From Bugula neritina (Eukaryota > Animalia > Bryozoa): a stretch of DNA of 64,000 bases. Both the position numbers and the translations under genes were made by a program. Location of the stretch: NCBI GenBank assembly GCA_964035545.1, contig OZ037771.1, positions 11,598,480 through 11,662,479 on the forward strand. Direction: 5' to 3'. Position 1 is the stretch's first letter. Each line of letters opens with the position of its first letter. This document shows, in pieces, positions 1-64,000 of the stretch. The notes under the pieces were generated by a model that did no database searches, had not been told where the DNA came from, and saw nothing but the letters and a program-made list of their open reading frames with translations.

Positions 1-304
1 AGCTAATGTAAAACATGCTATAAAATATTACAAATCAGAAATCCTGCTAGAATTGCAAATCTACATCTAAATAAAACTGCCCACTAACACATGTTAAATA
101 TGCATAGCTTCCACATACTTAAATTTAATGTTGCAGTTGCTCATGTAAGAAGTAGGAAACCACAATTACTATCGCACCTCCTAAGATAAGATAAGATAAG
201 ATATGTAGCTATTTTAAAATGTATACTTTGGTTTGGCATGCAGTTGCTGGAAGAAGTAGAAGACTAGCTAATTACGTACTATCACACCTCATAAAAGAAT
301 AGTG

Positions 305-3300
305 ATGAAGGTTCTGGGCCTGGAGTTTGCTCCTCTCTTTATATCTACCAGGAGGAGACTACAGACAGTAGCTGTGATGCAGGCAGTGGCTACATTCCTA
401 TGTGGTGGTGTACTCTGTACTGCTCTGTTGATATCTTTACTCTTCACCAGGTAACTGTTTTCTCTTTAGTATACCTGCCTTAACTCTCAGTGTCAATAGT
501 CAATAAATATATCTTATGTTATGCTAGTACTAGCTTCATTGCTCACCATATTGCAGGGTATTTTCATTTCAAACTAGAAAATAACCACATATATATATTT
601 CTTCATTATACGATGTGGTGTCTCCTATTATAACTACATGCATATAATTGCAAAGTATTCAGCATGTTTAATAACCTGGTAACTAAATCATCATTTGTAT
701 TTTGCTATTTGTCAAAGATTCCTCAATTGGAGAAGTTTTTAACGAATGTTGTTAAACTGATTAAAGTTACCTGGTGAGCCATCTTTGTGTAGACTGTAGT
801 ATGATATGATTCCCAGCACCTCTGACTGGCGACAGTGAATATATGTTGGATAACCTAGAGTTACACATATAATTTAGTGAACTACATTGAAATTTATTAG
901 TATGAAGAAACAATTAGACTTGCTGTATTACATAACACCAGCACTGTGATAAAAAGAAAAGACAACTCTATTAATACTTTAAGCAAGTTTTGTGTAACAG
1001 CTGTGTTACTTTTGCCTAGTGTGTGTGGATACTAACTAGCAACAGTTTTGCTTAATGTGTTTGGTCTCTAATGACGACTTAGTATATTTTTAAATGTAAG
1101 AAAATGGTTATAATTTTAGACTATGGTCCTTGGTGATCATATATGCCGTGTGGTTCATATATGACAGAAATACTCCTCATTCTGGTGGAAGACGACTCCC
1201 AGCTATGAGGCAATCAAACCTGTGGACATATTTTAGAGACTTTTTTCCCCTAAAGCTAGTAAAAACTAGTGACTTGGATCCAAACAAGAATTACTTATTT
1301 GCGTGTCATCCCCATGGAGTACTATGTGTCAGCCATTTTGGAAACTTTGCTACTGAGGCTACAGGATTTAGTAAACTCTTTCCTGGAATCGATCCTCACC
1401 TGATTGTCCTGGATGGACATTTCCAGTTCCCTTTGTACAGAGACTACATCATGGGATATGGTATAGTATGATTTACTGTGGCTGCTCATAAAAACATTAG
1501 AATAATAATATTCTTGTCTTAAAGCACATCCTAAAAAGTACGAGACTAAAAAAGTAGAGAAATCCTAATATTTCGACATATTTTCCATAAAATAAGTATA
1601 TTTAGGAAAGCCATAAGATAGTCATTATGATTATTAACTGCTAGGAGTTATCATTACTCTGTCTAATGCATACTGGGAGTTTCTTTACTATGCATGCTCT
1701 ATCTAGGCATCTGTGGCTGTAACAAGAATAGTCTAGAATACATCCTCCAGTCGAAAGGTCAAGGTAACGCTGCCTGCCTTGCTGTGGGCGGAGCTCTTGA
1801 AGCTCTAGAAGCACATCCTGCTCATTTTACTCTTAACCTAGCTCACAAGAAAGGCTTCATCAAAAGTGCAATTAGGACAGGGTGAGACAAATCCTAATCA
1901 TTGTTAAATATTGATATATGAAGGTGTTTAAGTAGATTACACTATTGATACAATAGAGTCAATACTCAAATACAAAGCAATGTGAATACTTTCAACCATA
2001 AGCCTGTCTTATTTGATTGTATATCCCACAAGTTTCAAACTAGTCAGTATAAAGCACTTTGCTGATAAAACTAAGTCTAACTTGAATAAAGTCTTATATT
2101 CATGTGAAGTTTCAGTTGTGTCACCAAAATCTCTACAAAAATAGCTATATGCCTTTATGTTAAAGAATATTTCACAGAAATATAATTGTATATAAGGTTG
2201 TTTCTATATAATTAAACACGTATATTACATTGTAGTGCATCTATAGTTCCAGTATTCAGCTTTGGAGAGAATGAAGTATATACTCAAGTTAGTAATCCAG
2301 TAGGGTCAAGGGTTCGCCAACTCCAAACATTCCTCACCACATATTTGGGATTTTCTCCACCCATATTTCATGGCAGGGGTGTATTTAACTACACATTTGG
2401 GTTGCTTCCTTACAGAAGACCTATAACAACTGTAGGTAAGCACTATAGTACTGTGTGAAGAGCGCAGATAACAACTGTAGGTAAGAAACATAGTACGGTA
2501 GGAAAGCCATATATAGGTAATGACTGTACTAGATGAAAAATAAAGTAAGGTGTGAAAGCCGTAGGTAATGACTGTAGTAGGTAAGAAATATAATTTTCTA
2601 TGAAAACCGTAGGTAACAACTGTAGTAGATAAGAAATATGATATTTTGTGAAGACCATAGGTAACGCCTGTAAGTAAAAAATGTGCTACTATGTAAAGAC
2701 TGTTGGTAATGACTATAGGTAAAAAAGATAGTACTTTGCGAAGACCATGAGCAACAGCTGTAGGTAAAATATATGTTACGCTGTGAAGTCTGGAGACAAT
2801 AACTATAGAAGGGAAACATATCGCTATACTAAGACCATACAGGCAACGGCTGAAAATAAGCAACATAGCACTGTGTGCAACTTAAATTCTTAGAAATTAT
2901 CTCCCTTCGTTCTATAATGTAGGTTAATTGCTATACTAATGCTAAAAGTCTGCAAAACAGAGCATTTTTATCATTATTTTACCAAAGTTGCACAAAGTTG
3001 TTCCAAACTCAGAAAACACAACATTGAATCAGCTGACTTATGGACTTCTATTTCCAGTCTTCTTATACTGCAATGCAGATAACCGTGATAGCTATGTTTA
3101 ACTAGGCACACGCCCATACTCTCTGTTTATTCTTCTTATACTTGAACTCTGAAATATGACCAATATAGTATATTTATTTGACCAAATAAACTTTACACCT
3201 CAGTTATTATCAAACTGGGTTATCACCAAAACTCTTATCACAGAGTACACACAGTATTGTTATGAGTTTATATAACCACACAACTCTTCATACAGGATGT

Positions 3301-3525
3301 GTATAGGAATGTATACAAACAACCACGTCACTGATGAGTTGACTGAATATCATTAAATGTTTGATTTTAGTTGGTGAGCCTTTAGAGGTCAAGCGAAATC
3401 CTGATCCTAGCAATGAAGAGATCAATGAACTTCACATCAAATATGTCTCGGCATTACAGAACCTCTTTGAGGCAAACAAGAAAGAATTTGGTGTTTCAGA
3501 ATTTCATCATTTGAAATTTATCTAA
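305..3525 (+). CDS. DGAT2/MOGAT-family acyltransferase, copy 1 (5 coding exons, intact)
   Basis: Exons 305-450, 1120-1460, 1707-1881, 2236-2435, 3371-3525, all GT-AG and phase-compatible. N-terminus MKVLGLEFAPLFISTRRRLQT resembles the MOGAT EFAPL...RRLQT start. Also has the catalytic HPHG and the motifs [47 protein letters not shown]. Confidence 0.93.
2415..2878 (+). repeat. Degenerate ~45-bp tandem repeat derived from the exon 4/intron 4 junction of copy 1
   Basis: About ten units resembling gaagacc-atag-taacaactgtaggtaag-aaa-atagtactgtgt; the first unit overlaps the true donor at 2435/2436. Confidence 0.8.
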
Positions 3526-6406
3526 TTCTGTAAATATAATAAATATTTTTAATGCTTTAAATAAATAATATATAGCAGCTTAATCATGATTTTTTTGTCA
3601 GCCTAATTATTTACAATTATATTTCCATCTATAGTTGTGTTAGAGCATATAACAAGCGCTAATAGTATGCTTTTATCTGCTGTTGTTTAACTTGTACATT
3701 GTATACATGTTACAATTATAATATTATCATGTTGGTAGAAAACTAAATAAATAAATTGACAGATATAAAACTATCCAAGCTTATGTCCAGCAAATAATTT
3801 TTACTGACAAAAGCTAGAAATTATATTTAGAAAATTCTATAAACAAAAGCCCAGAATAAGAAGTAGTCTTTAGTCCACACTAGATAAAAATAATTGGATG
3901 TTATAACTTGTGCAAACAGTAAGCAAAATGCCACTGAGTTATGTAATCAAGCAGAACTGCATTTATTATGATTTGGTGATTAGTGATCTAAGGAATAGGG
4001 ACACCTCTTCAAAGCTGGCAGTTCAACTCTTTATCAAATATATAGCCTTGTTATCTACCTACTGAAGACTTATTTACTAAAGGTTGGAACTTTCTATGTG
4101 CCTTAACGAACCAAATGCTAAAGTTCCTAAGTCTAGAAACCATGCATTTGAAAAGCTATTTAGATGGTTCAGTTTGTGCACTCCTTGCATTGCTAGAAAT
4201 ACCAGTGTGACCATCAGTATTCATGCAGGATTTGGAACTGGGAATATAGTCATATAATATTTTATATCTATTCTGCTTGTATCTACATTGTGAGGTGAGT
4301 GTGTTATATGCTAGTATATCAAATGCATTGCAGTATGCAAGTGCACTATGAATAACATTTAGTTGTAGTGGTGGAGAAGTTTTAATAGCCAGAATTTTTA
4401 AATTTCCCTAATCGATTTTTATTTGGTAAAGAAAATTTTATATTTAAATCACAGGCTTTTCTCAATTTCTCCATTACTGCACCTACTTACTGTATCTACC
4501 TCGTACTAGCTAACAATTAGTTCAGTCTGTATTAAATCCACTTTCATTTGTTGGGCAGACAATATGGCTTGTTGAAAATATTTGCTATAACAAATATTTT
4601 CAACTATAGATAAATTCAAACACAACAAGTAAAACAGCTTGTATTGTAAGTCTATATTTCTGATATCAGTTTAAAAAACATTCACGTGTTTCATCTCAGA
4701 AGATAGACTCTTCCCAAGCCTCAAAGTTTGCATAAAATACATATATTGTACCAAAACCAATAAATAGCCATGTGGGAAGCGTCTAAATTTAGCCTTATAT
4801 ATAGAGTCTAACTGGAGAGCTTCCATCTGAAAGACACCCACTCACATGCTATAGATGGGTTTTTCATGTTTGTTTACCAGTTTTATTCTAAATGATTAGG
4901 AGAATGAAATGGTTACTTTCTATGTTAAAACTGCTACTTTCCTGAAGGTCTGTTTAAAGTTCCCCATGGGTGCTACAATGTCCCTTAATTTGTTATGAGA
5001 ACCAGTTGAGTGCTTTTATAAACACGGCTAGGTAACTCCTTGCTAACAAAGTGTGCTTTCCCAAGCCACTTTTTAGTCATTCAAAATAAATTAAACCACA
5101 AGAAAAATATCCATCTATTTTAATATATTTTAGCAGCAATAATTTACCAATTACTTATCATTGGTTTTAGTTTACGCATATAGGTAGATTGTAGTTGATA
5201 ACATATTTGAAAAAAGTTGCATCATAAAATTTAGGTGAACATTTATCTAATCTGGAAATGTAGTCTGCACTCATAAAAACTGTTAAACATTTTTTGAAGC
5301 TGACAATAAAGTTTCAAATTTCCGTCAATACAACTTAATTGTTGTAAAATTAAATTTAGTAAGCAGTACATGGCACTGTTTTATTACATGCTGTTAATTA
5401 TGCTCTATAATAACACCAGGTACTGAACTAACTGTGTGCATAACTCTTTGAACCTGGCATGGGGACGAAGAGACTGCTGGAAATATTTGCCGTTACTCAG
5501 TGGGTGTGCTCATTTGTCTTCTTGGGCTTTACTTGTTTGGGATTTATGATTTACTTAGTTGGCTTTACCAGGTATGTGGGCTTTAAAACTGTGTGAATAA
5601 ATTATAGCCTTTAGCGTATTGCCTGATGGCTCACTGTATTGATAGCAGTCAAGAACGTTAATAGTTTACAGCCCTATTATTTTTTGTAATTAACAGAGTA
5701 TAAATAAGTTATAATGTCATATTTTAACCACTCCACTCATTGAAAATACTGTATAATGTTAAAAGTGTTGCTGCAAGTACATACGCTTCTGAGTATACAG
5801 ACAAAAGTAAATTTTATAAGAATACTGCTTTCTACAACAGTAAAAAAATTAGAATTTAAATTAAAAATGATAAAGCAAAAATTTGAAATTAAATAAAGGG
5901 ACATGCATTTAAAAGTGGTGTTCTGTAAAAATATGCAAGATCACAGCGCTTTGGTGTTCATTGATATGATTTTAGCTATGTTAATTTCTTGCTTTCTATT
6001 TTCATATATAGACTGTGACCCTTAACCTTAGTATATCTGGCATGGTACTTATATGATAGAGAGTCTCCTTATAAGGGAGGGCGCAGAGTAGAAGCTGTTA
6101 GACGTTGGAAGATCTGGGAACATTTCAGAGACTACTTTCCTTTAAAGCTAGTAAAGACATGCGATTTGGATCCTCACAAAAACTACTTATTTGCTTGTCA
6201 TCCCCATGGAGTACTTAGTGTCAGCCATTTTTGTAACTTTGCTACTGAGGCTACAGGATTTAGTAAACTCTTTCCTGGAATTGATCCTCACCTGATTGTC
6301 CTTGATGGACAGTTCCAGTTTCCTCTGTACAGAGATTACTTTATGACTACAGGTAGTTGAGTTTAACTCTTCAGATTAGAAGCTGTATATTCATCATTAC
6401 ACGAAC

Positions 6407-6625
6407 TCATTAATGTCATTTTAATTACATAAACTTGTATTACACATATGCTACATTGTATTATACATATATTTTATTTTACTATATATAGTATATATAT
6501 ATTATATATTATATATATATATATATAATACAATATGCTATATAATATAGTCAAATAAAATATATGTATAATACAATGTACCATATGTGTCATACAAGTT
6601 TATGTAATTAAATGGACATTAATGA
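6407..6625. repeat. Imperfect long inverted repeat (hairpin) in intron 2 of copy 2
   Basis: tcattaatgtc..ttacataaacttgtattacacatatg..cattgtattatacatatattttattt pairs with aaataaaatatatgtataatacaatg..catatgtg..tacaagtttatgtaa..gacattaatga around an AT-rich centre. Confidence 0.75.
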
Positions 6626-6834
6626 TTGACAAACTCAAGCTGCTAGCATTTAGCAATGCTCGTGACTCCTAGGTGACCCTTAAAGTCACTTGAGCACTCT
6701 GGCTTGAGTTTACACACCTTTTAAATATGCTTTGGTAAAACTATAAGTTTCTACTTTTGCGAAGGTGTGGGCCATGGTACTCTGTTCTGTGCTTATGAGG
6801 GGACAAATCCCGAAACAGCTGCTGTCCACAGATT

Positions 6835-6837
<3 letters not shown>

Positions 6838-6885
<48 letters not shown>
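6838..6885. repeat. (TA)n microsatellite
   Basis: Pure AT dinucleotide run of about 48 nt. Confidence 0.95.
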
Positions 6886-6888
<3 letters not shown>

Positions 6889-7624
6889 ACTATATACATA
6901 TAGTACATTTTTGTATTATGCACATTGCATTTTGTATTATACATACATACAGTATATTGCATCATATTATGTGTATTGTAGTATTTGCAGTATATTGCAG
7001 TATATATCATGTAAATTACATTATATATAGTAAATTATATTCCTTTATTATATAATATAAAATATTGCATTGCATGTACTATGTTGTGTTATTGTAGGGC
7101 TTTGTGATATATCAAACTAGGCTATATTATACCATCACATTGTTTACAGGGTCATGTGGCTGTAACAAGAATAGTCTAGAATATATTCTCAAGTCTAAAG
7201 GTCAAGGTAACGCTGCCTGTCTAATTGTGGGCGGAGCGTTGGAAACGTTAGCTGCACATCCAGGTCACTTTAATCTCAACCTGAATAAAAAGAAGGGCTT
7301 CATAAAAAGTGCAATAAGGACAGGGTAAGTCTAACTTAAATAAAAACAGTTAGTATAAGTTAGTATGATGTACATTGAAAGTGGTAAAGTTAATCAAATT
7401 GACAACACTTATAACATGAATGATCATTGTAGAGAGACATGTGCTAAATCTGTTTCAGGGCCAGCATTGTGCCTGTATTTAGTTTTGGTGAAAACGATTT
7501 ATACAACCAAGTCCCCAATCCTATTGGCTCAAGACTTCGACACTTTCAGATAATGGCCACAGCTTATTTTTGTGTTCCTCCACCATTGTTTTATGGACGG
7601 GGCATTTTGCCTTACAGCAAACCA

Positions 7625-7876
7625 GTCACAACTGTGGGTAGGTGTGCTATGCTAATCACTGTGACAACTGTGGGTCGGTGTGCTATGCTAATCACTGTGA
7701 CAATTGTGGGTAGGTGAGCTATGCTAATCACTGTGACAACTGTGGGTTGGTGTGCTATGCTAATCATTGTGACAACTGTGGGTAGGTGTGCTATGCTAAT
7801 CACTGTGACAACTGTGAGTAGGTGTGCTATGCTAATTACTGTGACAACTGTGGGTAGGTGTGCTATTTTAATCACT
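7625..7876 (+). repeat. 36-bp minisatellite x7 at the exon 4 donor of copy 2
   Basis: Unit gtgacaactgtgggtaggtgtgctatgctaatcact starting at 7625, 7661, 7697, 7733, 7769, 7805, 7841. Confidence 0.92.
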
Positions 7877-9779
7877 GCAGTGATTAAAATGAGACTATCA
7901 TTACTATATGAAAGTGGACAAACGACTTTACAATTGACAAAAAGATATATGATATTATTTCCAACACTGGCAAATAGTCTTCCTTAAGAAGTGTTGCTAA
8001 AGAAGCAATGCTAAATAAGGTAGCATAAAATTCCATGCTAGTATTTGAAAACAGTATTATAGCCTATGTTTTTAGTTGGTTCACCAATAGAAGTAGACCA
8101 GAATAACACACCAACACCTGAAGAGATCAATGAACTTCACACTAGATATGTTGCAGCTCTCACAGACCTCTTCGAAACTCACAAACATAAATATGGAATA
8201 GCTGAAGAAACCCACTTGAACTTGTTTTAAATTACTTTATGATTCCGATTTCATCATGAGAACTCAAATCGTACTAAATTTAGAAACTTTTAAGCCAGTT
8301 TAACATTATGAAGAATAAAATCATGTATATAAATTTCTTTTTTAGAAATCAAAATTGAATTGTACAACAATATTACATTGTGTTTGTATCAAAACTATAA
8401 AGCATGTTATTCCTTAATTCTACTACTATTATGACAAAATTATAGTTCAATTTAGCACAGCTTACGTATTAAGGTGGTCCAACACCAGACATTTATATAT
8501 GCCCAGGCATTCCTCTCAGTACACTTTATTTCAAACATAATATTGGGAGCTTTGCCTATTCTTTGCTGAGTTTTATCAAGTATATGTAGATTATGTAACA
8601 AAAACAAGAGGAAAAGGGGGAGTCAATAGGTCACTTGGTGGCAAAAGATACGCCAAAAACTTCTTTAGCCTATGTTATAAATCTTATTTCTGTATTTAGT
8701 GCAGCTAGACAATACAGCCGCAGAAGTTTTACATCAGTTTGATTGCAACTAAATAAAGTTATATTAAAATAACATCATACTATTTATGAACTAGTATTAT
8801 ATTATAAGTTGATATACATGTGTAAGAAAGTTTTTCTCATAAAGATGGAATTTCAAAAAATTTGAGTCTATAAAGTCAATAGTGGAAAAGTTGTACTAAA
8901 GTTTATAAAAACGATCATGACATGCGTTTTATTTGAGATAAAACGGAACATGCTTTTTACGAAACTTTAAGAAATTTCTAAGAGCTTTGCTGATGACGAA
9001 GAGTATAGCATATACAGTTAGTATAGAACTAACCTCACCGGTGCATCATGTCACTACGTTTTCATGATTTATAAACTAGGGAGTTATCTCCCTGACTGCC
9101 TCAAATGATGGGCTATACACTGCGTTTCTATCATTTACATTTTTCGAAAGTATTTTTCATTCGCCTAATGGAAATAGTTGCATGCATCGAAGCAAAACTT
9201 CAATCTATTGGAATGGGTAAAAAATTTTCATTTACATTATGGAGAAGGGTTCTTTGACAAATTATCCAATGAAAAATTTTGTAACGGAAACAAAGATCGG
9301 TGATTGTGGTGGCTAGTTTTACAGTTACGAGATGTAACAGGCCTGGCCTCAGGCTCGTGAGAATCACACAAAATTTGCGTGAATATTATGATTTATCTTC
9401 TCGTTATAATAAATAGCCTGTGAATGAGTCTTGCACAAAATACAAACAGCAGAAAATTGCCAGACACAGAAACGTGGTAGAAATGAAATAATCATCATTG
9501 CTAAAATTATATTGACCAATCAAATAGTGCTTATCATTAATTTCAATTTTTGTCCATCGTCTGCAGCGAACACGATTTTGCTTGAATTCCCTCAAATTTA
9601 ATCGTACATTTGAGTTTTTATGTCTAATAGTCAAATAGTCAAATATTAATCATCCTAAATCCATTAACGTTTTCTGTAAGCCAAAGTGAATCTCTCTTTA
9701 GAGTTGTCATCTCACAGCCCTTAGTGGCTGGATCTTACAGGTAGCTTGTTCAGTGTCTCCATAATCCATTCAATACTAC

Positions 9780-9903
9780 AACCAGCACAAAGAGATCAAA
9801 GAACTTCACATCAATTATAATATCTCAACATTACAGGAATTTTTGAGGCAAACAATAAATTATTTGATGCTTCGGAATTTTATTATATTTAAAATTTATC
9901 TAA
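9780..9903 (+). pseudogene. Decayed relic of copy 1 last exon
   Basis: agagatcaaagaacttcacatcaa...ttacagg..ttttgaggcaaacaa...aaatttatctaa matches 3417-3525 with indels; the downstream 9904-11110 matches 3526-4650. Confidence 0.8.
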
Positions 9904-11320
9904 TTTGTACCTGTAATAATTAGATATTTCTAATGTTTTGTAAATAATAAAGCAGCTAGCTTCAGATCTAAAATGTTTTGTCCACTTAATTATTTACAAT
10001 TATATTTGTATCTATAGTTGCAGATGAGTTTATAAAAATCAGTTGATAGTCTGCTTTTATCTGCTGTTGTTTAAATTGTACATTGTATACACATTACAAT
10101 TATAATATTAGTATGTTGGTAGAAAACAAAATAAATTAATTGACAGGTATAAAATTATCGAAGCTTTTGTTCAGCAAATAATTTCTACTGACAAAAGCAA
10201 AAAATTTATTTGGAAAATTTTAGAAGTAGAAGCTCAAAGTAGAGAGTAGTCTTTAAGCCACACTAGATAAAATAATTAGATGTTATAACTGATGCAAACA
10301 GTAAACAAAGTGCCACTTGGTTATGTAATCAAGCAGTGGACTGAGAAAACATGCATTTATTTACCAGTTACAATCTACTGATTATGATTTGATGATTAGT
10401 GATCTATAGAGATAGGGGCACAGTATCCAAAGCTGACAGTTCACAGTTCAACTCTTATCAAATATAGCCTTACTATCTACCAGCCGAAGGCTTACTTGCT
10501 AAAAGGTGGAATTGTCAAAGTGCCCTAACGAAAATATCTGCTAAAGTTTGTGAGTCTATAATTAACCATGCACTTAGAAAGCTGTTTAGAAGATGTGTCA
10601 GTTTGTGCACACTGAGCAGTGCTAGAAATGCTGGTGTGACCATCAGCTTAAACCTCGGTTTTTGAGCTGGCAATAATATAGTCAGATCTTTTAAGTCTAT
10701 TCTGGTTGTATCTACATAGTGAGGTGAGTTTGTATGCTAATATAGCGACTGCATTGCAATATGCATGTGCACAAGAGAGTAACTTGTTTAATAATGTACA
10801 TCTCTTGGTTTGATTGGTAGTACTAGTAGTACTATAAGCCATTCAAAGGCTGTTGTGGAGAAACTCTAACGACCTAAGCTTTTCAGTTGTCTTAATGAAT
10901 TTTGATTTAGGGTGGAAGTAGAAATTTTTGAAATAACATTTCTATAATCCAAATCACATGCTTTCTCCACTTCTCCTTTACTGCACTTACTTCTTATTGT
11001 TTTCATTTCTTTTTGCTTCATTTCTTGTTAGACAGATTATTTACCTTGTTGAAAATATTTGCATATATAGGTCAATTCAAAAGCTGCATGTAAACCAGCT
11101 TGCATTGCAAAAATATGTTTTAGTAAAATCTTCAAACCAAAGATTTATTTCTGCTGGTCAAACGATTTTAGTTAACTAACGAGTTACAAGTTTCTTCATA
11201 TTAAAATTTCTCAAAACGTCACTATTAACTTCAATAGAAATATTTACATCTCAATCTGCTAAAAAGCTATATGTTTTGAGCAATCGATTAGATTTGAGAT
11301 ATAGATTGTAAGAACTTTGC

Positions 11321-11389
11321 CCAATGGGATACGAACCACAGACCTCCGGCTTGCAAGCAGGAGAGCTAAACCATTACACCACAGGGACT
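11321..11389 (-). mobile_element. tRNA-derived SINE-like head
   Basis: Minus strand gtccctgtggtgtaatggtttagc...ggttcgtatcccattgg has A-box- and B-box-like motifs but an imperfect anticodon arm and acceptor stem. Confidence 0.55.
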
Positions 11390-11870
11390 ACTGGGTAAAC
11401 TCAACACTACATAGAGGTTAAAGTAGAATTTTTGATAACTCCTAAATGCTGCATCATATTGTCAAAACACATAATTTTATAATCTACTCTCTTAGTGTGG
11501 TTAAAAAGTTACCCAGGACTTTGGAATATAAACCAGTTAGCTTATGTGACAGAAGGCCGGCCAAATAACTTTGCAGTAAAATATTATGTGCACACAGTTT
11601 GTTCTCATGTGTCAGTGCTAAAGTGCACCCTCTGTCAAATAGTTTTGTTACCCAAAACTGATCTACACTCAACCTTTCTCACTGCAACATGCAATCTCTG
11701 CTGCACTTTCTTCTCGTTGCTGAAGAGGTGTCATGAGTTTGTTGCAGCAGTGTCTGGTGACCATTACTTTCTAGGATATATTCTATTCTACATGTTGCTT
11801 ATGCTCTATGCTATCAGGTACTGAACTGACTGCTGTGTGTGAGAGTGTCTAGCACTTTGAACCTGGTATA

Positions 11871-14800
11871 ATGGGGGCAAAAAGACTGCTGGAAATATTT
11901 GCCATCACTCAATGGGTGTGCTCATTCCTCTTCCTGGGCTTTACCTGTCTGGGGTTTATGATTTACCTTGGCTTTACCAGGTATGTTGGCTTTACCTGTC
12001 CAGCTTTACCAGGTATGTAAGCTCCAAAGGCTTGCAATTGAGTTACAAGCTATTTGCTCCTGTTAGTTGGAATACAGGGTACAGCCATAGACATCACACA
12101 GAGACTATTATAGTGATAAGAACTCAAATAATTTATACCCTATTATATTGCAGCAGTGAATGGGTAAAATTATGGTTATATAATATCACCCCTTTGCTAT
12201 TTCACTCAATAAAAATACTTTATTGCTATAGCAGCATTACTGCATACAATTCTGGTTATACCAAAATATTACATTTAAAATTATATATTGCTCTTAACAA
12301 TAATTAGAGAGGTTAGAATTACAGCTGAAAAGAGTAAAAACTCATGATATTTTGATTAAAATAACACATGGAAGTTTAAAGTGACATTCTTATAGTGTCT
12401 GCATGTTTTTTTTATTTAGACTGTGGCCCTTTACCTTAGTATATCTGGCATGGTACTTATATGATAGAAAGTCTCCTCACAAAGGAGGGCGCAGAGTAGA
12501 AGCTATTAGACGTTGGAAGGTCTGGGAACATTTCAAAGACTACTTCCCACTAAAGCTAGTAAAAACTTGTGACTTGGATCCAAACAAAAACTACTTATTT
12601 GCATGTCATCCCCATGGAGTACTCTGTGTCAGCCATTTCGGAAACTTTGCTACTGAGGCTACAGGATTTAGCAAACTCTTTCCTGGAATTGATCCTCACC
12701 TGATTGTTCTAGATGGACAGTTCCAGTTCCCTCTGTACAGAGAATACTTTATGACTACAGGTAGTTTAATTTAACTCTTCAGATTAGAAGCTGTTATATA
12801 TTCATCATTGTACTATGTATGTTATGTCATATTGCAAGTTGTATAATATATGTTATAGTATATATATTGTGTACATTACATTATGCATACTGACGTAACA
12901 AAGGCATTTGACCTGGTCAGAAAAATTGATTAATGTTATAAACTTGTATTATACACATGATATATTGCATCACATATAATATCATATTATGTATATTGTA
13001 TTATGTAAATTGAACAATATGACATATTCTGTTTCCCTGAACAGGATAGAGTGTAGATAGGTGAAGATTACATATATAATATTGCATAATGTATATTTAT
13101 ATGCATATGTAATATTATACATGTACACTGTATTATATTTAGTATATTGTGTTATATATAGTATGTTGTATCAATTTATAAAACATAGTATTTTGCACAA
13201 TGCTATGTTATCATATAACAGTGCTTTTCAAAGTATCCTACTATGTTATATTATTGTAAAGTTTATAGACACAAGAATAAATTATGACTGGATACTCTCC
13301 CTAACATCACAATGGCCTTAACTGTGGTTCGAACCAATGACTTTGTGTTTACTAAGCCATAGTTTAGGGTGCAGACCACGTCTGCACCATAAACTATGTT
13401 ATACTATATAGTATATACCAGGGTTGGGGTCAATTACATGTGAATGTAATTAATTACAATTACAATTACATGAAGATTTGTCAATTACAATTACAATTAT
13501 AATTACAGTTAAAAATAAATGTAATTAATTACAATTACAATTACATGGCAATGTAATTAATTACAATTACAATTACTTTTGTTCTCACAAGAAATAAATA
13601 GAAGTCACTTCTAGGGTCTAACTACCAGGGGCAGTTTTGACAGTGGTGAACCTCTTTTATTTTCTACAGTGATACTATAGGGTCATTCCATACCAAATCA
13701 ACCAACTTTCAAGGGGTCCCACGTCTTTGTGTTTCAGATTTTGCTCATATTTACACTGAATGGACCTACACATGTTGAGATTATCATTCGTGAATATTTC
13801 TGGCCTGACACAAAAACATTTTGAGAAATTACTACTTTGGTAAACAAAGGTTGGAAAATATTTTGAGGAAAATTTGTGATTTATACTTTTAGACCAATTT
13901 ATAAGTAATTTAAAATTTGATTAGGCGAGTATTTGAAATTTTTCAAAATTTACAAAGTTTTGTTCATATTCAATGATTTTGCATATATGCACACAAAGTA
14001 TTCTGTAGTATGTATTGCTACTAGTGCAAATTGATAGATATTTTCAAATCACACAGCAAATTTTAAGGCTCAGTCTAGAAAAATGATTGAGATATAGACG
14101 TTTATAGATTAGTCTAAAAGTAGAAATCACAAATTTTCCTCAAAATGTTTCTCAACCTTTGTCTACAAAAGTAGTCAGTTCTCAAAAAAAATTTGTGTCA
14201 GGTCAAAAATACTGAAGAAGAGTACTTGAGGCATGTGTAGGTCTATTTGGTGTAAACATGAACAAAATCTGAGACGCAAATAGACGCGGGCAATTGGGTG
14301 AGTTAGCATGGAATGACCCTATGCTATATTGACCTAACTATCTGAACTTGTTATTTAACAGTAGGCATTGTAGAAAAAGAAGGAGTTTTTAAGATTTAAA
14401 AGTTTGAAGTAATTGACATGTAATTATAAAGTAATTGTAAAAATCAATTACATTAGATATGTAATTAATTACAATTACAATTACAATTACATTTTTAAAC
14501 CTCAATTACAAATTACATTCAATTACTTGAAAAAATGTAATTAATTACAGCCAATTACAATTACAAATTACAATTACCCCAACCCTGGTATATACCACCT
14601 CATTATTTACAGGGTCATGCGGCTGTAACAAGGATAGTCTAGAATATATCCTCAAATCTAAAGGTCAAGGTAATGCTGCCTGTTTAATAGTGGGCGGAGC
14701 TCTGGAAGCTTTAGCTGCACATCCAGGTCACTTTAATCTCAACCTGAATAAAAAGAAGGGCTTCATTAAAAGTGCTATAAGGACAGGGTAAGTCTAACTT

Positions 14801-15587
14801 ATACCAACAGTGAGTATAAGTAAGTATGATTTACATTGAAAGTATTATAAAAAAATTGATTTATAAATACAATTATTCAATTTGAATAACACTTCCAGCA
14901 TAAAGTGTTATTGTTGAGAGATATAGTGAATCTGTTTCAGAGCCAGCATTGTGCCTGTATTCAGTTTTGGTGAAAACAATTTATACAACCAGGCCCCAAA
15001 CCCTATTGGATCAAGACTTCGTCGCTTTCAGATGATGGCCACAACCTATCTTGGCCTTTCTCCACCATTTTTTTATGCTCGAGGCATTGTACCTTACAGC
15101 AAGCCAGTCACAACTGTAGGTAGGTGTGCTATTTTAATCACTGTGACAACTGTGGGTAGGTGAGCTATTTTAATCACTCTGACAACTGTGGGTAGGTGTG
15201 CTATTTTAATCACTGTGACAACTGTGGGTAGGTGCGCTATTTTAATCACTGTGACAACTGTAGGTAGGTGTGCTATGCAAATCACTGAGACTATCATTAC
15301 AGGTCAACTATTACCTATAATAATGAAAGTTGGCAAATAACTTTACAATTGACAAAAAGTCTTCCTTAAGAAGCGTTGCTAAACAAGCAATAAGAATTCC
15401 ATGCCAGTCATTAAAACAATATATGCTTTTAGTTGGTTCACCAATAGAAGTAGACCAGAATAACACACCAACACCTGAAGAGATCAATGAACTTCACACT
15501 AGATATGTTGCAGCTCTCATAGACCTCTTTGAAACTCACAAACATAAATATGGGATAGCTGAAGGAACCCACTTGAACTTGTTTTAA
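11871..15587 (+). CDS. DGAT2/MOGAT-family acyltransferase, copy 3 (5 coding exons, intact)
   Basis: Exons 11871-11980, 12420-12760, 14613-14787, 14941-15119, 15433-15587. Exons 2-5 match copy 2 in size. HPHG present and no stops. Confidence 0.92.
13419..14587. mobile_element. Non-autonomous hAT-type DNA transposon in intron 2 of copy 3
   Basis: TIRs cagggttgggg.../...ccccaaccctg; perfect 8-bp TSD gtatatac (13411-13418, 14588-14595); subterminal (aattac)n arrays at both ends; not seen in the copy 2 intron. Confidence 0.9.
13680..14319. mobile_element. MITE with long imperfect TIRs nested inside the hAT element
   Basis: Ends gggtcattccat / atggaatgaccc flanked by TA; internal arms ~13800-13885 and ~14120-14205 are reverse complements. 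Confidence 0.8.
15107..15286 (+). repeat. 36-bp minisatellite x5 at the exon 4 donor of copy 3
   Basis: Unit gtgacaactgtgggtaggtgtgctattttaatcact, homologous to the copy 2 array. Confidence 0.9.
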
Positions 15588-16899
15588 GAGAACGATACTG
15601 CTTTGAATTCATATTGAGAATTCAAAAATGTATTAAACTTAGAAACTTTCTAAGCCAGTTTAATATTATGAATTATAAAATAATGTATTGGTTTTGTTAG
15701 AAATCAAAATTTAAGTATGCAGCAATATATCATGTTTGTATCAACACTATAAAACGTTTTGCTACTTAATTATGCAAGTATTTTGGTAATCACAGTTTAA
15801 TTTACAATAGCTTATGTATGAGGATAGTCCAATACCAGTTATATAGGGGTAACATAGAGGGGGGTGAGGGGGGGGGGGTGGCAGAGCTGTCATAGGGGTA
15901 CAAAAAGCCAGTTAAATTGTGAGAGAACTTAGTGACTTAGAGTTGTGATTTTTCTTTAATAAAAAGGCAATGACATAATTATTCAACCATTGTAGTTTCA
16001 ACACTTGCAGAGCATACATGTCGAAGAGGCGAGTCAAAAACTGTTTTTACCTACTTTTTGTACATGCCATAAAAACTTTATAACTTTATAACCGGTAACA
16101 AGCCTAGGTTCTACTGATATTGTTGCTTGTCTCTACATTGCTTAACTAGTATATTAGCAAACTCGAAAATAAATTTCTCTTGAACAGCATTTATTTTCAA
16201 CTTGGCCACACTGGGCACAATGGGCTACTTGACTATTGCATCCTGATCACTGTTATTTATTTGTTTGCCCAAAAATATTGTTGAAATCTATAAATCTATA
16301 AATATAGCCATTTCTGACCTTTTTGTAAAATATCAAAGACATCATGGTAAGACTACCAAACTACAAAGTTAAGCTGCCCTAGTATATGCATCTGGTGAGC
16401 TTATAGCTTCGCTATTTTATACATCACACAAAACACTTTGCTGTTGCTATTAATGGATAGTCATGATATTCATTATACATTATATCATTGAGAGAATATA
16501 CATGTATTTGACTAAAATAAATTGTGAGTTGCTCATTTCCTCCCCCTTCCGCACTCCTGCCACAAACTTCAACCACATTAGCTACAGTTCATAGAAAAAA
16601 ATCTACCTGGAATTTTGTAGCACATGAAACTAAAGTTTTTTCTGGTGAAAGTTCCTGTGAAGTAAAAATAGAAAAAAACATTTCTCCTTCTAAACATGAA
16701 TGATAATGGCACCATAGAAATGAGTGATGTGTGTTCGATTTTGCCTCTCCCTGCTATCTGTGGTGGTACAAACTGTACAGCTAAAACATAACTTTCACTG
16801 TATATCTGAAAGAGAATTTATATTTACATGCCTATATTAAAATATATAGATCAGATGCAACAAAATCAGAAAATTTTATCAAGCATATGCAGATCATGT

Positions 16900-19241
16900 C
16901 AATAGATGTGTGAAGTTATGTTCCCTGATGAAGGAATAGAAAGCTGGTATAGAAAGCACTTTACACCTTGTATGTCAGTAAAAGGTAATAAATGATTTCT
17001 ATGTCAGCTAAAATATTTTCAATCATTTTTCTGTTTGCAGAGCATTTCATGATATAAAGATGCAAAAGCTTGATTGACTTAGAAGAAATCCTGTAAAGCA
17101 ATATTGATGAGGACATAAAATGTACAGTTAGTATAAAATTAAACCTCAACCCATGCTTTACATCATACAGAATTAAAGTTATTCTGTGTTAACTAGAATA
17201 TTGTTGCTGTCACTAGAATATAGGGTTGTGTTCCCTGATGAAGGAATATAAAGCTGGTATAGAAAGCACTTTACACTTTGTATATTAGCAAAAAAATGTA
17301 AAATGATTTCTATGTCAGCTAAAATATCTCAATAATTTTTCTAATGGTAGAACCTTTCTAGATATGAAGGTTCAAAAGCTTTAGCAAATTTAAACAAAAT
17401 TTGTAAAGCAATATTGATTAGCTTTAAAAATGGACGACATAAAATATATATACAGTTACAATAGAACCACCACAACCCAATGCAATATATCAGACTGGAT
17501 AGAGGTTTTTCTATGTTAACTTGATTAAGACTGTTGCTCTAACTAAAAATTGGAGTTGTGTTCCCTAATGAAGGAATATATAGATGGAGAATACAAAATA
17601 TACAGTTAGTATAGAACAAGCCTCACCTTGTACTTTCTGTCAGACAAGATTAAAGTTGTTCTATGTTAACTAGAATATATTGTTGTTGTCACTGGAATGT
17701 AGAGTTGTATTCTCTGATGAAAGAATATAAAGCTGGTATGGAAAGTCACAAGCTTTACTAAAACTTAAAACATATTGACAGGCTTTAAGTGTAAACATAA
17801 AATATACAGCTATAGTTAAGATTTATCAAATTTCCATGTATTATATTATAATAAATTAGATTCAAAACTATGCCACTCGTTGATTTCTTAATAATTTTTA
17901 CTAATTTTGATGATGGCCAAGACATCATCTGTAAAATATTTCTTAGCTGTCATACAACCAATAACATTGAAAGGTTTTGAAAATTGAGAATAAAAAATAC
18001 ACAGTTAATATAGACTAGCCCTCACTTTGTACAATTTCTGTCAGACAAGATTAAAGTTATTCTATGTTAACTAAAATATTGTTGCTATTACTAGAAGTTG
18101 AAAATACTTGGTAGGCTAGGATAATTGCAGACATAAAATATACAGTTAATATAGAACTACTCCAACCCAGTGCTCTGTATCAGACTGGATAGAAATTGTT
18201 CTATGCTAACTAAAATATTGTTGTTGTTGTCACTAAAATATAGTGTTGTGTTCCAGATGAAAGAAGGAATAAAAATCTGGAATAAAAAGCACCTTACACT
18301 TTGAAGGTTTGCAAAAATTACCAGATTGTTTCTTTGGCAGCAAAAATGTTTTAAATGATTTTTCTGTTTGTAGATATGAAGATAAACTATTGGAGAATAT
18401 AAAATATATACAGTTAATATAGAACCACCCTAACTCCATGCAATATATCATATGGAATTGAAGTTGTTCTATGCTAACTAGAATGTTATTGTTGTCACTA
18501 GAATAGAGTCGTGTTTTCTGATGAAAGGAATATAAAGCTGGTATAGAAAACACCTTACACCTTGTATGCCAGTAAAAATGTAAAATGATTTCTATGCCAG
18601 CTGAAATTATTTCCGATGAGTTTTCTGTTTGCAAATATGAAGATAGACTATTGGATAGAGTTAGTATAGAACTACACCAACCCTTCATATCAGAAGATAA
18701 TTGAAGTTCTTCTATGTTAACTAAAATATTGTTGTAGTCACTAATGGTGTAAATTTATTTATAAAAAGCACCTTACACTTTGAAGGTTTGCAAAAATTAC
18801 CAGATTGTTTCTTTGGCAGCAAAAATGTTTTAAATGATTTTTCTGTTTGTAGATATGAAGATAAACTATTGGAGAATATAAAATATATACAGTTAATATA
18901 GAACCACCCTAACTCCATGCAATATATCATATGGAATTGAAGTTGTTCTATGCTAACTAGAATGTTATTGTTGTCACTAGAATATAGAGTCGTGTTTTCT
19001 GATGAAAGGAATATAAAGCTGGTATAGAAAACACCTTACACCTTGTATGCCAGTAAAAATGTAAAATGATTTCTATGCCAGCTGAAATTATTTCCGATGA
19101 GTTTTCTGTTTGCAAATATGAAGATAGACTATTGGATAGAGTTAGTATAGAACTACACCAACCCTTCATATCAGAAGATAATTGAAGTTCTTCTATGTTA
19201 ACTAAAATATTGTTGTAGTCACTAATGGTGTAAATTTATTT
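16900..19241. repeat. Degenerate higher-order tandem repeat with a near-exact ~480-bp terminal duplication
   Basis: Recurring blocks ttccctgatgaaggaatataaagctggtatagaaa and tatacagttaatatagaac...ttctatgttaactagaatattgttg. 18282-18760 and 18761-19241 appear identical apart from a 2-nt indel. Confidence 0.85.
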
Positions 19242-19358
19242 ATATGCTATAGCTTAAATATAGGAGCATTTGAAGATATAAAGATCAAGTTTTGAAGCAG
19301 ATATAATAATAATATAAAAGAACAACACAAAGAGGAAGTGGTTAGTGATGTTGCTTAC

Positions 19359-19626
19359 CTGACTAAGATTTAGAAAGCATTTCATTTCGTTTCCAATTTT
19401 GCTTTAGCAGTTCTCGCATAATTCTTTACCAGTACCTTTCTTCCCCCCTGCAAACCCAACCAGCTTAGCTTTGCTTTATGTGTCAAAGTGATCAAGATTC
19501 CAAGTGTTACGGTTCCAGAGTATCTGCTGATGTTGCTGGTGTTTGATTGACACTGAGATTCCCCAGAAAAGCAGCTCTTTATATAGGTGTGGGAAGAGGA
19601 CGACCACTCAGGGGGCTTGTGATTGG
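19359..19626 (-). promoter_or_regulatory. Pol II core promoter (CCAAT, TATA, Inr) plus first exon on the minus strand
   Basis: Minus strand: CCAATC at 19626-19621, TATATAAA starting at 19585, TCAGT initiator with +1 A at 19554 (TATA at -31), exon ending in CAG|GTAAGC at 19359/19358. Confidence 0.6.
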
Positions 19627-22600
19627 ACGCTTAACTACCAACTTAAATGTTCACGCCCAGTTGACTCCTCCACAAAAGCAATCTATTGGTTAATTTATTT
19701 CTTTTAGATCAAATGTGAGTTTTGTCCTTGAAAACAACATAAGCACTTCTTAGAAAATGAAACTGGATAGGGATAACTTATAACATGAAAGCTGATGAAG
19801 ACAAAAGCTTTAATAATATATTTGCTTTTGACTGCCTAAAGTGTTTATGACAGCTACTGCTGCTTTACTAACTAATAAAAGTTTTCCATGCTCCCTTTAC
19901 CAGTTCTTTCATTATATGATACAATCCAGAAATAAGAGTTCTACTAACCCTGGAAATTTCTCACAAATCTACTACATAATGATACACACTTTACAACATG
20001 GGCCAGGGAAATTAATTTAGCATACTATGAGCCTCCTTATTTTTCTCAAGTAAACTCTTGCTGCTAATAGGTATATTTCCTTCTAACGATAATAGAATAG
20101 TAATAAATAAAAAGCAAAACATCAAATAATTTTAATTTCAAGTAATATTTTTTACATTATATGCTGATTTTGTGGTCCAAATACACAGGTTTCAATTATA
20201 ATTGTAGCAGGTTTATAAATATAATTATTCCAAAGATAGTCAGTGAGTAAATTTTCAAAAGTTATATTCTATAAATTATAATTTACTAACAGTTACACAG
20301 ATTTCAATCATTCAATTATCAAAAACAAATAATACTAAGGTTTTATCTAGTATAGCAAGATCATAAGCAGCGTTAGCTTTCACAAATAGTTAGTAAAATT
20401 TCTCCACTACACATCTTTTGATTGTGTTTCCGCTAAAAAAGACACAGTTTTATTAAAATTCTCTCATGCTGTCCATTTTTACACGCTTAAAACAAATAAT
20501 TTTCATGAATTTTCAACTAATTTTAACTTTAGTTGTTGTTTGTTCAGCTTGTACAGAATGACAACATGATTCATATCACACCATGAGTACCTAAGTATTT
20601 TTATAAGAGGGACTTTATGAATTAATGCTTTTAGTTTTATATAAAATATTTGTTTTAGAACTGAAAACAGTAGAGATCTCTACGATGATTAAATTAAGTT
20701 TTACTTTATCTATTTTCCTATTTTTTTAGTTTTGTAGCTTTTTTAGTAAAAATCCTAACAAAAACCTTATCATATAGAAATGAATTTGATGTAATTTGTT
20801 TTTAGTTAGAGCTATGCTATAATTAGCTGCCTGGAGATAAGTTTGTCATGTCTTTATTGGTTAATATATATAGAATTTTAAATGAATTTATGTAGGAGAA
20901 TATTTAATTTTTTATTTCCTATTACGGTAACTTGAGAGCAGCTAGGTTGAGTTCAAGGGTCGGTGGCGAAAAAATTAGTTAGCCTAGCATAATACTTTCT
21001 CAAATATTTAGTGGTAGTCTTTACTCGTAAAATTCTTCAGCCATTTTCACTTCTTTCTTTGTTAATAACTGTTTGCAAATAGTTTACCTTTATTAAAAGC
21101 CCCCTATTTAAAGGATTACCTGTAGAATTTATAACTATAATTTACCTTGTGACCAGAAAGCCAGCTGAGCCAGTTTTGGACAATAAAAGCCTAATGTTTG
21201 ATTTCTAGCTAAAACCGCCTGACAGACATGCCTGGCAGGAGCAACAGTTTTAAGGAAACCTTTAATTATAAGATAGTGAAAATACTAAGTACACAAACTT
21301 TCAGTTTGTACCCAATCTAATTATTACTTATGGGAACTTGGTTATGTAAAGCTTAGCAAATGTCATCCCTACTTTCACTTTTAAACAAACATTACCGGTT
21401 GTACTTAGAAACACCAGACCCAGATAAAAATGGTAGAAAACAGAGATGCAACCACTCTGTGCTTTGTGAAATATGCATGGTGCCCTAAATGATTATAATG
21501 CTTAAGAGTTTTAAAGTCTTATATTTATTATCAATATTGGTGAACATTATTTTTGGCAAAAGTTAAAAATTGTTAACATATCGCACCTACAGTTGACCTT
21601 ATATAAGTCATCATTGTTTTCATATGGCAGTTTGGTAGCTAACAGAAAAATATATAATGGGAATTGTTATACGATTCAAACTGTTTGCTAAGCCGCTGAG
21701 CTAACATTATTTTGCGTTAAAAATAGAATGCACTTCATTGACAGTGTTTTGACTACATTTTGAAAGATTTTTTCTGATTGGAGTGAATGAGAATAACTAA
21801 AGTCGCCTTCAGCATTTCAATAAAATAAATAACATCTATAATGGTGGTTAAATGAAGCATTTTGCCATTTAAATTACACCTTGTGCTACGAAAACACCCA
21901 AGTTATAAAAACAAAATTACTATATTCAGCTATAAAATAGAATTAATATGGATAAAACTTGCTTTTCTAACACAATCCCGTGCATAAATTTTTGAGTTAC
22001 TGCAATTTGGAATTTTTCTGGACACTTAGTGCTAAGCTATTTAATTCATTTCGCAATTACTAAATTTATGTAAAAACTCCTCACTTTTTTTGATCAAGTA
22101 AAATACCATCAGTGTAAGTCTATACAATAAAAATAATAACCACTTATTTTATTAAAAGACTCCATTTGGACTAATTATATGTCATTATAAAATAAATCAA
22201 AGAGATATTTTAAAATTTTGCTTTGGAGTTTAGACCAATTTAGCTATACATTACATTGTATTGTGTCATTGCTATATATTTCATCTGTTTGGGTGTTTAT
22301 TGAGTTATTTTAGTAGAATTGTTAATATTCAGGGTTACTGAGTGTTATTCAACGTAATATCATTAATAAAACTTTCCAACAATTATGTAAAAATAAAAAC
22401 AGAGATAAAGCAATGAAATCAGCATTGAAATTTTTTTAGATACCTATTATAATTTGGCGCTTCTGTGTTTTTTGTTCAGTGGTCGCACTTTCCTAGGTGG
22501 TGTTTGAATGGAAAGATAAGTCATTATAGCTTTTTTGTGTTTCATTGAACTAAAACACCTGGCTATTTATTATAATATTTCAGAGGCACCTCCTTACACC

Positions 22601-23081
22601 AAGGTTACTGTATAATCTCTCAGAGTTAGGGTACAGAGTAGGTCTGGGCTATTTGTTACAACTTTTCATTATGTAGCAGTGAGCTCCTGAGAAAGAAACT
22701 TTTACTTTTACTCTCGAGAAAATAGCCAGAGTGAGAGAAGCAGAGAACCAATGCAAACAAAAGTAAAATGCCAGCACTAAAATTAGGTACACTATAATAA
22801 TGGACACAGTCAGTTCTCAGCTAATAGGTAGGGTATAGAGGTATTTAGTAATGCTGTAATTAGGGGTAAAATAACCAAAGTCTGACTTAAAGATGAAAAG
22901 CAAACTCTACACTGTCGTGTTTTGAGATTGTTGTCTTCTCTTTACTAACACAGTGACATATTTGACTACAAAAAATCAATTATCACACAGCTCCATTCTG
23001 TAAACACCACTTAAAGTTACAGCCATCATTTGAACTTCATTATTTGTGACTGAAACAGAATAGTTGAAAGAAGGCCAAGGC

Positions 23082-26000
23082 ATGGAGATGACTGATTTTA
23101 TCCAAGTAAGTTACAAATATACTTTTTATATTATACCTGTGTATAATCAGCTATACCTTTTCAAGAATGGTAGAATTGAAGAAAAGTAATAGCTTTGATC
23201 GTGTGTAATAAGACTTGTATCTTATTCGCTGTTAATTATCAGCTGTCATATTCTGTTTCCAGCTGTTTAAACTACAAACTGTCATTGTGTAGCTATGCTA
23301 GGCATAGCCTAGAGCCACACGGTGCGTATTTTCGCATGCGAAAATTGAAATCACAAGAAGCAAAGGTGTCCACTGTGCGCGTTGAGAAAACCTTCGCACT
23401 TGTCGCTCTGCATTTTCAACGCAAGTGCGAATCGTCTCTGTCGTCGTCACATAATTGGCTGGTAGCTATTCAGCGAGCCCAATTTCTTTATTTAGTACTA
23501 TATTCCAGTAAATTGCGTTTTATTGAAAGCGAGTGCGATTTAAAAATGAAAGCTTTATTTATAACGCATCACTGACGCTACAGTGGACGCCTTTGCTACC
23601 CGTGATTTTAATTTTCGCATGCGAAAATACGCACAGTGTGGCCCTAGGCTTACTGCTAGTGAGAATATAGTCTTGTAACGATATAATAAAACTTTGCTGT
23701 ATTTGTGGATAGTCAAATAAGATGCTAGTATACCAGTAGAGTGGACTTTATTCAAATTTCCGGCCACAGCCCAGTAGTGCATTTGTCTATTAAAGGTATC
23801 TACTACACCAGAATCTGTATGAAGTATTTTCAGCCTTTTTTTATGCTTTTTTTGATGTCTAATTGGAAAAAGTTGACATTTTAAACTCAACGTTGTTATT
23901 CCACTCTTCTCCGGTTTAAATAAGTAATCAGTCTTTTACCACTTACTATGCTTTTTTGTAGATTGATGAAAAAAATGCTAAGCTCTGCAACCTATTGCTT
24001 GTAGGAGTGGTAGTAGGAGTAGCATGTGTATTGATCTGGAAAAGATACTGGTCAGAGTCAAGTATGTAAATAAGTCTATATTTTCAACCCCATCGATAAT
24101 ATTAATTGAAATGAAAATGAAGACTTACTAAACTTTTAGTAAAAATGTATTTGATTTTTTCATTAAAAGACACATAATAATACTTTAGAAAGAGCTCCAA
24201 TAAAATATTAGCTATAAAGCAGGCTATGGTTTCTTCCAGTTTTCTCAACCATTCAGAGTGGAAAGTTAAGCTACTTTTAATTTTTGACTGACTAGTGAAA
24301 ATGTTTCTGGCCAGCTGGTATTAAATTAACAGACATGAGCTCAGCCAATATTTGTCTACAATAACCCATTGTATCTTTATGACTGCACATAGTACAGCAT
24401 AGTTAATCTTCTCCAATCAACAATTTATCTAGGAAGAAATGTAGCAAATGGGTTTTCATATTATAGTCATATGAATCCAGAATTTTAGCCATTAATGTAG
24501 TTATACCGTTAAATGCACAACTAGATTGGTACTAGTCTAATTTCCAAGATGTTGAGATTAACTTATTAGCTCATTTATAATTAGCCTTGCTTTCACAATT
24601 AAATAAAACTTGATGGGTATTAGCATTAGTTTTATGCCATGAAGAAAAATTAAAGGGGCAGATCGTGAGTAGCCGCTAGGCTATTAGATGTACCTTTTCA
24701 CATGAGATGAACTTTAGTGAAGGAGACAATGTTAACATTTTTGATTAGCTTTTTCATGCATTTATCAAGGTACATTTGTTATTTTCGTCACAATTTCAGC
24801 AGTACCCACAATTAACCTAAGACCACAAAGAGCGAAGTTGATTTCTGTGTGTCTAGCCAAGGAACTAGGTGGTGACCGTCTGCACCCCATCCAATCCGAG
24901 TACGAGGCAGCAAGTTTAGACCTGTTTGGTTTAACAACGGAAAATCGTTTAATATATGACTTGAATCTGTACTCTGTTTTTAGAAAGACAACTTTTGTAC
25001 AAAAGGTAATTGGCATGATTGATGACCTTGAAGATGCTAAAGCATGTTATCAGAGTGAAAAATAATTCACACTAACTAATTTAAATTTACATTTACATAT
25101 AAAATGGTATAGTTTTCACATTTAATTTTGGGGTAAATCTAGCTGTAGTATTACAACTTCATGATTTTAATGATTTTTGTGAGATCAGCTATTTCATCAA
25201 TATAGTCAATCAACCTCTCTAGCACTTTTTTATAATTGACAATGCTTGAGAAGAGGCATCGCTGGTGTTAAACGAGTTTCCAAAAAGCACCCGTTAGAAC
25301 TCAAAATTTTTAGTGCAAAACATAAGTGTGATTTAAAATATAGAATAACTATTAAACTAACATTATAAGCAATTAATATTTCAAGATTTAAAATTCAATT
25401 TTATAATCAATAATTTAAGAACTAAAGCTGCTTTTTAGCAAAGCATCCAACAGAAGTCTAACATTTATATTTGAGTTAGGAGTTGAGCAAATTATTATCC
25501 ACGATTATTTTGCAGAACCCATCGACACATGACACAACATATCTGTCTGGAAGAAATTGTGAATTAAAGGGGAGTTTAACTGCTGACTTAGCTGCTCGAA
25601 TATTTGACAACTACAATGCAAGTGCTTGTGGGCGCATCACAGTAGAGTTGAAAGCAAACTTTGACCGCTTTCAACTGGATAAAGTGAATGAAAGTTTTCT
25701 TGGAGATTACGTAGAACATAGGTGAGAGCTAACTTGCTAAATGGCCAGCATAACAAATACACTTTTACTGAATGAAATATATTAGACTGCTTTAGAAGTT
25801 TAAATTGAACCCAAAAATAAATCATTTTAACATAAACTCTCCTCTAACTATTCTAAAAAAATAAATTCTATATAATATTGGCAATGGAATAGTGAAGGTC
25901 AATAAAGCCTTTCTCTGCTTTATAAAATGTTATTTGAAACACAGACATTTTTTTTAGCAATTTATAATTTTTAAAAAAGTTATTTCACTAAAAATTTAAT

Positions 26001-29000
26001 ATAACTGTGATTTCCTTTAAACCTAATTTAGAAAAAAAAATTTATCCCGCAAACTATATAGTATGCTGATTATTTTTATTTTGTTATATAATCTAGTGAA
26101 ATAAAAAAAGATCACCACCTAATTAAAAAGGCATTTGCTGGTGAAGAAAAGTTGTACGTTATCACTGGAGTAGTGCGGACAACCACACCAACTGAAGTCT
26201 ATCTCAACTGGGATCTTAAAAAATGTCAGCCCTCTCAGGTTTGAAGCACACATTTCCAAGCTATCTATATTATTTTATTTGTATTCAGCAGCTGCTATTA
26301 TCTTATTGTAACCTTATGGTTTGATATTGCAGTTGTGAGTGGTAAAGCAATAATTGTATATTTGCCAGCTTCAAAATGCTGGCTTGCGCTTAGTTTTGGT
26401 TACAAATGAGTCACTGACACTAAAAGCAGATTTTCTAGAAGGGTATAAATGAAACATTATTTTCGTATTTTCTACTTGAAATAGTTATTGAGTCATTTTA
26501 CTTAAATTAGTACACAGTATATATCTAGCTTTTAGCTATTTTTCACAATTTAGCGGCTATAATGTATATATAGTTTCTTGTATTAAACTAATAAAATATT
26601 AACAAGTACAGCTGAATAATTAGGACATTTTCTAATTTTGATTAATTTTCTACGTTTGTTGTTCCTAATATTTTAGTAAATTTCATGTCTGATGCTTTTT
26701 TCACACCCAAGGTAACTGAAAAATTAAGAAAAAACATGGAAAATCAAGCAAAATTAGAAAACAACCTTGCTTATTTGTTTGTATTTGTTAATATTTCATC
26801 AGTTTCATGCAATAAACTGTACACATTAGCAGCTAAAATTGAAAAAAATAGCTAAAAACTAGATATATATTATATACATGTATATAGTGTCTACTAAATT
26901 AAGTACAATGACCCTATTGATAATCAGAGATTTATTTTTGAAATTATCATCTATTCGCAGGATGTGTTGAAATGCAAAAAAAATTTTGCAGTTCATATAT
27001 GTCTTGGTGATTTCAGCATCCTAACCCCATTGCACAGCTTTTGCAGTTGCAATGCGCACACCTTTTGAAAATACACTACAAGCAGTTTCTTGTATGAAGC
27101 AGATTAGGGCTGTGGAATTTTGTAGTCCCTGTTATATTAATTCAAAGTAATAGACACTAAAGCCACATTGGTTCATTAAACTAGATAATTTTCAAACATA
27201 ACAGTATTTAATTGAGAACTAGAACTTGCTGATTCAATAAGCCCAAATTTTACAAGATGTATTTTATTGCAACTTTATTTTGCTATATATAGGAACGTAA
27301 GAATGAGGGAGAAACTATAACAAGCAACCAGTCTAGAAATGAGGGCATGCAAGTCAGTGGGGGATTGAGCTACAGAGAAAATAGGAAAGATTTAAACATA
27401 AATTATGATAGTATTCATTGGCGAAAAATATATCTTGAAGCAGGAACAGTGGTGGCATATGAACACATCCCTTTAAAGGAGTTGTGTGGTATGTTTCTAC
27501 AATGTGGTAAGTAAAAGCTATGCATTATTAGACTTGAAATCTGCAACAACTTGCAACAAATTTTCTGTCCAGCAACAACTTTTCTGTGCAACATAATTAT
27601 TGTGCTTCTAGATGCTTTTTTGAATTTGAATGTTTTGCTGATATGGGTTTCTTAAATGAAATGCTAACAGAAGTTCCAATTGGTCACACTCTATAACTCA
27701 AGCTAATGCTTTTACACGTTTAGTTAGGTACATATAGGACTTTTATTACCAAGTCGAGTAATTAATAATAATAATCAAATGATACCATAATACATAAATG
27801 CGTTAGGAGATGAAATTAAAATTATTCAAAAATAGCTGATGGGCAACTGGGTAGAAGTTGGAAAGCCTTTCCATTGAAACAGATGACTAAAATCAGGCAA
27901 TATGTGGGTAAGATCTGGCAAAAGCAAGCTCCACAAGAAAACATCCAACAAGGTAAGGGAAATTGTTCAGAAACTAACTTAAAGATTGGAGAGGCTTAAA
28001 TAAACTGTTAAAGGACATAGGTAATCAGAAAAGAAATTATTTTGAAGTTTTAAGGCACAAAATCTCAAATTCAAACATGGTAAACATAATGAACTCACCG
28101 AATTAAGTAAAAAACATTTTATGTGATGACTAGGTGATTAATTGCTGATAATCAAGTAATTTTACTATAATCAATAAGGATATAAATGGGGCCTATCCAG
28201 GTTATAGGACATTAGTTTTCACTTGCTAGCTGGAATGCAGAGTAAAACTTGAAAAATTCAAGTATAGCAAACAAATTTTTGTAACAAAAGTTGGTGCAAA
28301 GAAATGCAGGCCTGCATGTTCTATAATATACTTGGTTATTTTGTAGATATCACTACGGTTAACACCACAACAAATGATGGTGAGTTACTTCAACTTAATA
28401 TTATATCAGTTTTAGAGCTACTATTTATTTTCATGAGTTAATATCTGGTCTCATTGTGTTTTGATGAGAATTATCAGAATTTGCATATTATTTCTTACAA
28501 GCTTACTAACCATAAATACTTATATACATGTGTCTCCAATTTTGTATTCGGTGTTTATATCTTTTCAAACATGCTAAAATTTAATTTTTCTGCTCTATAT
28601 CAGCAACATGCAATACTATGACATCACATACACTGGTTATATATCACTGCAGACTAACAACACACACACTCCTATATCAAATTGATACTGTAAAACAAGG
28701 CAATGCCAATTGAATGCATGGATGTTTGTGCAAGTATATTTTACTAAAACGCATTTTCCAACTAATTACCATTTGTCTACAATACTACAACTTCCGCAGT
28801 GCATGAAGCACCTGATATTTCGCAACTTTTATAACTCTGCAAGAAACTGTAGTATTGTGTTTATAATATTTTAGGTGATGTCACCAATGACACAGCACTA
28901 GACTCTTCAGCTGCTGCTTATCTCTCAGGTCCTGGCTCTGATGATCAGCTACATGTAGGAAATGACACTGCAGGTACTAATCAGCCAAGCATTGGCCTAA

Positions 29001-29008
29001 AGCTATGA
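23082..29008 (+). CDS. Gasdermin-like pore-forming protein with N-terminal transmembrane segment and short C-terminal tail (~346-352 aa, 8 exons)
   Basis: Exons 23082-23105, 23962-24061, 24800-25005, 25516-25721, 26097-26238, 27293-27488 (or 27506), 28347-28379, 28875-29008. All GT-AG, phases join into one ORF. Colinear gasdermin N-domain motifs: [37 protein letters not shown]...[65 protein letters not shown] at ~29287. Confidence 0.82.
23307..23649. mobile_element. PIF/Harbinger-type MITE, copy in gasdermin-like intron 1
   Basis: TIRs gcctag(a/g)gccacac..tgcgtattttcgcatgcgaaaatt / aattttcgcatgcgaaaatacgcacagtgtggccctaggc; flanks ATA/TTA; closely similar to 34786-35129. Confidence 0.88.
26490..26914. 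mobile_element. Degenerate long-TIR MITE in gasdermin-like intron 5
   Basis: Arms ~26490-26610 and ~26775-26914 are imperfect reverse complements; termini gagtcatt / aatgaccc(ta) resemble the element at 13680-14319. Confidence 0.6.
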
Positions 29009-31220
29009 TGAATTGTAACTTTTAAAGTTTACTTGCGTTGACACATGAGCTGCAATAATACTTGATTGTATATCAACTTTCTCTCTCTTCAAGTTACGGA
29101 TATGGGAAATTTATTCTGTTTCTGTTAGTTTCAAACTACAGAGTTGAAAACTTCAGTTGAATTATAGCAGCTTTCTCTAACATATGCTTTGACTTGACTG
29201 TTGTTTCTGAAACTTATGTGTAGCTCAACATGTAACCAACTGCTCTAATTTGTTATTCAGGAACTTCACATTCCTGGTTAGGCAATAATAAATATTTGTC
29301 TGCTGACAATTGTTAGGGGGAGGAAACAACGCTGTGTTAACAGGAAGTAGTAAGCCTGTTCAAGTATCTGGCTCAATATGACAGAATTAAATATTGCGGA
29401 TAATTTCTAGTAGTCTTGAAACTTGACTTGCAATGAGACATACAACTGTGTATGAGCTGAATCAAACTACCAGACTATTGCAATAGCTTATTATTTAATT
29501 TCATATTAATTTCACTTCTGTCATATTAGTCATACAAAATTATAGTATTGAATTAAATTAATGTGACGTACTTCTGTTTTAAATAGTATGCCTACAGCTA
29601 TATAGTTACTAGTCACATCCTTATGTTTACCAGATTTATATTCCATTTATAATATTTTTAAAAACTCCTACGCGGTTTTCATAATTTTGTGTCATTTGAA
29701 ACTTTCAAACCATGAATGTAGCAGTGACCCTTTATCTTCTAAACTATCATGAAAAGAAAGATTAATTAGTCAATTTTCTACAAAGAGGATGGTTCACCCA
29801 ATAAACCTACATAATATTATTAGATTTATTATAGCATAGCAAATCTACATTATTATTGCATTGTATTCGTGTCTAAAATATTAAGTAGTGCAACTGCAAT
29901 ACCCCTGCAAACTTAATATATATTTAATCTTGCATCAGTGGCATTTTAACTCTATCACATAAACATATAACTACTCCTCAGTAGTTCATTGTGTACTTAG
30001 CTCAGTGTAGAATTGATAAATAACATGACTACTGCTATCAATGAAGAGCTCCTAGCTTATGAAACTCGAAACACAATGTATTAAAATATTATGTATTCAA
30101 TTGTTGTGGCAAACTTATAGAATGATGTAAATGAAGTCTTATTGAAATTTTCCAAATTTCTTCATGCAGCTTGAAGTTCTAAAATAGCACAAAAATGACA
30201 AAAGTTTTACTATGGTTAGTTCACCAACTACTTTTTTAATTTGGATATTTGGTAATTGTCGCCCCTGTCCGTCGAATATAAGTTAGCCAAATTTTATTAA
30301 CAAACTACAGTTTGTATAAATAAGAATAAAAAAGTTTGAAAGCTACAATTTATTATTAGAATAATGCTTTATAAAACAAATACTTTTATAAATTCAACTA
30401 TATTAGACTTTCACACACACACCTACATATATCTGCGCTTTATAATGGGGGTTTTCCTTAAGTTGAAGGGAAACACCTATTCTGTGCAATATAACTACAC
30501 AACAATAATCCTGATTAGTTTGTTTTAAAATAATTGTTTATACTTTATTACAACTGATTTAGCACATTTCAGGTAAAGTAGGAAATGCAGAGACGAATAA
30601 CTGTTAAATATAGAGCTTTGCTTAACCTTGTCATAGCATATCTTAGAAGTGTAGATATGCTAGGGACGTGGCTAATCAAGACATAGTTATCGATTATTAG
30701 GTATTGAATTAGGAGAGAAGACTTTAGGAGACTATTGTAATCTCCAACTCAATGATACTAACTGATATCCTAAACCAATGTTACTTGCAATTCATTATGT
30801 TGGTCATTATTACATGTTACATGGTAACACAACTCCCATCATGACAAACTCCTTAATTAATCAATAGTTGATTTATAATTATAAATTTATTTTTACACAT
30901 TGAAAAAATAAGGTATTGTAATTACTGAAATAACAAAACTAAAGAGAAGAATAATTTACATTTGTAAATATAAAATAAAAAAAAAGAACATATTATTTTA
31001 CTTTTGCACATCGTAATTAGCATTTGTACAAAAAATCAGATAGTAACATACATTTGCAACTTTCAACAAAGTTTACTAGATAACAATAATACGTAGGAAA
31101 TATGCTTTGTGACTTTGATATAGAGAAGTCAGTGGTAACTCAACTAGTACAGTAGATGAGTCATTGTCATTACAGAATATAACTTGAGTATTCAAGAGTA
31201 TACATGAATCTGAGTTATAT

Positions 31221-34200
31221 TCAGTTGAGTTGGTAAAACAACACCTTCTCCTCACTATATCTCGGTACAATCAAAGTATTCCCAGAAACATACAAATCAT
31301 AGACAGGAGATGAAGATCTTTCAGTAGAATCAGAAATATGAGTCACAACTTCTCCTGCAATAAAACAGTGTAAATTAATACAATATATCAGTTAGACTTA
31401 TAAAGCATTATACAGGGAGCATTACAAATAGAGAGCACAACTTCCCAGTATATCACAGCGCAATATAAACTGTGCTGAGCTACAACAGTATGCCTATAAT
31501 GTAGTTGGAGTATATATATATTATATCGTGTAGTTAGAGTAGTAGTAGTTAGTCTGGTAGTTAGAATACAATGGTACTAACATATTATGTAAAGATCTCA
31601 CCTGTATTACTATCCAGTAACCAGAGAGTAGGTGTAGTACTATTATTCATCACATAAACCATTCCTCTCTGATACGCCACACCTTGAGGTTCACTCACGT
31701 GTTGAGACTCCCAACAGCTTTTGCCGTTCGAAATGTCAAGTTTAAAGACTCGGGAGGAGTCAGTGTCAGATATAACAACATAGTTAGTCTCCACACTGCA
31801 GATAGCTGTAGCTCCAGAACCAGTCAGTAGAGGACAAGGGAGGCTTTTCTGTACCTCCCCGGTAAAAGAATAGAAAGTGAGTGACTTACTATCACCACTA
31901 GGGACTATAATCAGATCATTCGTTACTGCTAGTTTGTTGCACCAACCTTTGCTGTTGCCAGACCACTTGGTAACTAAATTCCCAGACAAGTCATGGACAC
32001 AGACTGTATAGTTACTATCAGCCACTAAACTGACTACTCTGTCATTAAATACTCTCACACATTCTACAAAGCTATTAAATTTGGTAAGGAAATCACCTAA
32101 TCGGTATTCTCTATGGATCAGTTTTACTGTTTTATCATCTAACCCCACATAAGTGATACCCTCATGTTGAAATACTGAGTTACACTGTGATGAGACATCC
32201 ACAGTGTGGGACAAAGTCATAGACTGAGGGACAAAACCAGTAGTTTTCAATCCATGTGATACACTAACTTCTTCATACTGTGGGTAGACAATTCCTACTT
32301 CAACTTCTCTCTTTTCGTCTAAAGTTTAAGAGATATTAACCTATGGTAGTTCAATATTAATGAGCATTTATACTTATACAAAGAGTAGTTACTGAAGGAT
32401 TAATTTACAAAAGTTGCAAGTTTGGATCGCTAGGATGTGAAACTTTTATATCATATAATAGCCGAGATAGTTATGCATTTACTAGTAAGATTTGTCCTAC
32501 CATGTGTGAAAAATGAAAAAAGACATTTGAAAAAAAGCTACCAGTCTGAGAATTGCATAAAATTTGTATTCATAAATTTATGAGTATGATAGCGTCATGT
32601 GTGTAAAAGCCAAAAAGGACACTTCAGAGAAAGCCATTGGCATAAAAACTATAAAATTACTATGAAAAATCATTTAAATACCATTTTACTAACCTTTGAC
32701 TTTCAGAGTTGCTATGTTACGCAGTTTAAGTGAAGGTAGATTATCAGACACCAACTTTCTCATACTGTCACATATTTCTTCATACCTGGTCACCAGATCT
32801 ACCTGTATGTGTACTAATCATAGTAAATTATAAGATATAAACACATTCATGGTATTATAATTAGTGGTATGTAATACATATATAATAATAATATCAATTC
32901 CTAGGAGGAATTTCTCATTTCAAAATAAAATTATGATAAAATTTCCAATTGATATAACTGACTGCAAAATAACATGTAGAGATCATCTTTTGAATTTGAT
33001 TAACTATTCCACAGGAACTTGTGAAGACAAAATATCAGCTTTACTTGTCATATTTACAATAAACTATAAATATATTTTTACATGCAGTAATACACAGTTG
33101 ACTCGCAACAATACAGGAAAATTACTAAGTTAACACAACAATAATATTTATTACTTAGAATTTAAAGCCAACACATTACATTGGTAATAGAGCACCTGGT
33201 GGCAGCTGTCAAGTTTAGCCTCTACTTGAAGTTTATGTCTACTCAGCTCTGCCCATTTCACTCCAACATTTTCCTCCATGAAACGAAGTAGATCAGATTT
33301 CACAGTCTGTCTCAGTTCCACTAAATCCTCTTCTAACTTCCTGTACTTCATCTGTATTGCTTCCACCTAATAATGAATATAACAGTCAGGCTATGCTGTG
33401 GTAAGAGTAGTAAAGTAAAGCAAAATGTGTATTACCACAGCCATAATCATGCCATATATCAAAAAAGCCGATGAAAAAAGAAAGGGTAAAATTTGAGGTG
33501 AAGGAAATGTTCCTCATTAAATATATTTTATATACAACAGAATTTGATGAATGGTAATAATCTATTACTTTGCGTCAGTATTTACTGAAAAACTACTTTG
33601 GCAAATTACACACTATTTTAGATATAAAATATAGATTAACTAGAACTAAAAAGGCACTTTCCAAGCAGCATTTAACTATATAATGTAGATTATATATAGA
33701 TTTGTCATACTACAATATAGTCCAGTTTGATGTTCAGTAGTAAAATCAGTAGTAAATCTATGGCTTTAGACACCTTCAGAGCACCTGTTCCACTGACTAC
33801 GAATGCGAAATTTGACAGGGCATGGCAAACTTGTCACATGCAATAAACAACCAGTGAATGACACACTGGATTAATACACCCTTTTCACAAGTCCCTCTAG
33901 GGCAGGGCTGCCCAACAGGTGGCCCCGGAGGCGAATGTGACCCCCAGCCTACTTTTATTATATGGCCCTCAAAAGCATAAAACTAAAAATAGCTTTCACA
34001 GTATACATTAATTAAAGTAAAAGAACTACATTTCAAATTAGTTCTTTCAACAACATATGGATATAGCAGAATGCTTGTAGCTAACAACCTAAATCCCACA
34101 AAAAGAGTGCATTGATAATCATCAAGGAGTCTCCAATGTAAAGTTCAGACTTCCACTTCACTATTACCATACGATTAGCATGTAACAGGATGACGTAATT

Positions 34201-36411
34201 TTATTATATAAAATTAATGAAACGATTTCTAATTATTCAACTTCCTGTGAGACATTATCAACCAATTACTATCCAATCCAGTCTAACCTGTTCAATACAA
34301 GTCTTCCGGAGTGTTCCAATCATCTCCTTCGTCTCTTTTTCAAAATTCGACACAACTTCAGATGTTTTCTTGAATAAACTGGAGAGTTGTTCTTCCCTGT
34401 CAGTTACTTGAACTTTCAACTCATCAATTTCTGTTCTTAGTTTCAACATTAGCATGTCTAGAGACATGAGTTGATGGTTCGATCCTACAGCAGATATTAG
34501 TAAGAAATGATAACAGCATTAAAGTATTAATAGCTGTAACCTAACTGTCCATACCTTTGCCAACATAATTATAAACAAGTTTAAACTATACAATCTAGTA
34601 CCAAAGCAATAATTGAACACCAGCATCTAAATGGAATTATCATTTCAATTGATTACTAATCTGAAATTGGCCACTTAATCGATGACAAAACAAAAACTTT
34701 GAGAAGTAGCTTTTACTCGGTGAAATTTTCAACTCGGTCAAATTGAATTTCTGACTGAAAACCGTGACGGTATAAAACACTGTTAGCCTAGGGCCACACG
34801 GTGCGTATTTTCGCATGCGAAAATTGAAATCACAAGTAGCAAAGGTGTCCACTGTACACGTTGAGAAAACATTCGCACTTGTCGCTCAGCATTCTCAACG
34901 CAAGTGCGAATCGTCTCTGTCGTCGTCACCTAATTGGCTGGTAGTTATTCAGCGAGGCCAACTTCTTTATTTTAGTGCTACATTCCAGTAAATTGCGTTT
35001 TATTGAAAGCGAGTGCGATTTAAAAATGAAAGCTTTATTTATCACGCGTCACTGACGCTACAGTGGACACCTTTGCTACTAAGGATTTCAATTATCGCAT
35101 GCGAAAATACGAACAGTGTGGCCCTAGGCTTAGTGCTAAAAATCAACAAAGATGGTCTCACAACTCCCAATATTATTGAAATGTCATATAAAACAAGATG
35201 TCTAACAGACTCCTACCATCAGTACAATTAGATTCTTCAGCTGAACACTCTGCACACACAACAGAGAGACAACTCCTACAAGCCAGACTATACTCTGTAT
35301 TCTTATGTACAGTGCAGAATCTTGGTGTTAGTTGTTGAGCTTTTAGTCTGTATTCACTGATAGGAATTGTAGAGTGGTTCATACTTAGGTCTTCATGCAT
35401 CTAAAACATACTAATTATGATATAAAATATTGTCTTTTACTTTCAAACACATAGAAATTGTCTGCTCTGAAGTAACAAAAATAGCTGAGTTATAATTATT
35501 TTGCTTTTGCAGTGTTGCACTACTAGATTGAGTGAGTGTTACTGCATAAACCAGAAAAAGGCTCTTAATTAGACAGTTATGCCAAAAACTTAATCAGATT
35601 GAACAGAAAAATGAAAAACCTGATCCCACTGTTTTGCATAGTGCTGCCTAAACAGATATATTTCATTGAAATGAAAGCAAACTTCTGTCATCTGTGTTAT
35701 TTGTCTTGTAGCTGACTTTATTCATCAGCTCATGCTTCTGCTTTTTCTATGACAATAAAACCTAGCTTTGGTTTGTATAAGACAGAGACTAGTAAACATT
35801 TACCTCTTGATGTTTAGCACAATATTTGGCTGAACAAGTTGTACAGTAAGTAACTGCAGCCTCATTTAAAACTCCTTTTTTAGAGCAAGTGTCGCAACAG
35901 GAGTTGTCTACTCTACATGGGAGATTGTTTACTGGAATGTCAAACACTTTTCTATAAGAAAAACAAAATAAATGTGAGATAAAATGAACAGAAGAAAGTT
36001 CTGAAAAAATGGCATACTGCTAAGTTATATCAACAATCTATAACTTTATTATGAAACAGCATACTTCAGCAACTAAATAGTTTTCAGAGAAGTAAAATTT
36101 AAAGTATATATAATACTCAATAGCTTGTTTACTATGTTAGTAATGTATAAAAAATCCGGAAATAATTAAATAATTTTGAAATGCAAATTATTACACATAT
36201 TATAGTATCTGAAAAACGAGTGGATGTCAGACAACCTGACTTGAATGTACCTGCAAAGGGGGCATCTCAAAACACCCTGAATACTGAGATAATCCAACAA
36301 ACAACTGAGACAATGTGAGTGACCACATGGCAAGTATCTGGGGTCATCCATTTTTTCCTCTTTTTTCAAACAAAATCCACATTCTGCTTGATTCTCCACA
36401 GGGTCGGTCAT
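31221..36411 (-). CDS. TRIM-like E3 ligase (RING, two B-boxes, coiled coil, NHL-like beta-propeller), copy A, ~606 aa
   Basis: Exons 36411-36251, 35951-35804, 35400-35217, 34484-34288, 33366-33196, 32802-32694, 32318-31602, 31354-31221 (1821 nt, in frame). RING CGFC..LPCGHSHCLSC..CPLC; B-box1 CDTC..YCTTCSAKYCAKH; B-box2 CTVH..CRSCLSVVCAEC; beta-strand repeats such as EPQGVAY. Confidence 0.88.
33903..34040 (+). mobile_element. Truncated hAT/Charlie-like element end in a TRIM-A intron
   Basis: cagggctgcccaac..ggccc start typical of hAT MITEs; missing from the paralogous intron of copy B; no matching right TIR found. Confidence 0.4.
34786..35129. mobile_element. PIF/Harbinger-type MITE with TTA target-site duplication
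   Basis: TIR gcctagggccacac / gtgtggccctaggc; TTA at 34783-34785 and 35130-35132; empty site cactgttagtgctaaaa in the paralogue at ~53356-53372. Confidence 0.93.
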
Positions 36412-38414
36412 ACTTCTGAAAACAAATAAATAATGCAAATAAAGCAAAAAATATAATTCAAGTAAATTAATTGAGAAAAAAAAAACAATGATGCCAGTAA
36501 AGCCAATAGTATGATTCAAGATAACTAAATAAAATCATTTCAAATAAATTTGATGTATTTTAAATCAGACTTAAAACGTTTAAATACTAAACAAATTTAC
36601 AAGAAAATGAGCCAACAAAGGGAGTTCTAAGAACTCAAGAATAGAGAAGGAACTGGTGGAAGAAGCACCAAATGAGCAAACAGATCAAATGGAGATCCAC
36701 CTAGACAAAGAAATCTTAGGCACATGTAAATAGTAAAGATCTTACAAGAAACCGCCGAGACAAATTAATAAAGTACTGGACACTGTTGAGATTAATAATG
36801 TTACAGAGATGAATGACGTCATCATTGTGTAAAAAATATAGTGGAAAAATTTGATTCATTGATCGGTAAAGATCCAGCCAAATGGGGAGATTTTCGGAAA
36901 TTTTCGACATATTATATGTTAGCTACTCATAGAGGCTTTTCAAAAATAAATTGAAGAGATTTTGTGAAAACATTACAGTTTAAAAAAAGAAATAACTTGT
37001 ATGTGGAGAAAGTTAATATGAGAGTCAGAGAAACTCATCTTCAAAACTATTTATGCTAATAGTTACCTAGTACTATTAGTACTGTACTAATAGTTATAAT
37101 GATTTGTGTGTTTTGACTTTTGAAATTTTGTGAAGCTGTAGGTGTATAACTACTGCTTTTATTTCGAACTACGAAAAGAAACTTTTTATCATCAATTTCA
37201 CCTAAGCTTTTGTTGAGTAATTATCATTATGTTCAGAGTAACCTTGAGTTTAGGAGATACAGCCACATAAGGATTCCTCTTCTAAATATTTGACAGTCCA
37301 GCTATCCTAAGAGTTATGACCACTTAAACTCCCAAGAGTACTCATATTCATATTGATATTCATACCGAATATAAGCGTTAACTCTCAATAATACTATTAG
37401 CGATATTCATAGTACTAAGTATATTACCATTAGTAATAGTATTGTCAGTTGTACTCCATTCTCATTAGACTTACACATGCTCTTAGCAAAACAGTTGACG
37501 TAGTAACAGTAACACTAATAAGTAATAGTATTAATATTATGTAACTTGAAAGAAAATCTCCTATCAATTTTTGTAATTTCACTTTTACTCTTGGAAGTAC
37601 TAATTGAAGTATTAGTGTCTAGTACTCTTAAATTGATTAAACTCAAAGAAGCCAAATGAATATCAATATCAATATATACTCTTAAGTCTATCATACTCGC
37701 GTCTCGTAGTCACCTGTTATTTAGTAATTTACTCTTACAGTATTATAATCTTAGTCGATAGAGTAAGGACTAATGGCCCTTTGGGCTTCGAGTGATTTAA
37801 TTTTATCAATAAAGCAATTATTAAACTTAATCATTATGATATTCATATTGATTTATAATATGATTACCATTAACAATATTATAATGATAATGATAATAAT
37901 TATCATTATCATTATGATTAATAATAATAATATTATTATTAATCATAATATTATTATGATTATGTGATGAATTTTATTACACGCAGTCTGAGTCTTTAAT
38001 TCATGGGAAGTAGTAAAATTTTTGCAAGTATAAGAAACTTGCAGTGGCATTAGTAGTAAAAACAATAAATATGACACGATCGCTATAAGTATAAGATTGA
38101 AACAATATGAATATAAATGTAGTTTTACTACAGTTGCGCAGCCTAGCAATCTAGCGAAAATGGCAAGTTGACTCTGACTATGGGAAATCCCCTCCTGCTG
38201 GGCGTTGGTATAGATCTTGAACTGTCCCATTTGCAAATCACACTTTACAGAATGTTGCCGATGCTATAAACGCATCTAATCAGATGACGACCTGATCAAC
38301 AACAATTGTCATTGCGGCGGAGCGCTTAGCTTGTAGAGTAGACAACTCGTTGCTTTAATTCAATAAGAATCCGCAACAAACCTCACACTGATTCTGGTTT
38401 GTATATATTATATA

Positions 38415-39277
38415 TATAGAATGACACTCTTTGCTATGACTCTTGCTTTAGAGTGACACTCTAGCTTATACAGCCTGACTAGGAATAGGGAGGGTTTTAG
38501 ACGTGATCAGAGTTTATTTGAGTCACCAATGTTGATCAAATACTGACCAAATGCTGACCAAACACTGACCGTAAAAACTAAAATAATAATGATACAACAT
38601 AAGGCATAAGGCAAACAAAATGTACGTAATATAATAAGTATGTATGTAAAAGCACTAGCAATGTATATCATAAATTGTAGATAGCAGCATGAAATAATGA
38701 TTCAACATAGCATGCAACTACAGCCCATATTATTAAAAACTTTATAACATAAAAATGTAATAACGATATATAATTGTAAATAGATGTTCATTACCTCTTT
38801 TCTCTCTCTCCTAGTCTACTGTTATGTTAATGCTGTGGCTTTGCACAGTCTTTCAAATAATGCTACTCTTTAGTAGTCTTACATAAATTTGATGCTGTCC
38901 AAACTGACAGCATGACTCTAACAATATTGCAACTACTAAAAATGGTTTTGTCTTATATACTAATCCATTTGATAAACATTATTGTGTTGTAAGAGGTATG
39001 ATTTTACAATTTACTATTTTGGGGTAGGATCTTACTGTTTCAAGAAGTGGGCTGAAGTAAACAAGCATCGTGTGACATCACAGCTGATGCAAGCATAGCT
39101 GCTGACTATGAATCATTCTACATGCGTAGCTACTGTTTTGGGGTAGTGATTAAAGAAGCATTAGGTAGACTACTAGCAGCTAGTGGTTAGGCTAATTTGA
39201 GGTTAATGACATTGTGATTGTGTGTGATTGTACTACAAGTTATAATATCTGTAAACATCCTATTTCGTAACATTACA
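38415..39277 (-). repeat. 3' LTR of the BEL/Pao element
   Basis: Direct repeat of 45665-46527, adjacent to the PPT. Confidence 0.95.
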
Positions 39278-39383
39278 CTCCCCCCTTTAATTTCTCTCTA
39301 TTCACTTAGAGGGAATTAACAATTATATTATTATGCATTTAAAATACTAAGCTAAAATACTAATATAGGTATGCATGCAAAGG

Positions 39384-42300
39384 TTATGGGGTAAATAGGT
39401 AAATTAATTTGTGGATAGGCCTATCTAAGTATGTGGGTGGAGCTAGTCTCACACCTTTACTGTTCAACTCTGTAGTTGCTAGTTGCACCTTTACCTTACG
39501 AATTAAGTCATCTCTAGTTTTATGTGTTTCTATCACTCTAGCTATGGGCCATTCGTTCCTATGTGTATTTTCATTTTTGACAAGTACTATGTCACCTTTG
39601 CGAATATTTGATTGCGGCTTATGCCACTTTTGCCTTCCCTGAAGATTGTGCAAATACTGTGTTTTCCATTTTGTCCAGAACGAGTTAGCTAGGCTTTGAA
39701 CTTGTCTCCATCTTTTATTGGAGTACATATCATTTTGGTCAAATTGTCCTGGTGGCGGTGGTACATGCTTTGATTTCATTGTCAAGAGTTGATTTGGTGT
39801 TAGTGGTGTATTACCATCATCTAGTGTGTTAAGAGGTCTACCATTTACTATGGCCATTGCTTCATAAAAAAATGTTCTCAATGTTGTTGAGTCTAGCCTG
39901 GTTTTATGCATATCTAACATGGAGTTTAGCACATTTCTAACACTTCGTATTTGTCTCTCCCATACACCACCCATATGGCTGGCACTCGGTACATTTGTAA
40001 CAAAGTCTAAATCGTTTTCCCTTGCAAAAGACTGGATTCTTGTTTGGTTTGACTTGAGTTCTTTAAATGCGCCAACAAAATTTGTGCCACAGTCTGATCT
40101 AAGTTGTCTGATAGGTCCCCTAATAGCAATGAGGCACCGCAGTGCATTTATGAAAGCATCTGTAGTCATGTCATCTAATATTTCTAAGTGAATTGCCCGT
40201 GAGGCCATGCATGTAAATATTAGACCGTATTTCTTTAATTCTGCTCTCCTATCCTTTACAATAAATGGTCCAAACACGTCACATCCTACATAGGTAAATG
40301 GTGGAGCTGGTTCAACTCTTTCTACTGGCAAGTCTGCCATCTTTTGGGTCATTGGAGCATGTCTTTGTTTTCTACATGTTATGCATTGGTGAATGTAAGA
40401 GCTTACTACTCTTGAGATTCCTATAATGTAATAGCCTGTAGACTTAATTTCACTAATTGTCAAATTCTTTCCTTGATGTGCAACCTTCTCATGGCACTGT
40501 TTAATCACAAGTTTGGTTACATGTGAGTTGCTTGGTAACATTACTGGGTGCTTTTCATTATAGTTCAACTGTGAATCTCGGAGTCGTCCTCCTACACGTA
40601 TCAAGCCATGTTTGTCTAGAAATGGATCTAGCTTTGCTAGTTTACTATCTTTACTTACACATTTGTCTTTACTTAGCCTGCAATATTCATCTGAAAATGA
40701 CTCTTTTTGTACCCACTGCATTATTAGATGTTTAGCATCTGTCAAGTCATCAATTGTGAGTCTGGGAGTTATGCTACCTTTATGCTTTACCAATCTTTTG
40801 GCTGCACTTACTGCTTTGATAGCATTTTTTAGGTCTGAGAATCTGCTTAGGTGTTGCTCTAATGAGCACTTAGATTGAGGCTCTGTGTTGGTTTGTAAAC
40901 ATAATTTGACCTCTGGGTCGGAGGAATCTATCTCATAGTTACTGTCTGTATTCAACATATGTGATAAATCTGGCTGCCATAAAAATTTTGGTCCTTGGAA
41001 CCAGTCTGTACTGAGTAGCTTTTTGATACTAGCACCTCTGGATGCTATATCTGCTGGATTTATGCTTGTGTTGATGTAATTCCATTGTGCTGCTTTGCTT
41101 TTGGATAGAATTTGTTGTACCCTGTTTGCTACAAATGGTTGAAATTTCTTAGTTGTGTTGTGTATGTAGCCCAAGACTACTTTAGAATCAGTCCAGAAAT
41201 ATTCATTTGTTATAGGCATTGCTAATTCTGTGGTTACTACAGTGGACATTTTTGAGGATAGTACAGCTGCCATTAACTCTGCTCTTGGCATTGTTATAGG
41301 CTTTATTGATGCAACCCTAGATTTTGCAGAAAGCAATGTGCAGTGTATGTTGTCATTTACATCAACTAGTCTCAGATAAGTGCATTGACCCAAACCATTG
41401 TTACTGGCATCACAAAAGTGATGTAGCTCTGTTAGTCTGATAGTACTTAGGCTTTTAGGTTTCAAGCATCTTGGAATTTTTATTTGAGGCAGTTCTGCTA
41501 ATTCTCTTTGCCATGTTACCCAACTGTTTTCTAGTTCTGGTTTTAGTGCATCATCCCAATCAGCTTTGTCTTTGCACATTTCTTGCAAAATGTTATTTCC
41601 AATTAGAATAACTGGTGAGAGGAACCCTAAGGGATCAAAAACCGAGGCTATTGTAGACAAAACGCCTCTTCTAGTATGTGGTTTCTCTTTCATGCTAGCT
41701 TTGAACTGAAATTCATCATTTTTTATGCACCAATGAACACCTAGCACACGTTCTACTGGCATATCTGTGTTTAAGTTTAAATCTTTCATTGTTTCAGCAT
41801 GTTCAGATTCAGGTATTGTGGCTAGAACTGCTTGGTCATTGGATACAAACTTATGGAGTCTTACATTTCCCTTGGCACATATATTAATTGCACTCTTGAT
41901 TACACTGACTATTTGTTCGTGTGAGTCTAGGCTCATTAGTCCGTCATCTACATAAAAGTCATTTTCAATAAAGTTCACTGCCTGTTTGTCACTGTCAGTA
42001 CCAGAGTCCCCGTGATCTCTAGCCAATGTTCTTAAGCCGTAAGTCGCACAAGCAGGAGATGATTTAGCCCCAAATAAGTGAACTGTCATGCGGTACTCAA
42101 CAATGTCAGTCATAGTCTCGTCTTTAAACCAGAGAAATCTAAGGTAGTCTCTATCTGACTCATGTACTTTGAACATGTGAAACATTTTTTGTATATCACA
42201 CATTACAGCTATTTGCCCTTTTCTGAATCTATGCAATACTCCTACTAGGTTGTTCATAAAGTCTGGTCCTTGTATCAAGTGATCATTGAGACTTGTGTTC

Positions 42301-45065
42301 TTAAATTTTGCTGCGCAGTCAAAAACTACTCTAATCTTGTTCTTTTTGGGATGGTACACGCCAAAGTGGGGAATGTACCACTGATGATTGCTTGCCTCAC
42401 AAGTTGTAGGTACCAATTCTGCATCGCCATTGTTTATTATGTCTGTCATGAATGCCACGTAATCTGTTCGATATTTCTGGTCTTTAAGCATTTTAGTTTT
42501 GAGGGTATCAAGTCTGTGCACAGCTAATTGTCTATTGTTTGGTAATTGTGGCTTAGCATTTTTAAACGGCAGTGGCATGCTGTAATAATTGTCTTCTCTT
42601 TGTTTAATATTGTTGCGCATGTTATCTAAAAACTTGGCATCTTCCTGTGACATTTTATGAGTACCAATGTACTTTGTGTCAGTATAATCTTGCTGTAGGA
42701 CATTCAAGATATCTGAACTCAAATTCTGCTCATGAACCATAGCCCTATTGCATGTGGGAAATGAGTTTGTTTCATGCTCACCACTATTGCCTACAATACA
42801 CCATCCTAGAGGTGTTCTCAGAGCAAAAGGATCATTGATTGCAGGGCCTATTTTAGTTTCAAGTGGCACTAAAGCTCTGGAGTTGTCATACCCTATAAGC
42901 ATTCCTATCTCTATATCTAAACCTTGTGGTATTTCACCTGCAATGCATTTAAGGTGTGGCCATCTATTGGCAATTTCTGGTGTGGGTATGTGCTGCTTGT
43001 TAATTGGAATGCTGTCCCTACTGTAAGTCTTTCCTACTTGTATCTGCTCATGCATGTTCAGTCCTCTAATGGTCAAGTTATTGTACACCTTACACTTCAT
43101 TTCCAAGTTGTCAGCTGTCATTGTTGTTAGTTTAAGAGAAACTGGTTTGCTTGTAGCTGTTTTTAGCTTACTAACAACTTGGTTAGTTACAAATGTGGTA
43201 TCTGACATGCTATCTAAGAGTGCATAAGTTAGCACTTCCTCATTAGGGTTATCTACAGTTGCTAGGTATATAGGCACAACCATTGAGCACAAGCCATTTG
43301 TTTTAGCCACTGTATTGTTGCTGTTAGCTGTTACTTGCTCTGGGTTGTTGCTACTTGCTACTTCATTTACCTGCACTGTTTCTACTTTGGTATTACTGTT
43401 GTTAGCTTGTGTAGCTGGCTGATTGCTTCTATGTGTTACAGTAGGATGCCTTTTTTGGCATATTTTACAAGTAGCTCTATTTCTGCATTCTTTTGTCATG
43501 TGACCTATTCTCAAGCAACCAAAGCATAATCTTTTACTAGTAATGAACTGTTGTTTTTGATCAACTGGTATGCTAGCCAGTTTTCTACACTCATGTGTGC
43601 TATGGTTACTGTAATTGCAGTAGAGGCATAGTTTAGCTTTGTGATTTTCTGTACTTTTAACATCAGGAGAATGCTTTTCTATGCTAGTAGCAAAGCTAAT
43701 GCCCTTGTTGTTGTGCTTTTGAGGCTTATGTGAGTCTATGACCCTTGAACCTGACAAAGATGAAGTGATTGGATCATTTAGGATTTCTGCTTCTGTTTGT
43801 ACAAACTTTACAAACTGACTGAAACTGGGGTAACTCCTGTGATTTTTCCTATGTGTGGTTACCTCACGCTTCCATCTATTTATCATGTTATCTGGCAGCT
43901 TGGACATGAGCTCAAGATTCTTTTCGCAATCATTTAAAATTTCCAACTCTTTAATATCTTTTGCTGCTATTTCGCAATGTGTGAGGAAGTCAGAAAATGA
44001 TTGTATCTGCTTATGTTCATGTGGTTTCATTTTGGGCCAAGCATTAATTTTCTTTCGAAATTCATTAGCAACTGTGAATTCTGACCCAAATCTTTCTTTC
44101 AAAATTATTCTGGCCTTTTGGTATGCTGCTAGTGTATGTAAACTGCATAGGCCACTAATTGCTTCTCTAGCAGGTCCATCAACATGCTGTTTCAAGACAT
44201 GCATTTTACCATCATCACCTATCATTTTATCCTTGATGTAACTCTCTATGGCATATTCCCAATCTATAAAGTCTAAGGGATTTCCCCTAAATATTGGTGG
44301 CTTTGGCACATTGTTGGCTTGTATTGCTTTTGTTAAGCATGTGGCCAGGTATTCATTACTGCATGTAGAATGCTGTGATTCATTGTTTTGCATGCTGCCT
44401 ATTTGCTGTGGTTGGTTGCTTTGCAAAACTTCTACTGGCCTACTAAAAATAACTTCACTATTGCTTTCCTGATTCACTATTGGTTGGCAATTATCTAAAT
44501 ACTCTGCTAGCTCATCTCTAACATCTACATCATGTTCCTCTATTATTTCCTGCCTTATTCTCAGTTGTTTCTGTTTTTCTAACAGCTTACTTTTACTTAG
44601 TTCCAACTGGACATTGGCTAACTGCCTTTCTAGCTCAGCCTGTCTTTGCATGGCTTCCATTTCACTTTCTAATTGTGCAACTTGCAATTTTGTCTTGGCT
44701 GAGATGAATGAGCTTGCTTTTGATGTGTGTTTACTGCTAGCATGTACTGAATGGCTTTCGCCCTTACATTGTTCATGTATACTGTTAATTTGCTGTGTTA
44801 AGTCCTCAAGGTGAGGATGACTTGGAGCTAATGACTTTAGAATTGCTAAGTCAGCATCTGCATCTAACATAATTCGTTGTATGTCATCCCAAAATTCATT
44901 ATCATGATTGTCTGTTGCTGCATGCCTACTTCTAAACCTTTTAATTGCACTTGTGACAGATTTAAACCTTTTTTCTACCTCTAATTGTTTTCCCTTTGTA
45001 GATAGGGTTTTGACTCTGCTGCTAATCCTAATGCTATTACTACATGTGGATGTGTCATCATTCAT
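39384..45065 (-). CDS. BEL/Pao gag-pol polyprotein (1893 aa)
   Basis: Gag with three Cys/His knuckles (CLYC..H...C, CFGC..H...C, CKIC..H...H), protease ALLDSMSD, RT FYVDDG, RNase H HHFCDAS..WTDS, integrase H-H-C-C plus D(VFGP)..SDCGTNF..WER, and the Pao C-terminal domain. Confidence 0.96.
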   Translation of the reverse strand: MNDDTSTCSNSIRISSRVKTLSTKGKQLEVEKRFKSVTSAIKRFRSRHAATDNHDNEFWDDIQRIMLDADADLAILKSLAPSHPHLEDLTQQINSIHEQCKGESHSVHASSKHTSKASSFISAKTKLQVAQLESEMEAMQRQAELERQLANVQLELSKSKLLEKQKQLRIRQEIIEEHDVDVRDELAEYLDNCQPIVNQESNSEVIFSRPVEVLQSNQPQQIGSMQNNESQHSTCSNEYLATCLTKAIQANNVPKPPIFRGNPLDFIDWEYAIESYIKDKMIGDDGKMHVLKQHVDGPAREAISGLCSLHTLAAYQKARIILKERFGSEFTVANEFRKKINAWPKMKPHEHKQIQSFSDFLTHCEIAAKDIKELEILNDCEKNLELMSKLPDNMINRWKREVTTHRKNHRSYPSFSQFVKFVQTEAEILNDPITSSLSGSRVIDSHKPQKHNNKGISFATSIEKHSPDVKSTENHKAKLCLYCNYSNHSTHECRKLASIPVDQKQQFITSKRLCFGCLRIGHMTKECRNRATCKICQKRHPTVTHRSNQPATQANNSNTKVETVQVNEVASSNNPEQVTANSNNTVAKTNGLCSMVVPIYLATVDNPNEEVLTYALLDSMSDTTFVTNQVVSKLKTATSKPVSLKLTTMTADNLEMKCKVYNNLTIRGLNMHEQIQVGKTYSRDSIPINKQHIPTPEIANRWPHLKCIAGEIPQGLDIEIGMLIGYDNSRALVPLETKIGPAINDPFALRTPLGWCIVGNSGEHETNSFPTCNRAMVHEQNLSSDILNVLQQDYTDTKYIGTHKMSQEDAKFLDNMRNNIKQREDNYYSMPLPFKNAKPQLPNNRQLAVHRLDTLKTKMLKDQKYRTDYVAFMTDIINNGDAELVPTTCEASNHQWYIPHFGVYHPKKNKIRVVFDCAAKFKNTSLNDHLIQGPDFMNNLVGVLHRFRKGQIAVMCDIQKMFHMFKVHESDRDYLRFLWFKDETMTDIVEYRMTVHLFGAKSSPACATYGLRTLARDHGDSGTDSDKQAVNFIENDFYVDDGLMSLDSHEQIVSVIKSAINICAKGNVRLHKFVSNDQAVLATIPESEHAETMKDLNLNTDMPVERVLGVHWCIKNDEFQFKASMKEKPHTRRGVLSTIASVFDPLGFLSPVILIGNNILQEMCKDKADWDDALKPELENSWVTWQRELAELPQIKIPRCLKPKSLSTIRLTELHHFCDASNNGLGQCTYLRLVDVNDNIHCTLLSAKSRVASIKPITMPRAELMAAVLSSKMSTVVTTELAMPITNEYFWTDSKVVLGYIHNTTKKFQPFVANRVQQILSKSKAAQWNYINTSINPADIASRGASIKKLLSTDWFQGPKFLWQPDLSHMLNTDSNYEIDSSDPEVKLCLQTNTEPQSKCSLEQHLSRFSDLKNAIKAVSAAKRLVKHKGSITPRLTIDDLTDAKHLIMQWVQKESFSDEYCRLSKDKCVSKDSKLAKLDPFLDKHGLIRVGGRLRDSQLNYNEKHPVMLPSNSHVTKLVIKQCHEKVAHQGKNLTISEIKSTGYYIIGISRVVSSYIHQCITCRKQRHAPMTQKMADLPVERVEPAPPFTYVGCDVFGPFIVKDRRAELKKYGLIFTCMASRAIHLEILDDMTTDAFINALRCLIAIRGPIRQLRSDCGTNFVGAFKELKSNQTRIQSFARENDLDFVTNVPSASHMGGVWERQIRSVRNVLNSMLDMHKTRLDSTTLRTFFYEAMAIVNGRPLNTLDDGNTPLTPNQLLTMKSKHVPPPPGQFDQNDMYSNKRWRQVQSLANSFWTKWKTQYLHNLQGRQKWHKPQSNIRKGDIVLVKNENTHRNEWPIARVIETHKTRDDLIRKVKVQLATTELNSKGVRLAPPTYLDRPIHKLIYLFTP

Positions 45066-45664
45066 TGTTGCTGTGTTAGTAATAGAGACAGTTAGTGATA
45101 AGCATGCATTTACTTACTACAGCTATTTTATAACCTAAATTCAGTAGGAAAACTAGTTTGAACTAGTTTGTCAAGAATTATCACTAGCCAACAGCTAATG
45201 CAAACAAACAGCTGATGCCAGCACAGGGATTGTACCCAACTGCCCAATCAGAAACAGGGAGATCCTAATTAATTTTATGGGGCTTTGACACAATGTCTAT
45301 CAAATGGAGTTTCTATAATTACAATACTTCAAAAAATAAAACTGCATGCAAGCCTAACTGTTCTAATAACTTTCAATTCGACTATTTTCTTTATAATTAT
45401 GTCACTTATATGTGAAGGTGAGGGTTATATGGTAATCTCTCACCAATCTGCTGATTCCAGGTCACCTTTGTATGTAGTTGAGAGTAGTTGAAAATAATCC
45501 TGATAAATGTTAGTAATGTTTATATAGTTGAGGTGGGTAGAAGTGAGGTTCTCTTTGTGGTCGTCTTATGTTTGTCGACTTCTTTTGTTGGACTTGAGAT
45601 GGAGCTTTTTCTCCCGGACTTGAGAAAGAGTTTTTACTCCCAGACTTTGAGAAAGAGTTTTTAC

Positions 45665-46527
45665 TATAGAATGACACTCTTTGCTATGACTCTTGCTTTA
45701 GAGTGACACTCTAGCTTATACAGCCTGACTAGGAATAGGGAGGGTTTTAGACGTGATCAGAGTTTATTTGAGTCACCAATGTTGATCAAATACTGACCAA
45801 ATGCTGACCAAACACTGACCGTAAAAACTAAAATAATAATGATACAACATAAGGCATAAGGCAAACAAAATGTACGTAATATAATAAGTATGTATGTAAA
45901 AGCACTAGCAATGTATATCATAAATTGTAGATAGCAGCATGAAATAATGATTCAACATAGCATGCAACTACAGCCCATATTATTAAAAACTTTATAACAT
46001 AAAAATGTAATAACGATATATAATTGTAAATAGATGTTCATTACCTCTTTTCTCTCTCTCCTAGTCTACTGTTATGTTAATGCTGTGGCTTTGCACAGTC
46101 TTTCAAATAATGCTACTCTTTAGTAGTCTTACATAAATTTGATGCTGTCCAAACTGACAGCATGACTCTAACAATATTGCAACTACTAAAAATGGTTTTG
46201 TCTTATATACTAATCCATTTGATAAACATTATTGTGTTGTAAGAGGTATGATTTTACAATTTACTATTTTGGGGTAGGATCTTACTGTTTCAAGAAGTGG
46301 GCTGAAGTAAACAAGCATCGTGTGACATCACAGCTGATGCAAGCATAGCTGCTGACTATGAATCATTCTACATGCGTAGCTACTGTTTTGGGGTAGTGAT
46401 TAAAGAAGCATTAGGTAGACTACTAGCAGCTAGTGGTTAGGCTAATTTGAGGTTAATGACATTGTGATTGTGTGTGATTGTACTACAAGTTATAATATCT
46501 GTAAACATCCTATTTCGTAACATTACA
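45665..46527 (-). repeat. 5' LTR of the BEL/Pao element
   Basis: Begins TGTAATG on the minus strand; direct repeat of 38415-39277. Confidence 0.95.
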
Positions 46528-46709
46528 ATATAGTATATATACACTTTCACACTATGACTATATTTTTCTGACTGAAAAGCTAGTACAATCTTTTTTTCAT
46601 AAAACTTAAAGAAATAAATTGTGTGAAGGACAAAAAGGCACAACTGTTCAGTGTTCAACAGGTTAGTGGAAGAAGTCCATTTCTTCTGAAATACTAATAT
46701 CATGGCTGC

Positions 46710-48715
46710 ATCACAGTGTAATACAATCTACTGCAGTCCATGTATTACAGAGCAATATTACAATATATTACATAATGTTACAATGTATTCGAGTATATTA
46801 CAACGTATTGCAGTATATTACTATATTATTTTATATTATTACAATGTATAGCACTATCTCACAGTGTATTACAATATATTGCAGTGTTTTACAGTGTAAT
46901 ATAATATCATAAGATTGCAGTAGGCTATAATAGATATTGCAATATATTGCAGTACTATCTTACAATATTTTACAGTATATTACAGTGTATTATAGTGTAT
47001 ATTACAATACAATACAATGCATGAAAGTGTTGGACATTGTATTCTGGTGTATTACAGAATATTACAGCAAAATACAGTGTGATATAGTATATTGTAACGC
47101 TTAGAGTATATCACATTCTATTACAGTATGCTACAAGATTTTGCAGCGTATTTTAAAATAATGCAGTAAATATAAGAGTTTGTTACATTAATTGTATTAC
47201 AGTGTATTGTAGTGGATTTCAGATATGCATCATCACCCTCAGTATAGCCTGTGGTCTCAATCATGTTACTCAGTAGTCAGTATGCTACTTGAATTATCAT
47301 TACTCATGCTATGGCTTTATAACTCTTCTGTAACACATGTATATAATAAACTCATATGTAGGGGTCATGTGGTACACAGCTTTCTTAATGGTAAGACACT
47401 CACCAAGATGACGCAATGTATGTGACGCCATCTTGGTGAGTGTTGACCAATCAAGAATGAATGACCAGATTGACAAAACAACAGCCTTTGCGCCGTGCCT
47501 GCTGCTGCCAGTTCAGCTCTATTGGACCAATCAAGTGGCAGTACACAATCATATTATATAAGTAGGATGCTTCAGCCCAGCAGTTGGACTTTGGTACTAT
47601 AGGTACCCATGTGAAGTTCTGGATTATATTAATACTTATCTCACATGACGTATTATTGTACATTTTCTACTGGTGTAAAGAGTTAGACTTGTACTCTTAT
47701 TCAGCAAGTCTACATTACAAGTTCCTGACTAACAAATGCTTTCTTCTCTCTCTCATAATAACAAGGAGGTTATGTTCTAGTGTTGGCTTTTCAGAGTGTA
47801 CTACAGTGTAATATAATATACTGCAGTGTATTACAGTATAATATTACATTATAATACTTAAAATGTTGCAATGTATTACAGTATATTATAATGTATTACA
47901 GTATATTACAGTATTATAATACAATATCTCAAGGTGTGTTGCTATATATTACAGCTTTTGCAATATATTACAGTGTAATACAATATATTAATTAGAGTGT
48001 ATTAGAGTATTTTACAATAATATATCACATATATACAGTACATTGGAGTGTATTAGAATATATTACAATGTAAAAAACTGTAATATATTGTACTAATTAC
48101 ACTGCAATATACAGAACTATCTTTTAATATCCTCTAATACACTCCAATGTAAAATACAGTGTATAAAAGTGTATTACAATATAATGCAGTATATTACAGG
48201 TGATACATTATATTATATTACAGCATATTGCAACGTATTAGGGTGTATTTCTGTATATTACATTGAATTGCAACATATTAAAGTGTATTGCAGTGTGTTA
48301 CTAAGTCTAATACAATAGTTTGTGATGCATTGAATCATATTACAATTTATTACAGTATATTCAAGTGGGTTAAATTGTATTATAGGATATTATAATACAT
48401 TACAGTATATTACAATGTATTACAGTACGTTACAATGCATATTACAGTATACTACGGTATGTTACAGTGTTTTACACTATATTGCAATGCATATTACGGT
48501 ATACTACGGTATGTTACAATGTATTACAGTACGTTACAATGCATATTACAGTATACTATGGTATGTTACAATGTATTACAGTACGTTACAATGCATATTA
48601 CAGTATACTACGGTATGTTACAGTGTATTACAGTATATTGCAATGCATATTACAGTATACTAGGGTACGTTACAGTGTATTACAGTATATTACAATACTA
48701 GACAGTGCATTATAA
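46710..48715. repeat. Degenerate ~10-bp satellite (tattacagta/tattacaatg) with 60-bp higher-order units near 48405-48700, interrupted by a non-repetitive insert (~47220-47800)
   Basis: Dense attaca periodicity; repeated unit LQCILQYTTVCYSVLQY in the ORF track. Confidence 0.85.
47329..47719. mobile_element. Possible LTR-like fragment inside the satellite
   Basis: TGTAACA...CATTACA ends with internal CCAAT and TATATAAG; no TSD found. Confidence 0.3.
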
Positions 48716-49296
48716 TAGCAACAGCCAACAGCTGGAGATACACTAAGCTATCAAGGAGGAGATAACCAGTTCAATTCATACTTGCACACATGTTGATATT
48801 AATGAGAATTTTCCTTAAACTGAAGGAAAACACCTATTCTGTGCAATACTACATAACAATGTTCTTCCATAACTTTATTTTACAATTCATTTTTATACTC
48901 TATTACAACTAATTTAGCACTTTTCAGGTAAAGTAGGAAATGCAGAGACAAGAAACTGTTAAACACAGAGCTTTGCTTAGCCTTATCCTAGCATATCTTG
49001 GTTATATATTACTATGTATTGAATTAGGAGAGAATACTTTAGGAGACTGTTGTGAACTCCAACTCAATGATACTAACTGACATCCTAAACCAATGGGACT
49101 TGCAATTCATTATGTCGGTCATTATTGTACGTTACATGGTAACACAACTTACACCATAGCAAACCCTTTAATCAATATATTTTGATATGTAATTATAAAT
49201 TATTTATTTCTACACACTGAAAAAATAAAGTCTTGTAAAAACTGAAATAGCCAAACTAAAAAAAAGAATTTGCAATTGTAAATATAAAATAAAAAA

Positions 49297-49328
<32 letters not shown>

Positions 49329-49594
49329 ATAATCATAATATAATATAATATATATATATATATAATATAATTCACTTTTGCACATCATAATTAGCATTTG
49401 TACAAAAAATTAGATAAGAACATACATCTGCAACCTTCAACAAAGTTTACTAGATAACAATAATACGCAGGAAATATACTTTGTGACATTGATATGTAGA
49501 AGTCAGTGGTAACTCAACTAGTACAGTACATGAGTCATTGTCATTACAGAATATAACTTGAGTATTCAAGATGATACATGAACCTGAGTTATAT

Positions 49595-64000: not shown

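What the first reader, a model, noticed from the sequence alone, without database searches (positions are those of the whole stretch)
23082..29008. Hidden 8-exon gasdermin-like gene with an unusual architecture
Seen: eight small exons splice through canonical sites into one 346-352 aa ORF, visible in the ORF track only as two fragments. Established (motifs recalled from GSDME/PJVK/GSDMD, aligned by eye): the gasdermin pore domain has an order of features that is matched here. Helix 1 plus G.L.P..S..EA (PJVK VKQVGDGGRLVPVPSLSEA) matches [18 protein letters not shown]. The first insertion hairpin ending F..L....V matches [15 protein letters not shown]....E.LYVVT matches [23 protein letters not shown]. 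The second hairpin and IP.G..(L/I)A(Y/F)...L match [15 protein letters not shown]. Inference: a divergent invertebrate gasdermin laid out as TM anchor - pore domain - short tail, unlike the canonical two-domain animal gasdermins. It may represent a new type of lytic cell-death or immune effector.
Basis: partly seen in the sequence, partly recalled or inferred. Interest (0 to 1): 0.93.

Follow-up and report, generated by a model that had tools for sequence, protein, structure and literature searches.

The report
Membrane-anchored divergent gasdermin in a bryozoan
This is a real, apparently intact multi-exon gene of the bryozoan Bugula neritina that encodes a very divergent relative of the gasdermin pore-forming (cell-death) domain, unusually preceded by a membrane-spanning anchor and followed only by a short tail; its expression and activity are still untested.

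Summary
Eight GT-AG exons at 23082-29008 (+) give one 346 aa ORF (352 aa with an alternative donor), and all quoted motifs are present. A ninth, optional 72-nt exon (27836-27907) is possible.

The gasdermin reading is supported, exon by exon:
- Exon 5 weakly hits Pfam Gasdermin at the right profile position.
- Exons 3-6 each match only the corresponding exon of the genome's Pfam-verified gasdermin genes. hhalign gives P 1e-7 to 9e-5 for matching pairs and at least 0.11 for all 12 mismatched pairs.
- Intron phases 0,2,0,1 agree; the sites after the second and third of these exons sit in register and the other two within about 10 residues.

The transmembrane exon is conserved, with the same splice sites and phase, upstream of the exon-3 homologue in a second intact copy (Logan contig L027). 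A frameshifted copy lies on another chromosome.

There is no C-terminal inhibitory domain. The charge rule predicts that the pore domain faces the cytosol.

Not shown: transcripts (the only sequencing run found is DNA), the fold, and activity.

The scan had already found ordinary inhibitor-less gasdermins elsewhere in this genome. The anchored subfamily is new. I rate it a new variant of a known kind, interest about 0.6.

The parts
23082..23105 (+). Exon 1: start codon and 8 codons (MEMTDFIQ), donor CAA|gtaagt, phase 0
   Evidence: Sequence reading only. The one SNP seen here is synonymous. Not covered by any paralogous contig. Least certain part of the model.
23962..24061 (+). Exon 2: transmembrane anchor (19-20 hydrophobic residues, then KRYW), 100 nt, phase 0 to 1
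   Evidence: KD19 2.65, the only TM-grade segment. An intact homologous exon (106 nt, same acceptor and same TCAA|gtatgt donor, same phases, KD19 1.99) lies 1.1 kb upstream of the exon-3 homologue in L027. A frameshifted homologue is present in the C8 copy.
24800..25005 (+). Exon 3: linker plus the gasdermin helix alpha1 / beta1-beta2 region; corresponds to canonical exon A
   Evidence: hhalign to canonical exon A gives P 5.6e-5 in register. Both exons end in phase 0 after K. A mixed profile hits GSDMA3 residues 4-65 (E 4.9e-5) and also GSDMB, GSDMD and GSDME. Homologues P0001 and P0002 are 61% and 53% identical.
25516..25721 (+). Exon 4: first amphipathic beta-hairpin region; corresponds to canonical exon B
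   Evidence: hhalign gives P 7.8e-6 over 58 columns, end to end. Exon sizes are 206 vs 203 nt, and both end AG| in phase 2. The beta-amphipathic moment exceeds shuffles (p 0.002-0.004). Paralogues are 50-58% identical.
26097..26238 (+). Exon 5: helix plus the core strand [14 protein letters not shown]; corresponds to canonical exon C
   Evidence: Pfam PF04598 E 0.051, HMM 137-169. hhalign gives P 1.1e-7. tblastn from canonical exon C gives E 6.8e-6 at 45% identity. This canonical exon is also the genome-wide best non-self hit of exon 5. The intron lies in the same phase 2 and at the same residue position as in L020 and L017.
27293..27488 (+). Exon 6: second hairpin region and the strand [12 protein letters not shown]; corresponds to canonical exon D. 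An alternative donor at 27506 adds 6 codons.
   Evidence: hhalign gives P 8.9e-5. A mixed profile hits TrichoGSDM 8jyv residues 198-229 (E 0.0017), GSDMA3, GSDME and GSDMD. Both exons end in phase 1 on a split G codon. The one SNP here is synonymous.
27836..27907 (+).
   Evidence: Same phases and size class as canonical exon E (69 nt). No sequence similarity to it (hhalign P 0.41). Weak polypyrimidine tract, and 13 in-phase AG..GT open intervals (7 acceptors) exist in this intron. Undecided without RNA.
28347..28379 (+). Exon 8: 33-nt microexon ([11 protein letters not shown]), phase 1 to 1
   Evidence: Good acceptor and donor. A 70% identical peptide and 73% identical DNA are present in the C8 fragments.
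28875..29008 (+). Exon 9: polar, Asp-rich tail and the stop codon
   Evidence: In phase with exon 8. No Pfam domain. The last 15 residues are 73% identical in a C8 fragment.

Best explanation
The locus is an intact, fast-evolving, lineage-specific paralogue of the gasdermin pore-forming (N-terminal) domain genes of Bugula neritina.

Exons 3-6 (perhaps 3-7) encode the gasdermin-N core. It has the same exon layout as the genome's ordinary gasdermins. The ancestral start codon at the head of the first core exon has been replaced: two upstream coding exons now supply a short acidic N-terminus and one transmembrane helix. There is no helical autoinhibitory C-terminal domain. The protein ends in a 55-80 residue polar, Asp-rich tail.

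Inferred mechanism:
- The helix acts as a reverse signal anchor. Its N-flank has net charge about -1 and its C-flank about +2, so the pore domain should stay in the cytosol, tethered about 18 residues from helix alpha1.
- That position is where bacterial gasdermins are described as carrying a palmitoyl anchor.
- The protein would sit inactive on a membrane until a trigger lets it oligomerise and insert the two hairpins into the membrane that carries it. The most likely trigger is proteolysis in the Asp-rich tail or release of a partner.

Shown: homology, exon architecture, conservation of the TM exon, and signs of purifying selection. Inferred: topology, regulation, pore formation and biological role.
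For: Homology:
- Pfam hit of exon 5.
- Canonical gasdermin exons in the same genome score over the Pfam cut-off (32.2, 28.9 and 26.8 bits).
- The exon-wise hhalign matrix is diagonal only.
- tblastn from canonical exon C finds exon 5 at E 6.8e-6, as strong as between recognised paralogues.
- The genome-wide second-best hit of exon 5 is a canonical gasdermin exon.
- Mixed exon profiles hit solved gasdermins at residues 4-65 and about 190-230.

Gene structure: intron phases 0,2,0,1 (and 1 if exon 7 is used) and near-equal exon sizes in this gene and in the L020 and L017 genes.

TM anchor: hydropathy; an intact homologous exon with identical splice phases in L027; a relic of it in L014.

Functionality: 5 of 6 exonic SNPs are synonymous; dN/dS is 0.44-0.57.

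No inhibitory domain: no Pfam hit in exons 7-9.

Precedents: gasdermins with only the N-terminal domain, gasdermins with short inhibitory peptides of 17-67 residues, and a palmitoyl moiety on bacterial gasdermins (PMC13475620, PMC12547243; its N-terminal position is from my own knowledge, not from those texts).
Against: - No transcript evidence: the only run that holds the locus is DNA.
- Exon 1 has no comparative support.
- The TM exon evolves at pN about equal to pS (0.36 vs 0.35). Its constraint is on hydrophobicity, frame and splice sites, not on sequence.
- No exon alone reaches the Pfam cut-off, and exons 3, 4 and 6 give no Pfam hit.
- Single exons find no gasdermin in the PDB by sequence.
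- The fold was not tested on the whole protein. A fragment fold of exon 3 was poor (pLDDT 52.5).
- Six N-x-S/T sequons would also fit a lumenal or extracellular domain.
- Only exon 4, not exon 6, shows significant beta-amphipathicity.
- All other copies in this assembly are broken.
Confidence: 0.6

Rival explanations
1. It is a gasdermin-N homologue, but the transmembrane exons are not part of its mRNA. Another 5' exon supplies the start codon and the protein is soluble like the other Bugula gasdermins.
For: No RNA evidence exists. Exon 1 is supported by sequence logic only. Five alternative ATG exons with a phase-1 donor exist upstream. One of them, at 22800-22827 (MDTVSSQLI), even recalls the canonical MFDTVVSKL start. 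The TM exon shows pN about equal to pS.
Against: Exon 3 has no ATG and a strong acceptor in phase with exon 2. The TM exon keeps its open frame, a length of 1 modulo 3, its acceptor, its donor and its hydrophobicity in a second copy that differs by about 30% in DNA. It also lies at the same place in the C8 relic. The alternative first exons have weaker donors.
Confidence: 0.17
2. The same protein is inserted the other way round (type II, N-terminus inside). The gasdermin-like domain is then lumenal or extracellular and glycosylated, and acts outward on microbes, symbionts or neighbouring colonies, or acts after shedding.
For: Six N-x-S/T sequons lie in exons 4, 6, 8 and 9, and five cysteines lie in exons 3-6. 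An N-terminal signal anchor is compatible with type II insertion in general knowledge. The polar Thr/Asn/Asp-rich tail looks like an extracellular stalk.
Against: The flank charges (N about -1, C about +2; sequence) predict N-out/C-in by the positive-inside rule. All known gasdermins act from the cytosolic leaflet (PMC12547243). Sequons are expected by chance in an Asn/Thr-rich sequence.
Confidence: 0.13
3. It is a silent or decaying copy of a recently expanded family, still open by chance, with no function.
For: The family turns over quickly. The C8 copies in this genome are fragmented, frameshifted and carry stops. Introns are as similar between copies as exons (about 70-74%). No protein containing exon 3 longer than 103 aa was found among 1.8 billion representatives.
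Against: Eight or nine exons are all open with canonical splice sites. 5 of 6 exonic SNPs are synonymous, roughly p 0.01 if about 28% of random changes were synonymous (my own estimate). dN/dS is about 0.5, against 0.87 between the C8-type copies.
Confidence: 0.08
4. It is not a gasdermin at all but another type II membrane protein with a beta-rich ectodomain, for example a TNF-like ligand.
For: Exon 6 alone gives its best PDB sequence hits to TNFSF9/4-1BBL (E 0.18-0.5). TNF ligands are type II membrane proteins (general knowledge).
Against: That match is not significant. It lies about 250 residues into the protein, with too little sequence after it for a TNF homology domain. Four exons match the corresponding gasdermin exons only, and the intron phases agree with the gasdermin genes.
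Confidence: 0.02

Closest known systems
The ordinary gasdermin genes of the same genome (clusters at C2:2.05 Mb, C2:4.29-4.31 Mb and C8:11.67-11.69 Mb; earlier scan note s1-447062 reads them as lacking the inhibitory domain)
   Same: Same exon layout and intron phases for the core. Exon-by-exon profile similarity. 45-47% identity in the LxVxxGxVxTTTPT exon.
   Different: Those genes start with MF.. directly at the first core exon and have no TM segment. They reach the Pfam cut-off on single exons, and this gene does not. This gene's beta1-beta2 loop lacks their basic cluster (ERKASKWW, ERKKKKYFF versus TTENRLIYD). Exon 6 is 19 codons longer.
TrichoGSDM (Trichoplax) and fungal RCD-1: gasdermins made only of the pore-forming domain (PMC12547243, PMC13475620)
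   Same: A single gasdermin-N-like domain without the large C-terminal repressor. The mixed exon-6 profile finds TrichoGSDM as the best solved match (8jyv).
   Different: Those proteins are soluble and about 250 aa, with no anchor. TrichoGSDM is held inactive by a disulfide-linked dimer through cysteines in the beta1-beta2 loop. Here the only Cys of exon 3 lies in helix alpha1, and there is an extra tail.
Bacterial gasdermins and fungal HET-Q1: pore domain plus a short C-terminal inhibitory peptide, with a palmitoyl anchor in bacteria (PMC13475620, PMC12547243)
   Same: A short C-terminal extension (17-67 aa in bacteria; 55-80 aa here) instead of a domain. A hydrophobic membrane-seeking group at the N-terminal end of the pore domain (palmitoyl there, by my recollection on an N-terminal cysteine; a TM helix here).
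   Different: The anchor here is a genetically encoded helix with a linker, not a lipid. The tail is polar and low-complexity, with no detectable similarity. It is not known whether a protease cuts it.
Animal two-domain gasdermins GSDME and PJVK
   Same: Collinear motifs in alpha1, the LYVxT strand and the IPxGTxxAY strand. The mixed profiles hit GSDME, GSDMD, GSDMA3 and GSDMB structures.
   Different: No Gasdermin_C domain, an N-terminal TM anchor, and no caspase-site linker between two domains.

Membership tests
Gasdermin superfamily (pore-forming domain, Pfam PF04598) | Match to the Pfam Gasdermin model over the gathering cut-off (25 bits) | tested here: inconclusive
Tested exon by exon only. 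Exon 5 scores 13.5 bits, E 0.051, at HMM 137-169. Exons 3, 4, 6 and 7 give no hit.
Gasdermin superfamily (pore-forming domain, Pfam PF04598) | Collinear profile-level homology to proven family members | tested here: met
   hhalign of exons 3, 4, 5 and 6 against exons A, B, C and D of Pfam-verified gasdermin genes gives P 5.6e-5, 7.8e-6, 1.1e-7 and 8.9e-5. All 12 mismatched pairs give P of 0.11 or more.
Gasdermin superfamily (pore-forming domain, Pfam PF04598) | Shared gene structure with family members of the same genome | tested here: met
   Intron phases 0, 2, 0, 1 in this gene and in the L020 and L017 genes; in the A5/A7-A9 alignments the sites after exons B and C sit in register and those after A and D within about 10 residues. 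Exon sizes are 206/203, 142/136 and 196/139 nt.
Gasdermin superfamily (pore-forming domain, Pfam PF04598) | Gasdermin-N fold (twisted beta-sheet with helix alpha1 and two extension hairpins) | not testable with these tools
   The whole spliced protein has no reference and was not folded. The fragment fold of exon 3 with alignment A8 gave pLDDT 52.5, with only a helix at residues 8-24.
Gasdermin superfamily (pore-forming domain, Pfam PF04598) | Two amphipathic membrane-inserting hairpins | tested here: inconclusive
   The beta-periodic hydrophobic moment of exon 4 exceeds shuffles (p 0.002-0.004). Exon 6 does not (p 0.27-0.45).
Gasdermin superfamily (pore-forming domain, Pfam PF04598) | Pore formation and membrane permeabilisation | not testable with these tools
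   Needs expression and liposome assays.
Two-domain animal gasdermins (GSDMA-E) | Helical C-terminal autoinhibitory domain (Pfam Gasdermin_C) after a cleavable linker | tested here: not met
   No Pfam family hits exons 7 or 9 at E up to 10; the 11-codon exon 8 was too short to scan. Only 55-80 polar residues follow the core.
Pore-domain-only gasdermins (TrichoGSDM type) | Autoinhibition by a disulfide-linked dimer through cysteines in the beta1-beta2 loop | tested here: not met
   Exon 3 has a single Cys, in the helix-alpha1 region (SVCLAKE), and none in the loop region. The feature is as described in PMC12547243.
Short-inhibitory-peptide gasdermins (bacterial, HET-Q1 type) | C-terminal peptide of a few dozen residues, removed by a dedicated protease | tested here: inconclusive
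   The tail length fits (55-80 aa against 17-67 aa, PMC13475620) and Asp-rich sites exist. No protease partner and no sequence similarity were found.

The most novel reading that the evidence does not exclude
This would be the first gasdermin permanently built into a membrane by its own transmembrane helix. The helix would take over the membrane-targeting job of the basic beta1-beta2 patch, which this subfamily has lost, and of the palmitoyl group of bacterial gasdermins. The cell's protein sorting, not lipid recognition, would then decide which membrane is perforated. A cut in the Asp-rich tail would arm it. In a colonial, symbiont-bearing animal this could serve organelle- or compartment-specific killing, symbiont control or allorecognition.
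Probability: 0.3. Interest if true: 0.8.

Novelty: new variant of a known kind. Interest (0 to 1): 0.62.

Why it matters
All gasdermins described in the papers I could search are soluble or lipid-modified proteins that must first find a membrane (PMC12547243, PMC13475620). None was found with an encoded transmembrane anchor, and none is reported from Bryozoa.

A pre-anchored pore domain without the usual inhibitory domain raises a sharp, testable question: how is a pore former kept silent while already sitting in its target membrane? It would also add a further regulatory design to the family, beside two-domain autoinhibition, the short inhibitory peptide and the disulfide dimer.

The locus also shows that very divergent family members escape domain searches on single exons, yet can be recognised through conserved intron phases.

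Tried and rejected
- **RNA evidence.** The single run that holds the locus (X1) is DNA. It has even depth over the introns and no splice joints.
- **Whole-library HMMER with exon 3.** Only two short ORFs were found and no full-length protein. Their contigs carry homologues of exon 3, and two of the three also of exon 4.
- **PDB by sequence with single exons.** No gasdermin was found. A repeat-driven PPR hit and weak 4-1BBL hits were judged noise, so the TNF-like reading was rejected.
- **ESM Atlas feature search with exons 3 and 6.** No usable hit.
- **Scan of metagenome contigs with the exon-3 alignment.** Nothing was confirmed.
- **Word-indexed protein search with exon 6.** Nothing.
- **Fragment fold of exon 3.** pLDDT 52.5, not informative, so no fold search was run.
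- **Exon 7 against canonical exon E.** No similarity.
- **Another 'gasdermin-fold' note 2.17 Mb upstream on the same chromosome.** The locus was fetched and shows no similarity to my exons or to the canonical ones.
- **Other copies in G000.** Exons 5, 6 and 2 have no other copy. The C8 region holds only scrambled, broken pieces.
- **Left out on purpose.** No search, Pfam scan or fold was made of the joined, spliced protein, which has no reference.

Full report
**What is there.** The window is G000:C7:11598480-11662479 of a 216,009,554-base genome in 321 sequences. This fits the published Bugula neritina assembly tzBugNeri2.1, which has 216.00 Mb in 320 scaffolds plus the mitochondrion (PMC11480708). 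An earlier scan note (s1-447062) names the same organism.

All have AG/GT borders, and together they give 346 aa, or 352 aa with the second donor of exon 6 at 27506. The four quoted motifs are all present.

A ninth exon is possible at 27836-27907. It is 72 nt and phase 1 to 1, and would give 370 aa. It has the phases and size class of exon E of the canonical genes (69 nt). It has no sequence similarity to that exon, and 13 in-phase AG..GT open intervals (7 acceptors) exist in that intron. I leave it open.

**Rule followed.** Every search was made exon by exon, by reference. The joined, spliced protein has no reference, so it was not searched, scanned or folded. That step is left out.

**Is it a gasdermin?** The evidence runs as follows.
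- On Pfam, only exon 5 gives a hit: Gasdermin PF04598, 13.5 bits, E 0.051, at HMM 137-169. That is where the LYVxT strand belongs.
- The same model, run over the whole genome in six frames, finds ordinary gasdermin genes on C2 and C8. Three single exons there score over the 25-bit cut-off.
- I cut out these genes and worked out the exons of two of them. I then aligned their exons A-D across five or six paralogues (A3-A6).
- Profile comparison of my exons 3, 4, 5 and 6 with A, B, C and D gives P 5.6e-5, 7.8e-6, 1.1e-7 and 8.9e-5. Each match is in the right register. All twelve mismatched pairs give P of 0.11 or more.
- tblastn from canonical exon C finds my exon 5 at E 6.8e-6 and 45% identity. 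This is as strong as its match to a recognised paralogue.
- In the whole genome, the best non-self match of exon 5 is that same canonical exon.
- The introns after these exons have phases 0, 2, 0, 1 in my gene and in both canonical genes. After exon B the split codon lies exactly six residues before the conserved His in all three. Exon D always ends on a split G codon.
- Exon profiles that mix my sequence with the canonical ones find solved gasdermins. GSDMA3, GSDMB, GSDMD and GSDME match at residues 4-65 (best E 4.9e-5). TrichoGSDM, GSDMA3, GSDME and GSDMD match at residues about 190-230. My sequences alone do not find them.

Together this makes homology to the gasdermin pore-forming domain very likely (about 0.9), although no single exon passes a curated threshold.

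**The anchor.** Exon 2 holds the only TM-grade hydrophobic stretch (KD19 2.65). Exon 3 has no ATG and needs an upstream exon in phase 1.

The decisive comparative evidence came from a Logan contig (L027, SRR4020083) that carries an exon-3 homologue (61% identity). About 1.1 kb upstream of it lies an open exon of 106 nt. It has the same poly-T ...gtag acceptor, the same TCAA|gtatgt donor, the same phases 0 to 1, a hydrophobic core (KD19 1.99) and a basic exit. Its junction with exon 3 is in frame.

The copy on C8 of this genome keeps the same exon, broken by one frameshift, at the same distance from its exon-3 relic.

At the sequence level the exon is free to vary (pN 0.36, pS 0.35). The constraint is therefore on frame, splice sites and hydrophobicity.

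Exon 1 (8 codons) has no comparative support. Five other ATG exons could in principle feed exon 3.

**State of the gene.**
- 5 of 6 exonic heterozygous differences seen in the DNA run are synonymous.
- dN/dS against the paralogues is 0.44-0.57, but 0.87 between the C8-type copies.
- The C8 region holds only scrambled pieces with stops, and exons 5 and 6 have no other copy. This is the only complete member in the assembly.
- Relatives of exon 3 in 1.8 billion proteins are just two short ORFs (P0001, P0002) from JGI metagenome contigs; a Logan assembly holds a further copy, P0003.

**How it probably works (inference).**
- The N-flank of the helix is acidic (net about -1) and the C-flank is basic (KR..R, about +2). 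By the positive-inside rule the short N-terminus goes out and the gasdermin domain stays in the cytosol, tied about 18 residues before helix alpha1.
- By my recollection this is the end at which bacterial gasdermins carry their palmitoyl group; the review read here describes the palmitoyl moiety and its role in membrane affinity (PMC12547243).
- The beta1-beta2 loop has lost the basic cluster that the canonical paralogues and GSDMA3 keep there. This would fit an anchor that makes lipid recognition dispensable.
- Exon 4 has a significant beta-amphipathic pattern.
- With no inhibitory domain, and no Cys in the loop that TrichoGSDM uses (PMC12547243), control most likely lies in the 55-80 residue Asp-rich tail or in a partner.
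- The opposite topology, with a glycosylated ectodomain, is the main mechanistic rival.

**Novelty.** Papers held here describe two-domain, domain-only and short-peptide gasdermins (PMC13475620, PMC12547243), and invertebrate gasdermins in 12 phyla (PMC9355259). I found none with a transmembrane anchor and none from Bryozoa. The scan itself had already noted inhibitor-less gasdermins elsewhere in this genome. The anchored subfamily was noted only on this window.

**Verdict.** It is a new variant of a known kind. Transcripts, fold and activity remain to be shown.

Noticed in passing
window 23306-23650 (intron 1): A MITE-like element with 71-nt terminal inverted repeats (90% complementary). Its word depth in the DNA run is enormous (about 3-4 x 10^5). 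One contig joins 23297 to 23644, i.e. an allele that seems to lack the insertion.
   Followed up: partly
window 26450-26920 (intron 5): A second repeat with raised depth (about 7-10 x 10^3). It matches the C8 region in both orientations, so it is a palindromic or inverted element.
   Followed up: no
window 22800-22827: A mini-ORF, MDTVSSQLI, followed by GT in phase 1, lies 280 nt upstream of exon 1. It recalls the MFDTVVSKL start of a canonical gasdermin (L020). It could be chance, a relic of the ancestral start, or an alternative first exon.
   Followed up: no
G000:C8:11505800-11520900 (L014, L018, L024): A graveyard of pieces of this subfamily on both strands. It holds exon 2 with a frameshift, the first 30 codons of exon 3, two copies of exon 4 (one with a stop), an exon-6 relic with a stop, exon 8/9 pieces and duplicated 3' flanks. 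It lies 170 kb from a cluster of ordinary gasdermins.
   Followed up: partly
window 12403-15587 (+): Neighbouring gene of the diacylglycerol acyltransferase family (Pfam DAGAT, E 1.8e-41 and 1.7e-15 on two exons).
   Followed up: partly
window 31585-36519 (-), and a similar ORF at 49856-50569 (-): A TRIM-like gene with a RING finger, a B-box and a beta-propeller-like C-terminal exon. A second propeller-like ORF lies further on.
   Followed up: partly
window 39384-45065 (-) and 55968-62000 (+): A BEL/Pao-type retrotransposon ORF of 1893 aa (Peptidase_A17, integrase), and a second LTR-type element with aspartyl protease, RT and RNase H.
   Followed up: no
L023:807-900 versus window 24717-24800: The sequence just upstream of exon 3 (end of intron 2) is similar between copies. 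In L023 it is even open in frame with exon 3. Intron similarity (about 70%) equals exon similarity throughout the family, so the copies are young and exon conservation alone says little.
   Followed up: partly

What the first reader, a model, noticed from the sequence alone, without database searches (positions are those of the whole stretch)
23082..24061. N-terminal signal-anchor on the gasdermin-like protein: a pre-tethered pore former
Seen: exons 1-2 encode [41 protein letters not shown], a ~19-residue hydrophobic stretch with an acidic N-side and KR on the C-side. There is no in-frame ATG at the start of the pore domain in exon 3. Established: characterised gasdermins are soluble cytosolic precursors whose pore domain begins at or near residue 1, and the positive-inside rule predicts N-out/C-cytosolic topology. 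Inference: the pore domain is tethered to the cytosolic face of ER, mitochondrial or plasma membrane. The anchor may target pores to one organelle or act as the inhibitory element released by cleavage in the linker.
Basis: partly seen in the sequence, partly recalled or inferred. Interest (0 to 1): 0.82.

Follow-up and report, generated by a model that had tools for sequence, protein, structure and literature searches.

The report
Possible membrane-anchored gasdermin in a bryozoan
A moss-animal (Bugula neritina) gene for a cell-killing pore protein has lost its usual start codon and most likely starts two small exons upstream that add a membrane anchor, an arrangement I did not find described for gasdermins, but no transcript evidence could be obtained here.

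Summary
Exon 1 (23082-23105) and exon 2 (23962-24061) have good splice sites and join exon 3 (24800-25005) in frame. They encode 41 residues with a 19-residue, very hydrophobic stretch between an acidic N-side and KR.

Exons 3-6 are a diverged gasdermin pore domain. They match classical gasdermin genes of the same genome exon for exon and share every intron position and phase. Those classical genes start with Met at Pfam position 1, just after a 5'UTR intron. The window gene keeps that acceptor but has no Met until residue 245 of the 346-residue model. Two of three diverged relatives also lack the start codon. The window gene is still intact (dN/dS about 0.5), so translation must begin upstream.

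A decayed duplicate on another chromosome keeps a hydrophobic exon, IWKRYW and the same donor about 0.7 kb upstream of its exon-3 copy.

Weak points: no RNA evidence, exon 1 is eight codons and unconserved, and a rival first exon (22800-22827) would give a soluble protein. Topology and function are inference.

Verdict: about 0.55 that a gasdermin with an N-terminal signal anchor is real, a new variant of a known kind. Earlier notes of this scan report short gasdermins elsewhere in this genome, none with an anchor.

The parts
22893..23081 (+). Putative 5'UTR of exon 1: 189 nt without any ATG, with an in-frame stop 7 codons before the start codon
   Evidence: only 2.2-2.7% of the gaps between ATGs in the window are this long; upstream in-frame stop. 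The transcription start is unknown.
23082..23105 (+). Exon 1, coding part: ATG (G at -3, G at +4) plus 7 codons, donor GTAAGT
   Evidence: Generic donor score 8.8. It is the nearest of 13 candidate first exons that could feed exon 2 in phase 0, and the second best by donor score. It is not conserved in the chromosome-8 duplicate.
23290..23650 (.). MITE-like element with terminal inverted repeats inside intron 1; not part of the coding model
   Evidence: Read. A second copy lies near 34776-35176 (similar translations).
23962..24061 (+). Exon 2 (100 nt, enters in phase 0 and leaves in phase 1): acidic flank, hydrophobic segment, KRYWSES
   Evidence: Only two copies exist in the genome. The duplicate on C8 keeps the 3' part, the donor GTATGT and a hydrophobic reading frame.
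23983..24039 (+). Coding sequence of the 19-residue hydrophobic segment (residues 16-34), the predicted signal anchor
   Evidence: KD19 = 2.65, additive Hessa sum -1.5 kcal/mol, 11 of 2056 background segments as hydrophobic.
24800..25005 (+). Exon 3: linker plus the start of the gasdermin pore domain (about residue 52 onwards); no ATG
   Evidence: Profile comparison with first exons of classical paralogues gives E 2.6e-4, with residue 13 of the exon on paralogue residue 4. The acceptor is kept in L016, L018 and the C8 copy.
25516..25721 (+). Exon 4 of the pore domain (ends in phase 2)
   Evidence: Weak match to paralogue exon 2 (E 0.063). Same end position and phase as paralogue P1. 57% identical copies on C8 and 50-56% identical copies in JGI contigs L016/L017.
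26097..26238 (+). Exon 5 of the pore domain, with the LYVITGVV motif
   Evidence: Pfam PF04598 at 13.3 bits, profile positions 137-169. hhalign to paralogue exon 3: probability 93%, E 3.9e-7. 49% identity to the C2:2.05 Mb gasdermin exon.
27293..27488 (+). Exon 6 of the pore domain (AGTVVAY strand); donor in phase 1. An alternative donor lies at 27506 and a read-through stop at 27512-27514.
   Evidence: hhalign E 1e-4 to paralogue exon 4. Same donor phase as P1. Alternatives.
28347..28379 (+). 33-nt micro-exon of the acidic tail (subject of another note; only its frame was checked here)
   Evidence: it enters and leaves in phase 1 and has good splice sites.
28875..29008 (+). Last exon of the tail, with stop TGA at 29006-29008
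   Evidence: the eight-exon frame closes here. The tail has 55 residues, 8 D/E and 1 K/R. No Gasdermin_C signal was found in the window.

Best explanation
This is a lineage-specific gasdermin of the bryozoan Bugula neritina.

Classical gasdermin genes of this genome have a non-coding first exon, a 5'UTR intron and then ATG at the first residue of the pore domain. In the subfamily of the window gene that ATG was lost. The reading frame now runs through the old acceptor into upstream exons.

In the window gene the start is most likely the ATG at 23082 (exon 1). Exon 2 adds a 19-residue hydrophobic helix. The product would be a 346-residue single-pass protein:
- a 15-residue acidic N-terminus;
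- the signal anchor;
- a linker of about 17 residues;
- a pore-forming domain with no helical inhibitory domain;
- a 55-residue acidic tail.

By flank charge and the length of the hydrophobic segment, the short N-terminus would cross the membrane (inference). The pore domain would then sit on the cytosolic face, already held at a membrane.

Steps that are shown: the exon anatomy, gasdermin homology, the missing start codon, intactness of the gene, and conservation of the hydrophobic exon in a duplicate.

Steps that are inferred: the splicing, the topology, which membrane is targeted, and how the pore is restrained. An N-terminal Flag tag blocks mouse GSDMD. The extension may therefore itself restrain the pore or need removal. 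Equally, the protein may not form pores at all.
For: 1. Anatomy and phase fit.
2. Gasdermin homology exon by exon. hhalign E values are 2.6e-4, 0.063, 3.9e-7 and 1e-4 for exons 3-6 against the matching exons of paralogues that pass the Pfam cut-off. All intron positions and phases (0, 2, 0, then donor phase 1) are the same as in paralogue P1.
3. Four classical paralogues have Met at profile position 1, 0-20 nt after an AG acceptor. The window gene, the C8 copy and L018 keep the acceptor but have no ATG.
4. The copies are old (dS 0.5-0.8), yet the window gene is intact with dN/dS 0.47-0.61. It is therefore translated, and from upstream.
5. Exon 2 is the nearest phase-1 feeder of exon 3. Such hydrophobicity is rare by chance, 0.5% of open segments.
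6. The C8 duplicate has, about 0.7 kb upstream of its exon-3 copy, a hydrophobic open stretch of 24 codons, IWKRYW and the donor GTATGT. In a rough neutral-drift simulation at the same 67% identity only 0.8% of trials stayed open and as hydrophobic.
7. The ATG at 23082 has G at -3 and +4 and follows a 189-nt stretch free of ATG, a 2-3% tail of the window's distribution.
Against: - No transcript or annotated protein could be reached. The library of 1.84 billion proteins holds only two genomic ORF fragments of relatives.
- Exon 1 is only 8 codons and is not conserved in the C8 copy.
- A rival first exon, 22800-22827 (donor score 8.4, A at -3, G at +4), could join exon 3 directly in phase and would give a soluble protein.
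- The C8 copy is frame-broken, so it shows past constraint, not present constraint.
- Relative L016 has an in-frame ATG four codons before its exon 3, so a start without an anchor is possible in some copies.
- N-terminal tagging abolishes GSDMD activity (PMC4670995). A 51-residue extension may therefore be incompatible with pore formation unless it is removed.
- By K/R counts alone the flanks differ little (2 against 3).
Confidence: 0.55

Rival explanations
1. Soluble gasdermin with a different 5' end. Exon 3 is fed by another upstream exon, for example 22800-22827 (nine codons, phase 1) or one further upstream. Exon 2 is skipped, is an alternative exon, or is a relic.
For: 13 ATG-initiated candidates within 8 kb could feed exon 3 in phase. 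The best, 22800-22827, has a strong donor and a good start context. There is no RNA evidence for any model.
Against: The 22800 exon has another ATG 32 nt upstream and is not conserved anywhere. Exon 2 is open exactly from acceptor to donor. Its hydrophobic frame is kept in the C8 duplicate.
Confidence: 0.22
2. Dying gene. The subfamily lost its start codon and the window copy is an untranslated or decaying paralogue. The hydrophobic open frame upstream is a leftover or chance.
For: The only other copy in this genome (C8:11.505-11.510 Mb) is fragmented and frame-broken. The Pfam signal is weak.
Against: Eight exons give 346 codons without a stop in a 32% GC genome. All splice sites are intact. 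dN/dS is about 0.5 against relatives separated by dS 0.5-0.8.
Confidence: 0.12
3. The exon model is right but the topology or role of the segment differs. It would act as a type II anchor or a cleaved signal peptide. The pore domain would then face the lumen or the outside, like perforin-2, and might be released at the RPQR motif just before the pore domain.
For: The K/R counts of the flanks are close (2 against 3). RPQR followed by AK sits exactly at the canonical start of the pore domain. Anchored lumenal pore formers exist (PMC13631362).
Against: Net charge difference (C minus N, about +3), the acidic 15-residue N-flank and a 19-residue, very hydrophobic core favour N-out. There is no small-residue cleavage motif. 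RPQR reads GPQG, DPQG or RPQG in the three relatives.
Confidence: 0.08
4. Exons 1-2 form a separate small gene for a 43-residue single-pass peptide. If intron 2 is retained, the frame stops two codons after the donor.
For: The read-through frame ends at 24065-24067.
Against: The gasdermin would then have no start codon at all. The donor and its phase fit exon 3. The exon 2-intron 2-exon 3 unit was duplicated together.
Confidence: 0.03

Closest known systems
Classical invertebrate gasdermins (GSDME-like 'GSDMin'; here the B. neritina paralogues on C2 and C8)
   Same: Homologous pore-forming domain with the same four-exon layout and the same intron phases. Shared LYV[IV]T and GTV[VL]AY motifs.
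   Different: Those genes start with Met at residue 1 of the domain, right after a 5'UTR intron. The window gene has no start there and carries about 51 extra N-terminal residues with a hydrophobic helix. It is also strongly diverged: its exons fail the Pfam cut-off one by one.
Pore-domain-only gasdermins: TrichoGSDM of Trichoplax, RCD-1 of Neurospora (review PMC12547243)
   Same: No recognisable C-terminal inhibitory domain, so restraint must come from something other than the classical intramolecular brake.
   Different: TrichoGSDM is a soluble disulfide-linked dimer of 250 residues that starts at the domain. No membrane anchor is described for it.
Perforin-2 / MPEG1 (PMC13631362, PMC7593815)
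   Same: A pore-forming immune protein held on a membrane by a single transmembrane helix before activation. This is the nearest functional analogue of a 'pre-tethered pore former'.
   Different: Unrelated MACPF fold. Its anchor is C-terminal, its pore domain is lumenal and it travels the secretory route.
Lipid-anchored gasdermins: palmitoylated bacterial gasdermins and Cys191-palmitoyl GSDMD (PMC12547243)
   Same: A hydrophobic moiety raises the membrane affinity of the pore domain and takes part in its regulation.
   Different: That is a post-translational acyl chain, not a genetically encoded transmembrane helix.
Pelomonas pyroptolysin N-terminal extension (bioRxiv 10.64898/2026.10.05.756811)
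   Same: A gasdermin-fold protein with an unusual N-terminal extension of about 21 residues, proposed to be autoinhibitory.
   Different: It is a bacterial secreted toxin. Its extension adds a beta-strand to the fold and is not a membrane helix.
BAK (own knowledge, not tested here)
   Same: A cell-death pore former that sits permanently anchored on its target membrane and is activated in place.
   Different: Unrelated fold, a C-terminal tail anchor and the mitochondrial outer membrane.

Membership tests
Gasdermin pore-forming domain (Pfam PF04598) | Match to the family profile above the curated cut-off (25 bits) | tested here: inconclusive
   Tested exon by exon, only exon 5 matches (13.3 bits, E 0.057, profile positions 137-169). 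The window gene was not among the 16 genome hits. The joined protein was not scanned because it has no reference.
Gasdermin pore-forming domain (Pfam PF04598) | Colinear homology to bona fide family members | tested here: met
   Exons 3-6 match exons 1-4 of same-genome paralogues whose first exons pass the cut-off (26.8-32.2 bits). hhalign E values are 2.6e-4, 0.063, 3.9e-7 and 1e-4.
Gasdermin pore-forming domain (Pfam PF04598) | Shared gene structure with family members | tested here: met
   Exon ends fall at the same aligned residues, with phases 0, 2, 0 and a phase-1 last donor, as in paralogue P1. An acceptor lies just upstream of the domain start in all copies.
Gasdermin pore-forming domain (Pfam PF04598) | Gasdermin fold with two membrane-inserting beta-hairpins; pore formation | not testable with these tools
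   The spliced protein has no reference, so it was neither folded nor compared with solved structures. A PDB profile search with exon 3 alone gave only spurious hits.
Classical two-domain gasdermin (PF04598 + PF17708) | C-terminal helical inhibitory domain | tested here: not met
   No Gasdermin_C signal in the downstream open frames or anywhere in the window in a six-frame genome search. The next gene downstream lies on the other strand. This exon-wise search has low sensitivity.
Classical two-domain gasdermin (PF04598 + PF17708) | Pore domain begins at or next to the initiator Met | tested here: not met
   No Met in exons 3-5. Met occurs only at residues 1, 3 and 245 of the model.
Signal-anchored single-pass membrane protein (type III, N-out/C-in) | Uncleaved N-terminal hydrophobic segment of about 19 residues or more | tested here: met
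   19 residues, KD 2.65, additive Hessa sum -1.5 kcal/mol. This is my own arithmetic; no dedicated predictor was available.
Signal-anchored single-pass membrane protein (type III, N-out/C-in) | More positive flank on the C-terminal (cytosolic) side; short N-terminal flank that can be translocated | tested here: inconclusive
   The net charge of the N-flank is -2 (about -1 with the N-terminal amine). The C-flank of 15 residues is about +2. K/R counts are 2 against 3. The direction agrees with the prediction but the margin is modest.
Signal-anchored single-pass membrane protein (type III, N-out/C-in) | Membrane integration and topology shown by experiment | not testable with these tools
   Needs expression, fractionation and protease protection.

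The most novel reading that the evidence does not exclude
A gasdermin that is made as an integral membrane protein. A genetically encoded N-terminal signal anchor would hold a brake-less pore domain on the cytosolic face of one membrane. Death or organelle permeabilisation would then be decided by where the protein is anchored and by a local trigger, not by release of a soluble fragment. It would have arisen when a 5'UTR exon was turned into coding sequence after loss of the ancestral start codon.
Probability: 0.4. Interest if true: 0.78.

Novelty: new variant of a known kind. Interest (0 to 1): 0.55.

Why it matters
All gasdermins characterised so far are described as soluble precursors (a 2025 review, PMC12547243, lists none with an anchor). 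They reach membranes only after cleavage, reduction or acylation.

A naturally anchored one would be a new way to aim and restrain a pyroptotic pore. It would also be a natural test of whether the N-terminal helix of the domain must be free, since an N-terminal tag kills GSDMD (PMC4670995). And it would be a clear case of a 5'UTR exon becoming a targeting signal.

It adds to the picture, noted elsewhere in this scan, that this bryozoan holds many gasdermins without the usual brake domain. If the exon model is wrong, this is simply one more diverged short gasdermin paralogue.

Tried and rejected
- **Pfam, exon by exon.** Only 13 bits for exon 5.
- **PDB profile search with exon 3.** Spurious hits only.
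- **Library of 1.84 billion proteins with exon 3.** Two short genomic ORFs and no full-length or transcript-derived protein.
- **The JGI contigs behind those ORFs (L016-L018).** They end 404-806 nt upstream of exon 3. One carries a MITE there, so the position of the anchor exon is not covered.
- **Word-index protein search with the exon-3 open frame.** Nothing. Exon 2 alone is too short for that tool and for the search for related loci.
- **Two metagenome scans.** The scan with an exon-3 alignment found nothing. The scan with a degenerate WKRYW-plus-donor pattern gave 71 chance hits, none related.
- **Rfam on the window.** Nothing.
- **Exons 1-2 as the end of the upstream gene.** Rejected: the last DGAT2-like gene ends near 15581.
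- **Exon 2 as a repeat.** Rejected: only two copies in the genome.
- **Cleaved signal peptide.** Judged unlikely: long core, acidic n-region, no small-residue motif.
- **Furin-type release at RPQR.** Not conserved in relatives.
- **The joined model.** The spliced model was assembled only inside scripts, for frame, stop and Met bookkeeping. It was not searched against any database, scanned against Pfam or folded, because it has no reference. That joined step is left out.
- **Source of the DNA.** The contig is not human; it is bryozoan.

Full report
**Where this is.** The window is G000:C7:11598480-11662479 of a 216,009,554-base assembly. It is AT-rich (about 32% GC) and intron-rich. The size matches the published 216.00-Mb genome of the bryozoan Bugula neritina (PMC11480708). 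The only outside relatives lie on JGI contigs whose names carry AY690838, cited in the B. neritina mitochondrial-genome paper (PMC2678162) and in other bryozoan papers. The contig is not human.

**The observation.** It is confirmed to the base.
- Exon 1 is ATG at 23082 plus seven codons, with donor GTAAGT.
- Exon 2 is 23962-24061, after ttttttgtag and before GTATGT. It is open over exactly its 100 nt.
- Exon 3 begins at 24800 after tttcag. Its reading frame needs one base from the exon before, which 24 + 100 nt supplies.
- Residues 16-34 form a 19-residue stretch with mean hydropathy 2.65. Only 11 of 2056 open segments of the window's six-frame translation are as hydrophobic.
- The N-flank is acidic (net -2) and KR follows the stretch.

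**Is the downstream gene a gasdermin?** Yes, but a diverged one.
- Exon by exon, only exon 5 touches Pfam PF04598 (13.3 bits).
- The same genome holds classical gasdermin genes on C2 and C8 whose first exons pass the cut-off.
- Each window exon matches the corresponding paralogue exon, in order. hhalign E values are 2.6e-4 (exon 3), 0.063 (exon 4), 3.9e-7 (exon 5) and 1e-4 (exon 6). The shared motifs are LYV[IV]T and GTV[VL]AY.
- Exon ends fall at the same aligned residues with the same phases as in paralogue P1 at C2:2.05 Mb.
- No Gasdermin_C signal follows. The frame closes through a 33-nt micro-exon and a last exon into a 55-residue acidic tail. That tail is the subject of another note on this window.

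**Why an upstream coding exon is needed.**
- Four classical paralogues start with Met at profile position 1, 0-20 nt after an AG acceptor. They therefore have a 5'UTR intron right before the start codon.
- The window gene keeps that acceptor but has no ATG there. It has no Met in exons 3, 4 or 5 either: Met occurs only at residues 1, 3 and 245 of the 346-residue model.
- The same holds for the C8 copy and for relative L018. L016 has an ATG inside the polypyrimidine tract, probably by chance.
- These copies are old (dS 0.5-0.8). The window gene is nevertheless intact, with dN/dS 0.47-0.61 in exons 3-4.
- A gene kept that long must be translated, and so from upstream. This argues against a pseudogene.

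**Is the upstream exon the hydrophobic one?** The evidence is indirect.
- Exon 2 is the nearest exon that feeds exon 3 in phase.
- Its sequence exists only twice in the genome.
- The second copy lies at C8:11.505-11.510 Mb among rearranged fragments of the same gene. There it sits about 0.7 kb upstream of a partial exon-3 copy, as in the window.
- That copy keeps the donor GTATGT and IWKRYW. Upstream of these it has a 24-codon open stretch that is only 67% identical in DNA but equally hydrophobic.
- The frame of that copy is broken by 11 extra bases.
- In a rough simulation of neutral drift to the same identity, 0.8% of trials stayed open and as hydrophobic. The exon was therefore under coding constraint at least in the past.

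**Exon 1 is weaker.** It has eight codons and is not conserved. In its favour, it has a good start context, and an in-frame stop and a 189-nt ATG-free stretch lie before it (a 2-3% tail). Of 13 candidates able to feed exon 2, it is the nearest and the second best by donor score.

**What speaks against the model.**
- No RNA evidence could be reached.
- The library of 1.84 billion proteins returned only two genomic ORF fragments.
- The contigs behind them stop short of the anchor position.
- Metagenome scans gave nothing real.
- A rival first exon at 22800-22827 could join exon 3 directly and give a soluble protein.
- The joined protein was not searched, scanned or folded, because it has no reference. 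It was assembled only in scripts for frame bookkeeping.

**Mechanism.** My best reading (0.55) is a single-pass protein: a short acidic N-terminus outside, the helix in the membrane, about 17 linker residues, then a brake-less pore domain on the cytosolic face.
- The topology is inferred from net flank charge (C minus N about +3) and from the long hydrophobic core. K/R counts alone are close (2 against 3).
- The first helix of the gasdermin domain lies at the membrane surface in known pores (own knowledge). A tether at that end is therefore geometrically plausible.
- An N-terminal Flag tag abolishes GSDMD function (PMC4670995). The extension could thus equally act as a restraint that must be removed, or could disable pore formation.
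- An RPQR motif sits exactly before the pore domain but is not kept in relatives.

**Comparison with what is known.** A 2025 review of gasdermin activation lists cleavage, palmitoylation, disulfide-linked TrichoGSDM dimers and RCD-1 pairs, but no transmembrane-anchored gasdermin (PMC12547243). My other searches found none either. The nearest functional analogue is perforin-2, an unrelated pore former held by a transmembrane helix (PMC13631362).

**Verdict.** If real, this is a new variant of a known kind. It is not yet shown.

Noticed in passing
G000:C8:11505000-11510000 (L012, L014, L015): Rearranged fragments of the same gasdermin subfamily, in descending order on the minus strand: two exon-4 copies (one with a stop), an exon-2-like piece with its frame broken by 11 extra bases, and the first 30 codons of exon 3. 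JGI contigs L016/L017 look like the intact counterpart in another B. neritina lineage (dS 0.17 in exon 4).
   Followed up: partly
window 24715-24799: The last 60-85 nt or so of intron 2 (around TTATTAGCTTTTTCATGCATT) are as conserved as exon 3 itself in the four copies (window, C8, L016, L018). This may be the branch-point region or a regulatory element.
   Followed up: no
L001, L002, L003, L005 (classical gasdermin paralogues on C2 and C8): All four have an AG acceptor with a T-rich tract 0-20 nt upstream of their start codon, that is, a 5'UTR intron directly before the ATG. This is the likely ancestral state from which the window gene's coding 5' exons arose.
   Followed up: partly
window 23290-23650 and about 34776-35176: Two copies of a MITE-like element of about 360 nt with terminal inverted repeats of about 40 nt. 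One lies in intron 1 of the gasdermin gene. A different MITE sits in the matching intron of JGI contig L018.
   Followed up: no
window 1112-3519, 5998-8224, 12403-15581: Three tandem DGAT2-like (PF03982) genes on the + strand. Exon matches of the first two contain in-frame stops. More copies lie about 70-90 kb beyond the window's end on the other strand.
   Followed up: no
window 39384-45065 (-): A 1893-aa open frame of a BEL/Pao-type retrotransposon (Peptidase_A17, DUF1759, integrase zinc finger, DUF5641).
   Followed up: no
window 55968-62000 (+): Gypsy-like retroelement (protease, RT, RNase H, integrase) with 52-58% GC in a 32% GC genome. Other notes of the scan deal with it.
   Followed up: no
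window 31585-32250 and 49856-50569 (-): Two long open frames on the minus strand with weak beta-propeller (PQQ_2-like) matches. They probably belong to the gene that bounds the gasdermin locus downstream.
   Followed up: no
window 24820-24831: RPQR directly before the residues that align with the canonical gasdermin start. This is a minimal furin-type motif, not conserved in the three relatives.
   Followed up: partly
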